This document shows positions 1-64,000 of a stretch of DNA of 64,000 bases, in pieces. Both the position numbers and the translations under genes were made by a program. The stretch's first letter is position 1. Each line of letters starts with the position of its first letter. The notes under the pieces were generated by a model, which saw nothing but the letters and a program-made list of their open reading frames with translations, was not told the origin of the DNA and searched no databases. The stretch comes from a virus (lineage: Duplodnaviria > Caudoviricetes). The stretch is taken from IMG/VR virus record IMGVR_UViG_3300005686_000008; one strand, given 5' to 3'.

Positions 1-9673: not shown

Positions 9674-10486
9674 ATGGACGAGTATCGCTTTTGTGTGAGA
9701 GTGTTTTTGACCGATAAGTGCGAAGACTCCATAGAGGACATTCTTCATGGCGACGGGTCTTCTCTTGGCCCTACCTTTGACCAGATTCAGCAGGAAGCAA
9801 AGAAATATAAGGGAAATTTTACAGACTGGGATGTTATGATTTGCGATTATGGTTTTCCGTCTGAAGAAAAAGCAAGCAAATTTATCCAAAACATCCGAAG
9901 GAAATTCTCTGGTAAAATTGATCTAGAATACATGGGAAAGAAAGATTTTGAAAATCCCAAGGACAAAAAAGTATTTCAGGAATTACCAACACCGCTTCCT
10001 GAAAGAATAGGAGCGATAACTCCTTCTCAGTTTCGTTCTCTCAAAGTAAAAATTCACATTATAGAGACGGATGCCTTATTCACTTTTCAAAGCGAAGACA
10101 CTAAAGATATTTACAGAATGACATATGCTAATCTGGAATGTAAAACCAGAAACAAAATAATAAGCCACAGTGTTCTTCTCAGGTCTGCCTCAAAAATATT
10201 CAAAACCATTTTTGAAACTACAGGAAAAAGCAATTCAAAACTGGAAGAAGCAAAAGCTTCTGGATGGACAGACCATGATATATACTATGATTCTATTATC
10301 AATGGAGTCTTCAAAAAAGATATCTTTGAAGATACATACAATGGAGCATCTTGTCCTGAAATAAATTTTGCATTTACACATGCGGTAATTGTGGTTTGCG
10401 ACTACTTTGGGGATCAGTTCATTGGCTGGTATTTTTACAATGAAAATCTTGACGAACCAATGCATTACACAAATTACACGGTGTGA
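9674..10486 (+). CDS. Hypothetical protein
   Basis: Long ORF; strong RBS GGAGGA before ATG 9674. Confidence 0.7.
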   Translation: MDEYRFCVRVFLTDKCEDSIEDILHGDGSSLGPTFDQIQQEAKKYKGNFTDWDVMICDYGFPSEEKASKFIQNIRRKFSGKIDLEYMGKKDFENPKDKKVFQELPTPLPERIGAITPSQFRSLKVKIHIIETDALFTFQSEDTKDIYRMTYANLECKTRNKIISHSVLLRSASKIFKTIFETTGKSNSKLEEAKASGWTDHDIYYDSIINGVFKKDIFEDTYNGASCPEINFAFTHAVIVVCDYFGDQFIGWYFYNENLDEPMHYTNYTV

Positions 10487-10670
10487 AACGCATTTGCCTA
10501 TCATTCTCTCAAGGAGCGATGGTATGCTAACTCTAAAAGATGTGGCTAAAGAGTCCGAAAGATGTAGCCTTTTACACCAAAAGCATGTAATGGGAATGCT
10601 TATTTTGGTTCTTTTATCTGCGGCTTGGCGGCGAATAACGAGCATATGTAGAAGATAAACTTACACTTAT

Positions 10671-10698
10671 TAGAAGATAAACCTCCGGTTGTCGATAA
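10671..10698 (+). promoter_or_regulatory. Class A (sigma28-like) promoter
   Basis: TAGA-N16-GTCGATAA upstream of the GGAGG RBS of 10724. Confidence 0.55.
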
Positions 10699-10723
10699 AG
10701 CAATATCAACTGGAGGTTTTTTC

Positions 10724-11731
10724 ATGCTCAAAATAAAGTCGCTAGAACTATCTAACTATTCTGGATTTGAAAACAAAAGCGTTTTCAATTTTGCCAACAA
10801 AGATGGTTCATATAAGAAGATTAATGTTTTTTATGGACCTAATGGGTGCGGAAAATCTACCGGATTGAATGCTATTGCCGTTCTTTCTAGGGCCAAAATG
10901 TACGCAAAAAGAACAGATGATGATGAAAATCTTCTTCTTAGAAAGATGCAGTTTCATCCGGATTATGATCCGGGATATATTGCATACACTAAATATACAA
11001 ACCAAATGGAAATAATAGGAATATTTGAAGAGGATGGTAAAGAGTTTGTTGTTCACATCAAAGATAATGATGTTATAAGAAATGACTTGAGCGATAGGAA
11101 AGCTGAAAACTGCGTTTATATTGATGCTGACCACCCAATAAATAATAGCAAGTTTCAAATACCAGCGGATAGGGTGAAAGACTTTATAGAGCTAGGAAGA
11201 GCTATTTATGGTTATAACTGTAGGGTTGAAAAACCAGTTTCTTCTGAGGGGGTTAGCGCTTCAAAAGACCTTCTCAAAGAGGCCTTGTCAGCATACGCTA
11301 AAAACGTTGATAAAATCAAAAAGAAGCCCCAAGGGGCAGTTATGACCACAGAAGAGGTGTATAATCAAATTTCTGATGCTAAAAACGATTCTTTGGCCTT
11401 TTATCAGGACTTTATCATTGAAAAAGGCAATGTCAACGTCCACTACAAGTCTATGAGCGCTGGCGAGAAGAAAATTGCCACTCTTTTGAGAAATCTTTGC
11501 GATCCTGAGACTATTGACAAGAGCGATATTGTTCTTGTTGATAATATTGAGATGCATGTGTATTTCAAACGTCACAAAAAGATGCTTGACAAGATTCTTG
11601 AAATGTTCCCGCAAAAGCAGTTTATTGTGACAACTCATAGCGGCGTAATGATTGATCATGTGAGAGAAAGGTTCGGAGACGACTGTTTGTACGATATTCC
11701 GGTCATCAAGGGTCAACCCCTTGTTGACTGA
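10724..11731 (+). CDS. ABC-type ATPase (AAA_21/SMC/OLD-like)
   Basis: Walker A GPNGCGKST, signature MSAGEKK, Walker B IVLVDNIE, H-loop FIVTTHS. Confidence 0.85.
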   Translation: MLKIKSLELSNYSGFENKSVFNFANKDGSYKKINVFYGPNGCGKSTGLNAIAVLSRAKMYAKRTDDDENLLLRKMQFHPDYDPGYIAYTKYTNQMEIIGIFEEDGKEFVVHIKDNDVIRNDLSDRKAENCVYIDADHPINNSKFQIPADRVKDFIELGRAIYGYNCRVEKPVSSEGVSASKDLLKEALSAYAKNVDKIKKKPQGAVMTTEEVYNQISDAKNDSLAFYQDFIIEKGNVNVHYKSMSAGEKKIATLLRNLCDPETIDKSDIVLVDNIEMHVYFKRHKKMLDKILEMFPQKQFIVTTHSGVMIDHVRERFGDDCLYDIPVIKGQPLVD

Positions 11732-11739
11732 GATGTGCT

Positions 11740-12309
11740 ATGGAAAATAAAGAAATCTCCGAACAAGAAAAACCACTACAACGGCTTTCTGGTAAGATAA
11801 ACGAACTCTGTTTTGAGTGCAAAGACCTTTTTTGCAACTATGACGAGTTTGAAATCCTCTGCTCTAGAAAAAATCTTGTCACGAAAATTCATACCACAAA
11901 AATGGGAGGCAAAAGACCCTTTGTTTTCTTCACTGCTTCATCTTTTTTGGATTCAAACAGAATGACAGAAGTAGTTGTTGCCTGCTTGAGATTAGCGGGT
12001 AAAACCGCTAAAACAAACATTGTTCTTCAGGAAGAATTCATTAGAAGTTTTTGTGAGACTATTCAATATAAAAACTCTATTGATGTATTACTTACGGAAA
12101 GTTCTATATCTATTCTAAATAACGACATTTCTTTTATGGTTTTTGATGTTCAGGATATAGATGCTCCTGCAAAGCATATGCTTTTGAGGTCTTTCTGTAT
12201 GCTTCTTGCTTTTTGCGGGAAAACTGTTAGAAACAATCAAGATAAAGTTGTTTTGAACGATTATGGAATAGCAAATGTTAATTCTTTCACAGATGGCGGT
12301 ATTGCATGA
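11740..12309 (+). CDS. Hypothetical protein
   Basis: ORF tightly following the ATPase gene. Confidence 0.65.
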   Translation: MENKEISEQEKPLQRLSGKINELCFECKDLFCNYDEFEILCSRKNLVTKIHTTKMGGKRPFVFFTASSFLDSNRMTEVVVACLRLAGKTAKTNIVLQEEFIRSFCETIQYKNSIDVLLTESSISILNNDISFMVFDVQDIDAPAKHMLLRSFCMLLAFCGKTVRNNQDKVVLNDYGIANVNSFTDGGIA

Positions 12310-13223
12310 AAAAAGTAACATATTCTAATAATTTGCTTCCAAGCTTCATTACTCAAGGCAATGTTCGCTATGAGCGAAACTTCATTGATGTAAATGATAT
12401 GGAAGATGGATACATAAAGATCCCTATCTATTTTGATACAACAGATTTTGCCATATTATACGACTTGAACAATATAAACATTCAACAAAACCTAGATTGT
12501 ATATTTGGTTGCTTCTTCGTTCCATTTATTCCTTGTGCAACAAAAGAAGAGTTGACTCAGAAGATTGCTCGTCTTGTTGTTAGGCTTGGTAATGCAATTG
12601 TTGAAAGAAGAAAAATTGCCAAACCAGTTCTAAAGGTTTTTGTATATAGATATATAGACCCTAATGGTAAAAGATTCTTTGCTATTGCTGGATCCAACCT
12701 GAATCCCAAAAGCGAAAAGATTCATAACTTGAATATCAAGACTTTGCTTTCTGACACAATTCCTCCTGATCCTATTCTTTCATGGGGAGCCGTTGTTGAT
12801 GAATTGTCTGATCTAAATCAAACTCCAACCTGTATAATCAACAAGGAAGATGTTCTTGATTTTGAATCGAGAAAGGCCATTATCAGAGTATCCTGCGATC
12901 ATGCTCTTGCTTTTTTGCCAAAATCTTCAAGTTTTTTTGCTCAACATCTTTCCGGGAAAGGGGTATCTTCTTTCTTCAATAAGGAGATTGGAGAAACCTG
13001 TAAAATATTCGGTCTAAAGAAAGATAGAGTAAGTTCATCAGAAGAATTCAACATTCTTATCAAGAAAATGATTGAATCGTTTAGGGAACTTACTGGAATG
13101 CAATATGTTGAAACTACCGCCATATATACTGAAACAGAAGGCGGCTCTTTGGATATCAGTATTGCTTCTTTTGAAGGACAGCCTATCCTGTTCAAGAAAA
13201 ACGATGTCGAAGAAGATTTTTAG
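12306..13223 (+). CDS. Hypothetical protein
   Basis: ATGA overlap with the previous gene. Confidence 0.7.
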   Translation: MKKVTYSNNLLPSFITQGNVRYERNFIDVNDMEDGYIKIPIYFDTTDFAILYDLNNINIQQNLDCIFGCFFVPFIPCATKEELTQKIARLVVRLGNAIVERRKIAKPVLKVFVYRYIDPNGKRFFAIAGSNLNPKSEKIHNLNIKTLLSDTIPPDPILSWGAVVDELSDLNQTPTCIINKEDVLDFESRKAIIRVSCDHALAFLPKSSSFFAQHLSGKGVSSFFNKEIGETCKIFGLKKDRVSSSEEFNILIKKMIESFRELTGMQYVETTAIYTETEGGSLDISIASFEGQPILFKKNDVEEDF

Positions 13224-13269
13224 TGAAACGCCGACACCTAGTGTTGTGTGACGTTTTGGAGCAACATGG

Positions 13270-14040
13270 ATGAATATCCTTGAAAATAACGCTGACTATC
13301 TTATCAACAGTCTTGATCAGGAAGACTACCTGTTTTATGTCTACGATAGAGCCATAAATGCAGGAGCAAAGCTGTCTGATTTAGTTGAAACTAGATCTAG
13401 TTTTAATAGACTAATGGCTATGTATCAAGAACCAGTTTCTTGTTCCCCTTTGATTCCAAGAAACTACCACAACTTTAGTCATATATCTCAGGGGGTTAGG
13501 GATATTGTTGATGTAGAAGTTTTGTGTGAATGCACAGAAGACGCAATCAATAATGTCCTTCTTGCATGGTTTTACCATGATTGCGTGTATGTCTTAAATC
13601 CAGCGACCGGAACGAACGAAGAAGATAGTGCAAAGTTTGCCCTTAATGAACTTCTACAAATGGGCTTTTCTGGTGAAAGGGCTGGAAGAATCTACGATCT
13701 TGTTTTATGGACAAAACACAAAGTCAATCCTCCAGAAAACGATTATGAAGCTAATCTGATTGTAGATATTGACCTTCAAAGAATCTCCGCCTGCCCTGTT
13801 GAAGCATTTTTTATGTCTACTGAAACAGTAAGGGAGGAATTTGGATTCTTGAGTGATAAAGAGTGGATTGAAGGTAGAATCAAGTTCTGGAAATCTTTTT
13901 TGAAGTTGAAGGGAAACAGAGTCTTTAGAACATCTCATTTTGAGCATCTAAATAAGATTGCTGTTGACAATATAAACAAAGAGATTTACAGTCTTGAAAA
14001 AAGCAATTTCAGAAAAGGAGATAGTAGTGATGAAAAATAG
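13270..14040 (+). CDS. HD-superfamily metal-dependent phosphohydrolase (COG4339-like)
   Basis: RNYHNFSHI, WFYHDCVY, NEEDSA, WTKH, DIDL, VREEF..GR. Confidence 0.8.
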   Translation: MNILENNADYLINSLDQEDYLFYVYDRAINAGAKLSDLVETRSSFNRLMAMYQEPVSCSPLIPRNYHNFSHISQGVRDIVDVEVLCECTEDAINNVLLAWFYHDCVYVLNPATGTNEEDSAKFALNELLQMGFSGERAGRIYDLVLWTKHKVNPPENDYEANLIVDIDLQRISACPVEAFFMSTETVREEFGFLSDKEWIEGRIKFWKSFLKLKGNRVFRTSHFEHLNKIAVDNINKEIYSLEKSNFRKGDSSDEK

Positions 14041-14251
14041 TGATACTGAACTAATGAGAATATTAAATGATATACATCAGTCGGTTATGAAGAAAGACGA
14101 CGATGAAGAATTAGATGACGATCTAGATGATGAAGATGACGATCTAGATGACTGGGACGATGATGACGACGATTTTATGGACGATGATGATGACGACGAT
14201 TACGACGATGATGATGATTTAGAAGATGACGATGATGACGAAGACTTTTAA
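14030..14251 (+). CDS. Small extremely acidic protein
   Basis: AAGGAG RBS, ATG 14030; basic/helical N-terminus then about 50 residues that are mostly Asp/Glu. Confidence 0.7.
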   Translation: MKNSDTELMRILNDIHQSVMKKDDDEELDDDLDDEDDDLDDWDDDDDDFMDDDDDDDYDDDDDLEDDDDDEDF

Positions 14252-14255
14252 CTGC

Positions 14256-14286
14256 AAGACCCTGCCAAGGCGGGGTCTTTTCTTTT
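14256..14286 (+). terminator. Rho-independent terminator
   Basis: AAGACCCTGCC-aa-GGCGGGGTCTT followed by a T-rich tract. Confidence 0.8.
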
Positions 14287-14329
14287 GGTGAAAGCTGGTC
14301 CTGATACCACCATTTTGCCGACAACACCT

Positions 14330-14950
14330 ACTAAGCAGTCATTGGGCATCTAGAGTGTCCCAAGACGAACATAAACAAAGGGAATTCAAGACCCTTCTTC
14401 TTTCTTGAATAGGCTCCCGCCTTAGCCTCCGTCTTAGGCATACAGCCCCATAAAGGGCAGTATTCGCAAAGGAATCTAGATTCTGATGCGTTTTCTCCGA
14501 AGTTCAATAGAACTTAGTTGACTGCTTGGCTTTCACCTTTCACCTTGCAGTTAGACGAAAAGGAGACGGTAGACTGATATATAGCTAAGTCTTCCCACCG
14601 ACTATAAAAGACCAACTTAGCATCTCGTACAAGAGGGTCAGCCAAGAGTGCAATTTTACTTAAAGTTACATTTTTGGCTGAAAGGTCGAGCGCAGCGCTA
14701 AATTGACATAAGCGCTTCCACAATAGATAAAGTTGTGGCTATCTAATATCCAACCTAATAATACAGGAAAGGTTCGAACCGACGTAGGAGGTTCGGACCT
14801 CTGAGCCGATCAGGCTCAGGTAAATAATCAAGCCTACCTGCCCAGACCTGACCCGATGCCTTACGAAAAGCTACAATTAAATTTTCTAATACCTGAAATT
14901 CTTATAGAAATTTTTCCAACAAAAAACCACTACAAAGAACGTAGTGGTCT
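14330..14950 (+). ncRNA. Candidate large structured non-coding RNA (family unknown)
   Basis: ~700-bp gap between convergent genes, with many helices. Wobble pairs read as G-U on +. GCCGACAA -10-like box at 14317-14324 lies just before the first helix. Confidence 0.6.
14921..14948 (-). terminator. Rho-independent terminator (possibly bidirectional)
   Basis: ACCACTAC-aaagaac-GTAGTGGT; A-run on the left (U-tract on -) and CTGTTTCTTT on the right. Confidence 0.7.
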
Positions 14951-14979
14951 GTTTCTTTAATGAAACAATGAGATAATAC

Positions 14980-15780
14980 TTATCTTTGATTCTTTATTTT
15001 CTTATGAATTGGACAATCTCCATCTCCATCAGTATCTTTTTCGCAACAACGATCTGATATATCACCATTAATAAGGAATCCAACTCTAATATTTTCCAGT
15101 TTCTCTTTAATATTCGCAGGCTTTGTTGATTTGGCTTCTATTGGAACTTCTCTCCACAACTCAAGACCTTTTATATTACTTCTTAGGTCTTTAATAAATG
15201 ACTCAACAACAATACTATCCGTTCCTAAATCTTTTGTAGAAAGAAGATTTTCGAGTTTGTCTATATAGGCAAACTCTTCTATTAAACCAGTTCCTACATA
15301 CTGCTGCCAAAACCTAGCAGCCATAGCATGAGGAGCGATTTTCTTCAAAACACTTTTTTCGAAGTAGAAACTCTTCTCATTGAACAAACAGTCGCAAAGC
15401 AACTTGAACCCAACAAAGACATATGCTTTTTGTATCTCCATCGTTGTACCAACGATTACAGAGTCAAATGGCTTTTTGATTTGCCACTCCTCAAACGCTT
15501 GTCTGAAACACCTGTTGATTTCACTTAGATACTTACCTTCAAGCAAAAACGTCCTATCATTCAAGAGACCTTCAATCTTCTCTGGCACGATAGAGAAGAA
15601 CGGAACTTGAACATCTGGTTTGTATAAATTGTTCCATTTTTCTAAGGTTTGCTTACTGTGAGCGTCAAACTTTGACCAGTCAAGCCTATACAATGGAACT
15701 TTTGATGAGTTTGTTGGAAAACAAATCTCTTTTTCAAACACTAACTGCGGAAAATGAACAGGACACCTAACGGTTAACAT
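14980..15780 (-). CDS. Hypothetical protein
   Basis: AAGGAG RBS; ends in Cys/Asp motif CCEKDTDGDGDCPIH. Confidence 0.7.
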   Translation of the reverse strand: MLTVRCPVHFPQLVFEKEICFPTNSSKVPLYRLDWSKFDAHSKQTLEKWNNLYKPDVQVPFFSIVPEKIEGLLNDRTFLLEGKYLSEINRCFRQAFEEWQIKKPFDSVIVGTTMEIQKAYVFVGFKLLCDCLFNEKSFYFEKSVLKKIAPHAMAARFWQQYVGTGLIEEFAYIDKLENLLSTKDLGTDSIVVESFIKDLRSNIKGLELWREVPIEAKSTKPANIKEKLENIRVGFLINGDISDRCCEKDTDGDGDCPIHKKIKNQR

Positions 15781-15829
15781 AAGCCAACTCCTTTTACTAA
15801 CAAGCCACAGCCTATCTGTGACTAACCAT

Positions 15830-15861
15830 TAGATTTATCGACAAAAAAGACGAAGTGTTCA
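15830..15861. promoter_or_regulatory. Overlapping divergent class A promoters
   Basis: + strand TAGA-N15-GACGAAGT (15830-15856); - strand TGAA-N15-GTCGATAA (15861-15835). Confidence 0.5.
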
Positions 15862-15862
15862 T

Positions 15863-16306
15863 ATGGATATATCAAAAATACAGCTTGTACAGATACCTGC
15901 TGAAATACTAAGGCAAAAGTGTAAAGAAACTGAGTATTCAGAAGATTTGCGCCGAGCAGCAGACAAGATGCTTAATATCATGCTTGTGAATGAAGGGGTA
16001 GGACTTGCTGCTAATCAAGCAAACCTTGACATTCGCATGTTTGTTATGAAGACTCCAAAGATGAAAAGGCCTAAAACCTTCATAAACCCAGTCATAACTT
16101 ATGGCTGCGTTCCTTTTGAAGAGGAAGAGGGATGCCTTTCTTGTCCCGGAGTTAGAAAAATGGTCAAAAGAAATAGATATGTACTTATAGAGTATATAGA
16201 TTATGAGGGCAAAAAGGTAAAAGAGCATCTAAGAGACTTAGAAGCTCGTTGCGCCCAGCATGAAATTGACCATCTTGACGGTATACTTTTGGTGGACAAG
16301 CCTTAA
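15863..16306 (+). CDS. def: Peptide deformylase
   Basis: Motifs GVGLAANQ, EGCLS, QHEIDHLDG. Confidence 0.95.
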   Translation: MDISKIQLVQIPAEILRQKCKETEYSEDLRRAADKMLNIMLVNEGVGLAANQANLDIRMFVMKTPKMKRPKTFINPVITYGCVPFEEEEGCLSCPGVRKMVKRNRYVLIEYIDYEGKKVKEHLRDLEARCAQHEIDHLDGILLVDKP

Positions 16307-16785
16307 ACAATATTGATTGGAGTGACATCGGTAACAAGGCCATTGTTATCCGTTGTTATAACTCCAAGTTTCTTATTGTTTAGCTCAACATCTCTTGCTA
16401 TAGAAAGGAGCCATACTCCTCTTGCAAGAGCATCTGTTTGAGATATCTCAAAAAACCTGCATAAACGTTCAATGTGGTCAAGAGCCGCTTCGTTATACTC
16501 TAGAGTTATTTTGAACGTTCCAGTTTTGACGTTGTTTTCTGCTGGCTTTTGATTTACTTTAGTAGAGCATTGATTTGGACATTCTATAGGTCCGCTTGCA
16601 TTTACGGTATTTGCTTGAAACAGAACCTTGTCCTTTTTAGGGACTGGAAGGGCTTCTGTCTCTGTTTCATCGACATATTGAGTAATACTATTTGTTGGAA
16701 GAGATTCGCTCTCGTCCCCGTTCTCATTCAATCGCAATGCCTTTCTGACAAGCTGAACAGTCGCAGTGAGGAGTGCCTTTATCAT
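16303..16785 (-). CDS. Hypothetical protein with C-terminal ribbon-helix-helix-like region
   Basis: GGAGG RBS; KITLEYNEAALDHIERL..ISQTDALARG pattern. Confidence 0.55.
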   Translation of the reverse strand: MIKALLTATVQLVRKALRLNENGDESESLPTNSITQYVDETETEALPVPKKDKVLFQANTVNASGPIECPNQCSTKVNQKPAENNVKTGTFKITLEYNEAALDHIERLCRFFEISQTDALARGVWLLSIARDVELNNKKLGVITTDNNGLVTDVTPINIV

Positions 16786-16801
16786 GTTAACCTCCGTTGT
16801 T

Positions 16802-16854
16802 ATATCGACTCAATTCCTTTCATTTTATAGAGGCGTTTGACCTTTGTTCGATAA
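16802..16854. promoter_or_regulatory. Back-to-back divergent class A promoters
   Basis: - strand TAAA-N14-GTCGATAT (16827-16802); + strand TAGA-N15-TTCGATAA (16828-16854). Confidence 0.55.
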
Positions 16855-16872
16855 TCAATATAGGAGATAAAT

Positions 16873-17223
16873 ATGGCTAAAAGCAAAGAAGAATATCAAA
16901 AAAGATTCATTCAAAGTCTTATCGCCCTAAGAGACCATTTTTTAGAACTAGATGCGAATGAACTTGTTGGACCAAAGAAGAGTTATCTTGTAGAATCTGT
17001 TATAAATGGGTATTTTGGCGAAAGAAGGAATCGAGTTCCTATCAAAGAGCCGTCTATGTATATGACTAATGAAACTATCGCTGAATATCTAAATGATACT
17101 GTTTTATCGTATATTTATGATGAAGTTCCTGAATACCTAGAGATTGACTGGAAAGAAAGATATGTTCTAAAAAGCGAAATGGATAGGTTAATCTCTGATG
17201 GTGACGACAGCGACTCCTTCTAA
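16873..17223 (+). CDS. Hypothetical protein
   Basis: AGGAG RBS and upstream promoter motif. Confidence 0.7.
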   Translation: MAKSKEEYQKRFIQSLIALRDHFLELDANELVGPKKSYLVESVINGYFGERRNRVPIKEPSMYMTNETIAEYLNDTVLSYIYDEVPEYLEIDWKERYVLKSEMDRLISDGDDSDSF

Positions 17224-17565
17224 AACGCTTATGGTAAAAGATAGCCCAGTATTCTCCATGAACTTTTGTAGACTTTTTGGCGAGAAATCCTGACACATGA
17301 CGCTTTCATTATCTTTTAGGAGAACTTCAAATCTTTTCATTTGTTTATAGTTTTTTGTAAGCGTCCAATATGGACAAAAAGAGTTTTCAAGTCGATTTGG
17401 GTCTTTTTTCTTTATGAAGGAAGAGTGCTTCTTCTCTTCCATAAGAATATAAGAATGGTCGCATTCTTCGCATTTTACAGAGTAAAAGAAATGTCTATTG
17501 AGCAATAAAACGTCTTTGCTTCCGCAAATAGAACATATTGGATTTTTGATAACAAACTTACTCAT
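17188..17565 (-). CDS. Zn-ribbon protein
   Basis: CSICGS...CEECDH; TAATG coupling to the upstream gene. Confidence 0.6.
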   Translation of the reverse strand: MSKFVIKNPICSICGSKDVLLLNRHFFYSVKCEECDHSYILMEEKKHSSFIKKKDPNRLENSFCPYWTLTKNYKQMKRFEVLLKDNESVMCQDFSPKSLQKFMENTGLSFTISVLEGVAVVTIRD

Positions 17566-18173
17566 TAGAGTTTTATGGTTTTATCAAATATCTTATCAAC
17601 ATTGTTTTGAGAAGAATACCAGCCTTGAGGACATCCGTTTGAGTATTCTTGAATATGGTTTTCGTAAGCTTCGTGCCACTTCTTTCTATCAGATTCAGAT
17701 GCTTTGACTATTTCTTTTTTCTTTATTCCAGTAATAGTCTCTGCCTTACTTTCTGCTTCTTTTCTTACTTGTTTCCATTCTTCAACTGTTTCGGTCATTG
17801 GTCCCCAGTGAAGTAGTTTTTTATCTCTTGATACAGCCCAAAAATCTATTGACGGAATTTTGTGCTTCAAGATTGTTTTTGTAAAGTCAACCGCTTCTGG
17901 ACTAAAGCCTAAGTCTTCAAGTTCATTTCTTGCTATTTTTAGCGCTCCTTGCATGCTATTGTCTATAGCAAGAAGGTCTCCTGAATCAAAATTGCATTCA
18001 ATAAGAATGTCAACATCTTTGATGCGGAAGTTTTTATCGTCGTATTTTTCAGCAACAATTCCCCATGCGTATACGTTCTTTACCCTATTAAGAGAAGCTA
18101 TGTTTTTAGCAGCCTCTTTCAAATAAGGTTGTATATCGCCTATCTTCGGAATTGCTCTTTCATACCATTTCAT
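17565..18173 (-). CDS. Pol-beta-like nucleotidyltransferase-fold protein with N-terminal WY tag
   Basis: VKNVYAWG...KDVDILI and later IDFW; starts MKWYERAI. Confidence 0.55.
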   Translation of the reverse strand: MKWYERAIPKIGDIQPYLKEAAKNIASLNRVKNVYAWGIVAEKYDDKNFRIKDVDILIECNFDSGDLLAIDNSMQGALKIARNELEDLGFSPEAVDFTKTILKHKIPSIDFWAVSRDKKLLHWGPMTETVEEWKQVRKEAESKAETITGIKKKEIVKASESDRKKWHEAYENHIQEYSNGCPQGWYSSQNNVDKIFDKTIKL

Positions 18174-18362
18174 AAAAACCTTCGCTAAAAGAAATATAGT
18201 TCACATTATGCACTTCTATTTACTACTTCTTTTTTCCTCTATTTTCGGAGTGTTTCGATTTGATAACGGAGAAAGTCACAGAATTGGACGGTAGTGAAAC
18301 CTCGATTGATTTAGGGGTTCGTGTCGATATCTTCATCTAAAGTCCTTTTACAAGAGGTATGT

Positions 18363-19268
18363 ATGACAGAAGTTGAAAAAGTAAAGTATCCAGACCAAGA
18401 AAAGCCGCATCCCGCATTTCAGGTGTACAAAGTTCTTGACGCAGGGTTTATACGTTTAGTAGATTCTATGCCAAGTCCTACGGACCCATACTCTATTCCA
18501 GCAGATGCCGCAATTGTGCAAGCTGCAAGAGTAAGTTATGGAAGAGGAACAAAGGCTGTAAACGAAGATAAGGGGCTTGTTTCTTATCTTATGAAGCACA
18601 GACACACCACTCCATTTGAGATGGTTGAGTTTAAGTTTCATGCCAGGATGCCAATATTTGTTGCTCGTCAATGGATAAGACATCGAACCGCTAACGTTAA
18701 CGAGTATTCGGCTCGTTATTCTGAGGTTCCCGACCTTTGCTATGTACCAGATCCAGAAAGAATAATGGGACAGAGCAAAATGAACAAACAAGCCTCTGAT
18801 GGAAGTTTGTCTCAGGAAACGAAGGATGCCTTTATTGGTAGGTTGCAAACTATTGCTTCTGAAGCGTATGGAGATTACCAAGAGTTTTTATCTCAAGGCG
18901 TCTCAAGAGAGACTGCAAGAATGTTCTTGCCTGTAGCGTATTATACTGAATGGTATTGGAAGATTGATTTGCACAATCTTTTCCATTTTATATCGCTTAG
19001 ATATGACCCTCATGCTCAGTATGAGATTCGGGTTTATGCCGAGGCGATGTATAATATATGCAAGGAGCTTGCTCCTATTGCTACCGAGGCTTTTGAGACA
19101 TTTAGACGACAAGCTATAAGTATAGCTGGTGACGAATGCGATATCATGAAGAGTATTATTGATACTGACAATCTTGAAGGCAAACTGGTTGAACAGTTTA
19201 ATAGAAAAGGTTGGAGTACAAGACGCAGAAATGAATTCATGGAAAATCTTAACAAGTTGCTTAAGTAA
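18363..19268 (+). CDS. thyX: Flavin-dependent thymidylate synthase
   Basis: AARVSY, HTTPFE, RQWIRHRTANVNEYSARY, HAQYEIR; ATG 18363 after GAGG. Confidence 0.97.
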   Translation: MTEVEKVKYPDQEKPHPAFQVYKVLDAGFIRLVDSMPSPTDPYSIPADAAIVQAARVSYGRGTKAVNEDKGLVSYLMKHRHTTPFEMVEFKFHARMPIFVARQWIRHRTANVNEYSARYSEVPDLCYVPDPERIMGQSKMNKQASDGSLSQETKDAFIGRLQTIASEAYGDYQEFLSQGVSRETARMFLPVAYYTEWYWKIDLHNLFHFISLRYDPHAQYEIRVYAEAMYNICKELAPIATEAFETFRRQAISIAGDECDIMKSIIDTDNLEGKLVEQFNRKGWSTRRRNEFMENLNKLLK

Positions 19269-19828
19269 TGTATTTGATTATTGATTTAGAGGCTACCTGT
19301 TGGGAGGCCCCTAATACTCCTGATATTAACGAGATAATAGACATGGGAATAGTCGTTTGCGACTCTTCTTATGAAGTTATCTCTTCGTGGAACAATCTCG
19401 TTAAGCCAAAAATAAGAACCAAACTATCTCCATTTTGCAGAAGACTTACTTCTATAACGCAAGAATCAATTGATAAAGCGGCTTTATTTGAGTCTGTTAT
19501 TTTTGATTTTAGAGAGTGGTTTAGAAGCGAATACGGTTGTGAATCAACAAACTGTATTTGGTATACATGGGGCAGTTGGGATTTGCGTTGCGTTCTTTTT
19601 GATTGCGAAAGAAGCGGAATAGAGTTTCCGTTTGGAGAGCATCGAGACCTAAAGGATATCTATTCTGAAGTAAGAAATCTTTCTTCTGGCGAAAAAAGAA
19701 ATCTGAAAGATGTTATTATAAGAGAGGGTCTAGGAAGCACAGAGGGTCTTCATAGAGCTAAGGTTGATGCAATTGCTACCGCCAAGATTGCTCATCGCAT
19801 TTTTTCAGAAATCTCTAGGGAGCTTTAG
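19268..19828 (+). CDS. DEDDh 3'-5' exonuclease (ERI-1/KapD-like)
   Basis: IIDLEATCW, WGSWD, HRAKVDA. Confidence 0.9.
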   Translation: MYLIIDLEATCWEAPNTPDINEIIDMGIVVCDSSYEVISSWNNLVKPKIRTKLSPFCRRLTSITQESIDKAALFESVIFDFREWFRSEYGCESTNCIWYTWGSWDLRCVLFDCERSGIEFPFGEHRDLKDIYSEVRNLSSGEKRNLKDVIIREGLGSTEGLHRAKVDAIATAKIAHRIFSEISREL

Positions 19829-20576
19829 TCGCCTGATTGCCAAGTTCTTTCATGACTTGAACATGGTTTCTTGAGCGATTTCCAACCTGTCCGTACCATT
19901 TACTCTTTTCCATAAGAGACGCGGCTTTTGCATATTGTTTACTTGTAATGAGTTTCCCGGTATCTGGGAATTTGGAGGCTATGCTTCCTCCCATATTGAA
20001 TGACATATCAATGCATATGAGTTGAACTTGCTTTGGTTGTGAATCTAAGTTTGGTATCCATTTATGCGCATCAGCAATTGCTATTTTTGCGTATTTTTCA
20101 AATAGTTTTGATATTTGTTCTTTTGAAAGAGATTGTTGGCCGCTGATAAGTTTTGCCTTATCTGCGCCGATTGCCTTTAGTTCTTTTTCTGCTCCGGGTT
20201 GGTCCATATTAAAACCGATACCTATGGTCCAAAAGCCTTCGCTATCTTTGTAGGCTTTTTCTCTATACCCTTCCCACGGAGCTGTAAAGTCTTGTACTTC
20301 TTTTATAGATACTGCTACGTTTTGTCTTGGTTGAGGCTTTACTTGTTGTTTGGGTTGTTCTTGAGGCTTTTGTTCAGGAGCAACCGTTTCAACTTGCTTT
20401 GTTTGTTCTGGCTGAGATGTTTGAGGCATGTTATGAGGGCCGGTTAGAAGTCCAATGGTAGCAGGCAAGGCTCCTAGCATCCCTCCGATACCTAGTCCTT
20501 TTCCAACATCTTTCCAATTAATAGCTTCTTTGCGCAAATCTTGTTCAACTAAGTTTGTATACCATCTATTTGTCAT
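19815..20576 (-). CDS. GH24 (T4-type) lysozyme with N-terminal tag, hydrophobic segment and Q/P linker
   Basis: WEGYREKAYKDSEGFWTIGIG, DMSFNMG, SKWYGQVGNR. Confidence 0.9.
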   Translation of the reverse strand: MTNRWYTNLVEQDLRKEAINWKDVGKGLGIGGMLGALPATIGLLTGPHNMPQTSQPEQTKQVETVAPEQKPQEQPKQQVKPQPRQNVAVSIKEVQDFTAPWEGYREKAYKDSEGFWTIGIGFNMDQPGAEKELKAIGADKAKLISGQQSLSKEQISKLFEKYAKIAIADAHKWIPNLDSQPKQVQLICIDMSFNMGGSIASKFPDTGKLITSKQYAKAASLMEKSKWYGQVGNRSRNHVQVMKELGNQATKAP

Positions 20577-20586
20577 ACGTTTATAT

Positions 20587-20612
20587 TTCGTCTATTTTTT
20601 GATAGCTTCCTT
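20587..20612 (-). promoter_or_regulatory. Class B promoter
   Basis: AAGGA-N17-CGAA(ATATA) immediately upstream of the lysozyme ATG. Confidence 0.55.
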
Positions 20613-20660
20613 TGCTGTACGTTAGTTTTGACGATAAGAGGGTAGGATGGAGGAAATCTG

Positions 20661-20990
20661 ATGAATAAGCCAATGAATTTCAAGATTGAGGCGGTAGAGA
20701 GAGCAGTAACCATTTATGACGAGATCAAAGAAGCATGCACAAGGCCTGATAAATCAATCAATGGGGAAACGTTGCAGATTTATAAAGAACTTGCTGACTG
20801 GGGCTTCTTTGAAAAGTATGCAATATCTGATATTGCAAATAAGTGGCTCTATGTAACAGTTTTGGCTATGCATTTTACAATGAAAGCTTATCCTGTTTTG
20901 AGTCAAACTCAAGATAACGGAAAGTGGCAAATAATACAATCAGCTTTAGAAAGGTCCAACAAGGCAAGATTTGGTAAAAAGAAAGTATGA
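20661..20990 (+). CDS. Hypothetical protein
   Basis: GGAGG RBS; GACGATAA box at 20630. Confidence 0.7.
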   Translation: MNKPMNFKIEAVERAVTIYDEIKEACTRPDKSINGETLQIYKELADWGFFEKYAISDIANKWLYVTVLAMHFTMKAYPVLSQTQDNGKWQIIQSALERSNKARFGKKKV

Positions 20991-21235
20991 TTCTTTATGA
21001 GTCATCTTTCTACGGTGATATTTCACCACAAGGATACAAAATAAGTTATCTATTGTTAGATAGACATATAAAGCACAGCTTCATCCTAATAGATTCAGAT
21101 TTCATTTTTACAATAAAGACCGCAAAGAAACTTAGAGAGTTTATTGGCTTTGAAGAAATAGTTAAATACATACAAAGTTATAACTATATATTCGATTTCC
21201 CAGAAGTAGAAAATTGGTGGATAGATAAGAATTAA
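20987..21235 (+). CDS. Hypothetical protein
   Basis: ATGA overlap with the previous gene. Confidence 0.55.
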   Translation: MILYESSFYGDISPQGYKISYLLLDRHIKHSFILIDSDFIFTIKTAKKLREFIGFEEIVKYIQSYNYIFDFPEVENWWIDKN

Positions 21236-21292
21236 ACTACGCTATTGAAGGATAGTGTAGTTTTTTCTTGTATGCTCCGATATAGAGTAAGG

Positions 21293-21628
21293 ATGATAAT
21301 ACATCTTATACTATCTCTTTTGTTTGGATATTCTCTAGCCATATTGCTAGTAGAAAAAGGAGATGATTGGCCCATTAGTCTTATAACCAAACCTCTTAGG
21401 TTTGTTTTGGGAAAGATTCATTCTAAATTGCCCGGCGTACTTGAGTGTACTGTTTGCGCTTCTTTCTGGGCGTGCTTGGTTGGCGAGATTGCGTTAAAGT
21501 TTTGGATAACTGGTTTGTTCTTATGGCCTTTTACAGGGGTGATAACCCTTGGTTTGACTTGGACCGTAATTGAGTTTATGAACATATTGGATAAGCCAAC
21601 TTTAACTGACAATGACAAAACCACTTAA
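21293..21628 (+). CDS. Membrane protein (DUF1360-like, CxxC..W)
   Basis: Hydrophobic segments; LECTVCASFW; start moved to ATG 21293. Confidence 0.6.
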   Translation: MIIHLILSLLFGYSLAILLVEKGDDWPISLITKPLRFVLGKIHSKLPGVLECTVCASFWACLVGEIALKFWITGLFLWPFTGVITLGLTWTVIEFMNILDKPTLTDNDKTT

Positions 21629-21824
21629 AATAGCGGGTCAAGGTTGTGACTGGACAGAAGAAGTAGCAGCCCTAACTAAAAATAGGCTCTGCGAGGTAGG
21701 ATTCTACGCCAGAATACTGAATCTAAATAGTAAGTTCTACGTTGTTTATTCTTACAGAGATTTTACTAAAGAAGAAGCTTTTGCTGTTTTAAGTCAAACA
21801 TTTGTGGAGAAAGAACATGAATAG
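21612..21824 (+). CDS. Hypothetical protein
   Basis: Overlaps both neighbours in operon fashion. Confidence 0.5.
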   Translation: MTKPLKIAGQGCDWTEEVAALTKNRLCEVGFYARILNLNSKFYVVYSYRDFTKEEAFAVLSQTFVEKEHE

Positions 21825-22881
21825 TAGCCTAATGAAGATAACCCCATTTGCTCTTGTTATACTTTTTGTTTTAGGAACACTTGGGTGGGCTTTTGTACTT
21901 ACTTCGTGTTCTGGAGGCGGAGGTAAGGTTATAACAGAGACTCCTCCGACAGCTCCAAATATAGACACAGAAAAACAAGACGTTGGTAAAGTCGCTACCG
22001 AGGTTGGTGGAATCTCTAGGGATGTTGGCGAACGAGCCGACAAGATTGATATTCATACAGAGGCAATTGAATCTAAGACTCCACCAGAGGCTAAAGAGGC
22101 TGTAAAGCCAGATATTTCAGGAATTAAAGAAGAGACGAGAGGGTTGAGGCAGGATTCTGCCACTCTTTCGGCTGTAGAGCAAAAACTAAAAGATACAGAG
22201 CAAAGATTAGCAAAACAGCAAGAGTCTATAGAGAAATACACCGAGTACGCAAAAACATCAGAGATTGATAGAGTAAAACTTCAAAACGAAATAAAAGAAC
22301 TAAAGTCATCAAATTCAAAGATGCTAAAAACTATGATGTCGTGGATTGTTGTGGTTAGTGTTATTGGCATAGGAGCAAGCCTCGTTATAGGTTTCTTCTT
22401 TAAGACCCCAGCAGCGTTTATGGTTGCAGCCGGTTGTGTTGCAACTCTTGGTATTGCTGTTGCCGTAACTCTATATTTACAACAAATCGCCTGGGTCGCT
22501 CTTGCCCTATTAGGGGTGGGTTTCGTCGCAGCGGTTATTTACGTCTTCACCCAAATGAAGGATAGAGAAAAAGCGGTCAAAGAGCTTGTTCATACTGGCG
22601 AGGTTGCCAAAACCTATCTCCCAACCACTGTTAGAGAGAGAATATTTGGTAATGCAGTTGAGCCGGGAGTTGCTCACCAGATTCAGTCTAGTAGCACAAT
22701 GAAGCTCGTTAGAAATGTAAGAGAAAAGGAAAAAGGAGTTAGAGGGTTTGGTTTAGCACCAGAATTGCCAAAGTTCTGGAGACCAACAGAAGGGGACTTA
22801 TTACCCGTGACACCAATATCTCAAGATCCATATCTTACACCCGTTGTCTCTAGTAATCCAGCAAAGACCATTCTTGGGTAA
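21817..22881 (+). CDS. Lipoprotein with coiled coil and three transmembrane segments
   Basis: Signal peptide with lipobox LTS-C, heptad-rich region, then three hydrophobic helices. Confidence 0.7.
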   Translation: MNSSLMKITPFALVILFVLGTLGWAFVLTSCSGGGGKVITETPPTAPNIDTEKQDVGKVATEVGGISRDVGERADKIDIHTEAIESKTPPEAKEAVKPDISGIKEETRGLRQDSATLSAVEQKLKDTEQRLAKQQESIEKYTEYAKTSEIDRVKLQNEIKELKSSNSKMLKTMMSWIVVVSVIGIGASLVIGFFFKTPAAFMVAAGCVATLGIAVAVTLYLQQIAWVALALLGVGFVAAVIYVFTQMKDREKAVKELVHTGEVAKTYLPTTVRERIFGNAVEPGVAHQIQSSSTMKLVRNVREKEKGVRGFGLAPELPKFWRPTEGDLLPVTPISQDPYLTPVVSSNPAKTILG

Positions 22882-22960
22882 GAAAACACAATAACAAATT
22901 CTGTTTGTATATGGTGCTAACTGGCGCTGTATACTTAATTGCATCTGAAAGGAAGGTTGC

Positions 22961-23791
22961 ATGATAAGTGAAGAATTCATAAACGATAAATGGAACAACC
23001 TTATAAAGGTAAGGAATTCCGTCCCAGAGGAAGAGCGTGAAAAGAACAAGGAGTATCAGGCTGTCAGAAATCCACTTATGGAAATCTACTATCCTCTTGT
23101 AATAAAAGTGGCAGACAAGATGCAGAAGAAGTATAAGGAAGTGGATTACAACGATCTGGTTTCTTGGGGAACGGACGGACTCTTCCACTCTATTAATCGC
23201 TTTGATCCAGAAAGAAAGAATAAGTTTGAAACCTATGCGGTTCATCGCATTAAAGGCGCTATTATTGACAATATTAGGCAGGTAGATTGGGTTCCTCGTC
23301 TTGTCAGGCAAAGGTATTCTAGTATACAAAAGGCAAAGAATACCCTTGAATCGGAACTTGGAAGAGTTCCTACAAACGAAGAAATGGCTGCTCATATGGG
23401 GCTGTCTATCGAGAAGTTTATCGAGATAGAGGCGAAGTCTAATCCGGTAGCATGTTACAGCATGTATGCTGGTCGCTCTGCTGATACTGATACAGTTAAT
23501 GAAGAAATACAACTGGAAAGCTTTGCAACAGAAGAAGACCAGCCGGTTGATTCTGTCTTGAAAGATGAGATGTTCAAAAAGCTCATGGGAAGAAACTTCA
23601 TTCCTCTGGAAAGAAAAATCATTCACATGCACTACTACAACAATATGACCATGAAAGAGATAGCTGACAATGTTGGCTATAGCGAGTCAAGAATCAGCCA
23701 GATGCATGCGAAGATTCTCGAAAGGTTGCAGAAAAAAGTGAAACTCAATCCCAACTACATGAAGGATTTGGTGGCTATACTTCACTCGTAA
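22961..23791 (+). CDS. FliA/WhiG (sigma28) family RNA polymerase sigma factor
   Basis: DLVSWG..GL..SINRFDPERKNKFETYAVHRIKGAIIDNIRQVDWVPR, LGRVPTNEEMA, TMKEIA..SESRISQMH. Confidence 0.92.
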   Translation: MISEEFINDKWNNLIKVRNSVPEEEREKNKEYQAVRNPLMEIYYPLVIKVADKMQKKYKEVDYNDLVSWGTDGLFHSINRFDPERKNKFETYAVHRIKGAIIDNIRQVDWVPRLVRQRYSSIQKAKNTLESELGRVPTNEEMAAHMGLSIEKFIEIEAKSNPVACYSMYAGRSADTDTVNEEIQLESFATEEDQPVDSVLKDEMFKKLMGRNFIPLERKIIHMHYYNNMTMKEIADNVGYSESRISQMHAKILERLQKKVKLNPNYMKDLVAILHS

Positions 23792-23802
23792 AAGGAGGCT
23801 GT

Positions 23803-24342
23803 ATGAGGGTTTTTGTTGGGGATATCACTTCTGTTAGGGATGTGGACGTAATAGTAAATGCCGCAAATGGAATTGGTGTTATGGGAGCAGGAGTTGCTGG
23901 CGCAATTGCTCGCTCTGCGGGCCTTAGTGATAGTCCCAACGGCGTAAACATTAGGAAAATTGTGAAAGAAGTTGTTGATAACAGTGGACCTTTTGATGTT
24001 GGTGACGTATACATTTCAGACTCTGGATTAATGAAAAGGTTGGGAGTGAAGAAAATCTATCATGCGGTTACGATGAAGTACCCCGGCGGTAGAACTACGA
24101 TAGGCACGATAGGGCCTTTGCTGAGGAACGTTTTGGAGACAGCCATCAGCAACGGGGAGAAGTCTGTAGCCTTTGGTGGTCTTGGATGCGGTATTGGAGG
24201 CTTGTCGAAAGAAGAAGTAGCGAGAGAAATGGCCCTTGTTTCTCAAGAGTACAATGGCAGGATTAGTATTCATGTTGTTGACATGAATGAGGATTTTATA
24301 GAAGAATTCAAAAAGAACCTTAGCGTTCCTATAGAGATGTAA
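23803..24342 (+). CDS. Macrodomain (ADP-ribose binding/hydrolase) protein
   Basis: GDIT..VDVIVNAAN..MGAGVAGAI, IYHAV, AFGGLGCGIGG. Confidence 0.92.
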   Translation: MRVFVGDITSVRDVDVIVNAANGIGVMGAGVAGAIARSAGLSDSPNGVNIRKIVKEVVDNSGPFDVGDVYISDSGLMKRLGVKKIYHAVTMKYPGGRTTIGTIGPLLRNVLETAISNGEKSVAFGGLGCGIGGLSKEEVAREMALVSQEYNGRISIHVVDMNEDFIEEFKKNLSVPIEM

Positions 24343-24346
24343 AATA

Positions 24347-24955
24347 ATGGCAACTCAATCAACAATTTTTTTACCAGCTCTGGTCCTCAATAAGGGCTGG
24401 ACTCCTATTACTATTACTCCTGTGAAGAAGGCAATTGCAAAGACAATGCTTGGTCTTGCAAAGATCCTGGATCCGGAGACATATGAGCTTTACACTTTCG
24501 AAGAGTGGATGGAGCTTCCTGTTGTTGAAGGACAGCGGGCTATTAAGACTAGCCACAGCAAGGTAAGACTTCCTGAAGTTATTGTTTTAAGCGATTACGA
24601 GAGACTTCCTCAGAGAGAGGTAAAGTTGACAAGGAAGAACTTGTTGATCCGTGATAATTTTACCTGCCAGTACACTGGCAAGAAGATTACTATGGAAACA
24701 GGAACTATTGACCACGTTATTCCTCGTTCAAAGGGAGGAAAGAGTACATGGGATAACCTTGTAATGTGCTGCTTAGATGTAAACGCAAAGAAGGCAGACA
24801 GAACTCCTGAAGAGGCAGGTCTTAAGTTGCTGAAGAAGCCAGAAAGACCAAAGTGGAGTCCTGTCTATTCAAGGTTTGCTCGTCTTGCGAATCTAAACGT
24901 TCCGAGTTCATGGGCTAAGTTCATTGAAATAGATGGAAACCCATTTGGAACGTAA
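24347..24955 (+). CDS. HNH endonuclease (McrA-like)
   Basis: LVLN, RDNFTCQYTG, TIDHVIPRSKGGKSTWDNLV, NAKKADRTPEEAG. Confidence 0.9.
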   Translation: MATQSTIFLPALVLNKGWTPITITPVKKAIAKTMLGLAKILDPETYELYTFEEWMELPVVEGQRAIKTSHSKVRLPEVIVLSDYERLPQREVKLTRKNLLIRDNFTCQYTGKKITMETGTIDHVIPRSKGGKSTWDNLVMCCLDVNAKKADRTPEEAGLKLLKKPERPKWSPVYSRFARLANLNVPSSWAKFIEIDGNPFGT

Positions 24956-24978
24956 TTAGTGGTTATTGCAGCCAAAGC

Positions 24979-25007
24979 AAGCCCACCCTTCAAAGGGTGG
25001 GTTTTTT
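24979..25007 (+). terminator. Rho-independent terminator
   Basis: GCCCACCCT-tcaa-AGGGTGGGT followed by a T-run. Confidence 0.85.
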
Positions 25008-25039
25008 ATTGGTTTAATCGCTTTAGACGATGAATTATT

Positions 25040-25693
25040 ATGATCTTTAGGTCTCGTTCCAAGTTTCCTATAAAACAGTGGAAGAATCGTTTTGTTGGAG
25101 AAACGGCGTTTCTTATCGGAAACGGACCTTCTCTTATAGATAACGATTTAGACATCATAAAGGATAGATTTACAATTGCAATTAATAGGGGTTATAAGGC
25201 CATAACTCCGGTAATACTTTTGTGGCAAGATGAGTCCTTGTACAAAGACTGTCTTGACGAATTAAGAATTCTTCCTTGCGCAAAAGTTACAAGAAGCGGT
25301 ATTGATTCTGATGATATTTTTACACATTTCGTTCTTGGAAAAGGCGGTTTTACATTCACAAACGATCCATCTAAGCTTTGCGGAGGCGGATGTACTGTTG
25401 CTCTTGCTGTTCAGATGATTGTTTCTATGGGTTTTTCTTCAATAGTTTTACTCGGATGCGATGGAAGGTATCGTGGGGATAAAACAAACTTCTATGGAGT
25501 GAATCCTAATCATACAGCAAATACTCTCGCAAACTTTGATTACACAATGAGATGGATTCGCAGTGAATGCCCTAGAAAAATAGTAAATTGTAGCGATACA
25601 CCTTATTGGCCGAAGGTCTCGCTCGAACAAGCGGTGTTTGAGTGTAACACCCCTAAAAGACCAAGAATAGAATGGCTAAATAGGTTGATGTAA
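25040..25693 (+). CDS. DUF115/Maf-like (sialyltransferase-like Rossmann) protein
   Basis: AFLIGNGPSL, TIAIN, SMGFSSIVLLGCD, IVNCS. Confidence 0.75.
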   Translation: MIFRSRSKFPIKQWKNRFVGETAFLIGNGPSLIDNDLDIIKDRFTIAINRGYKAITPVILLWQDESLYKDCLDELRILPCAKVTRSGIDSDDIFTHFVLGKGGFTFTNDPSKLCGGGCTVALAVQMIVSMGFSSIVLLGCDGRYRGDKTNFYGVNPNHTANTLANFDYTMRWIRSECPRKIVNCSDTPYWPKVSLEQAVFECNTPKRPRIEWLNRLM

Positions 25694-25694
25694 G

Positions 25695-26846
25695 ATGGCA
25701 GAACAAACAATCGAATCAATAAAACTTGAATTATCTATTGTTGAAGCTTGGGCAAAGATTTTTGATAAGGGAGAGTCTTTCGCAATCATATGTCACGATC
25801 AGCCAGACCCCGACTGTTTAGCTTCTGCTCTTGCTGTTCAAATTCTTGCTCAAAGTAAAGGTAAAATAGCGAATATTTATTATGGCGGAGAAATTCCATA
25901 TACGCAAAATAGCGTTATGATGAATGTTTTGAACATATCAGCAACAAAGCTCGAAAGCGATGAAGAGAACGAGGAAGAGTCAATACAGCAAATCAAAGAT
26001 ACTATAGATAAGAGTGTTATTATAGTTGTAGATACAAGTTGCTCTTTTGGTAAAGAGAACAATATTGGATTATCTCAGTTTATAGGTAAAGATAGAAAAC
26101 CAGATGCGGTTATTGATCATCATACAGTAAATCCTCATTTAGATTGTCCTTTCTATGTGAATAGATCGTATGGTGCTTGTTCAACTATTCTTGTTGAAAT
26201 GCTAAGTAGTCTTGGTTTGACTATAAGCAAAGGACTTGCAACTGCATTATATCTTGGAATATCCACAGATACTGCTGATTTGAAATCTGAAGGAACCGTA
26301 CAAAACGATATAGATGCAATAGAATTTTTGCGTTCTGTTATGGATATTGAGCTTCTAAGGAAGATATATGATTATCCTAAACCATTGGCTTTATTAGAGT
26401 TGAGAAAGAGAGCTTATGGAAGTTTTAATATATACGGTAATAACCTTACAATATCTAATGTAGGACTCATTAATCCGCAACAAAGAGCATTAGTTGCAAA
26501 GATTTGTGAAGAAATGTTACAGATTGAGTCGATAGATAGTGCCTTGGTATTAGGAATTGTTGATGAAGGCTTTGATAAGCCAAAGTTTTTGATAGCATCT
26601 TTCAGGACAGAAGTTCTTGCTATTAATGTTTCTCAGTTTATACAGAAGATTTTTGGTAAGAAATATGGCGGAGGTCGCCGTGGAGCTGGCGCTGCAAAGA
26701 TACCTTTGGACGATAAGATTTGTTCAGTTATAGACTTTTCTAAAAGACAGGACGAATCAGATTCATCTAAGATGATTAAGGGACTGTTAGAGCCAATTTT
26801 TAGTTACTACACAGATAAGGCAAAAACAGAAAAGAGCAACATATAA
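25695..26846 (+). CDS. DHH family phosphoesterase (NrnA-like)
   Basis: HDQPDPDCLAS, VVDT, IDHH, YLGISTDT, GGGRRGAGAA. Confidence 0.9.
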   Translation: MAEQTIESIKLELSIVEAWAKIFDKGESFAIICHDQPDPDCLASALAVQILAQSKGKIANIYYGGEIPYTQNSVMMNVLNISATKLESDEENEEESIQQIKDTIDKSVIIVVDTSCSFGKENNIGLSQFIGKDRKPDAVIDHHTVNPHLDCPFYVNRSYGACSTILVEMLSSLGLTISKGLATALYLGISTDTADLKSEGTVQNDIDAIEFLRSVMDIELLRKIYDYPKPLALLELRKRAYGSFNIYGNNLTISNVGLINPQQRALVAKICEEMLQIESIDSALVLGIVDEGFDKPKFLIASFRTEVLAINVSQFIQKIFGKKYGGGRRGAGAAKIPLDDKICSVIDFSKRQDESDSSKMIKGLLEPIFSYYTDKAKTEKSNI

Positions 26847-26847
26847 C

Positions 26848-28191
26848 ATGAAGACGGATTTATCTAAAATCAAATTCATAGATGCGACATTGCAAGAGTT
26901 TTCATTTGCAATGATGAGCGCAGAATCCGAGTCCATAAAGGAAGCAACAATAGCTGACTTCTTTGGCTCTTATAATAGAACAACTGTTATTACGGAACCT
27001 CTTTCGGAATACGAACACAGAAAAGTTCAGTTTGTATGGGAAGATTATTTCAAAACAAATGGTTGGACTATAAAGAAAGAAATTGCTTTTGGATACATGA
27101 CTCAAGTTCCTGCTCAGAAGACGAATATAGAAATCTCTCCCGGTGTCTTCAAGAAGATATATAGAGATTCTGTTATCTTCTATGCAAAAGGAGAAGATAA
27201 GATTTGCGTTGAGATAACAAGAGCGCCAAGAGGAGAGCATTGTTACTATTTCCATGCATCAGAGGAAAACTCAAATATATATGAAGACATAAAGAAACTT
27301 GCCTCTGAGAGAAACATCTATAAGAATCAAAGGATTGATTGTAGAGGTAATTTCTTAAAGCTTGACAATGTTGAGTGGGAAGATATTGTACTTCCTGAAA
27401 AAGTGAAGGAAGTGATTAAATCAAACATTGATGAAATGTTTAGATTGAGAGAACAGTTTAAGAAGCACGGCCTTTCTGTTAAGAGAGGCGTAATTCTTTA
27501 TGGTCCTCCGGGAACCGGCAAAACAAAAGTGTGCAAGTGCTTAGCAAAAGAGGCAATGTATAGCGTTTTGTATACTATGCCTTCTGATTTTACTTCGCCA
27601 AATGGAATTAGAAATGTATGCGAAATGGCGCAAGACCTTGCTCCGTGCCTTTTGATTATTGAAGATATTGACTGGATTGCTCAAGACAGATCAAAGGGTA
27701 ATGCAGCCTTTGTTATGGAGCTTATGAATAAGCTTGATGGTCTTGAATCCTTTGGCGATATCATAACTCTAGGAACAACAAACGCTCTTGGCGAACTTGA
27801 GAATGCTATTAAGAATAGACCCGGAAGATTTGATAGACTAATCAATATTGATCTTCCGAATCCAGAGTGCAGAGAGCAGATGCTTAAGAGGTTTACAAAG
27901 AATTTTGTTATTGATGATAGCGTTGCTTTTGACAAAATAGCTGCTGCAACAGAAGGTCTTACTGGCGCTCATATAAACGATCTTTGCAATACGGCTGCAA
28001 TCATTGCGGTCAAAGACTCTTCGCTGGTTGGAGAAAAACTCCTTCTGAAAAAATCGCATTTTGAAGAAGCAGTTAATGAAGTAAAAGACAAAGATTATTC
28101 TTCTTATATGGAAATGCAAAGTAAAACGAATTTTGGATTTGGTGCTAGACATGCTCAAAATTTGGATGATATTTTTGATGACTTAATGTAA
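26848..28191 (+). CDS. AAA+ ATPase (FtsH/Cdc48-like ATPase domain)
   Basis: GVILYGPPGTGKT, LIIEDID, TTN, RPGRFDR. Confidence 0.92.
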   Translation: MKTDLSKIKFIDATLQEFSFAMMSAESESIKEATIADFFGSYNRTTVITEPLSEYEHRKVQFVWEDYFKTNGWTIKKEIAFGYMTQVPAQKTNIEISPGVFKKIYRDSVIFYAKGEDKICVEITRAPRGEHCYYFHASEENSNIYEDIKKLASERNIYKNQRIDCRGNFLKLDNVEWEDIVLPEKVKEVIKSNIDEMFRLREQFKKHGLSVKRGVILYGPPGTGKTKVCKCLAKEAMYSVLYTMPSDFTSPNGIRNVCEMAQDLAPCLLIIEDIDWIAQDRSKGNAAFVMELMNKLDGLESFGDIITLGTTNALGELENAIKNRPGRFDRLINIDLPNPECREQMLKRFTKNFVIDDSVAFDKIAAATEGLTGAHINDLCNTAAIIAVKDSSLVGEKLLLKKSHFEEAVNEVKDKDYSSYMEMQSKTNFGFGARHAQNLDDIFDDLM

Positions 28192-28293
28192 CAAAAAAAT
28201 CGTCAACAAGATAAAAAGATTTCAAAGAAGGAAGCGAGAGTGCTAAGTTGGTAATCACCTTCTAACGCGGGTTTTATTTTTGGGAGAAAGTAA

Positions 28294-31200
28294 ATGATGA
28301 TAATGGAGAAGAAAGAAAATGTTAAGTGCGGCGTTGAAAATAAAGTATATACACATCAAGAAGCGATAGAGAGATCATTAGAATATTTCAATAACGATAG
28401 TTTTGCGGCAAGCGTTTTTGTTAGCAAGTATGCGCTAAGAGATAATAAGGGAAATATTCTAGAATCAGATCCTGATCAAATGCACAGGAGACTTGCAAGA
28501 GAGTTTGCAAGAATAGAAAGTAAATATTCTAATCCTCTTTCTGAAGAAGAGATATATGAGTATTTCAAAAACTTTAGATATATAGTGCCGCAAGGCTCTC
28601 CAATGAGCGCTATTGGTAATCCTTTCCAAATACAGTCTTGTTCTAATTGCTTTGTTATTCCGTCTCCAGAAGATAGTTATGGCGGAATCCTCAAAACAGA
28701 CCAAGAACAAGCCCAAATTATGAAGAGACGAGGAGGCGTTGGTTTTGATATAAGCCTCATTCGCCCAAGAGGATTGGAAACAAAAAACGCCGCAAGAACA
28801 ACTGATGGTATTGGCGTTTTCATGGAAAGGTTCTCTAATACTTGTAGAGAGGTTGCTCAGAATGGTCGCCGTGGCGCTTTGATGTTGACTATTTCGTGTC
28901 ATCATCCAGAAATAAGGACGTTCATTAATATAAAGAAAGATTTGGCTAAGGTTACTGGCGCAAACATCTCTATTCGTTTAACTGATGAGTTTATGAATGC
29001 AGTTAAGAACAAGACAGATGTTGAACTTCGTTGGCCTGTAAACTCCAAGAGTCCAAAGATTAGCGAAAGAGTTGACGCTGTAGAGCTTTGGAAAGAAATC
29101 ATTGATGCGGCATGGCTATCCGCAGAGCCAGGTCTTTTGTTCTGGGATACAGCGCAGAAATATACTCCTGCTGATATCTATAAAGACTTTGGCTACGAAT
29201 CTCTTTCAACTAATCCGTGCGTTACTGGCGATACTTGGGTTATGACAAGCGAGGGTTCAAGAAGAGTTTCTGATCTTATTGGTGTTCCTTTTGACGCTGT
29301 TGTTGATGGGGTTAGATATCCTTCTGATATAAGGGGTTTTTGGAATACAGGTAAAAAGAAAACTCTTGTAATTAAGACAAAAGAAGGATTTGAAATAGAA
29401 TGTACTCCAAATCATAAGATTTTGGTTGCTAGTTTTGAAGACAGGAAAAAGAGAACCGAGTGGAAAGAAGCAAAAGGTATTAAGCTTGGAGATTTACTAA
29501 ACCTTGATAATCATTCTCAAATAACAGAGTGGAGTGGAAATGGTTTATTTGAAGAAGGTTATTTGTTAGGTTCTCTTGTTGGAGATGGGTGTATTTGCGG
29601 AGATACTGCATACCTTTCTTGGTGGGGCGGTTCAAAAATGGTTATGATGAAGTATGCAACCGACTTGGCAAATAAGGTGTTGAAGTGCCGTTCTGATTTA
29701 GGATCAGGTTCTTATGATTCTTCTAGTATAGAAAAACATGATAGAACAGGCTTCAATTGCAAAGCTCTTAAAGAGTTGGCGGAAGAATTTGGCTTGGATG
29801 GCAGCAAGAATATTAGTGATGAAATAGAAAAAGGAAGCTATCAGCTATACAAAGGTATTTTGATGGGATGGTTTGATACTGATGGAACTATTAATTTCAA
29901 TAAGAAGGGACAGAGAAATGACATAAGACTATGCTCTTCTAATCTAAACAATCTTTATGCTGCTCAAAGAATGCTTTCTAGAATGGGGATTATTTCTAAG
30001 ATATATTCTAACAGGAAGGAGGCTGGTAATAGATTGATGCCAGATGGTAAAGGTGGAACAAAGGAGTATTACTGCCAGTCCACCCATGAACTTGTTATAA
30101 CAAAGAACAATATCAAAATATTCCATGATAGAATTGGCTTTGCAGATCCAGATAAAAACGATAAGCTTAAGAAACTTGTTTCTTCTTATATGAGTAGAGG
30201 TCTTTATGCTGAAAAATATGTTGCAGAAGTTTTTTCTATAAACGAAGGTAAAGAAAAAGATGTTTATGATTGCCATATTCCTTCTGTTCATCGTTTTGAT
30301 GCCAACGGAATAACGGTTCATAATTGCGGAGAGATTGTTCTAAGCGCTTACGATTCATGTCGTTTAATGTGCGTTAATCTTCTTAGCTTTGTAAAGCATA
30401 AGTTTACGGATAGCGCCAGATTTGATTATAAAGAGTTTGAAGAAGTTGTTCAAGTTGCTCAAAGACTCATGGATGACATGATTGATATTGAGGTTGAACA
30501 AGTTGATAAAATTCTTGCAAAGATTGCTTCTGATCCAGAATCTGCTGACGCGAAGCATGTGGAAAAGAATCTTTGGACAAGAATTAGATCGGCCTGCATA
30601 AATGGTCGTAGAACTGGTCTTGGTATTACCGCTCTTGGAGACGCTTTGGCCGCTCTTGGAATTCGTTATGGGTCTAAAGAGTCTGTGACTATTACGGAAA
30701 AGATTTACAAGTCGCTTGCTGTCGGTTCTTATAGGTCGTCTTGTATTCTTGCCAAAGAAAGAGGAGCCTTCCCGATATTTGATGCAGAACTAGAAAAGGG
30801 ACATCCTTTCTTGTCTCGCATTTGGGAAGAAGCTCCAGATGTATACGAATTGTACAAGAAACACGGGCGTCGTAATATTGCTAATACAACAACAGCTCCT
30901 ACTGGTTCTGTTTCAACTCTTACTCAGACTACTTCTGGTATCGAGCCGGCATATATGCTATTTTATAAGAGAAGGAAGAAGATTAATCCTGGCGACGGAG
31001 AGAGCGCAAGAGTTGATTTTGTTGATCCAAAAGGAGATAAGTGGCAAGAATTTTTTGTATTCCATCATGAGTTTAAGGAATGGATGAGTAAGAATGGATA
31101 CACAGAAGAAGATATTGATAAGAAAGCTAACTCTCAAGATGATCTTCCGTTCTTCAAAAAATCCCCATACTATAAGGCAACCTCTAATGATGTAGACTGG

Positions 31201-31920
31201 TCTGCTAGTGTGGATATTCAATCTGTTGCGCAGAAATGGATTGACCATGCTATAAGTAAGACTTGTAATCTGCCTAATAACGCTTCGAAAGAACTTGTTG
31301 CTGAAGTTTATATGAAGGCGTGGGAGTCTGGATGTAAGGGCTTCACGGTTTATAGAGACGGATGCAGAACGGGTGTTCTTGTATCTGCAAATGAAGGTAA
31401 GAAAGAGAATATAACAAAGACAACAGCCCCAAAGAGGCCGTCAACTCTTCAGTGCGATATTCATCATACAAAATCTAGAGGACAAGATTTCTTTGTTATT
31501 GTTGGTTTATTAGAGGGTGTTCCTTACGAAGTTTTTGCAGGCAAGAATGGGTGTATCACTCACGAAAAGAAAGGAACTATAACCAAGAACAAGAGAGGTC
31601 ATTATGAACTCAAGGCAGAGGATGGTTCTACTATTGAAAATCTTTGCGAGCTATTAACGGACGAACAAGCTGTTATAACAAGAATGATTAGCTTGTCTCT
31701 TAGACATGGTTCTGATATTTCGTTTGTTGTAGATCAGCTTGAAAAGTCTCCTGGAGATATGACTAATTTTGGTAAGGGACTAGCAAGAGTTTTGAAGAAG
31801 TATATCGCCGATGGAACAAAGGTCTCTGGCGCAACTTGTCAAAGCTGCGGAAGTTCAAATGTTGTAAGAATAGAAGGATGTTTGTCTTGTAGAGATTGTG
31901 GTAATTCAAAGTGTGGTTAA
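28294..31920 (+). CDS. nrdJ: Class II (B12-dependent) ribonucleotide reductase with intein and C-terminal TSCPD/Zn-ribbon region
   Basis: SNCFV, RRGGVG, RRGALM, TNP|CGE, RRTGLG, APTGSVS, TSGIEP, AISKTCN, KGFTVYRDG. Confidence 0.93.
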   Translation: MMIMEKKENVKCGVENKVYTHQEAIERSLEYFNNDSFAASVFVSKYALRDNKGNILESDPDQMHRRLAREFARIESKYSNPLSEEEIYEYFKNFRYIVPQGSPMSAIGNPFQIQSCSNCFVIPSPEDSYGGILKTDQEQAQIMKRRGGVGFDISLIRPRGLETKNAARTTDGIGVFMERFSNTCREVAQNGRRGALMLTISCHHPEIRTFINIKKDLAKVTGANISIRLTDEFMNAVKNKTDVELRWPVNSKSPKISERVDAVELWKEIIDAAWLSAEPGLLFWDTAQKYTPADIYKDFGYESLSTNPCVTGDTWVMTSEGSRRVSDLIGVPFDAVVDGVRYPSDIRGFWNTGKKKTLVIKTKEGFEIECTPNHKILVASFEDRKKRTEWKEAKGIKLGDLLNLDNHSQITEWSGNGLFEEGYLLGSLVGDGCICGDTAYLSWWGGSKMVMMKYATDLANKVLKCRSDLGSGSYDSSSIEKHDRTGFNCKALKELAEEFGLDGSKNISDEIEKGSYQLYKGILMGWFDTDGTINFNKKGQRNDIRLCSSNLNNLYAAQRMLSRMGIISKIYSNRKEAGNRLMPDGKGGTKEYYCQSTHELVITKNNIKIFHDRIGFADPDKNDKLKKLVSSYMSRGLYAEKYVAEVFSINEGKEKDVYDCHIPSVHRFDANGITVHNCGEIVLSAYDSCRLMCVNLLSFVKHKFTDSARFDYKEFEEVVQVAQRLMDDMIDIEVEQVDKILAKIASDPESADAKHVEKNLWTRIRSACINGRRTGLGITALGDALAALGIRYGSKESVTITEKIYKSLAVGSYRSSCILAKERGAFPIFDAELEKGHPFLSRIWEEAPDVYELYKKHGRRNIANTTTAPTGSVSTLTQTTSGIEPAYMLFYKRRKKINPGDGESARVDFVDPKGDKWQEFFVFHHEFKEWMSKNGYTEEDIDKKANSQDDLPFFKKSPYYKATSNDVDWSASVDIQSVAQKWIDHAISKTCNLPNNASKELVAEVYMKAWESGCKGFTVYRDGCRTGVLVSANEGKKENITKTTAPKRPSTLQCDIHHTKSRGQDFFVIVGLLEGVPYEVFAGKNGCITHEKKGTITKNKRGHYELKAEDGSTIENLCELLTDEQAVITRMISLSLRHGSDISFVVDQLEKSPGDMTNFGKGLARVLKKYIADGTKVSGATCQSCGSSNVVRIEGCLSCRDCGNSKCG
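29218..30324 (+). mobile_element. Intein with LAGLIDADG homing endonuclease in the RNR active-site NPC motif
   Basis: NP|CVTGDT...TPNH...LLGSLVGDG...GWFDTDG...TVHN|CGE; 369 aa. Confidence 0.95.
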
Positions 31921-31932
31921 AGGAGAAATAGC

Positions 31933-32418
31933 ATGGGAAACATTGATGAAGCAATATGGCTTAAGAAACTAGATCCATCAGCCGTTGTGCCTAGTAGGGC
32001 TAAAGAAGGCGATGCTGGATTTGATTTGGTTGCTATTGATGATGGAGTGGTTGATTCGGAGGGTTTTATACAATATAGAACAGGATTGTCAATAGACCCT
32101 CCCCAAGGATATCATACAGAGATTTGGCCTAGGTCCAGTATAAGCAAGTATGATCTTGTTTTGGCTAACAGTATTGGTCTTGTAGATAATGGATATAGAG
32201 GAGAACTTTTAGTTAGATTTAAGCCAACTCTTAGGTTTGCTCAAACCAAGGAAGGCGAAATCTATGTGATATTGCCAAAACCAGTTAAGAAATATAAGAA
32301 AGGCGATAAGATAGCTCAACTTGTTATTACAGAAACGGTTGAGTCTTCGTTTACAGAAATGCAAGAGTTAACTGCATCAGCAAGGGGATCTGGAGGGTTT
32401 GGTTCGTCAGGTCGTTAA
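31933..32418 (+). CDS. dut: Trimeric dUTPase
   Basis: AGFDL, PRSS, GLVDNGYRGE, KIAQL, RGSGGFGSSG. Confidence 0.96.
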   Translation: MGNIDEAIWLKKLDPSAVVPSRAKEGDAGFDLVAIDDGVVDSEGFIQYRTGLSIDPPQGYHTEIWPRSSISKYDLVLANSIGLVDNGYRGELLVRFKPTLRFAQTKEGEIYVILPKPVKKYKKGDKIAQLVITETVESSFTEMQELTASARGSGGFGSSGR

Positions 32419-32464
32419 TTCTCAAAATATCTAGTATTGTAGAGGGTTTCGCCCCATACTATTT

Positions 32465-32496
32465 GAACACAGAGATACCTCTGTGTTCTTTTATTT
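32465..32496 (+). terminator. Rho-independent terminator
   Basis: GAACACAGAG-atac-CTCTGTGTTC followed by TTTTATTT. Confidence 0.85.
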
Positions 32497-32548
32497 AACA
32501 GCCTATGAACCGATAATGGTATAGGAACTTGTTATAGGAAAAGTATAA

Positions 32549-35500
32549 ATGTCATTCAAGTTTTTTGCAAGCCTGGATTTTACAGGAGAACCTACTGTTA
32601 CTCAGTTTAGGTTTGTATATGGCATGGGCGTTATGAAAGTTTGCCCTAGCCCAATATCTGACTATTCTACATTAACTATAAATGATGATCTGATAAACTA
32701 TTATGTTGACCTAGCGATAAGCCAGGGCTGGGAAGCTATCGCTTGGAATGAAGATAATTTGAGATTTTATATTTGGAATGAAGCAATGAGCGAGGCTGAC
32801 AAGGATTCAGCCCTTGATTGTCTCGTTGAAATATATAATAGATCAAAAGATAGAGCAACCGCTGGTGGTAGACCGGATTTGAAAATTGGTTGGTATGATA
32901 TCCCAGGAGGATATCCTGACCTGTATAATGTTATTTTGAGTTATAATAAGGATTCAGAAGATTCAGTAAATGTAAAAGCTTATCAAAAATGGCTTAATTG
33001 GATAACTAGACTTTCTCAAAGATACGAGGGAGGGCTGTTTGTATCGTCCCCATTTAATGATTGTTGCGATTTTGTTGCTCCAAATTTGCAACCCTTTTAT
33101 GGCAATGATCAAACGTATATAGATGATTGGAAGATTTTTGCAACGACAGTTCTTGGTAATATGATTGATGTTTCTAAAGATGATCCTCTATACGCTTTTT
33201 GTTCGTTTACCTTTAGTCCAACAACGGTTTATGCAGGCGTTCAAGTAAGCGGCACTAATATGTCTCAAATGGTTGAAACCATAAGGGGTTATGCGGACGG
33301 CTTTATTATAAACGGAGGATTGGCTGCTAATCGCACTTATTCCAATTGGTTCTGGAGACCTTCTGGAGCAACAGAAGCTAATGATCTTTCGCTATGGAAG
33401 ACTGTTTCCAGCGGTGCATTTTCTATGACCGTAGCAAATGTAAAGCTAAAGATACAGGGAGTTAATACTTCTTCTGCTGTTTCCATGACTCAGGTTGCTT
33501 CTATTTTGCAGACAGCAATACAATCTAAAATTAGTTCAGGACCAAATCCTTCGTTTGATGGGGTATATCCGTATCCTCTTGGTACTGTTACTGTAACTTG
33601 GTCATCCGCTCAAAAAGGTTTTTTGTTCAATATGACAACCAATGGCGCTTCAACGCCGATGCCTGCTAATCTTAGCAGATCTTTATTTACAATAGAATCA
33701 AAGAGCGTATGGGGTTCTACTGTTAGCGGAGTAGATCTTGCTTCTGACCAGTTCCTTGGAGTTGCAACTGTAAATGGTAATGATAAACCAGGAACAGAAC
33801 AATGGGTCTATGGAGGAACTGAAATAAGCAATGAATGGGAACTTTACGCCAGAGATGAAGATTGGTGGGGAGTCCTTAGCGAAAGTTCATCAGAAATCAT
33901 AGAATCTGATGAGTTCAAATACTTTATATCTTGTAGTATAACAGAACAGCCAACTCCAACTAGTTTTGAAGATGATTATGGCATTTCTTTTATGCAAACA
34001 GGAGGATGTACTCCTTGGACAGAAAGTATTGGACAAGCAGCCACAACTCTTCTTACTTCAACTCTTACTCTAAGTAATGCGAATATAGATGCTGCTATTA
34101 GTTCATATCTTAGTCCTTCTTTAGGAGTTAATCAAAAGAAGTTTTTTGCATTTGACTTAGAGGGTTATGGCATTTATCTAGACCCAACACAGTATAGCGA
34201 TACGGTTGTTGATAATATGCTTGATTCTTTCATTAATGCTTTTGTAAGAATGAAAGAAAGACTTGCTTTGCAAGGAATCTATGATGTAAAGATTGGAATA
34301 TATGCAAATCCTTGCTTTAAGAGTTACTATGCTCCGGCTTTGTATTTTTACGGTAAGGGAAATACATCGCAATATAATACAGATTATAATACATGGGTTT
34401 CTAAGTTTAGAAGAATGAACTTAAGAAAATCCGGCGATACATATATAACAAAAGCTTTCAATGATTATCTAGATTTTGTTACTTGTGATATTTATCCAAT
34501 TTTCGGAGAAGAAGATCCCCTTGATGATTCTTTCTTTAAGGAAAATCTTACGCAAGCGGTAAGATATATAAGCGGAGATAAGCCTTTATATCCGTTTTTG
34601 AACCCAGCTTTTCATCCTTCTTCTCCTTGGTCTTCTAAGCCTGTCAGCGGCGATTATATGAAGAAAATGATGACTTGGGTAAAAAGAATAGCAGATGGTG
34701 CTATTCTTTGGATTACATCAAGTCCAAGTTATAGAAGTCAAAGACAAAGACACTTTATGACTTCTTCTGGCGGTCCTCCCGCTGTTCCTACAAAAACTCT
34801 TGCAGATTGGCAAGGAATAACGAACGGGTGTTTCTCATATTTTGTTATTGGGTATTACAGAGATATTGAAAATGTTGATTTCTCAGTAGCAACAAGTATA
34901 GGCGGCGCAGAATCAACAAGTGTTGTCAATATTATAGAGGCGGCAATAAATGCAGACTTGTACTATATAAACAACTTCATATCTCAATCTGTAACATATC
35001 CAAGTCTTTCTATATCTAGACCATATGAAGTTGGTTCTGTATTTGTTGAATATAATTCAAATTCCTCAAACAACTCTCCAACAGCGTTGTCTCAGGTTCC
35101 TTGTTTTGAGTTTTCATATATAGATCCGGCAATAGTTTCCCCTCCAGATCAGAGTTCTTACACTGGTAGAGAATTTATTTATTGTTATTCTTATTCTGAC
35201 ACTCTTCCTGGTGGCGGAACAAATATTGGTACGGTAGATTGGATAGGGACATATACTTATACTTATCAAGAATATGATAGTAATGTTTATTCTGGACAAG
35301 ATGCAGATCCAGATGAATGGAATAATGGGTGGGTTGTTGATAATGATTGGTGGCACGCTTTTTCTTCAATGGCTGTTGCTAACAAATATAGTCAAGAAAG
35401 AACTCTTACATTTGCAGATAATATGGGAGTATATACTGGTTCATCTGTTACTGGGATGGTTTCTTCTTGGTCAGGAAAGCCAGCGCCATATGTTTTGAAG

Positions 35501-36830
35501 AATAGCGACTATGTTGATAGAGTTCATCTTGTATATACAAGTTCAACCGCCGGCTGGTCTCAGTTTACAGATTCTCTTATAACAACAAATTTGCAGAATT
35601 GTATAAATCAAAAAGCCACTTATTTTGTATGGGATATTGAAGGAGATTATTGTAACGTAATTTCTTCTAATAACAATGGATATCAATACGGAGTTTCAGA
35701 GGCAACTGTTGATTATAATCTTGATCAGTTTAAGTCTATATATAATAGAACTAAAGCGATTGCAGCATCTCTTGGTCATCCGGAAATTCAAGTTGGATTT
35801 TATGGTTCGCCATTTACGGCTAATACCTTTTATGGAGCTAGATATTGGGCAGATCCTGCATCATATGCTGGATGGGAAACCGCTAGTTTGCAGTTCAGAG
35901 ATGGTTTGATAAGAATAAATCAAAGATTGTCTAGCGGAACAACTTATGATGATCCATTCTTGGATTACAATGATTTTCTTGCTCCATCTTTTTATCCTCA
36001 ATCTGGTAATACAAAGCATGCATCTTCTGAAAAAGGAGAAAGAGACGCAATACAAGGCTTTATGATGAAAGCCATAGAGATTCTTGGTCATAGTAAGCGA
36101 TATCTGCCATTCTTTATGCCAACATTCTTTGAGCAAGGAGGACTCAATCCTCTTACTGGTTGGGCGCAGAAAAATTACAATATGCAAATGTTGTGTTCTA
36201 TTGCTGTGGAATATGGATGCGATGGCGGTATTATGTGGTCAGGCAGTTGGCCTAGCAATGTTGCTTCTGATCAAACTTTTACACCGACAGTTGTTAAAAC
36301 GCTTGCAAACTGGCAAGCAATAACGGATGGTTGTTTTATAATAGCGGTAGAAGGTTTCCCTGTAAAAGTTACTGGTTTGAATTTTTCAGCAGCAACAAGT
36401 ATTGGAGGTGCAGAATCAACAAGTGTTGCTAACATTATAGAAGCAGGCATGAATGCTAAGATTGCAACAATAACTATAACAGACGAGCCTTGGGCTAGTC
36501 CTTATGCAACCCCTCCAAAATCTCCAAGACATATTGGCGATGTAACTGTTGCTTGGGATGGAACTAAGTTTGTCATGAACTCAGATAAAGGGCTGTTAAA
36601 GTCTCCTCCGGGATGGGTAAGTCCTCCTGATTTTGAAAAGTCATATTGGGTTACTGCTGCTTGGTCAACTTGGGGAGCTGGAGCTTTGCCAGGAACAGAT
36701 ATTGGAGTTCCTCAATGGATTGGCAATCATAACGTTTGGACAAGTCTTACATTTACTAGAACGGATTTGGTAGATGAATTTGGAAGATGGGTAGAAGATT
36801 CTGGTTGGTGGGCAAGTTATAGTTCTTTTG
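32549..36830 (+). repeat. Three tandem ~450-490 aa diverged repeats
   Basis: Each has (W/F)(N/D)xE, KIGxY..P, DF..(P/C)..YP, LY.F..P.F, DG.I.W, W..(I/V)T.G.F and ends in xWW. ATSIGGAESTSV is exact in units 2 and 3. Confidence 0.8.
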
Positions 36831-39800
36831 CGTTAGGATCTTTGGGTAATAATATAACTAACAGAGTTGTACCAACTATAAATCTTGTAACTTCGTCTTC
36901 TGGCGATGTTCCATTTACCGTACACGTTGACGCTTCTAATTCTCTGTTTAATGGAGTAAATCCTCAAGATTGTATATTTGAATGGGATTTTGGAGATAAT
37001 TTCCCAACTTCTGATTCAAAAGCAAGGGGGTACGTTTCTGACCCAAGAAATGATAACGATGTAAATGCTATTGGAACTCCTCATAAGAAGACTTCTCTTT
37101 CAGCTAAGCAAAGAGGAATAAACGCTTCGTATACATATTGGCATGATAATAGCGGAACTCCATTTTTGATAAGTTTGAAGATTTGGTACAACGGAGTCGT
37201 AAGCGATACTGTTTATTATTCTGTAACAGCATCAGATCCTGTTACTGTTGCATATCCAACAAACGATCTTACTAAATGGGTTACTTTGACAGTGGCCCCA
37301 AATGATAGCGTTCTTCCTCCTGTTGATTCGTTTGCTACTATAAATGCGGCAATGGCGTGGATAGATGCAAATAGACCAGATGGGGAAGTTATTATAGAAC
37401 TTCTCACTGAGTATACTGCTACTTGTTCCAATTTCTTGCTCACATCAAAACTTACAATAAACAAGCCAAACATTATCATATATGGTTCTAGAACCTACAC
37501 AGAAAGTAATGCTATAATAGCGGCAGATAACTCTTCCTTTAATAGAGCAAGTCCAACTCCTTTGGTTGAAATAGGAGCTGCTGCATATAATGTTCATTTT
37601 TATGACGTACAGTTTGGAGCTTCTGAAGATATAAGCGGAGATGGCTTGGCAGGACAAGGAAGTGATAATACTTCAAATCTAATAGGCTGTAGCGTACTTT
37701 CTCCTTCGTCTGCGTCTGATATCATCAAGAATGTGGTTTTCACGAATTGTCAGTTTAGGAATCTTTATCAAGCAACCAATTCGTCTCACTTTGTTTCTGG
37801 CATATATTTCAATCAATGCCAAACCTCTACAACAAAGATAAAGAGCCACGATTTGATGGGATACAATATAGTGATGAATGGATGTTTGTTTGGAACTCTA
37901 AGCGGCATAGCTGATGATGCTCTTTCTTTTGCCGTTAGAACTCCTACTGATTCGCCAATTAACTTTGGTTCAACTCTTGGCTCTTCAGAAAAGTTCTCCA
38001 TGAATTTCTGCAACGTTTGTCATAACGCATATTTGCATGGAGACAGTATTACATCTTCTGGTCCGTTTAAGATTACAAATGCAAGATTTGTTTCAATATA
38101 TGGAAACTACTTGTATGATGGGTCTAGTGTTGTTGATGATTCATTCTCTGTAAGAATACATGCAAATGAGATTTATGCAGGAGGAACAAAGAGTTCTCTC
38201 GTTATTACGGCTCCGTCGTCTGATATTACCATAGCTAACAATGTTCTTTTCCCAAGATCTTATACGACAGCAAATACAAGATGCAATTCTGGAATACTTG
38301 AGTTTGATGGTTCTTATGGACTAGTCAACAACATAAAGATAATCAATAATACAGCTATCGCTAAGTTTAATACCAATTATGCAAAGGCATTTTGGAATCT
38401 TTCAAGGCCTAATAATGTTGATATTTCAGATCTTGAGTTTGTAAACAATCTTGCAGTAGAAGAACCTACTCAGTGTATTTCTAGTTGGGTTATGGTTGAT
38501 TCTGATGTTAGCGCTTATATTGTACGATTTGAAAACAATTTGTGGCCTCAAAGAATTGGGCAGATGAATTTCGCAATAGTTACAGGACAAGATATTACTT
38601 GGAGCGATTGGGATGCGGCTGCATATGAAACGAACTCGTCTCAAATTGATATATTGAGTCATGATTTGAACTTTATATACAAGTATAAGCTTTGGAGTTC
38701 AACATATCCTAATATTGCAACTTCTTCGGTTTTGCATTCTGCTGTATCAAAAGACTATAACGATAACACTAGGGATACTTATTCTTCTGGAGTTGGTGCG
38801 ACAAAACCAGATTTTGCTCCAGTATATCAGATACCAACATTATCTGTTACTTCTAGCATAACAACAAGAACTAGGACTGTGGATGGATTGTGGACTCCTC
38901 CGGCTGGGTCTCAAACTGGATTTGTAACTTTAGTCGATTCTTCTGAAACAACCGTTAATGGTTCGTATACTTCTGTTCCTAAGCCAATTATTAGTAGTAT
39001 AAATGGCGCTGTTGGTTTTATAAACATGGACCCAACAACATTGGATTCTTATACAAGTAGAGCTTTTAGAGTAAAATACAGTCCAGATTATCAGGAGCAG
39101 CAAGGATATACTGATAATGTAAAGTCTATTTACTTCGGCATAATAAAAGATACATCTGATAGCAACTTTATAAAGATGATGTGCAGAATAGTTAAGACAG
39201 ATGACTCTGTTCATGTACTGAAAGAGAAACTAAGTAATCATCTGACTATAACTAGTTTATTCAATGAATTGACCAATTTCCAAGACGGCATTGGAGTTGT
39301 TGGTGTTCAGTTTGACTTGATGGGATGCGGATATCTTTCTCCATCTAAGATTGAAATGCTTGATGCTGATAATGATACGGATTTAGTTATTACATCTTCT
39401 AAGTTTGATATACTTAATTCTTGGTTGGTATATAACTTTGATTCAACTCAAATAGATATTGGAAACTTCATCAAGACAACAGTGAGCGTAGATGCTCAGT
39501 CTGATGGATATGATGTTACTATTACTTATTTGAATGACGGTCCGGTTCCAGATAATACTGACAACTTACCGGGAGATGTAAGGCAGAGACTCGGTGGAAT
39601 TTCTATTGACGGTATTCTTGCTGGTGTTAGAAGTTGTTATGTTGACCAACAAGAGGGTTCTACTTTGGTAGAATATGATACTTGGTTCAAGAATTATGCC
39701 GGCTCAACGCTCAGTTATCCTTTTGATAGATTCTCTCCAACAACGATTCTTGTTGGAGAATCATACTGTGTTGGAATTTCTGTTCTAGAAGATTTTGCAA

Positions 39801-42800
39801 ATACAAATCTCAATGTAAACGAGATTGTTTCGCAATCTTCTGGTAAAACCATTGTTACTAATGTTTTGTCTGGCAGAGCTGATGGAGAACAATATTGGAA
39901 TTCTTCGCCTCATCTTTTGGGTTCTCTTGCTTATGGAGAATCATATTCTATTACGATTTCTGTAAGAATTACAAGGAATATAAGAAACTGGATGGTTTCA
40001 GTATCTCCTTATAAAGATTACTTTACAGATAATTTTGGAGGGGTTCAGTTCCAGAAAGATCCAAGACCATTTGCTCCTATAGTCCCTGCTGTTGCAAGTA
40101 ATGGTCAGCCTTTGTATTATAGTTCAGACGAGGACGCTTCCAATCAAAATCCTGCAAAATGGGGCTGGGCATGGTGGTCTAATAAGATCAAGAACAATTA
40201 CAAGCTCAGCGGTTACGATAGACAGCTTATGTGGAGTTCTTCCGGCTTATATTTCAATGATAATTCGCATAACTACCCGTCAATAGTGTTGACTCCTTTC
40301 TTGGATGATACCGGAACTTATCCTCAATCTATTTCAACAACGCAAAGCGACTCTTGTTATACTTTGTCAGGTGAAAACTGTGTTGCAGGAGAGTTTGTAG
40401 TTAATTCTCAACTTCTAAAAGATACATTTTATATGCTGATTGATGCTATACAAGAAGTTCCGGTCTTTGGCTTCTATCAGGGTTACGGAAGTCTTGTTCA
40501 TCGAGATTGGAATCCAGAGAACAGGGATATTGAGCCAGTTGAAAACATGCAAGATCAGACCGTTGTTACTGATTTTATGGATCAGATTCACTTAATGGCT
40601 TATTATGGAAAAACCAATTGGCTAGGTATTGATTCTTATTCATCCGGTGTTTCTGGAATGCAGAACGCAGTTAGATTGTTTGATTTTATCAATAGCAAAT
40701 ATAACGGTTTGAGGATTATTGCTGAAAAAACTCCAGAAGATATACTTTGTAGAGATACAATATCATTTGTTAGCTCTAAAGATATAAAGGGTCCGCATCT
40801 TTTGGCTGATTATCTTGTTCCTGGGCATGAGCATGCCGCTGTGGTTTATTTTGACAATATGTGGGAAGATTTCCCAACTACAGAATATGGTTCTTCCCAT
40901 ATTCTCAATGTAATGGCAGCGCTAGCAAGACAGGGTTATGTTGTTGGAAGCATGGAGCCTGTAAATATCAAGACAAGCGGAATCTCTACTGAAACATTCA
41001 ATGCAGTAGATAGAAGATATATTTACGCTTCTAAACCATCCTCTGTAACGCAACTTCTTGCTCCTAAGAATGTTCATCATTCTATCATAGACGCAAAATC
41101 AAACATAAACTATCCATCTATTAATGAGCAAAAGATTACTCTTTGGTGGGACGAAAATACAGAGGGAGATTTTAGCCATTATATATTGTATAAAGCGCCA
41201 ATTATAAATGGTCAAATTGATCCAAACGGCCAATATCAGATCAAGGCATACCTTAAGAATCCTTTCTTTGTTGATAATCAAGTGTATCCTGGAGAGACTT
41301 ATTACTATAGGATTGCTTCTGTTGATGTGTATGATAATGTATCCTCTCAAACTTCGTATCAAGTAACCAATATTGCGGATAGTCAGATTCTTAATCCTCC
41401 TGCTACTGTTTCTGCTACAGCTAACTTGACTGAATACAATATTGAAGTTGCTTGGGAGCCTCCGTCTTCTGAATTCCAGCCATTATCATCTCTCAAATCT
41501 CCTCCAAAGGTATTTATACAAGGAGGAATGGATTCTGTTGGAGCATTGTCTTCTCCTCTGTTTGATTTACCATTTGTTTATCTGTATGTTAATGGGGTTA
41601 TTTCTTGGTATGATGGCGATTCAAGAACAATGGCTCAAAGAGCTACTGATGCATTCAATAGGGTGGTTAGCATTAGAAATATGTGGCTTGCCACAACTGG
41701 AAGAGGAAGAACTGCTGAAAACTTTAGATGGGCATTCTGGCCTCAAGGTTTTGGTTATGGATGGGGAGATGTGTCAACAAGACCATTCTTTTACGAGTCT
41801 GATAGGCTGTCGAATGGAAAGTATTCTTTATTCCTAGAAAACTGCATAGCAGATACAAGACCAAGGATGCAGGAGTTCTTCAACACTTTTGCAAGTCTGT
41901 GTAGCGCTGCTGGAATCCCGGATCCTGTATATGTAGATCCAAGTTATCAAAATGGAATGTCAATAGCAGGAGGCCTAACAGGAGACACTTATTCAGAACA
42001 TGCTCAGTGGCATAGCTGGATTATGTCAGATCCTAGGTCAACATCTGTTTTGTTCAATGGCGTAGAAAGCTATGCAAGTTATGCTGCAAGAGCTACGGAT
42101 ATTTACGGAAACTCTATTCCTGCAAACGAATTGTATGCCAATCCTTCTAGTTTGGATACCACTTCTGCGGCTAGAACATGCGCTTATGTTGTTCCGAAGA
42201 TGGCGGCTGCTGATTATGGTCTTTGGAAAATGATATATGAACCAGCAAAAGACGTATGGCCTAGCGTTCTGACTGGAAACTTCTCGTATCACGGAGCGAC
42301 TACGACGTATATGGGAGGCGGATATAGGTTCAAAGAAAGCGCTGTTGGTTTTGGTTCTAATATGTTTGCCGACGTTCAAGTTCCTGTCAATTTTGGTTCT
42401 TATCTATATGATGAATATTCTCTTGCAACCAATTTACTTACGGATAGCTATTTGACAAATATAGCCATTTTGAATCTTGACATTGACAAAATAAAAGACC
42501 AAAGCGAGCTATTCAAGGCTATGAGAATTGCGCAGTCCTCATATGATATTCAGGGATGTTTTGCATCGAATCCGAATAAGGAAGTTGCTTTGTGGTTGCA
42601 ATATAATGACTATAATCCGTCTATATATAACAACATATATGATAGGTCTGGCGATAGATATCCGGATGGTTACGGGTTCAAGGCTGTTGGGTTAGATGAC
42701 AGAGAAACAAGCATGAATATGTATAGAATGCTTATTAGAACAGATTGCAATATGGTTGGGTATTATTGCGGTCAAACAATGCAGGTTTCCGATAGAAAAG

Positions 42801-42868
42801 CATTACACACCTATGACACTCTATATGAAATTCTTTCTAATCTAGGAGAAGCCGGTTACGTTATGTAA
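32549..42868 (+). CDS. Giant (3439 aa) putative virion-associated multi-glycosidase/adhesin
   Basis: Three tandem glycoside-hydrolase-like units, PKD (VPFTVHVDAS..FEWDFGD), right-handed beta-helix region, further enzyme-like domains and FN3. Confidence 0.65.
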   Translation: MSFKFFASLDFTGEPTVTQFRFVYGMGVMKVCPSPISDYSTLTINDDLINYYVDLAISQGWEAIAWNEDNLRFYIWNEAMSEADKDSALDCLVEIYNRSKDRATAGGRPDLKIGWYDIPGGYPDLYNVILSYNKDSEDSVNVKAYQKWLNWITRLSQRYEGGLFVSSPFNDCCDFVAPNLQPFYGNDQTYIDDWKIFATTVLGNMIDVSKDDPLYAFCSFTFSPTTVYAGVQVSGTNMSQMVETIRGYADGFIINGGLAANRTYSNWFWRPSGATEANDLSLWKTVSSGAFSMTVANVKLKIQGVNTSSAVSMTQVASILQTAIQSKISSGPNPSFDGVYPYPLGTVTVTWSSAQKGFLFNMTTNGASTPMPANLSRSLFTIESKSVWGSTVSGVDLASDQFLGVATVNGNDKPGTEQWVYGGTEISNEWELYARDEDWWGVLSESSSEIIESDEFKYFISCSITEQPTPTSFEDDYGISFMQTGGCTPWTESIGQAATTLLTSTLTLSNANIDAAISSYLSPSLGVNQKKFFAFDLEGYGIYLDPTQYSDTVVDNMLDSFINAFVRMKERLALQGIYDVKIGIYANPCFKSYYAPALYFYGKGNTSQYNTDYNTWVSKFRRMNLRKSGDTYITKAFNDYLDFVTCDIYPIFGEEDPLDDSFFKENLTQAVRYISGDKPLYPFLNPAFHPSSPWSSKPVSGDYMKKMMTWVKRIADGAILWITSSPSYRSQRQRHFMTSSGGPPAVPTKTLADWQGITNGCFSYFVIGYYRDIENVDFSVATSIGGAESTSVVNIIEAAINADLYYINNFISQSVTYPSLSISRPYEVGSVFVEYNSNSSNNSPTALSQVPCFEFSYIDPAIVSPPDQSSYTGREFIYCYSYSDTLPGGGTNIGTVDWIGTYTYTYQEYDSNVYSGQDADPDEWNNGWVVDNDWWHAFSSMAVANKYSQERTLTFADNMGVYTGSSVTGMVSSWSGKPAPYVLKNSDYVDRVHLVYTSSTAGWSQFTDSLITTNLQNCINQKATYFVWDIEGDYCNVISSNNNGYQYGVSEATVDYNLDQFKSIYNRTKAIAASLGHPEIQVGFYGSPFTANTFYGARYWADPASYAGWETASLQFRDGLIRINQRLSSGTTYDDPFLDYNDFLAPSFYPQSGNTKHASSEKGERDAIQGFMMKAIEILGHSKRYLPFFMPTFFEQGGLNPLTGWAQKNYNMQMLCSIAVEYGCDGGIMWSGSWPSNVASDQTFTPTVVKTLANWQAITDGCFIIAVEGFPVKVTGLNFSAATSIGGAESTSVANIIEAGMNAKIATITITDEPWASPYATPPKSPRHIGDVTVAWDGTKFVMNSDKGLLKSPPGWVSPPDFEKSYWVTAAWSTWGAGALPGTDIGVPQWIGNHNVWTSLTFTRTDLVDEFGRWVEDSGWWASYSSFALGSLGNNITNRVVPTINLVTSSSGDVPFTVHVDASNSLFNGVNPQDCIFEWDFGDNFPTSDSKARGYVSDPRNDNDVNAIGTPHKKTSLSAKQRGINASYTYWHDNSGTPFLISLKIWYNGVVSDTVYYSVTASDPVTVAYPTNDLTKWVTLTVAPNDSVLPPVDSFATINAAMAWIDANRPDGEVIIELLTEYTATCSNFLLTSKLTINKPNIIIYGSRTYTESNAIIAADNSSFNRASPTPLVEIGAAAYNVHFYDVQFGASEDISGDGLAGQGSDNTSNLIGCSVLSPSSASDIIKNVVFTNCQFRNLYQATNSSHFVSGIYFNQCQTSTTKIKSHDLMGYNIVMNGCLFGTLSGIADDALSFAVRTPTDSPINFGSTLGSSEKFSMNFCNVCHNAYLHGDSITSSGPFKITNARFVSIYGNYLYDGSSVVDDSFSVRIHANEIYAGGTKSSLVITAPSSDITIANNVLFPRSYTTANTRCNSGILEFDGSYGLVNNIKIINNTAIAKFNTNYAKAFWNLSRPNNVDISDLEFVNNLAVEEPTQCISSWVMVDSDVSAYIVRFENNLWPQRIGQMNFAIVTGQDITWSDWDAAAYETNSSQIDILSHDLNFIYKYKLWSSTYPNIATSSVLHSAVSKDYNDNTRDTYSSGVGATKPDFAPVYQIPTLSVTSSITTRTRTVDGLWTPPAGSQTGFVTLVDSSETTVNGSYTSVPKPIISSINGAVGFINMDPTTLDSYTSRAFRVKYSPDYQEQQGYTDNVKSIYFGIIKDTSDSNFIKMMCRIVKTDDSVHVLKEKLSNHLTITSLFNELTNFQDGIGVVGVQFDLMGCGYLSPSKIEMLDADNDTDLVITSSKFDILNSWLVYNFDSTQIDIGNFIKTTVSVDAQSDGYDVTITYLNDGPVPDNTDNLPGDVRQRLGGISIDGILAGVRSCYVDQQEGSTLVEYDTWFKNYAGSTLSYPFDRFSPTTILVGESYCVGISVLEDFANTNLNVNEIVSQSSGKTIVTNVLSGRADGEQYWNSSPHLLGSLAYGESYSITISVRITRNIRNWMVSVSPYKDYFTDNFGGVQFQKDPRPFAPIVPAVASNGQPLYYSSDEDASNQNPAKWGWAWWSNKIKNNYKLSGYDRQLMWSSSGLYFNDNSHNYPSIVLTPFLDDTGTYPQSISTTQSDSCYTLSGENCVAGEFVVNSQLLKDTFYMLIDAIQEVPVFGFYQGYGSLVHRDWNPENRDIEPVENMQDQTVVTDFMDQIHLMAYYGKTNWLGIDSYSSGVSGMQNAVRLFDFINSKYNGLRIIAEKTPEDILCRDTISFVSSKDIKGPHLLADYLVPGHEHAAVVYFDNMWEDFPTTEYGSSHILNVMAALARQGYVVGSMEPVNIKTSGISTETFNAVDRRYIYASKPSSVTQLLAPKNVHHSIIDAKSNINYPSINEQKITLWWDENTEGDFSHYILYKAPIINGQIDPNGQYQIKAYLKNPFFVDNQVYPGETYYYRIASVDVYDNVSSQTSYQVTNIADSQILNPPATVSATANLTEYNIEVAWEPPSSEFQPLSSLKSPPKVFIQGGMDSVGALSSPLFDLPFVYLYVNGVISWYDGDSRTMAQRATDAFNRVVSIRNMWLATTGRGRTAENFRWAFWPQGFGYGWGDVSTRPFFYESDRLSNGKYSLFLENCIADTRPRMQEFFNTFASLCSAAGIPDPVYVDPSYQNGMSIAGGLTGDTYSEHAQWHSWIMSDPRSTSVLFNGVESYASYAARATDIYGNSIPANELYANPSSLDTTSAARTCAYVVPKMAAADYGLWKMIYEPAKDVWPSVLTGNFSYHGATTTYMGGGYRFKESAVGFGSNMFADVQVPVNFGSYLYDEYSLATNLLTDSYLTNIAILNLDIDKIKDQSELFKAMRIAQSSYDIQGCFASNPNKEVALWLQYNDYNPSIYNNIYDRSGDRYPDGYGFKAVGLDDRETSMNMYRMLIRTDCNMVGYYCGQTMQVSDRKALHTYDTLYEILSNLGEAGYVM

Positions 42869-42877
42869 GGAGAAAAT

Positions 42878-44905
42878 ATGGCGATACCTTCAGATTTTGC
42901 ATACTATGAAATTTACAGAGCAATAGAAATTAATGGAACATATTCATTAATTGGAACATCTACAACTACAAACTTTGTTGATGAAACAGCGGAACTTGGC
43001 AATACATATTGCTATAAAATCGTAACAGTTGATTTGTTTGGAAACAGGTCAGAATACAGCCCTGTAAGTTGTGTTTTTTTTTCGATACAGGGACCAACCC
43101 CGGAGGAGGGGAGCCAACAGACAATTGCGAATCCTACAGCAATACTTTCAAAGGACAATATCGTTTGCGTATACAGAGAGGGAGACGCAGACAGCCTCGC
43201 TTCCGCATTAAGATACAAAGAAATATACAGCCTCGATGACGATCAACTTATATCTGTTCCGTGTTCCAATATTGAAATACTGTCTGATTATATTTCTTTT
43301 CAAACGGAAGTTGAAATACCGTTGAGAAGCGCTTTGGTTTCAGAGCCTGTTAAGAACAGAAGCGTGTATGCTATTATTCTAATGCCATATGTTCCCGGAG
43401 GATTTAGAGACGGCAGCGATACTATTTCGTCAACTTCCAGGCTTGCCAGGATTTTCCATTCGTTTGTAAAGAACGAAATCAATCCTCTTTATAATAGACA
43501 GGTGTTTAGAAGGTATGATGGTCTTGATGCTTTTCAGTCTCTTATTTGTACCAGAATAGATGGTCCAAATCTTATATCTCAAGCATGGTTGGATAATATT
43601 GAAATAGCAAAAGGAAGATTACAGGTTGGAGGTAATTTCTATCTTGATTCATATTCTGCATATTCTTTTTCTGGAGCTTCTGATTATACATCTCAGATGG
43701 TTGATTTTTCCAATAATTATGTTGATAGGCTTGGTATGACTGTTCAAAGAACATCTCAAGTATCTCTTTCTAGAGATCCGTTCTTTTCTAGCGTAGAAGA
43801 TGATTCATTTTTCTGGGGATGGGGAGCTGATAGGGGTTCTCTGTCTTATTTCAAATCAACGGCAGAAATTAGGGCGTTCTTTTACAATGCAGATTTTATT
43901 GGCGGAATAACGATGAGAGACCTTGATGCTAATACTTGGCCTATATTAGCTATTAGAGAGGGTTATATTTCTTCTGCCGGTTGCATGTCAGGTGATAGCG
44001 CTGCTGTTTTCTTGAGGCCTGTTCCTTTTATGGATGCTCTTTTTAGAGGAGCAACAATGGGAGAGGCTATGATTTATTCGCAACCATTGCTTAACTCGCC
44101 AATGGCTGTTTTTGGAGATCCGCTATCTAGCTTTGTTTTCCCCATCCCGTTTAGTGAATCAACTCTTATTGAGCCAAATAAGGCATGGCAAGATGCAGAA
44201 AACTGTCTTGCCGAGTCTGTTGCTTGTATATACAGGAAAACCAAGGTTTTAGAAGAACTTAGAAGATATGTCGCTAGCGGCTCTGATGAAGTTGTTCAAG
44301 AGGAGCTTATATATGCTTTTGACCAACTTTCTGGAGAGTTTGACGATTATTCTTGGAGGAATGATTTTGTTAATCTAACAGGAAGTATGATTAATTTTGT
44401 TGTTGATAGGAATGCCACTAATTTTGATTTTGCGTATCCGAATTTGAATCAATATTTGACTCATTCTGGCAATAAGATGGCTAGTATTGTTTTGGAAACA
44501 CTACAAGATCCGGAACTTGTTAGTTCTATATCTCCTTCTAATATTGAAACGGTAGGTTCTTGGAATTTCTATGCTAATATAGAACATTATCCCGGCGATT
44601 TCAGGTTCTATCATTTTGAAATGCAGATTGCAAGAGAGTATGAAGATTTTGAAAGAGGTCTAATCTTGCTTTCAAAGGACACCTTTTTAGATGTTACGAA
44701 TTGGTATTTTGAAGATTATAATGGGGATTTTCAACAGTTTAATAGTAATGGAATAACTAGTAACTACGAGAATAGATTGGTTAAATATGTAAATAAAGAC
44801 GACGAATTGTTAGAGAGGGCGACTTTCTATTGGTTTAGAGTTAGGCAAAAAGACGATTTGCAAGAGTTTTCTTGGAGATATTCTCGCATTCTAGTTTACT
44901 TGTAA
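42878..44905 (+). CDS. TIGR03790-like protein with N-terminal partial FN3
   Basis: VCVY..DSLASALRY, NPLY, CTRIDGP, RGATMGEAM..SQP.L..AVFGDPL. Confidence 0.65.
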   Translation: MAIPSDFAYYEIYRAIEINGTYSLIGTSTTTNFVDETAELGNTYCYKIVTVDLFGNRSEYSPVSCVFFSIQGPTPEEGSQQTIANPTAILSKDNIVCVYREGDADSLASALRYKEIYSLDDDQLISVPCSNIEILSDYISFQTEVEIPLRSALVSEPVKNRSVYAIILMPYVPGGFRDGSDTISSTSRLARIFHSFVKNEINPLYNRQVFRRYDGLDAFQSLICTRIDGPNLISQAWLDNIEIAKGRLQVGGNFYLDSYSAYSFSGASDYTSQMVDFSNNYVDRLGMTVQRTSQVSLSRDPFFSSVEDDSFFWGWGADRGSLSYFKSTAEIRAFFYNADFIGGITMRDLDANTWPILAIREGYISSAGCMSGDSAAVFLRPVPFMDALFRGATMGEAMIYSQPLLNSPMAVFGDPLSSFVFPIPFSESTLIEPNKAWQDAENCLAESVACIYRKTKVLEELRRYVASGSDEVVQEELIYAFDQLSGEFDDYSWRNDFVNLTGSMINFVVDRNATNFDFAYPNLNQYLTHSGNKMASIVLETLQDPELVSSISPSNIETVGSWNFYANIEHYPGDFRFYHFEMQIAREYEDFERGLILLSKDTFLDVTNWYFEDYNGDFQQFNSNGITSNYENRLVKYVNKDDELLERATFYWFRVRQKDDLQEFSWRYSRILVYL

Positions 44906-44915
44906 AGAGATAATT

Positions 44916-45422
44916 ATGTCAGACTTAGTACGAGGTCCAAATCCTGATGATGGTCATAGAATAGGAACCTATGATTATCGAGTTATAACGGAAAAGATAT
45001 CCGAAGCATATGAATTGGGTAATGAAGCCCTGTCGCCTCTTATCTGTATGTGGAATAATATACAGAATGCAGATGTTAATGAAAGACAAAGGCATAAAAC
45101 TGAACTTCAGAGCTATTTGAGAAGAACATATGCTCACATAATATTCAAGCATTTGGATAATCCGCAAGCCGTTTATAACGCTATTAGGGCTTTAAATACC
45201 CATGTTCTTGATAAATACGGAGAAGCATACGGGTATGAGGATCTTGATTCTTTTTTGATAGACCAGTTTTTGTCTGTTCCATTAACATATGCCATTCTTT
45301 CCGAGAATGCTGGATATACGATAACAATGGTAGGAGATTCTAAGGCTAGATGGTCTGATATCAATATTCCTTGGAAGGATATAACTCTTCCGATGAATAA
45401 GATAGGATGGGAGAATCTATAA
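44916..45422 (+). CDS. Hypothetical protein
   Basis: Operonic ORF. Confidence 0.7.
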   Translation: MSDLVRGPNPDDGHRIGTYDYRVITEKISEAYELGNEALSPLICMWNNIQNADVNERQRHKTELQSYLRRTYAHIIFKHLDNPQAVYNAIRALNTHVLDKYGEAYGYEDLDSFLIDQFLSVPLTYAILSENAGYTITMVGDSKARWSDINIPWKDITLPMNKIGWENL

Positions 45423-45435
45423 TGAAGGGGATGTT

Positions 45436-45966
45436 ATGAGTTCATCTATTGGCGATAAAACACCTGCTCAGTCTTACAAGGATTTGTTGCATCTTAATAA
45501 TGACAACGGAGGCTTGCTGTCTGATCTTTCTACAGTTTATAGCGGAAACGGCATTGCCACTCCGCTAAGGTTAGCCGCAGAAAAAATAGAAGCAGATTTT
45601 GGTAAAGGAACTCTTTCTTCTGCCGTTTTTGATTCGTGCCATTTTAGATATAATGCCATAGGAGAGGTAGAAGATACTTATCAGATAAGCACGACTGGCG
45701 GAAACTATCAAAAGATAATACTAACAGAGAATCTAACTCTTACATTCCTTCACGACTCTGAAGAAGATCAAGCTTTTGAACTAACATTGTTAGTTGAACA
45801 GTCATCTGGAGGTCACACTATAACGTTGCCTGTAACAGTTAAAACTCCGGGACAGTCATCTATATCACTTTCTGCAACCGCCGGCGCTGTTGACATTTTG
45901 AAAATCATAACCCTCAATGCTGGAGAGACATGGTTTGCGTATAAGGTCGCATCAGATCTAAGGTAA
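45436..45966 (+). CDS. Putative tail/fibre-associated beta-rich protein
   Basis: LTLLVEQ.SGGHTITLP...LSATAGAVDIL...GETW pattern common in phage tail proteins. Confidence 0.5.
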   Translation: MSSSIGDKTPAQSYKDLLHLNNDNGGLLSDLSTVYSGNGIATPLRLAAEKIEADFGKGTLSSAVFDSCHFRYNAIGEVEDTYQISTTGGNYQKIILTENLTLTFLHDSEEDQAFELTLLVEQSSGGHTITLPVTVKTPGQSSISLSATAGAVDILKIITLNAGETWFAYKVASDLR

Positions 45967-45970
45967 ATGA

Positions 45971-48900
45971 ATGGCTAAAGAAAAACAAAACAACAAACCT
46001 AACAGGCCAAGCGAAACTGTTGATCTTTTCAAAGAGCTTAGAAATAAGATCAAAGAAGACGTTATTGCTTCTTCTAGGATTCCAAGTATAATAGAGTTTG
46101 TGTATGATAAAAAGTACCTTGGTCTTCCTTTTCAGAATCCAGCGGTTATTCCATATGATATACAAGAGTTGATACTTAAGTGTTTCTATAGGGGAAGTCC
46201 GGGAAATGAAAATCTAGAACTAACACAGAAAGACTTGGACATTATAGCAAAGAACGATCTCAACAATCCTCTTAATGGAGCCTTGTTGGATAAATGGAAT
46301 TCAATGGAAAGATTCATTGAACTCGTTCTTGTTTGGGGTCGTCGTTGTCTTTCGGAAAATTGCGAAATAGTTGACCCCAAAACAGGTAAATTATGGACGC
46401 TAGGCGAACTATGGAACTATGGAAAAACAGACTTAGAATCATGGACATTCAATGAAGAAACTTCGTTAATGAATATAATTGGTGACTGCAATCTTGTTTA
46501 TCAGGGCGCTAGAGAGGTTTATAAGGTTCAAACGCTTTCGGGCCATGAGATAGAAGCAACAGATAATCATCCTTTCCTAACAGAAGAAGGTTGGAAACAA
46601 CTAAAAGAATTGAAGCCAAAAGACAAGGTAGCTCTTGTTTCTTCTCAGCCATTTTTCGGTAACTCTACGGAAATATCAGAAGATGAAGGAGCTATACTTG
46701 GCTATGTAAGTAGTAATTCGTGCGATTCTGTCGGATGTTATATTGCTACAACATTGCCAGATGGAGATGTTTTCTTAGACTTTAAGAGCAAAATGCTTTC
46801 TCTTTCTTCGAATTCAAAAATAGAAAGCGCTATGGATCATTCTATCAAAACATTTGATGATAGAAAATACAGTCATGTGTATGCTCAAAAAGCAGTTAAG
46901 CCGCCAGAATCTAATCTGATTACATTCATATACAATAATGGAATAAAGAATAAGTCTGGTGAACAAAAGTTTGTTCCGCATCGCATTTTTGTCGCCCCAA
47001 AGAATGTTGTTGCAGCGTATTTGAGGTCTCTTTTTAGTTGCAATGCGGTATTGCATATTTCAAAATTATCAAGATTTACTTGTAAAATAGAAGCATCATT
47101 TCAAAGTATTAGCCTTACAAAACAAGTGCAACACTTGTTGTCTAGGTTTGGTATTTTTTCTTCTTTTCAATCTAAGTTAGTAAATAACAAGTTAGAGCAT
47201 ATTTTGACTATCAACAAGAACGCTTGTGTAAAACTGTTCTTAGAAGAGATTGGACTAATAGGTTATAATGACGAAATCAAAGATGTTATACAAAGCGTTG
47301 ACGGTAAAGATTCTTCGGTTCGAGTTTTTTCTCCAATAGTGTCTATCAAAAAGATAGGAACAAGAAGAACATTTGATATTCAGGTATCTGATAAGCCGTC
47401 TTTGCAGAATTTTGTTTCTAATGGTTTCATCTGTCATAATAGCGGTAAGGACTTCATAACATCAATTGTTGCTCTTTATGAAGCAATGAGACTGCTAGAA
47501 TGTCCTGGCGGAAACCCATATCAGATGTATAACCTTGGTATGGCCGTTCCATTTACTATTCTAACAATAGCAAACTCTTCAAGACAGGCTAAGATTCTAT
47601 TCAGAGAAATCAAAGAAAAGGTTCTCAACAGCGAATATTTCGCGGACAAGATAATTCCAGAAGGCATAACGGCAGATGCTATTCATTTCCTTACTCCAGA
47701 AGATAAGAAAAGAAATGAAGAACTTATCTCTAAGGGTTTTGCTCCTAATCCCGGGTCAATAGTAGTTATGTCAGGACATAGTAATTCTGATACTCTTGTA
47801 GGTATTTCTTGTTACGTTCTTCTGTTGGACGAAATCGGTTTGTATAAGAATACCGCAGGTTCTTCTTCTGGTGATGCTATTTTCAACTCTCTTGCTCCCG
47901 CAGTAAAGACCTATGTTAGAGAATTGCCTAAGAAAGATAAGGCTGGCAATATCATTATTGGTCAAGATGGAAAGCCAGAGACAGAGAAAGTTTATGATGG
48001 TAAGATTATCTGTCTTTCTACTCCAAGAGGTAAAGAGGGTGTATTCTTTGATTTATACAATACGCATATGGAGACGGCCCATAGGCTTGTTTGTAAGGCT
48101 GCAACTTGGCAAGTAAACCCAATGCAGTCCAAAGAAGGATTGATGGCGGCTTTCCCGGACATGCCAGAAGACAAGTTTAGGATGGAGTTTGGAGCGGAGT
48201 TTTCTGGTACTGCTGGTGAGAACTTCTTCCCAGAAGAGGTTGTAGACCAATGTTTTGCTGAAAAAACCTTGAAGTTTAGAGATCATGGGTCTCCGGGTAT
48301 TTTCTATTATGCCCATTTAGATCCTGCATCTTCTAGTCACAACTACGCTCTTGTTGTTGCTCATAAAGAGGTTTTCTTCAATCCAGAAACGATGAAAAAG
48401 GATTGGAGAATAGTAGTTGATCATATCAAATATTGGACTCCGATGCCAGGTAAGCCTCTTTCTGTAGAAGAGATTGATGAATATGTTGCCGAACTGAATT
48501 CTAGATTCTGTTTTGGAGTTGTTACCTATGACCATTTTAATAGTCAGGTAAGCATTAATAAACTAAGAAAGAGAGGAGTTCCAACAAAGATGACTCCGTT
48601 CTCTAAACAATATAAGAACATCATATATGATAACTTGTATCAAATAGCCGTTCAGGGTAAACTCTATATTCCAAATCATTTGCTTCTTAAGAATGAAATG
48701 AAGAATTTGCAGAGGAAATGGCTTGACGCAGGCTATAAAGTATACCCTAAAAAGGATGGAGATGTAACAACAGATGACATTTGTGATGCTCTTGCAGGAG
48801 CGTGTTACAATTGTGTAGAAAAAGATATTAGTAAACTTCCGCAAGGAAAATTGGTCTCACTTCCCGTACAGGGTAATAATGATATAGTATGGAGATCTAT

Positions 48901-48988
48901 GCAGGGAACACCTTATGGTGTTGGTCCGGGACAACAAGTTGCAAGGCAATTGGAGCGAAGAGCTTCTTGGCCTCGCAGAGGAGTATAA
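45971..48988 (+). CDS. terL: Terminase large subunit with intein
   Basis: Spliced Walker A WGRR|SGKD, Walker B LLLDE, LSTP, EFGAEF, nuclease HLDPA, YDHFN, DDICDALA. Confidence 0.92.
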   Translation: MAKEKQNNKPNRPSETVDLFKELRNKIKEDVIASSRIPSIIEFVYDKKYLGLPFQNPAVIPYDIQELILKCFYRGSPGNENLELTQKDLDIIAKNDLNNPLNGALLDKWNSMERFIELVLVWGRRCLSENCEIVDPKTGKLWTLGELWNYGKTDLESWTFNEETSLMNIIGDCNLVYQGAREVYKVQTLSGHEIEATDNHPFLTEEGWKQLKELKPKDKVALVSSQPFFGNSTEISEDEGAILGYVSSNSCDSVGCYIATTLPDGDVFLDFKSKMLSLSSNSKIESAMDHSIKTFDDRKYSHVYAQKAVKPPESNLITFIYNNGIKNKSGEQKFVPHRIFVAPKNVVAAYLRSLFSCNAVLHISKLSRFTCKIEASFQSISLTKQVQHLLSRFGIFSSFQSKLVNNKLEHILTINKNACVKLFLEEIGLIGYNDEIKDVIQSVDGKDSSVRVFSPIVSIKKIGTRRTFDIQVSDKPSLQNFVSNGFICHNSGKDFITSIVALYEAMRLLECPGGNPYQMYNLGMAVPFTILTIANSSRQAKILFREIKEKVLNSEYFADKIIPEGITADAIHFLTPEDKKRNEELISKGFAPNPGSIVVMSGHSNSDTLVGISCYVLLLDEIGLYKNTAGSSSGDAIFNSLAPAVKTYVRELPKKDKAGNIIIGQDGKPETEKVYDGKIICLSTPRGKEGVFFDLYNTHMETAHRLVCKAATWQVNPMQSKEGLMAAFPDMPEDKFRMEFGAEFSGTAGENFFPEEVVDQCFAEKTLKFRDHGSPGIFYYAHLDPASSSHNYALVVAHKEVFFNPETMKKDWRIVVDHIKYWTPMPGKPLSVEEIDEYVAELNSRFCFGVVTYDHFNSQVSINKLRKRGVPTKMTPFSKQYKNIIYDNLYQIAVQGKLYIPNHLLLKNEMKNLQRKWLDAGYKVYPKKDGDVTTDDICDALAGACYNCVEKDISKLPQGKLVSLPVQGNNDIVWRSMQGTPYGVGPGQQVARQLERRASWPRRGV
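46346..47440 (+). mobile_element. Intein in terminase Walker A with degenerate LAGLIDADG domain
   Basis: GRR|CLSENC...ATDNHPF...FICHN|SGK; 365 aa; endonuclease motifs read ILGYVSSNS and LRSLFSCNA. Confidence 0.93.
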
Positions 48989-48989
48989 A

Positions 48990-50111
48990 ATGGCTTTTAA
49001 TCTCAAAAAATCGCAGAAAATAAACGACAGCGTAACCCCTCAAACGACGGCGGTTCCTGCTAGTTCGCAGAAGTATAATCTTTCCTTAGAAGGGAAGGAT
49101 ATAAAAAACTTTAACACATTGCTCGAAACGGACCACAGGCCTCTTGGCGATTCTCCAAAGACCCAAGAGGGTCTTCTTAGCGAAGCAAGGGCTAAGCATA
49201 AGTCAAATGAGAAGATAACTGAAGGGGCAATACAGGATTCAACATCCGAATTGTTCCCTCATAGGCAGTTTAAGAATGGAGAAGACAACGTTGATGTTGC
49301 TCCAATTAATGCCATATCTGAAGCTCATGATAGAAAGTGGAGAGATGCTTTTTCTAAAGCCAATAAGGGTGCTGATACGGAGTTTTGGGATAAGTTCGTT
49401 GGAGAACAGCTAGATGGAGAGGTTACAAAGATTGGCAAGAATCTTCCTCAAAGAGGAAGTCAGCTTGCGAATAATCCTGATAGATTTGGAAATCTAGATG
49501 GTCTTCCTCATAACGAAGATCACTCCACCAATGAAAAGAACGCCGGTAAAGAAATGGATATCAAACCTTTGAATAGAAAAGAAAAGCCGTTAGAAATAAC
49601 CTCTTCTCTTCGTTCTGCTGATAAGGTTTTGTTCGGTATCTATCTTAAGGCTAATAGTGAAAACAGAGAACTTAATGCAGAAGAAAAAGAAATAGTCGCA
49701 GCCATCAATAATGACAAAGTTCAAATGCTTATGACTCTTGCTCAGATGGGGCCTCAGATGGATCCTGACCTAAGCAAAATAAATCCTCAAACAATAACCC
49801 CCGCAGACAGAGAGGCGGATTTCCTTGATAGTAATCCAACAATAGATGATCCTAATCTTTGGGCGCAGCAGTCTGGTTTTGATCCAAATGCTCAAGGAGA
49901 AGAATTATCTCCTCTTCCTCATGATGGGGGAGATATGGTTGAAAATTCTGATTTCCCGGGCTTCCCAAATGCTCCATCATCTAGTAGTATGGATGTAGAT
50001 ATGGGTAACGAGGGTCAGATTCCTAATCCGGGCGAACTCCCACCTCCTCCTCAACCAGATCCACTTTCTTCAGCGGCGGAGCCTTTTGATGAGCAAGAAA
50101 CTCCCTTTTAA
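48990..50111 (+). CDS. Putative head-region protein
   Basis: GAGGAG RBS, starts MAFNLKKSQ; P/D-rich tail. Confidence 0.7.
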   Translation: MAFNLKKSQKINDSVTPQTTAVPASSQKYNLSLEGKDIKNFNTLLETDHRPLGDSPKTQEGLLSEARAKHKSNEKITEGAIQDSTSELFPHRQFKNGEDNVDVAPINAISEAHDRKWRDAFSKANKGADTEFWDKFVGEQLDGEVTKIGKNLPQRGSQLANNPDRFGNLDGLPHNEDHSTNEKNAGKEMDIKPLNRKEKPLEITSSLRSADKVLFGIYLKANSENRELNAEEKEIVAAINNDKVQMLMTLAQMGPQMDPDLSKINPQTITPADREADFLDSNPTIDDPNLWAQQSGFDPNAQGEELSPLPHDGGDMVENSDFPGFPNAPSSSSMDVDMGNEGQIPNPGELPPPPQPDPLSSAAEPFDEQETPF

Positions 50112-50565
50112 CCTATCTAAACAGGCGAGAAGAGATCCGCCAACAGCCTTTGATCCTCTTAGCCCGTTGTTAAAAGACCCTTATAGAAGAAACAAGGGTA
50201 AACCAAACAGCGGGGACGGAGATGATCTGCTTAGACCTGGCGGTGTTGAACTTTCTAATCAGACTCCTGGCGGCGGTGGCGGTTGGTCGCAGAATAAAGA
50301 ATGGCCTTCAGATAGGCCAATGTTTGACGATCCAGAAGGTAATCCTAAAAGGGATACTGGTACTGGCATATCAACTGACCACGGGCTTGATTTGCATGAT
50401 GATTACGAGGGGCAAGAGGGTTCAAGCGGCTCAGATGCGGCTTTGGGAATAAACGAAACAACAAAAAGACAAATGGACGATACATCAAGAGATAGAAAAC
50501 CTTATAATGTCAATAGTGTATCTGGCATTCTTAAGAGTATAAGACCAAGACTTAGAAACCTGTAA
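50089..50565 (+). CDS. Putative head-region protein (disordered)
   Basis: Starts MSKKLPFNLSKQAR. Confidence 0.65.
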   Translation: MSKKLPFNLSKQARRDPPTAFDPLSPLLKDPYRRNKGKPNSGDGDDLLRPGGVELSNQTPGGGGGWSQNKEWPSDRPMFDDPEGNPKRDTGTGISTDHGLDLHDDYEGQEGSSGSDAALGINETTKRQMDDTSRDRKPYNVNSVSGILKSIRPRLRNL

Positions 50566-50576
50566 AGGAGTAACAA

Positions 50577-51209
50577 ATGAAGATTAAAGCGGTAGCAGAA
50601 GTAAAAGGGAAGTTGTTTATACAGGGGATATATAGCCCTCTCAGGGCTGGTGATGAGATTGAGGTTTCTAGCGATATCTTCAATTCGTATCAGGTTCAAA
50701 TGCTCCTTAGAAATAAAATGCTAGAATCTAAAGACTATAAGAAGTCAAGCCTTGTTGACTTTAAGAACAATACAAACCGCAAAATACCTTTATCTTTTGG
50801 TCCAACGGTGATGCCGAATCAAACGTTTTCTATTGCATCTAACGATGTATCGCATGAGCAAATAAAAGTTCTTCTGAAGAATGGTATTATTGAAAAGGTT
50901 AGCAATACTGTTGAAAAACAGGTTGAAAAAACCGAAAAGCCTAAGTCAAAGATTAAGATCAAAAAGGTTGAAGAAGAAAAGTTAGATAAGTCTCCAAAAA
51001 GTATGAAAGAGATTATGGATGAACAGAAGATTCCAGAAGGGGTTCACGTTCATGACCCATCAAAAGACAAGAACATATCTTTTATAGAAGAGAAGATTGC
51101 CCAAATACAGGAAGAGGCGGACGCTGGATTTGATTTTGTTGATAAAAAACAGCTAAAGGAAAAGCTTGTAAAATTGCAGAAAAGTAAAGAGTCCAAGCAG
51201 AGTAATTAA
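50577..51209 (+). CDS. Hypothetical protein
   Basis: AAGGAG RBS; K/E-rich tail. Confidence 0.7.
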   Translation: MKIKAVAEVKGKLFIQGIYSPLRAGDEIEVSSDIFNSYQVQMLLRNKMLESKDYKKSSLVDFKNNTNRKIPLSFGPTVMPNQTFSIASNDVSHEQIKVLLKNGIIEKVSNTVEKQVEKTEKPKSKIKIKKVEEEKLDKSPKSMKEIMDEQKIPEGVHVHDPSKDKNISFIEEKIAQIQEEADAGFDFVDKKQLKEKLVKLQKSKESKQSN

Positions 51210-51830
51210 ATGAAACTAATCGCATCAAAAAATGTTCCTAAGAAATGGCTTAAAAGGAAAAAGGAAGATCAAGCTAAGCTTACTACTTACTGGTCAAATC
51301 TTTATCCTGAAGAATATGCCACTCTTATGACCGTTGATTACCAAAGAGACAAGATTGCCTCAATAGATGCGTCATTAACAAAGATGGCTAGCGATGCCAA
51401 GGATGTTGTTTTTCTAGGAAAACTTAGGCAAACAAGAGATGGATTTGTTTATGTAGACGTTCCTAATTCCATATTTGATGGTTTCCTTCCAATGTTAGGC
51501 GGCGAAGCAGAGAAGCCCCCTAAGAATGAAAGGCATTATGATGATATTGGCGCTCATATAACTGTAATTAAGAAAAAAGAGGTTGAAGAGAACGGAATAC
51601 AGTTTAAGGATAATGGAAAAGTAATAAGATACACCATTAACGGTGTGGAAAAAGTAGAGAATCCAGATGGATGGGATGAGATGGAAGCTGTTTGGTTTAT
51701 GTCGGTGACAGCTCCTGAGCTTGAAAAGATAAGAACTTCATACGGACTATCTCCCAAGATAAAAGATCATGAATTCCATATTACTCTTGGAGTTAAGAGA
51801 AGACCATTAGAGGATAACACTCTTGTATAA
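51210..51830 (+). CDS. 2H phosphoesterase with N-terminal leader
   Basis: Two HxT motifs, GAHITVI and EFHITLG. Confidence 0.8.
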   Translation: MKLIASKNVPKKWLKRKKEDQAKLTTYWSNLYPEEYATLMTVDYQRDKIASIDASLTKMASDAKDVVFLGKLRQTRDGFVYVDVPNSIFDGFLPMLGGEAEKPPKNERHYDDIGAHITVIKKKEVEENGIQFKDNGKVIRYTINGVEKVENPDGWDEMEAVWFMSVTAPELEKIRTSYGLSPKIKDHEFHITLGVKRRPLEDNTLV

Positions 51831-52566
51831 CGACATTGTTCGAGAACTCGCTCATCACAAGATCTCTGTTGGAGAAAGAGATCTTGTTGTAATTGAAGAC
51901 AGGAATATTCCTCATAGTCATGCTATTGGTTTATTTAAGGCGAAAGCAAGAGCTGCATATTCTATAGTTGAAAGTCTTTGGAGAGGTGTTTGCGAATCTA
52001 TTAGAGCTTCTAGTCCTTCCCTTTCTTCCTCTCCGCCAGAAGGTATAGAAAATATCTTTGTTCATTCTCTTCAGGGTTTGAAAAGAATGCTTTATCTTTA
52101 TCCAGGATTGATGGATTTTGAGAATATTGAAAAGTGTATTTGCGATGCTCTTTGCAGGGACGTTAAGAGTTTTTCATATAAAACAATGTCTAACATTGTT
52201 GAGTATAAGCTTGCTATTGAATGGATAACTCATCTTATAAACAAGAATCTTTACATTAGGGCATTGTTGGTTTCTTGCCAGTATCCAGAAAATAAGACAG
52301 TTGAAGCGAAGGGCGTTCATGGTCCTTTTTCTAATCTTGATCTACCGTGGGAAGAAAGAGTCTTTTCGTGGTCAGCAATTGATGAAGAGACTAGAGGAAG
52401 AGACAGAGATATTAAGAATCAAAGAAGATACAAAATGGGTCTTGAAGGATATAACGACCCTTGGGTAAATGAAGGATTTGAGTGGAGAGAAATTAGGAAT
52501 GAACCTTTCTTGTGGGGAAAAGAAGGCGAAAACCCATATCCGCATAGGAACCGTCTCTGGTCATGA
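51823..52566 (+). CDS. Hypothetical protein
   Basis: GAGGA RBS, TTG start. Confidence 0.65.
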   Translation: MYNDIVRELAHHKISVGERDLVVIEDRNIPHSHAIGLFKAKARAAYSIVESLWRGVCESIRASSPSLSSSPPEGIENIFVHSLQGLKRMLYLYPGLMDFENIEKCICDALCRDVKSFSYKTMSNIVEYKLAIEWITHLINKNLYIRALLVSCQYPENKTVEAKGVHGPFSNLDLPWEERVFSWSAIDEETRGRDRDIKNQRRYKMGLEGYNDPWVNEGFEWREIRNEPFLWGKEGENPYPHRNRLWS

Positions 52567-52814
52567 AAAAGATTGCTACAAAATCTTACGTTGAGTCTCA
52601 AGTTCAAAATATTAGGCTTGATCCTAATAGACTAAAGAACCCTAATAGGCAGGATCAGCAAGATCCTAGGGTAAGAACTTTTCAGCAAGCGTTTACGACT
52701 TTGAACTTGCCAGGATTTACTGCTTTGTCAAATTCGGACGCCATACTTCTAAATACTATACAAATGGAAATACGAAAGAAACTTCGTTCTTTTGGAGTTC
52801 AACCGGGGTTCTAA
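52563..52814 (+). CDS. Hypothetical protein
   Basis: ATGA overlap; starts MKKIAT. Confidence 0.6.
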   Translation: MKKIATKSYVESQVQNIRLDPNRLKNPNRQDQQDPRVRTFQQAFTTLNLPGFTALSNSDAILLNTIQMEIRKKLRSFGVQPGF

Positions 52815-52815
52815 A

Positions 52816-53190
52816 ATGGAAAAAACTGCTCAACAATCTTTGATAGATATTCTTATACAGATTATGCCTGCATTGCAAGATGTTAGGGCTAGAATGGTTA
52901 ACAAAAGCGATGTTGCTGCTAATCAGCTTTATTCTATGTGGAGCGGTAATAACAAAATCGCAAATAGAAAGATTCTTAAACCAGCTAATCTTGAAGCTAC
53001 GAATCTAAAGAAAATGCTTGAAGCAGGGTATGTTGAAGACCAAGGTAAGTATCTCAAAATTACAGAAAAAGGCGCTCAAACGCTTAAGGTTCTTATCCTT
53101 AATGACAATGTGTTTGAGATGTCTAAAAAATCTTCAGCCGATAGATCTGGATGGTATCTGAGATTAAAAAATGAAGACCTTGCTTCTTGA
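52816..53190 (+). CDS. Winged-helix-like small protein
   Basis: LKKMLEAGYVE..GKYLKITEKG; starts MEKTAQ and ends SGWYLRLK. Confidence 0.55.
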   Translation: MEKTAQQSLIDILIQIMPALQDVRARMVNKSDVAANQLYSMWSGNNKIANRKILKPANLEATNLKKMLEAGYVEDQGKYLKITEKGAQTLKVLILNDNVFEMSKKSSADRSGWYLRLKNEDLAS

Positions 53191-53548
53191 AATAGAAAAG
53201 AAAACCATAAAAACGAAGAAGAAAGCCGAGAACAGGCTTTTATGGTTTAACATGAAAAAAGGCAAGCTCGAAGAATTCCGCGGAGGAAAGTTGTCTTTTC
53301 ATTATGACTCAGAAACGAATACAAACGTTCCTTTTGTTGAGGATATGTATTCTGTAGCGTATGTTACATCTGATAATAGAAAAGAGATTATGGAATGGAT
53401 CAATACAAATCACAAGTTTGTAAAGGTCAGCAACTTTCAAGAATCCAAAAACCATATAGCAGTAGAAGTCGATGACAATGATTTGTCATTCGTTGAGGCT
53501 GCTTTGTTTTCTGCCGGAATCCGTCACGACTGGTCAAGTATTTTGTAA
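53171..53548 (+). CDS. Hypothetical protein
   Basis: Overlapping operonic ORF. Confidence 0.6.
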   Translation: MKTLLLEIEKKTIKTKKKAENRLLWFNMKKGKLEEFRGGKLSFHYDSETNTNVPFVEDMYSVAYVTSDNRKEIMEWINTNHKFVKVSNFQESKNHIAVEVDDNDLSFVEAALFSAGIRHDWSSIL

Positions 53549-54810
53549 TAGACATCAATATACTTGTCAGCGCATGTTTCCCATTTATTTTCTTCAACAA
53601 ACTTATAGCCTTTACTAATGATTTCGTTTCTGTATTCTTTGATACTGAATACCTTGTCTATTTCATTGGCTAGTTCAATGTGATTTTTGGGCCTTGGTAT
53701 AACGTCTTGAAGATCATCAAAGAGATGACTTTCGCTTGCTAAAACAGGCCTTTTGTTTGCGAGAGCGATTCTAATTGCACCGCTTGCTCCGAAAACCTCA
53801 TTCGATGGATTGATTATGTATGGGAATATTGCTATCTTCGCTAATCGAAGATATAGATTTATCATTTCTTCTGTTTGGTATTTTTGTATGATTACAACAT
53901 TCTTTTCAATATCTAAGGATTTTGCTAAAGACATGAGTTCTTTGCAGTATTCTGCATTTGCTGCATGATTATGAGAGTTAGTGCTACAGAGGTAGATATA
54001 CTGCATGTCTTCGTATTTCTTGTTGGTAGACTTGAGCTGGGCTATTGCCATAAGCGCTCGGTCTACTCCTTTGTATGAGAAACCAAAACCAAACTGCAAG
54101 ATAGTATATGGATTTGAGCAAATGTTCCATAGTTCATTTGTCTCTTTGAACTGAATACAACCATGAGGCACGATATGGACGCCGCTTGTGTTGCCAACCT
54201 CTCGAAGCGTCTTTTTTGCTTCGCTAGAGTGAACGATGATATTTTTTGCAGATTCGCTATATACCGCCTTGTCAAGGTGTCTGTAAACGCTATGCATAAC
54301 AACTACATACGGAATATTAGAGAACGCTTGCATCATTTGCATAAATCTGAAGGCGTTTGGAAAGATCCCGTATTCGTGTTGTATTATGATGAAATCAGGT
54401 TGATATTCTTTGACAAGAGAAATGAGGTTATGAACGTCTCCTCCTCTTTTCCAGCAGCGAACCATTCCTTTTTCTTCTATGCATTCGCTTTCATCAACAT
54501 GCTCTGAAAAAATGAAAACTTCTTTGACTTTTGGCCTTAGAGCATCAACAAGGAATTGACTATACGTTGATATGCCGCAACGGTCTTTCCAGTTACATAT
54601 GATAGCAATTTTTAGTTCGTTCGGCTTTTTCTTCATAGAGATATTCATTTTGTCGGTTATCTCTTTTGGTAGTTTCTTGTATATGTAGCTATGCCATTCC
54701 TTGTTGTTTTTGACTTTGATAGAAGACAACCCTTCGCTGTTTGCGGGTGTATCTGATACTATTCTAATAGTAAAGTCTTTGTCGTATAAAAGGTACATAT
54801 CACGCCTCAT
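53524..54810 (-). CDS. GT-B (family 4-like) glycosyltransferase
   Basis: CGISTYS, IIQHEYGIF, VPHG, FGFGFSYKG, IFPY, SGAIRIALA..RPVLAS. Confidence 0.88.
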   Translation of the reverse strand: MRRDMYLLYDKDFTIRIVSDTPANSEGLSSIKVKNNKEWHSYIYKKLPKEITDKMNISMKKKPNELKIAIICNWKDRCGISTYSQFLVDALRPKVKEVFIFSEHVDESECIEEKGMVRCWKRGGDVHNLISLVKEYQPDFIIIQHEYGIFPNAFRFMQMMQAFSNIPYVVVMHSVYRHLDKAVYSESAKNIIVHSSEAKKTLREVGNTSGVHIVPHGCIQFKETNELWNICSNPYTILQFGFGFSYKGVDRALMAIAQLKSTNKKYEDMQYIYLCSTNSHNHAANAEYCKELMSLAKSLDIEKNVVIIQKYQTEEMINLYLRLAKIAIFPYIINPSNEVFGASGAIRIALANKRPVLASESHLFDDLQDVIPRPKNHIELANEIDKVFSIKEYRNEIISKGYKFVEENKWETCADKYIDVYYKILDQS

Positions 54811-55796
54811 TATGTTAGTATTATACTTTTGTGAAGGTCTCTTAGTAATAGTTTATTCATTGAAACTACGCTTCCTATTTCTTCCGCAGAGGAAGATAAC
54901 AAAGATGTTTTTAGAAGAGATTTCATAGAAGACAAGCTAAAATCAACGTAGCTTATTGACACTTTGTTATATTTCATGGTTTCCAGGAGATATTTGTTTT
55001 TATGACTGTGAGTTATATCAACAAATGGAACTTCTGTAGCGGCGCTAAATATGGAAGAATGAAGTCTGCTGCTTATTGTTGCATTACATGCTGATATGAT
55101 ATCTAGAGTTTCTTGCACTCCTATTTCTTCAAATACGATGCAGTTCTTTTTCCACCACTTGCATTTAGAAGCGACCATAGCGTTTGCAATTCTATCATCC
55201 CAAGGCGATTTTGTTCCAAATGGAATAAATATAAAGCTGGCTGGAGTTTCATCTATAGCTATTGATAGATCAAAGCAGAATCTTTCAAATCGAATTTGCC
55301 TATATGCTGCCGCTCCGTGTTCTGGTATGAGATTTCCATTTATAACAACAGCAACAACTTTGTCATAAATTTCGGTTCTGTTCTTTGTAAAGTATTTATT
55401 GATTAGGACTTTACCGTTTTCTTTGTTTCCGTTTAGGGAGAAAGAGAAATCTGGATACAATAAAGAACTAACACCAATTTGTTCCAAGAGGTTCATAGAT
55501 GCATTGTCTCTTGTGATTATAGTGCGGAATCCCTCGAATAGTTGCGAAGGAAACTTCTTGGATACAGTAACAGACATAATGTGTTTAGGCTTATTTATTG
55601 CCTGAAACGTTGAAAGAGCTTGTTCTGTGATGATATCTCCTCCGCCGAGTATGTATGCGTCGGCGTTTTTTATTGGAGAATCAGAGAATACAAAATCATA
55701 TGAAGGAAAAACTTTTGGGAAGGCGAGCTTATAGCTTTCGTCTCCGCAGTTGTTTTTGTCATACCATCCAACGACATTTACTTTGTTGCCATCCAT
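54810..55796 (-). CDS. Polysaccharide pyruvyl transferase family protein
   Basis: GWYDKNNCGDE, LGGGD, ITRD..S, YPD, SSRLHSSIFS...VP. Confidence 0.85.
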   Translation of the reverse strand: MDGNKVNVVGWYDKNNCGDESYKLAFPKVFPSYDFVFSDSPIKNADAYILGGGDIITEQALSTFQAINKPKHIMSVTVSKKFPSQLFEGFRTIITRDNASMNLLEQIGVSSLLYPDFSFSLNGNKENGKVLINKYFTKNRTEIYDKVVAVVINGNLIPEHGAAAYRQIRFERFCFDLSIAIDETPASFIFIPFGTKSPWDDRIANAMVASKCKWWKKNCIVFEEIGVQETLDIISACNATISSRLHSSIFSAATEVPFVDITHSHKNKYLLETMKYNKVSISYVDFSLSSMKSLLKTSLLSSSAEEIGSVVSMNKLLLRDLHKSIILT

Positions 55797-56047
55797 GTTA
55801 TTTTTCTAAAACTGCTTTTTATGTTGCATTGTAAAACGAAACCTTGATTGACTATTTTAACATCGAACCAATCTTGGTGCGAACCGCAAACTGCTGAATG
55901 AGAGTGTCCTTCAAATCCAATAAAGACGATTTTGGGAGTCCATCCAGTTTTTATTTCCACTTGAGATATTGCCGAAGATACTGTTAGGTTTCCAGCGGCG
56001 CTATTTCCGAAGAGTAATTTGCTAATAAACTGTAGTATATTGATCAT
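55778..56047 (-). CDS. Hypothetical small beta-rich protein
   Basis: GGGAG RBS; first gene of the antisense cassette. Confidence 0.6.
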   Translation of the reverse strand: MINILQFISKLLFGNSAAGNLTVSSAISQVEIKTGWTPKIVFIGFEGHSHSAVCGSHQDWFDVKIVNQGFVLQCNIKSSFRKITWMATK

Positions 56048-56079
56048 TTTAGTGTTCTCCCTAACTAGTTATATGTACT

Positions 56080-56137
56080 TACAAGGATAGTTGTATAAAG
56101 TCCTACTCAAACAAGGATTTGACGGTAAAAAATGGTA
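56080..56137. promoter_or_regulatory. Divergent class B promoters
   Basis: - strand TAGGA-N17-TGTA (56105-56080); + strand AAGGA-N16-GGTA (56113-56137). Confidence 0.45.
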
Positions 56138-56147
56138 TGTATTATCT

Positions 56148-57125
56148 ATGGGCATAAATTCAATTCCAGTATTGAACGTGAAAATAGCAGACACTGAAGA
56201 ATCTCAGGCGAAGGGACTTATGTTTGTGAAGGATCTGCCTAGAGATTCTGGTATGCTATTTATTTTTGGGTCTAATAGAAAATTGAACTTTTGGGGAGAG
56301 AATACTTTTCTTCCTTTAGATATTGCCTTTGTTGATGATAAAGGTCGCATTGTAAATATTGGTGTAATTTCTCCTCTTTCTAGGAAAACCGTATCTAGTT
56401 CATCTCCGTGTAAATATGCTATAGAGGCCAATGTTGGCTTCTTTTCTGAAAATGGTATTAAAGTTGGAGATATGGCTGTAATAGATAAGTCATCTTCAAA
56501 AATCCATTTCGCCAAAAGAAACTCAAAAGAACTGCTTTCCACTCTTAGGCTTGCTCAGCAAGAAATGAGCGATGAAGAGCTTCTTAAGAGATATCCAACC
56601 TTGTCAGACTATTTTGGATACCTGGATGAGCAGAGCGCTAAACCTCAACCAATGGCGGATGATCCAAATCTTCCTGTTCTTAGTCAAGATGAGATAGGAC
56701 AATATATTGAAGATTCTATTGCTGACCAACAGGACCAACAACAAGAAGATGGCCTTCCTCCAGAACAGCCGATACAGCCAGAAGATATAGAACCGGAAAG
56801 TGTCGAAGAATTACAAGAACGAATACCTTCGTTCACGAATATATCTGATGCATTCAATTGGGCAAAAGAAAACAAAGAGGTTATGAAGATATCTTATCAA
56901 ACAAAACTTAAAAAGAAGGGTCTTGGCTTCTTTGGTAACAATCTAATAACAAGGTATGTTGAACCTCATGGGAGATTTACTTCTCATCCAGAGAATGAAG
57001 TATCTCATGAGATTCTTGTAACTTTTGATGAAACTGTTGGAGGAATTAGGGCTTTTCGTATGCAAAATGTAAAAGAGTTTTCTTTTGTTGGCAAGAAGTT
57101 CAATCCAAAGTTTATTGTTAGGTGA
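56148..57125 (+). CDS. DUF192 domain fused to a C-terminal WYL-like domain
   Basis: IADT..QAKGLMF..GMLFIF..FW.ENT.LPLDIAFVD..YAIEAN.G; C-terminal ISY..RYVEPH..FDETVGGIRAFRMQNV. Confidence 0.75.
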   Translation: MGINSIPVLNVKIADTEESQAKGLMFVKDLPRDSGMLFIFGSNRKLNFWGENTFLPLDIAFVDDKGRIVNIGVISPLSRKTVSSSSPCKYAIEANVGFFSENGIKVGDMAVIDKSSSKIHFAKRNSKELLSTLRLAQQEMSDEELLKRYPTLSDYFGYLDEQSAKPQPMADDPNLPVLSQDEIGQYIEDSIADQQDQQQEDGLPPEQPIQPEDIEPESVEELQERIPSFTNISDAFNWAKENKEVMKISYQTKLKKKGLGFFGNNLITRYVEPHGRFTSHPENEVSHEILVTFDETVGGIRAFRMQNVKEFSFVGKKFNPKFIVR

Positions 57126-57140
57126 ATAGGAGTTCATTAA

Positions 57141-58379
57141 ATGCAAAGAGCAATCAAATTAATGGTTCATGCAGCAAATTCTCTAGATAGGGATGGATTT
57201 ACTGAAATTGCTGACAAGATTGATGCAATAGCAAATTCTGTTATAAATATCAAAACAGCTCAATATGTTGGTATACAGGGTTATGCTGTTAGAAACTCCC
57301 GTTGTTGGGGTAATTGTTACCGCAACAAGAGAGCTTCTTCTCCATCAAAGTCTGCTCAAGAGATTTGGGTTGAATGCCATAAAGAATATGTACAGTCTCT
57401 TAATAATGATGGCTCTAAATGGGATAAATATGCCGAGAATGAGCAACCTATATTTAAGATGGGTTCAAATCTCCAGAATATGTTTGATGCTTTTGATAGA
57501 AAAATCGCCCATTTGATTGATAACAAAGTAAAGACAGGGGTTGATCACGGTTCTGCAATTTTTGCTTCTATAGATGAAGCAACTTCTGAGTCTCAAGAAA
57601 GAATGCTCGAAATGAGCAATCAACTTTTATCTATTGCAGGTAGTCTTGTTTCTAAGCCAAAGATTTCTGAAAGCCTAACTAGAGCCGCAGAAGAATTGGT
57701 AAAAGAAGCGGGATTGATGGACTTTATGAGTGGGGCATGGCAAGGCGCTAAGAACTGGGCTGGCGATGTTAATTTCATGGGAACGCTTAATAGGCAAATA
57801 GGCGAAATGAATGGTTTTGTTGATCAATTGAAACAAGAAAAAGCCCAATATGAACAAGTCAAACAAGCAATAGCTCAATCAATGAATGGAATATTCACAA
57901 GTATTAAGGCTGTTGCAGAAAATCCTCAAAGTACGTCAAAACAAAAACAATATGCACAATCTGCTTTGCAGTCGCTAAGTATGCTCAAGGGAGCTGATAG
58001 TAAGAAACTTATTGCTGAATGGCCTAAAGCTCATCAAGCGTTGCAGTCTTTGATGAGAGGAAATGTTAATCCTTCCGCTGGTCCTGCCGCTCCTGCTGGT
58101 TCTGCTCCTGCCGCTGGTGCCGCTCCTGGTGCCGCTCCTGGTGCCGCTATGAATCCTGCTCCATCAACTAATGTTTTAGGAAATCAGCCGGTTTCGACTT
58201 CTCAGCCAATGGTTCAGGGTCCGCAAGGGGTTGGGCAATCTAATATGGTTGGACCCGGAATGCAGGGCAATATTCCGCCGGCTCAGCAAGGCGGTTTGTA
58301 TGGAACCGATCCAAGACTTTATACTCAACCGAATAACAAAAATCCTAAAGGAAAACCAAAGGATCAATATTACCCATAA
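57141..58379 (+). CDS. Putative internal head protein
   Basis: AANSLDRDGFTEIADKID, IKTAQ, CWGNCYR, LVKEAG, coiled coil, A/P/G-rich tail. Confidence 0.6.
   Translation: MQRAIKLMVHAANSLDRDGFTEIADKIDAIANSVINIKTAQYVGIQGYAVRNSRCWGNCYRNKRASSPSKSAQEIWVECHKEYVQSLNNDGSKWDKYAENEQPIFKMGSNLQNMFDAFDRKIAHLIDNKVKTGVDHGSAIFASIDEATSESQERMLEMSNQLLSIAGSLVSKPKISESLTRAAEELVKEAGLMDFMSGAWQGAKNWAGDVNFMGTLNRQIGEMNGFVDQLKQEKAQYEQVKQAIAQSMNGIFTSIKAVAENPQSTSKQKQYAQSALQSLSMLKGADSKKLIAEWPKAHQALQSLMRGNVNPSAGPAAPAGSAPAAGAAPGAAPGAAMNPAPSTNVLGNQPVSTSQPMVQGPQGVGQSNMVGPGMQGNIPPAQQGGLYGTDPRLYTQPNNKNPKGKPKDQYYP
58076..58150 (+). repeat. Pro-Ala-Gly linker repeats (gccgctcctggt-like)
   Basis: Encodes AGPAAPAGSAPAAGAAPGAAPGAA. 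Confidence 0.8.
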
Positions 58380-58407
58380 TTCCAATAATGTAAAATTGGA
58401 ATAAAAG

Positions 58408-58438
58408 AAGGAATTTTGCAACATAAGTGCGAAACTTA
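58408..58438 (+). promoter_or_regulatory. Class B promoter
   Basis: AAGGA-N17-CGAAACTTA upstream of 58485. Confidence 0.55.
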
Positions 58439-58484
58439 CAAGTTAGGCTCAAATAGCCTTTAGAATCAAAAGGAGTGTATTGCT

Positions 58485-59165
58485 ATGAAGTTTATTACGA
58501 ACAAGATCTCGACTGGTAAGGCTCAGTCCTTTGGCGATTTCATCAAGAAACTTGCTGAAAGTAACGAATCTCTTAACAAGACAGCCTCTACAGAGGCTCC
58601 TGTTGAGAAGACTGCTAATATTGCCAATTTTGGCGACAAGAAAGCAGAACCATTTGGCAAGGCAAAGGGTGAGAAGAAGGACGAGAAGAAAGATGAGAAG
58701 AAAGAAGGCGTTGAGAAAGAGTCCTGCGGGACAGCTTGCGCCTCTTCCGAGAAGGAAGTAAAGGTTGCTAAAGAAGAGTGCAAAGAAAACAAAGATGGCG
58801 AATGCCATGTTAAGATGCAAGAAATGGACCCTGTTGGCGGAACCAATACTGGTAAGCCAGAGGGCGAGAAAAAGAAGGCCTCTGTTGAGAAGAAGGCTGA
58901 TAATGCCGAAATTCCAGCAGCCAATAAGGGTGTAGTTCATAAGGTTGATGAGTGCTGTGGCGCGCCAACGAGCGGCGATGGTAGCGAAGGCTCTAAGAAG
59001 TCTGAAGGTAAGAGCGAAGCTAAGACTGAGGAAAAGAAAGAGGCATCTTCTCGCAGGATGACTCGTATTGCAAATCTTGATTCCAAGACAAAGAATGAAT
59101 GGAAGACTTATTGGAAGAAGATTTATCCTTCTGCCTTTGTTGACGCAATGTTCGCTGATAAGTAA
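58485..59165 (+). CDS. K/E-rich scaffold-like head protein
   Basis: AAGGAG RBS; repeated KTA/KVA/KKA/KEA/RIA sites; C-terminal YWKKIYP motif. Confidence 0.6.
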   Translation: MKFITNKISTGKAQSFGDFIKKLAESNESLNKTASTEAPVEKTANIANFGDKKAEPFGKAKGEKKDEKKDEKKEGVEKESCGTACASSEKEVKVAKEECKENKDGECHVKMQEMDPVGGTNTGKPEGEKKKASVEKKADNAEIPAANKGVVHKVDECCGAPTSGDGSEGSKKSEGKSEAKTEEKKEASSRRMTRIANLDSKTKNEWKTYWKKIYPSAFVDAMFADK

Positions 59166-59191
59166 ATCTTTTCTATTGCTAGGAGTTACTG

Positions 59192-59926
59192 ATGATTATT
59201 GTCCCTAGTGGCACTAAACGAGTAGTTATGGCCCAACAATCCCAGCCCGCGAATACTCCTACCCCTCCAAAGAGGGAGGGTATTCAACAGGAGAATATTT
59301 CTCCGGGGGTTAGTCAGGTTGGTGGAGAGTTTAATCCGATTGGTCAGCTTGATAATACACTCCAAAATCAAAGTAAGCAACCATCGGCTCCAAACGTTCC
59401 AGATAAAGCCAAGCTAGATGCGGCTGTTGAACCAAATCCTGGCATGGTAGGAAAAGAGGATGTTGCAGGTTCGAATGAAGGCGTTGTTGATGGAGGTTCA
59501 ATTAAGATTAAGCAGGCTTTAGATAAGTTGCTTATGGATCTTGGCGTTCCTCAAAGAAAACTTATTCAACACGACAAGAGACGTTTTCAGTATAACAAAA
59601 GACAGCAAACTGGTTATTTTGAAATACCAGAAAGAACTGGCGGCGGCGAACAAATCGGTGAAGATGCTGTTGACAAAATTTGTAATCAACTTGAACAAGG
59701 TTTCAACATAGAAACTGAACCTGTTTTTCAGGGCGGTATATGGAAGGTTACATTCAAGCCAAGAGTCGTTGAGCAGCAAGAATTGGCTAGCTCTTGGGAT
59801 TCTCCTGAAGGGGTGAATCAGAAAAATCAAGCGAAAGCAGCTTATTCAAAAGATGCTCTTATAAAAGAGAGCAAAAATGATATTGTGAATTCGCTTATCA
59901 AGCAAGGCTTTGGAGGTACGAAATGA
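59192..59926 (+). CDS. Putative head-region protein
   Basis: AGGAG RBS; N-terminal KRVVMAQ. Confidence 0.65.
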   Translation: MIIVPSGTKRVVMAQQSQPANTPTPPKREGIQQENISPGVSQVGGEFNPIGQLDNTLQNQSKQPSAPNVPDKAKLDAAVEPNPGMVGKEDVAGSNEGVVDGGSIKIKQALDKLLMDLGVPQRKLIQHDKRRFQYNKRQQTGYFEIPERTGGGEQIGEDAVDKICNQLEQGFNIETEPVFQGGIWKVTFKPRVVEQQELASSWDSPEGVNQKNQAKAAYSKDALIKESKNDIVNSLIKQGFGGTK

Positions 59927-60693
59927 TTCGTAAACAATCAGACAACATCAATTTTGATGCTCTTCTCGGTTCAGATACTAAGAAGGTTGACTATCGCAAG
60001 GAACTTGCAGAGCGTCAGCCTGAAATGAAACGAGCAAAGAAGGCGGAGAAGGATCGTTCTTGGGCGGAACAGAAGATTCAGAAAGAAGCCTATGGAGACC
60101 CAATCGCTCGTGGTCGTTCTAGCGTTCGTCCGTCTCGCTGTGCCAGCGAAGGCGGAATTACAGATATGGGCGGTTCAAAGAAGCAAGTTGGTTGCGAAAC
60201 TAACAACTCCATTTGGAATAATGAAGTTCTTTCCAAGATGGCTAACGATCCTTCTTCTAGGGAATTAACCGCTTCTAAGAAAGAGTCTGCTGACCGTATT
60301 AGGCAAAAGAAACAGGCAGAATACAAACAAAGTATGTCTCCTCAACTTGGTGCCGAGGCAGATGAACTTGCAAAGAAAGCGTCTTCGGTAAATCCCGTTT
60401 CCGCAAAATCAAGCGGAAAGGGATGGGTTCCTGCTAACAAGATAAGCATGTTTGATACGAATACCAACTTTGATAGGTTGACAGCTCTTGAGAATAGGGT
60501 AAATCCGAAAGTTGAAAAGACCGCAGAACAAAAGATTCCAATGAAGAAGATTGCTTCTTCTAAGGATATGACAAATAGATTTGTTGATGGCGTTATTGAT
60601 CAAGGAAGAGATTCTTCGTACAAGAGCGTTCATAACGATGCCGTATCAAGATTGTTTAAGGTTCTATCCGAAAGAAACTCTAAGGAGGCATAA
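59923..60693 (+). CDS. Putative head-region protein
   Basis: GGAGG RBS; QKEAY, KKAS, EKTAE, KKIAS. Confidence 0.65.
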   Translation: MIRKQSDNINFDALLGSDTKKVDYRKELAERQPEMKRAKKAEKDRSWAEQKIQKEAYGDPIARGRSSVRPSRCASEGGITDMGGSKKQVGCETNNSIWNNEVLSKMANDPSSRELTASKKESADRIRQKKQAEYKQSMSPQLGAEADELAKKASSVNPVSAKSSGKGWVPANKISMFDTNTNFDRLTALENRVNPKVEKTAEQKIPMKKIASSKDMTNRFVDGVIDQGRDSSYKSVHNDAVSRLFKVLSERNSKEA

Positions 60694-61883
60694 TGCCAGG
60701 AATGATTGGTCCATCTGCTGCTGGAGGCATTCAAGGGATTAATATGAATCTTGCTGAGCAAGCAACATCTAATCTCAAGGGTGTCAATCCGGCTGTTGAT
60801 CCAACATTGCCAAGATCAAAACAAGAGGGGTTTCTTAATCAGCTAAATGAAGAACTTACAAGGGCTGGAGCTGCCGCAGAAGAGGCAACAGAAGAAGTAG
60901 ATATGGAAAGAGATGACGTTTTCAATAGCGAACCTGTTGTTATGGCTTCTTCATATTTTGATTTATCTAAGGTTGCTCAAATGCCTATGGAGCAAGACCC
61001 TAGCATGGGTCTCCCTCCATCTGGTGATAATGCTCAATCTTTTCCCCAAGAAGGACAGTCTCCCGAGTTGAACTTCAATACTCCTGAAGAGTTGAAGAAT
61101 CTAATGGATCAAAGCGCAGAAGATCCTAATTTTGTTAGTCAAATTGTTGTAATGGCCCCTTCTGATTCGCAAGCTCTTGTAAAAGATGCCATTCAACGAT
61201 ATTATGAACCGGAAAGCGATATGGCAGAGAAAACAAGACTTGCCGCCGACATTTTTCAAGCCATTCATGGCAGAGGTCAAGGAGAAGAGACAGTGAATGC
61301 AACATTTACTCAAGCCTCTGCTGAGGCTATTGTAAGAGAATCTTTGGCTTCTATTCAGAGGTTTGCTAAGGAATCTTCTCAGAAGATTACTAAGAAAGCT
61401 ACTTCTTATAACCTCAAGAAAGAAGCTCAATATCATGGAAATACCGAGTTCATTAATTTTGGACCGGAAAGTAAGAGAGTTTTCCCATACAGCAATACAG
61501 GTAATATTGGTAGCGAATGGCATACATGGGTAAGAGCCAGAGACCATAACTTCATTTTCGATGATCACGCTGTTGATTTTGAAACTTTTTGGCGCGGCAA
61601 TATAATGGACAAGTATAGCCGTCCATATCGCAATAATAAGGGCGAATGGGTTGGCGGATACATAAATAAGAGATTTGAAGTTGACCACAATATTCCAGAA
61701 GGTAATAACTATCAGTTGTTACCTGGTCAGCGTCGTCGCCCATATCTTCCAGAGTTTGCAACTTTGGAAGCAAGAATGGACGCTTCAAGAAAGAAGATGG
61801 CAGAAGAGAGAGGGTATGACCCAACAGACTCTGATGCTAAGCCTTATAACTGGAAAGAGGCCTCTTCTGTAAAAAAAAAGTGA
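60693..61883 (+). CDS. Putative head-region protein ending at a slippery site
   Basis: Tags SSYFDLSKVAQ, SYNLKKEAQ, PYNWKEAS; ends GTA AAA AAA AAG TGA. Confidence 0.7.
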   Translation: MPGMIGPSAAGGIQGINMNLAEQATSNLKGVNPAVDPTLPRSKQEGFLNQLNEELTRAGAAAEEATEEVDMERDDVFNSEPVVMASSYFDLSKVAQMPMEQDPSMGLPPSGDNAQSFPQEGQSPELNFNTPEELKNLMDQSAEDPNFVSQIVVMAPSDSQALVKDAIQRYYEPESDMAEKTRLAADIFQAIHGRGQGEETVNATFTQASAEAIVRESLASIQRFAKESSQKITKKATSYNLKKEAQYHGNTEFINFGPESKRVFPYSNTGNIGSEWHTWVRARDHNFIFDDHAVDFETFWRGNIMDKYSRPYRNNKGEWVGGYINKRFEVDHNIPEGNNYQLLPGQRRRPYLPEFATLEARMDASRKKMAEERGYDPTDSDAKPYNWKEASSVKKK

Positions 61884-61936
61884 CGGCTGATTCGTATGGG
61901 ATTCCTCCAATCCCATCTATAAACACAGTCAAGCCG
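61857..61936 (+). other. Programmed -1 ribosomal frameshift signal
   Basis: A_AAA_AAG at 61874-61880, upstream GAGG, downstream hairpin ATGGGATT-cctcc-AATCCCAT. Confidence 0.7.
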
Positions 61937-62278
61937 ATTGGCAATAAAAAGATTTGTCCTACTTGCCAATCTGATAATAAATCAACTGATATAAAATGCA
62001 CGAACTGCGGCGGGTCTCTTGCCGGAGTTCGTTCTCAATTGGTTCCTCCAAGGCCTAGCGAACCCGGCGAACAAAGGGGACAAAATGAACACGAAGTTGT
62101 TAAGATGCATGTTCCGGGGATGCCAAGGGCGGCTCAATCTGCTCAACCCGGAATGATTATTCCATCAGTTAAACCGATAGAACCTAAGAGGAGACCAATC
62201 TCGGATGACGATGTTCAGGTAACGGAGGAAAGTCATCTTTCTAATGTAGAAATGTCAGCGGATGGTCTTGGGCTATAA
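61880..62278 (+). CDS. Zn-ribbon-containing ORF, probably expressed as a -1 frameshift extension
   Basis: CPTC...CTNC; in the -1 frame of 60693..61883; no RBS before the GTG. Confidence 0.65.
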   Translation: MTADSYGIPPIPSINTVKPIGNKKICPTCQSDNKSTDIKCTNCGGSLAGVRSQLVPPRPSEPGEQRGQNEHEVVKMHVPGMPRAAQSAQPGMIIPSVKPIEPKRRPISDDDVQVTEESHLSNVEMSADGLGL

Positions 62279-62292
62279 TGATGGAGTAATAA

Positions 62293-64000
62293 ATGTCAGA
62301 TAAACCAAGTGAAAAGCCGATCAAGATGCAACTTCCTAACAAGTTGGCTTCTGCAAAAATCATGTCAGCAAAGGGTATTGTGCAGAAAGACGGCAATGCT
62401 TCTCATGGTAATTTTGCAACATCGAATGTTGTTAGCATTCCCATAACGAAAGCCGCTCAGTGGGCAGGCTCTGGCGCTAATGTAACAATGACGCAGCCAA
62501 TGTTCTTCTCTCCGTTGCATACTCCTCAAAACTGGCAGATAGCAAGCAAGAGAAAGGAAGTTTATCAATGGGCAAGATTCTATTATGAAAATGAGCCTAA
62601 AGTTGCCGCTGGTATAGATTTCTATTCGCAGTTCCCGATTAACGGAATAAAACTTGAATGTAAGAAAAAGAGCGTTCTTAGGTTCTTCGAGCATCTTGTT
62701 GAAAAGATAGAACTCATGTATTGGCTTAGAATGATAAGCCATCAGAGGTTCTTGCTTGGCGATGTTTTCGTTATGACGGAAATCGCATGTCCTCATTGCA
62801 AGGGTTCTGGAATTGATAAAGAAACTAAAGAGGCATGCAATCACGCAGACGGAACGATAGGAAAGATTACCGTACTCAATCCAGACTGGATTGAGGTTAT
62901 GAAAACTCCTATATCGCAAGACCCTCAAATCGTTCTTTTGCCAGACGAAGAACTTCAAAGAATTGTACAGACAAAGCAACCAAAGTTCTTATATGATCAG
63001 ATTCCTGATACAATCAAGATTCAGATAATGGCGAAGAAGCCAATCTTGCTTTCTAATAGGGTTACAAGTCATATTAAGCACGGCGGAAGTCCGTATGGAA
63101 CTTATGGAGAGTCTTTGCTTCGTCGTTTGTTTACAAGCTTGGCCTATAAGACTAAGTTGATGACAGCAAACTGGATTGTGGCAGAAAGACTTATTCTTCC
63201 AGTAAGAGTCGTTAAGGTTGGTTCAGATGAACGTCCTGCTGATGATGACGCAATTGCAGATGTTTCTGCTCAGTTGTCTGCTGTTGCTAACGATCCAAAT
63301 CTAACCATAGTTACTCATAATAACTTTGATTATGAATGGTATGGCGCTAGCGGCAAGATTCATAATATCAATCAAGAACTTGAATATGTTGGCAAGGAAA
63401 TTCTTGACGGTCTTATGTTGAATCAGACGCTTCTCAACGGAGAGATGGCTGGTTATAACTCTGCCCAAGTTGGCGTTGAAGTTATGATTCGTCGTTTAGA
63501 GTCTTGGAGAAATGAGCTTGCTCAATGGATTGAAAAGAACGTCTTTTTGCCTGTTGCCAAGATGCAAGGATTTATAGATGAAGAAGAGAGTAAAGAGTTT
63601 GGAGAAACTGTTTACTTGTATCCAAAGATTAAGTGGGATGACCTAAGACTTAGAGATAATACAAATCAGTTGCAAATGTTCTTGCAGATGCAGCAGAGCG
63701 GACTTATTTCTGCTCAAACTTTGCTTGAAGAATTTGATCTTGATTATGATCTTGAAGTTGAACGAATAAGAAACGAGCAAGTTCAAGCTATGCAAAATGG
63801 TCAGCTTATGGGTGGCGGCGGCGGTGGAGGAATGGGCGGCGGTATGGGAGGTATGGCAGGCGGAGGTGGCGCTCCTGGCGGGATGGATATGGGCATGGGC
63901 GGTGGAGCTCCTGGTATGGATGGTGGTATGGGCGGCGCTCCTGGTATGGATGGTGGCATGGGCGGAGGAATGGGAGGTATGGGCGGAGGCATGGGAGGGG
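62293..64000 (+). CDS. Portal protein (3'-truncated; absent from the ORF track)
   Basis: Translated by hand, open to the window end: WARFYYENEP.V..GIDFYSQFP, LLGDVF, LNPDWIEV, YGESLLRR, PKIKWDDL, GLISAQTLLEEF. GGAG RBS; downstream of terL. Confidence 0.8.
   Translation, partial: MSDKPSEKPIKMQLPNKLASAKIMSAKGIVQKDGNASHGNFATSNVVSIPITKAAQWAGSGANVTMTQPMFFSPLHTPQNWQIASKRKEVYQWARFYYENEPKVAAGIDFYSQFPINGIKLECKKKSVLRFFEHLVEKIELMYWLRMISHQRFLLGDVFVMTEIACPHCKGSGIDKETKEACNHADGTIGKITVLNPDWIEVMKTPISQDPQIVLLPDEELQRIVQTKQPKFLYDQIPDTIKIQIMAKKPILLSNRVTSHIKHGGSPYGTYGESLLRRLFTSLAYKTKLMTANWIVAERLILPVRVVKVGSDERPADDDAIADVSAQLSAVANDPNLTIVTHNNFDYEWYGASGKIHNINQELEYVGKEILDGLMLNQTLLNGEMAGYNSAQVGVEVMIRRLESWRNELAQWIEKNVFLPVAKMQGFIDEEESKEFGETVYLYPKIKWDDLRLRDNTNQLQMFLQMQQSGLISAQTLLEEFDLDYDLEVERIRNEQVQAMQNGQLMGGGGGGGMGGGMGGMAGGGGAPGGMDMGMGGGAPGMDGGMGGAPGMDGGMGGGMGGMGGGMGG
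63805..64000 (+). repeat. Gly/Met-rich low-complexity tail of the portal
   Basis: GGMGG and GAPGMD repeats. Confidence 0.85.

Follow-up and report, generated by a model that had tools for sequence, protein, structure and literature searches.

Between two convergent genes of a huge uncultivated phage lies a gene-free gap that we regard, with a probability of about 0.7, as the gene for a stand-alone, trans-acting non-coding RNA of about 570 nucleotides that is read from the + strand and represents a new family. The comparison of the homologous loci shows that this predicted RNA is large, elaborately folded and under purifying selection. Two lines of evidence identify it as a structured RNA of the + strand: Compensatory base pairs are found on one strand in numbers that exceed both slid and shuffled controls, and G·U pairs greatly outnumber A·C mismatches in the helices. 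A preliminary description of this DNA had already proposed a structured + strand RNA of a new class, in kind like GOLLD and ROOL, and in our analysis this is the best reading of the locus.

The locus and its relatives

The window, i. e. the whole stretch of 64,000 nucleotides that was analysed, corresponds to bases 165201-229200, on the reverse strand, of an IMG/VR virus record of 370,652 bp. According to CheckV, this record is 73% complete, and related contigs of 257 kb and 334 kb are 51% and 66% complete, which implies genomes of about 0.5 Mb in this phage lineage. The whole genome of the source phage is thus probably about 0.5 Mb in size, with 370 kb recovered. Bioreactor sludge is the source of the phage DNA, and freshwater metagenomes contain fragments of its close relatives. 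The genome has a G+C content of 40% and carries 25 tRNA genes in arrays distant from the RNA locus (the nearest at least 45 kb away, as determined with ARAGORN in the genome). One tRNA gene (G000:C1:363188-363261) has the anticodon CTA of an amber suppressor and is labelled tRNA-Pyl by ARAGORN; the long ORFs of the window read well with the standard code despite this gene. The large terminase shares less than 25% identity with its counterparts in isolated phages. Its gene (45971-48988) encodes 1005 amino acids with an intein-like insert in the N-terminal half, which begins with a Cys after ...GRR, ends in ...ICHN/S and precedes the ATPase/nuclease part; the PHROG terminase match spans only residues ~450-955. 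In the related contig L002, the ThyX gene (L002:551-2416) encodes 621 rather than the usual 310 amino acids and has a faint LAGLIDADG match, and this doubled size suggests the insertion of an intein or a homing endonuclease.

The gap extends from 14252 to 14979 (728 nt) and is the largest ORF-free stretch in the window, as had been noted before. Directly upstream of the RNA, an ORF on the + strand (14030-14251) encodes an acidic, Asp/Glu-rich protein of 73 amino acids and is followed by a clear terminator (14256-14279, + strand). Downstream, a convergent ORF for 266 amino acids (14980-15780) is read from the - strand, and the hairpin at 14924-14950 is mainly the terminator of this gene: Its - strand reading has 11 pairs and a T-run, its weaker + strand reading 8 pairs. 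The earlier statement that the stretch is bounded by terminators is therefore correct for the upstream side, whereas the downstream hairpin mainly ends the gene on the opposite strand. The G+C content of the gap is 0.45-0.47 as compared to 0.31-0.40 in the flanks, and the folding z scores against dinucleotide shuffles are -5.6 for the + strand and -3.95 for the - strand of the gap region; two homologues gave z scores of -6.6 and -4.7. The inverted repeats that had been listed in the preliminary description are present in the gap. The acidic ORF is found in most relatives and is missing from L024. Its GAT/GAC repeats draw hundreds of unrelated metagenome contigs, and weak Rfam matches to RsmY and a snoRNA-like RNA fall into this repeat-rich ORF, outside the RNA element. 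Contigs from four DNA sequencing runs that were compared with the locus likewise gave mostly low-complexity matches to the acidic ORF and thin coverage of the remainder, and the sequencing runs listed for the locus include no RNA run.

Homologues of the locus were obtained from relatives of the flanking proteins, via a protein database and look-up of the corresponding contigs; single-protein locus searches with two flanking proteins yielded nothing. The flanking proteins have few homologues, and these sit on long contigs with a common gene order. An SMC/ABC-type ATPase is followed by two unknown genes, in most cases a cytidylyltransferase-like gene, an HD phosphohydrolase and, again in most cases, a small acidic ORF; next come a gap of 600-720 nt and the peptide deformylase gene, def. 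A conserved word of the core directly retrieved the same contigs and two metagenome contigs. In this way, we obtained 16 full or nearly full homologues that belong to at least six clades with about 50% identity between clades; L021 is an additional, more divergent and partial copy of the RNA. The RNA is present in every related contig that covers the slot, it is single-copy per genome, and it is always located upstream of def; its + strand is also the one from which def and the upstream gene block are read. The homologues and covarying helices that had been called for as a check on the original proposal are thus at hand.

The space between the RNA and def is a hot spot (14980-15780 in the window and the same slot in the relatives): Some lineages carry a basic ORF of 63 amino acids and/or a convergent ORF of 256-276 amino acids between the gap and def, and others carry nothing. 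The convergent ORF, whose presence depends on the lineage, is of unknown family and has a Cys/Asp-rich ...CCEKDTDGDGDC... tail. The conserved basic protein (62-68 amino acids, with the invariant pattern W..L...WG.V..Q) has its gene immediately behind the RNA in three clades (L006:5800-5991 and L010:2933-3139, both on the - strand, and L025:5169-5363 on the + strand). It was dismissed as an obligate partner of the RNA since it is not found in the genome of the window, which is 73% complete. Among the neighbours, PADLOC reported only a generic PtuA/AriA-like ABC ATPase and neither an RNA-linked defence system nor a nearby reverse transcriptase. A blastn search against 50,697 phage records detected no similar DNA. 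A loose pattern of the core gave 37 matches in 185,579 prokaryote genomes, all of which failed the covariance model and are thus chance matches, a result that does not show absence of the RNA from bacteria. Judging from the contigs at hand, the RNA family is confined to one lineage of huge uncultivated phages from freshwater and sludge, with one copy per genome.

Helices, pseudoknots and their covariation

The conserved architecture of the RNA comprises a 5' domain, in which a hairpin precedes two H-type pseudoknots in tandem, a central part with the helices P6 to P9 and a near-invariant core of 70 nucleotides around P10, the long hairpin P12, and a variable 3' domain. Nearly all helices of the preliminary description are present and recur in the homologues with other letters (P2, S2, P5, P6, P8, P10, P12, P15 and the pairing 14535/14679), and the two H-type pseudoknots had been missed. 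The hairpin P2 of the 5' domain (TTGGGCAT/GTGTCCCAA, 14342..14363) keeps its position in all clades while its arms are of unrelated sequence, and the same is true for P7 (14465-14490), P11 (14623-14636), P12 and P15 (AGGTTCGAACC/GGTTCGGACCT). The first pseudoknot (14378..14410) consists of the stems S1 (14378-14382/14392-14396) and S2 (14384-14391/14403-14410). It was detected by script in 10 of 12 sequences and read by eye in the other two; the pairs of the pseudoknots were counted with custom scripts. S1 varies between GGG/CCC, GAG/CUC and UGG/CCA, and S2 (ATTCAAGA/TCTTGAAT in the window) has compensatory changes both within and between clades. The second pseudoknot follows immediately (14411..14439) and is formed by P4 (14411-14415/14424-14428) and P5 (14419-14422/14436-14439), with the loop CCGUCUU between them. 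P5 (GCCT/AGGC in the window) comprises 4-8 bp of a sequence that is different in each clade, and its 3' arm always begins 7 nt past P4.

In the central domain, the hairpins P6 (GCCC/GGGC, 14445-14458), P7 and P8 (AAGTTC/GAACTT, 14500-14515) keep their place and change their arms. They are followed by P9 (14517..14556), a helix of 13 pairs with the conserved loop CUUUCACCUUUCA, and by the near-invariant core (14552..14623) with GACGG, GACUGA, P10 (CTAAGT../..ACTTAG, 14584-14590/14615-14621) and the loop CCCACCGACUAUAAAAGACCA. The unpaired letters of this core do not vary between clades with an overall identity of only about 50%. P11 separates the core from the long hairpin P12 (TCAGCC../..GGCTGA, 14638-14681). 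The 3' domain (14687..14895) with the hairpins P13 to P16 (e. g. at 14770-14800 and 14801-14819) aligns poorly between clades; its hairpins recur in place, and the words CAAUGAAAAGGU and ACCUG are conserved, as is the word ACGAAAAGCU (14863-14872), after which the final AGCUA...UACCUG hairpin is located.

Several pairings would be in competition with this fold or with each other. The 5' word CUAAGCAGUCA (14331..14341) is the 5' arm of a long-range helix with 14519-14529 that had been thought to enclose the first helices. The complementarity of 11 bp is real in the window; elsewhere, it extends over only 4-7 bp, and it shares bases with the 5' arm of the covarying helix P9. Thus, the long-range helix is not the fold that covariation favours, and it may be an alternative conformer. 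Moreover, the P9 loop with CCUUUCA can pair with UGAAAGG right after P12 (the word UGAAAGGU at 14679-14686 is complementary to the loop nucleotides 14535-14542). This pairing of 8-9 bp is available in all clades (ACCTTTCA/TGAAAGGT, 14535/14679) and overlaps the invariant base of P12, and two further UGAAAGG-like words are located near the 5' and 3' ends of the RNA. Finally, GACGG (14565-14569) can pair either with CCGUC of the pseudoknot 2 loop or with ACCG of the P10 loop, and each of these options has at most one informative change. Since their sequences are invariant, CCGUC/GACGG, CGGY/RCCG and the P9 loop with UGAAAGG are candidate pairings only.

The fold is supported by covariation. When plain MAFFT alignments were used as the input for RNAalifold, 23 of the 66 pairs of the whole element (11 sequences) and 22 of the 49 pairs of the central domain (16 sequences) were changed on both sides. 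Upon recounting of the central domain, 96.6% of the cells were canonical and 26 of the 49 pairs compensatory; this number dropped to 6-11 if the 3' partners were slid by 1-3 columns, and none of 500 column shuffles reached the observed value. For P9, the covariance model of the core gave 10 doubly changed, i. e. compensatory, pairs out of 13, as compared to 1-5 in the slid controls, and again the observed covariation was not reached in any of 500 shuffles. In anchored pair tables, P10 has four compensatory pairs out of seven (100% canonical), the first nine pairs of P12 include four, P8 has four out of five with imperfect anchoring, and P4, P6 and CCGUC/GACGG have one compensatory position each; some of the compensatory counts rest on few events because the homologues represent one phage lineage with few independent clades. 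In a freshwater variant contig that is about 92% identical over 14589-14785, the exchange of G14646 to A turns a G·U into an A-U pair in P12, and C14651 and A14668 in the same hairpin are changed together, which converts a C·A mismatch to U·G.

Ends of the RNA and competing explanations

All 16 homologues contain the word TTTGGTG and, 27-28 nt on, the word (G)CCGA(T/A/C)A; the spacer is variable in sequence and its length is constant to +/-1 nt. TTTGGTG is located just past the upstream terminator or, in L024 and L026, which lack this terminator, directly past the upstream stop codon. The corresponding motif of the window, TTTGGTG-N27-GCCGACAA (14284..14324, + strand), is a putative promoter. 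The bipartite word TTT(G/C)GTG-N26-28-(G)CCGA(A/T/C)A has 5-6 copies in the 370-kb genome, where about 0.4 would be expected per strand. A distance of 20-25 nt separates two of the copies from the start of a gene, and copies are located at the reverse-strand offsets 26483 and 97784 (0-based, genome G000). The word may define a promoter class of this phage. As the motif TTTGGTG-N27-GCCGAYA looks like a promoter, the RNA would start at about position 14330, at the conserved CUAAG. The box GCCGACAA had been described as sigma28-like: It is indeed conserved, held at a fixed distance from TTTGGTG and promoter-like, whereas this spacing does not fit the sigma-28 consensus, TAAA-N15-GCCGATAA. Downstream of the RNA, the word TATAGAAAT was considered as a general promoter and discarded because it is not enriched in the genome. 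The last conserved elements of the RNA are CAAUGAAAAGGU and the hairpin ending in ACCUG (14862-14895). The comparison of the homologues revealed no conserved intrinsic terminator on the + strand 3' of the RNA, and the hairpin at 14924-14950 is not kept as a + strand terminator in them; in the genome of the window itself, this hairpin may also stop the RNA, at 14926-14948. From these features, we infer an RNA of about 570 nt that extends from about 14330 to about 14895, perhaps on to the hairpin at 14950.

It is extremely improbable that the element is a decayed gene or that it hides small protein-coding genes. Gene callers do place ORFs of 42-70 amino acids over the element in some contigs, but these are spurious: In each homologue, every frame of both strands is interrupted by 3-17 stop codons, the longest ORFs change their frame and position from clade to clade, insertions and deletions do not come in threes, and the substitutions follow the base pairs. 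We also give very little credence to the idea that the inverted repeats act as DNA, for instance as an origin of replication, a site for packaging or palindromes to which proteins bind. The intergenic position between convergent genes and the wealth of inverted repeats would be in agreement with such a role; however, the two strands are not equivalent. We folded the hairpin segments in a strand-neutral manner with G·U pairs forbidden and classified the single mismatches that were left over in the helices. Inside helices built from Watson-Crick pairs only, there were 23 G·U mismatches versus one A·C, and at helix ends 48 versus 15. Similarly, the pair cells of the central alignment contain 99 G·U versus six A·C, and if the structure is mirrored on the - strand, only 84.7% of the cells are canonical and 99 become A·C. 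The consensus energies differ accordingly between the + strand (-49.2 kcal/mol) and the - strand (-27.7 kcal/mol). This asymmetry indicates selection on an RNA that is read from the + strand rather than on DNA, and it justifies the earlier decision to read the wobbles as G-U pairs on the + strand. Moreover, the pseudoknots are maintained by covariation, and the element contains neither iterons nor an AT-rich unwinding tract.

The element might also belong to a known class from which it has diverged so far that the covariance models missed it; the candidates are tmRNA, RNase P RNA, ORF-less group II or group I introns, GOLLD and ROOL. The succession of H-type pseudoknots is reminiscent of tmRNA, the size would fit ORF-less group II introns and ROOL, and the phage is rich in tRNA genes. 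We nevertheless consider this to be improbable: A cmscan with Rfam 15 gave no match at the gathering score in the window, none at E <= 10 for 14100-15100 and none at E <= 1 for six homologous loci, and ARAGORN detected a tmRNA neither in the window nor in the genome as a whole. The hallmarks of tmRNA are a tRNA-like domain with acceptor stem and T-arm and a reading frame for the tag peptide. The element has no tRNA-like end, and a conserved tag frame is lacking as indels break the frames. RNase P RNA is characterized by the conserved regions CR-I to CR-V with the P4 pseudoknot and is covered by the type A and B models of Rfam; none of these matched at the thresholds given above, and the conserved words of this RNA are not seen in the alignment. 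Group I and group II introns are inserted into a host gene, flanked by its exons, and have a catalytic core (P3-P9) or the domains V/VI. In all contigs, the element is intergenic between complete genes, it has no Rfam intron match, and inspection of the alignment by eye revealed neither a domain V nor conserved words of the P4 type. ROOL and GOLLD were likewise discarded, as their Rfam covariance models match neither the window nor the six homologous loci; GOLLD usually adjoins tRNA genes, and these are at least 45 kb away here. Thus, the earlier statement that hallmarks of tmRNA, RNase P and introns are missing is correct, and the novelty that had been made dependent on the Rfam search stands. 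A full-text search of the literature found no description of such an RNA.

The most serious competitor of a trans-acting RNA is a giant cis-acting leader, i. e. a 5' untranslated region that would control def and the following genes via alternative folds, for instance by a change of partners at the base of P9 or by competition among the three UGAAAGG words for the P9 loop. Mutually exclusive pairings do exist, and the RNA invariably precedes def in the same orientation. In L013, L024 and L026, def even starts 40-60 nt past the last conserved hairpin with no terminator in between, and in these relatives the RNA probably shares a transcript with def. In the window and in L002-L004, L006, L007 and L027, by contrast, a convergent gene and its terminator are located between the RNA and def, and yet the RNA is fully conserved. 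Furthermore, an RNA of about 570 nt that contains two or more pseudoknots and 70 nt of invariant core goes far beyond known bacterial leaders, and there is no conserved terminator/antiterminator pair at the 3' end. We therefore regard the leader as rather unlikely and favour an RNA that acts in trans, because the architecture is kept irrespective of whether the next gene is def, the 63-amino acid ORF or the convergent gene.

Possible function and comparison with known large RNAs

The trans-acting RNA would be transcribed from its own promoter-like motif, TTTGGTG-N27-GCCGAYA, and would act as a folded RNA. In this model, the helices serve as a scaffold that would place the invariant unpaired letters GACGG, GACUGAAUGA and AACRCCGACCUYAAAAGA as well as the three UGAAAGG-like words. 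The fact that about 70 mostly unpaired nucleotides of the core are invariant across clades that share only half of their sequence suggests a binding or active site, and it is conceivable that the core letters and words together form such a site for a conserved partner, either a protein or an RNA. This partner might belong to the translation or RNA-processing machinery; both the partner and the activity are guesses, and the link to translation comes solely from the constant neighbourhood of def and the 25 tRNA genes. A search for complementarity between the core loops and the phage genome, with the locus itself left unmasked, returned only the RNA locus. It is tempting to speculate, with a correspondingly low expectation, that phages of about 0.5 Mb possess a new functional class of RNA, a ribozyme or an RNA-only or RNA-protein assembly on the translation or RNA-processing machinery of the host, in which activity or binding would reside in the core and the competition at P9 would serve as a conformational switch.

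To our knowledge, large and highly structured RNAs of bacteria and phages are rare, and those that are understood are ribozymes or RNA machines. The RNA described here adds a further family of large RNAs, unrelated to ROOL, GOLLD and OLE, with covarying helices, two pseudoknots and an invariant core, and it is a defined object for structure probing, cryo-EM and assays of activity. It also strengthens the case that huge phages possess large RNAs of their own. Finally, the family should help to correct gene calls since several pipelines put spurious small ORFs over the element.

The string of H-type pseudoknots in a phage that is rich in translation-related genes is a feature shared with tmRNA, which some large phages carry; in contrast to tmRNA, the new RNA is about 200 nt longer and lacks both the acceptor/T-arm domain and the tag reading frame. 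The unexpected cage-like structures of ROOL, GOLLD and OLE have come to light only recently, and their functions are still open. For ROOL and GOLLD, which count among the large 'ornate' RNAs and occur in phages as well as prophages, cryo-EM shows multimeric cages that are made of RNA only (bioRxiv 10.1101/2024.12.08.627333). The new RNA differs from these two in that it has no Rfam match or shared motifs, is not located beside tRNA genes and occurs in one lineage of huge phages. Yet, it is like them in kind: All are phage-borne non-coding RNAs of several hundred nucleotides with many helices, pseudoknots and strongly conserved unpaired nucleotides, and the phage that carries the new RNA also carries tRNA genes.

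Follow-up and report, generated by a model that had tools for sequence, protein, structure and literature searches.

Two adjacent genes of an uncultured huge tailed phage raise the question of whether a single fibronectin type III (FN3) domain can be divided between two proteins and still serve as a domain. The genes lie on a 64,000-nucleotide stretch of DNA, analysed as a whole and referred to here as the window. The upstream one encodes a giant protein in which a complete FN3 domain is followed by what appears to be the beginning of a second, whilst its neighbour appears to open with the remainder. Two readings of this arrangement were put forward in a first-pass annotation: either strand complementation in trans forms a split-domain coupler that docks the giant onto the downstream protein, or a domain insertion has broken an ancestral fusion. 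We set out below what the two pieces are, how they are distributed amongst related phages, and which of these readings, or of several others, is best in accord with the data. The features considered are collected in Table 1, in which the upstream piece is called the plug and the downstream piece the socket.

Table 1. Features of the locus, with positions in the window, and placement of the plug in related phages
Feature	Position	Strand	Basis or occurrence
Giant protein P0001, plug carrier	32549..42868	+	3439 aa; ORF list and translation
Complete FN3 domain, residues 2844-2946	41078..41386	+	Full-length FN3-profile match
Orphan FN3 strands A-B (plug), residues 2949-2972	41393..41464	+	Profile positions 2-29 only
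Pro/Ser-rich linker behind strand B, residues 2973-2986	41465..41506	+	Low AF2 pLDDT
C-terminal (beta/alpha)-barrel, residues 2987-3439 (453 aa)	41507..42865	+	AF2, Foldseek
Gene junction	42866..42877	+	TAA stop, overlapping AAGGAG ribosome-binding site, 9-nt spacer; read directly
Partner protein P0002, socket carrier	42878..44905	+	675 aa; translation
FN3 strands C-G (socket), residues 4-69	42887..43084	+	Profile match, AF2, Foldseek
Flexible linker, residues 70-92	43085..43153	+	Low pLDDT; length variable among homologues
TIGR03790-like core, gingipain/separase-type fold, residues 93-420	43154..44137	+	NCBIfam, Foldseek
Helical region and C-terminal beta domain, residues 421-675	44138..44902	+	AF2 secondary structure
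168-aa gene	44916..45422	+	Socketless here; L070/L071 and L078 homologues carry a C-G socket
Plug and TIM-barrel, then stop			L004/5, L006, L007, L009, P0058, P0059
Plug as final residues of 1350-1960-aa proteins			L010, L013/14, L078, L080
Plug ending a 667-aa protein			L079
Plug ending a 503-aa protein			L078
Plug ending a 46-47-aa mini-ORF			L033, L066
Second plug-socket pair, in the records of L005 and L009			L070/L071; socket on a homologue of the 168-aa gene
Intact domain, single relative			P0017

Complementary pieces on either side of a gene junction

The junction between the two genes is compact. The TAA that stops the giant (42866-42868) overlaps an AAGGAG ribosome-binding site (42867-42872) belonging to the partner, whose ATG lies at 42878, such that ...GYVM ends one protein and MAIPS begins the next. 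The same stop-RBS-start arrangement is present, with 616/616 bases identical, on an independent JGI contig; together with a layout kept in more than ten phages, this contradicts the misassembly that had been raised as a concern. The genes around the locus encode a dUTPase, a ribonucleotide reductase (RNR), small proteins and a terminase, and searches of a phage GenBank collection with the region, at both the DNA and protein level, returned zero matches.

We constructed an FN3 profile from one intact domain together with paired junctions, and used it to search all 5996 ORFs from the six-frame translation of the 370-kb genome. Residues 2844-2946 of the giant matched the entire profile (positions 1-95, iE 4.5e-30), residues 2946-2973 matched positions 2-29 only, and the start of the partner matched positions 27-94 only (iE 6e-29). 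Given that positions 2-29 reside in the giant and 27-94 in the next ORF, the two pieces are exactly complementary. The first-pass annotation had described a complete FN3 followed by strands A-B alone at 41393-41464, and a next gene with its own AAGGAG site that opens with the missing strands C-G; on all of these points it was correct. With models from which the window's own sequences had been removed, the partner covered positions 28-94 of 94 (iE 1.5e-21), and an A-B-only model likewise made without the window placed residues 2940-2970 of the giant as its top match genome-wide (iE 1.1e-5); the same residues were recovered at iE 0.0093 when this model was built from distant carriers alone. Matches to Pfam families begin at an equivalent point but fall under their cut-offs, with the partner starting at position 28 of 95 in GH85_C (E 0.0014; 19.5 bits, cut-off 27) and a homologous socket at position 26 of 84 in fn3 (E 0.0059; 17.2 bits, cut-off 25); the complete upstream FN3 itself scores 24.0 bits, also under the fn3 cut-off of 25. 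A virtual join of plug and socket aligns with both the intact domain of P0017 and the giant's upstream complete FN3, and an end-to-end match to a seven-strand A-G FN3 is reached only by the two pieces together.

Within the giant, 467 residues separate the end of strand B from the stop, in agreement with the unrelated domain of around 470 residues noted at the outset. Most of this stretch is a barrel which folds on its own in AF2 (pLDDT ~90) and which is also found as stand-alone proteins. Its sequence gave zero Pfam, PDB-sequence or internal-repeat matches, including against the earlier domains of the giant, in which Pfam DUF3383/E217_gp31_N matches twice. Foldseek returned GH56, GH5, GH14, GH164 and PgaB-C as weak matches to the barrel model (TM 0.2-0.5, E ~1e-4), which may suggest a resemblance in fold to glycoside hydrolases. 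The alignment of the barrel contains conserved D, E and R columns. The plug hairpin, which includes the core Trp at residue 2969, forms in the AF2 monomer yet stays unpacked (pLDDT ~34), and pLDDT is below 50 over model residues 93-131, the linker behind it. Across six giants the orphan hairpin shows a mean identity of 55%, compared with 48% for the barrel domain, and its Pro and Trp are invariant in 13/13 carriers.

In the partner, AF2 models residues 1-68 as four strands with a pLDDT of 78-92 without the plug present. This high confidence may represent a memory of the fold, or could reflect stability of the lone socket alone. Foldseek aligns the socket with FN3 domains such as 3mpc (rmsd 1.4 A over 61 columns), and pLDDT drops below 50 for residues 69-79 in the linker that follows. 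The partner has 53 homologues, mostly on huge-phage contigs. Its core spans positions 1-314 of the 316 in NCBIfam TIGR03790, at 36.4 bits (E 4.1e-9), which does not reach the family cut-off of 67, and its structural neighbours in the atlas are TIGR03790 clusters (TM 0.52-0.54 by query, 0.56-0.76 by row). TIGR03790-like, the initial label of this protein, is what the core is best called. Foldseek also relates it to gingipain K and separase; a search for the His/Cys dyad of clan CD revealed zero invariant His or Cys in a 43-sequence alignment, whose consensus has Ser at the position of Cys369 in the window's partner. No paper was found in a literature search on TIGR03790.

Recurrence of the cut in related huge phages

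Related huge phages show the same cut in the B-C loop at some 15 gene junctions, at 45-72% identity, with the plug borne by six kinds of protein and the socket by three. In L010, L013/L014, L078, L079, L080 and L070/L071 the upstream protein ends right after strand B, and no 470-aa domain follows. Since the plug is the very end of the upstream protein in most relatives, the split predates the TIM-barrel domain, which, from these sequence comparisons, seems to have been added behind the plug at a later time; in L006 the barrel domain contains a frameshift. The proposal that an insertion broke an ancestral fusion thus finds no support as an origin of the split, because upstream proteins in relatives stop after strand B without the domain that was supposed to have caused the break, and no long fused homologue was found. 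The search for the latter covered proteins of 1183-3375 aa, in which the sole match, P0083, shares FN3-like repeats only; this outcome argues weakly against an existing fusion. An uninterrupted homologue had also been suggested as something to look for, and the domain is indeed intact in one relative, P0017. In relatives, homologues of the 168-aa gene are themselves equipped with a C-G socket and lie downstream of a second plug carrier (L070/L071, L078).

Plugs and sockets tend to be found together. Matches to the A-B model occur at socket-bearing loci only, barring stand-alone plug-barrel proteins and the intact form, and are followed by either 0-1 or ~456-487 residues. Around 35 socketless loci have a dUTPase or another gene upstream and zero plugs. 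Socket state changes at least nine times on the core tree and, across five independent pairs, the plug changed in the same direction in four, in the opposite direction in none and not at all in one, a comparison that is underpowered (p 0.125). The co-occurrence could in part reflect inheritance of one cassette. Sockets outnumber known plugs: in L012/L032 the socket sits directly behind the dUTPase, and a search of the 25%-complete record revealed no plug for it; P0004 has two sockets in tandem; and L080 has a single plug followed by a 92-aa socket-only protein as well as a socket on the core gene. Three different queries of the records of L032, L005, L009 and L010, all of them partial, revealed no plugs for orphan sockets. 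Conversely, stand-alone plug-barrel proteins (P0064) lie on a contig with no socket nearby.

Modelling of the two fragments together, which had been proposed as a check, gave a score of 0.33 (runs 0.39, 0.33 and 0.28) for plug and socket compared with 0.01 for the best of three controls, with at least 75% of contacts in agreement between runs and a partner pLDDT of at least 67. The mark used is reached by 58/80 solved complexes and 2/110 mismatched pairs, but only seven of the 80 solved complexes, and both mismatched pairs, reach it at a score of 0.60 or less. The model lies within a weak band, and its pass may reflect a memory of intact FN3 folds.

A probable joint made from two chains, and its alternatives

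We consider it probable that the second FN3 is a natural two-chain domain that ties together the giant glycosidase-like protein and the gingipain-fold protein. The giant would donate the two-strand hairpin A-B, including the core Trp, and the product of the next gene would donate strands C-G. Following translation of these neighbouring, closely coupled cistrons, the hairpin would enter the open half-sandwich and rebuild an ordinary FN3, leaving the giant attached at the N-terminus of the TIGR03790-like protein. Both chain breaks would lie in the B-C loop, with the giant's Pro/Ser linker and TIM-barrel leaving one way and Met1 of the partner another. Such a joint would be portable within the phage group, with accessory enzyme genes bringing the plug and the conserved downstream gene gaining a socket. 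This reading is built on four observations: the pieces are complementary, they are conserved, they recur with different carriers, and the barrel folds independently. From these we infer physical binding and 1:1 pairing of plug and socket, and the role of the joint would be to dock accessory modules that degrade polysaccharides onto a conserved protein of the phage. A coupler formed by complementation in trans, as first suggested, is hence favoured by the comparison of some 15 junctions, by conservation of the hairpin and by the occurrence of plugs where there are sockets, although the complex model lends it little weight.

It is rather unlikely, in our view, that the C-G piece is self-sufficient or pairs with another C-G piece, with the A-B hairpins serving otherwise and their adjacency merely marking the boundary of a mobile cassette inside an old FN3. 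The plugless sockets in L012/L032, the tandem in P0004, the 92-aa protein of L080, the high AF2 confidence of the lone piece and the cassette-like, frequent gain and loss of the socket on the core tree would all fit such a scheme. However, an FN3 without strands A and B has one sheet cut to strand E and no core Trp, whilst the hairpin Trp is kept in 13/13 carriers and the hairpin is conserved to the degree of folded domains. Plugs also lie beside sockets (the stand-alone plug-barrels and the intact form apart) on six unrelated carriers, and a solved phage joint operates by hairpin donation.

Joining of the pieces into one chain, whether through protein splicing or through recoding in the form of read-through of the stop, a frameshift or a hop, could be entertained from the in-frame spacer of 9 or 12 nt in the window and L004/5/9, and from L033/L066, where the pieces are separated only by an in-frame TAA and one codon. 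We regard it as highly improbable given that the spacers measure 9, 12, 12, 13, 11, 16, 1, 1, 4, 7, -1, -4, 5, 3 and 3 nt; with lengths that vary from -4 to 16 nt, the frames on either side of the junctions stand in no fixed relation. TAA serves as the stop, except for TGA at L013, a separate GGAG-type site and start codon are present at most junctions, and no intein residues or Hint-fold match were found at the junction, although inteins were detected in the RNR and terminase genes. The metagenomic source of the data and the frameshift in the barrel of L006 might also prompt the thought that the arrangement is an error of assembly or sequencing, or else the product of a recent inactivating mutation that has left the hairpin as a decaying remnant. 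We give this almost no credence in light of the identical junction in the independent contig, the layout shared by more than ten separately assembled phages at 45-72% identity, and a hairpin that, at 55% mean identity, shows conservation and no decay.

Relation to known systems and significance

Completion of one polypeptide's fold by another has precedents, against which the two-chain FN3 can be placed. Chaperone-usher and type V pili are built from subunits whose Ig-like fold lacks a part that is filled in by strands of a different polypeptide, and the resulting non-covalent link is very stable; the pilins are without strand G, and the donor is the N-terminal extension of the next subunit, introduced via a chaperone and usher or following proteolysis. 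Here, in contrast, two strands (A-B, with the core Trp) would be donated from a C-terminal or internal hairpin, an arrangement that does not imply a polymer; no chaperone or usher genes were seen among the neighbouring genes. Split inteins and the split ribonucleotide reductase of phages likewise divide one fold between two genes, with reassembly in trans. Split inteins are catalytic Hint domains which ligate their flanks, and split enzymes have a homing-endonuclease gene as the splitter, whereas the present case has neither splicing residues nor an endonuclease and the split domain is a connector only.

The closest parallel lies in the baseplate tripod of Lactococcus phage Tuc2009, where a crystal structure revealed that a C-terminal hairpin of 25 residues from BppU completes the sheet of BppA domain 2, forming a titin-domain-like composite (PMC4742702). 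Both cases have a hairpin of about 25 residues and a small sandwich acceptor encoded nearby, fastening separately made proteins, although binding is inferred here. Our locus follows the Tuc2009 pattern in that the donor is a hairpin (residues 2949-2972), the acceptor starts at strand C and many relatives have the hairpin at the very end of the chain. The differences are considerable: the acceptor domain lies at the C-terminus of BppA in Tuc2009 but comprises the first 70 residues of the downstream gene's product here; small siphophage baseplate parts are replaced by giant glycosidase-like and gingipain-fold proteins of huge phages; the cut falls at the B-C loop of an FN3, exactly on a gene boundary; and the window's hairpin is internal, with a 453-aa domain behind it. 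An engineered FN3 (monobody) cut at the C-D loop has been reported to reassemble from two fragments into a functional domain (Dutta et al. 2005, as described in PMC11666773); going by that description, the split there is man-made and in the C-D loop, whereas ours is natural and in the B-C loop. The B-C loop cut, the pairing of a giant enzyme with a gingipain-fold partner and the position of a plug within a chain are new, and a keyword literature search on split FN3 in phages found no paper.

More tentatively, and short of what we would expect to hold, the split FN3 might be a general, portable plug-and-socket system of these huge phages, in which any accessory enzyme gene with the two-strand plug at its end could be placed ahead of a conserved gene, the latter acquiring the five-strand socket in the process, enzyme cargo is swapped between phages at a gene boundary inside the domain, and plugs on free-standing enzymes and 46-aa mini-proteins dock to sockets encoded elsewhere. 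Were this so, it would represent a natural peptide-tag/catcher pair usable in protein engineering, and the plug (~25 residues) and socket (~70 residues) are a candidate non-covalent pair of this kind. For annotation, a partner should be expected wherever an FN3 begins with strand C or a protein stops after strand B. The principle seen once in the Tuc2009 crystal structure would be widened to another cut site, other carriers and another phage group, with a joint that moves between partner proteins. If the pieces do reassemble, then huge phages would attach very large, often exchanged polysaccharide-degrading proteins to conserved ones without gene fusion, by means of a connector that is itself cut, with half in each gene.

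A fibronectin-III domain divided at a gene boundary

The window belongs to a 370-kb record with an estimated completeness of 73% and contains the phage genes RNR, dUTPase, terminase and tail-fibre-like proteins. The large subunits of RNR (1208 aa) and terminase (1005 aa) each harbour an intein with a LAGLIDADG endonuclease (Pfam Intein_splicing and LAGLIDADG_3). The first-pass annotation described a complete fibronectin-III (FN3) domain in the giant protein P0001, followed by strands A and B only of a second, then by another domain and a stop, and placed the missing strands at the start of the next gene, behind its own ribosome-binding site. Our analysis bears this out: the N-terminus of the partner, P0002, has the sequence pattern of FN3 strands C to G, and the junction consists of a TAA with an overlapping AAGGAG and a 9-nt spacer (see table). 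A misassembly, also raised there, is ruled out, as the junction is identical (616/616 bases) in a contig of a separate JGI assembly and its layout is kept in many independently assembled phages.

An FN3 profile, combining the upstream complete domain with one intact relative and with junction pairs taken from relatives, was searched against every six-frame ORF of the genome (5996 in total). It matched the complete domain end to end, the orphan piece at positions 2-29 and the start of P0002 at positions 27-94. When the models excluded the window's own sequences, P0002 still matched positions 28-94 of 94 (iE 1.5e-21), and the best genome-wide match of a model of strands A-B was P0001 2940-2970 (iE 1.1e-5, or 0.0093 when distant carriers alone were used). 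Curated Pfam models give consistent start points for the partner within the fold, P0002 at position 28 of 95 in GH85_C and a homologue at position 26 of 84 in fn3, both scores lying below the Pfam cut-off. In Foldseek, residues 1-70 of the modelled P0002 matched FN3 domains.

In the AF2 model of P0001 2850-3439, the domain C-terminal to the A-B hairpin is confident (pLDDT about 90) and falls weakly among TIM-barrel glycoside hydrolases in Foldseek; the hairpin is formed but floating, with a pLDDT of about 34, and so lies outside the barrel's fold. In the model of P0002, residues 1-68 form four confident strands, and a disordered linker follows. Its core has a fold like gingipain K and separase, with TIGR03790 clusters as nearest Atlas neighbours and a score below the cut-off of the NCBIfam model. 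Since no invariant His or Cys was found across the family alignment, we do not call P0002 a peptidase. The core gene is one of the conserved genes adjoining terminase across the phage group. Nearby, a 176-aa protein matches tail-fibre PHROGs, and a weak Phage_phiTE_241_C match was obtained for the homologue present in relatives, which hints that virion parts are encoded here.

Features of the window and of loci from related huge phages
Feature	Protein or locus	Position
Giant protein, 3439 aa	P0001	ORF 32549-42868
TIGR03790-like partner, 675 aa	P0002	ORF 42878-44905
Complete FN3	P0001	residues 2844-2946
Orphan FN3 strands A and B, core Trp at end (sequence pattern)	P0001	residues 2949-2972; 41393-41464
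Pro/Ser-rich stretch, then 453 residues of other domain	P0001	C-terminal to orphan hairpin
Gingipain-like core	P0002	43154-44137
RNR large subunit	window	28294-31920
Terminase large subunit	window	45971-48988
176-aa protein	window	45436-45966
Giant with complete FN3, A-B hairpin, 470-aa domain, stop	window, L004/5, L006 (frameshifted), L007, L009, P0058, P0059	
Frameshift inside barrel domain	L006	~3157-3310
1350-1960-aa protein, A-B hairpin as last residues	L010, L013/L014, L078, L080	
667-aa protein of different make-up, hairpin at end, TAATG overlap	L079	
503-aa single-unit glycosidase-like protein, hairpin at end	L078	
46-47-aa mini-ORF, hydrophobic N-terminal peptide and hairpin	L033; L066	~2851-2991; 236-379
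1410-aa protein, hairpin at end	second pair in records of L005 and L009	
Domain intact in one uninterrupted ORF (sister of L033/L066)	P0017/L011	
Tandem-socket protein, 747 aa	P0004 (L004)	4001-6241
92-aa socket protein	L080	2717-2995
Gap before socket core gene	L012; L032	5917-6001; gene start 3001
Stand-alone barrel proteins	P0064 (L015); P0071 (L017)	5001-6575; 30-1568

Relatives carrying the two pieces

P0002 has 53 homologues, nearly all from large phage-like contigs. The majority (585-600 aa) lie directly after dUTPase and are without the FN3 piece; a scattered subset has the C-G piece (the socket) at the N-terminus. Carriers of the A-B hairpin (the plug) were sought upstream of these, and six kinds emerged. 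The socket, for its part, is borne by three kinds of protein: the TIGR03790-like partner, members of the 168-aa family, and a 92-aa socket-only protein in L080. About 15 junctions are cut at the same loop. The 1350-1960-aa carriers end in, for example, IRIAWN or LTLTWS, with the next gene's start at -4 to 16 nt; the 503-aa carrier is followed by a 228-aa protein starting at strand C; and between each mini-ORF and the ATG of the socket gene stand an in-frame TAA and one codon. One base after the TAA of the 1410-aa carrier, a 265-aa protein starts at TTG; its N-terminal C-G piece leads through a poly-Pro linker into a region homologous to the window's 168-aa gene. The frameshift in L006 could reflect either faulty sequencing or a gene that is truly broken.

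Across all fetched loci, matches to the A-B model occurred only where a socket was present, the exceptions being plug-barrel proteins that stand alone and the intact domain; they were followed by either 0-1 or about 456-487 residues. Socket state changes at least nine times on the core-domain tree; in five independent contrasts, plug and socket changed the same way in four, oppositely in none and without difference in one, an underpowered comparison (p 0.125). The hairpin is not decaying: among six giants it averages 55% identity, compared with 48% for the barrel domain, and all of 13 carriers keep its Pro and Trp.

Proposed complementation in trans and its alternatives

We propose that the two pieces complement each other in trans, which we consider the most likely mechanism and a reasonably probable one. 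The A-B hairpin would insert into the open half-sandwich of the socket, restoring a normal FN3 with both chain ends in its B-C loop, and with spacers of -4 to 16 nt the closely coupled cistrons would place the nascent pieces side by side. The complementary pieces, their co-occurrence and the conserved hairpin argue for the coupler suggested in the first-pass annotation; complex modelling, which it had called for, adds little. The plug-socket model scored 0.33 (runs 0.39, 0.33 and 0.28) against 0.01 for the best of three controls, with contact agreement between runs of at least 75% and partner pLDDT of at least 67. This reaches a mark attained by 58/80 solved complexes and 2/110 mismatched pairs, but only in the weak band, at 0.60 or under, which holds 7/80 solved complexes and both mismatches. 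The model thus lends weak support to pairing, and we give it little weight because model memory may let the halves of a known fold pass.

The two pieces are unlikely to be recoded into a single chain: all three reading frames occur among the junction spacers, and a separate ribosome site is present at most junctions. Pairing between sockets, or sockets that need no partner, seems improbable to us, though sockets do outnumber the known plugs. P0004 has two tandem sockets, about 10 residues apart and with no A-B strands between, behind a single plug; L080 has, in this order, genes for a plug-ended 1463-aa protein, a 92-aa protein with little beyond the socket and the socket-bearing core protein, hence one plug for two sockets; and in L012 and L032 the socket core gene follows dUTPase after an 83-nt gap with no plug ORF. 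Such surplus sockets may be served by plugs from other loci, for which the free-standing plug-barrel proteins offer a parallel.

Origin of the split and its precedents

The other earlier suggestion, that a domain insertion broke an ancestral fusion, is not supported, since the simplest history puts the split before the plug-plus-barrel arrangement of the giant. Terminal plugs occur in several clades, including P0009/L010, the basal member of the window's clade in the core tree; the barrel domain also occurs as stand-alone proteins; and a search among proteins of 1183-3375 aa found no fused long homologue, the uninterrupted domain being seen in the ORF of one relative, P0017. Two stand-alone barrel proteins, P0064 and P0071, have an A-B-like hairpin at the N-terminus. 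P0064 neighbours glycosyltransferase and phosphoesterase genes, and no socket was found on its 13.6-kb contig. In the simplest history, a plug-plus-barrel module later joined the giant gene at its end, by recombination via the shared hairpin sequence.

Donor-strand complementation in pili shares its principle with the split FN3, differing in that one strand is involved there. The principle of a split-domain joint is not new, because a solved case exists in phage Tuc2009, where a 25-residue C-terminal BppU hairpin completes a sheet of BppA domain 2 as a composite, titin-like domain (PMC4742702). Reassembly from fragments is also reported for engineered FN3 (Dutta et al. 2005, as cited in PMC11666773). 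What is new here is that the B-C-loop cut coincides exactly with gene boundaries, that the carriers are giant multi-glycosidase-like proteins, a gingipain-fold protein and mini-ORFs, and that the socket has been transferred between two partner families. New in the window itself is an internal plug with a whole enzyme-like domain after it.
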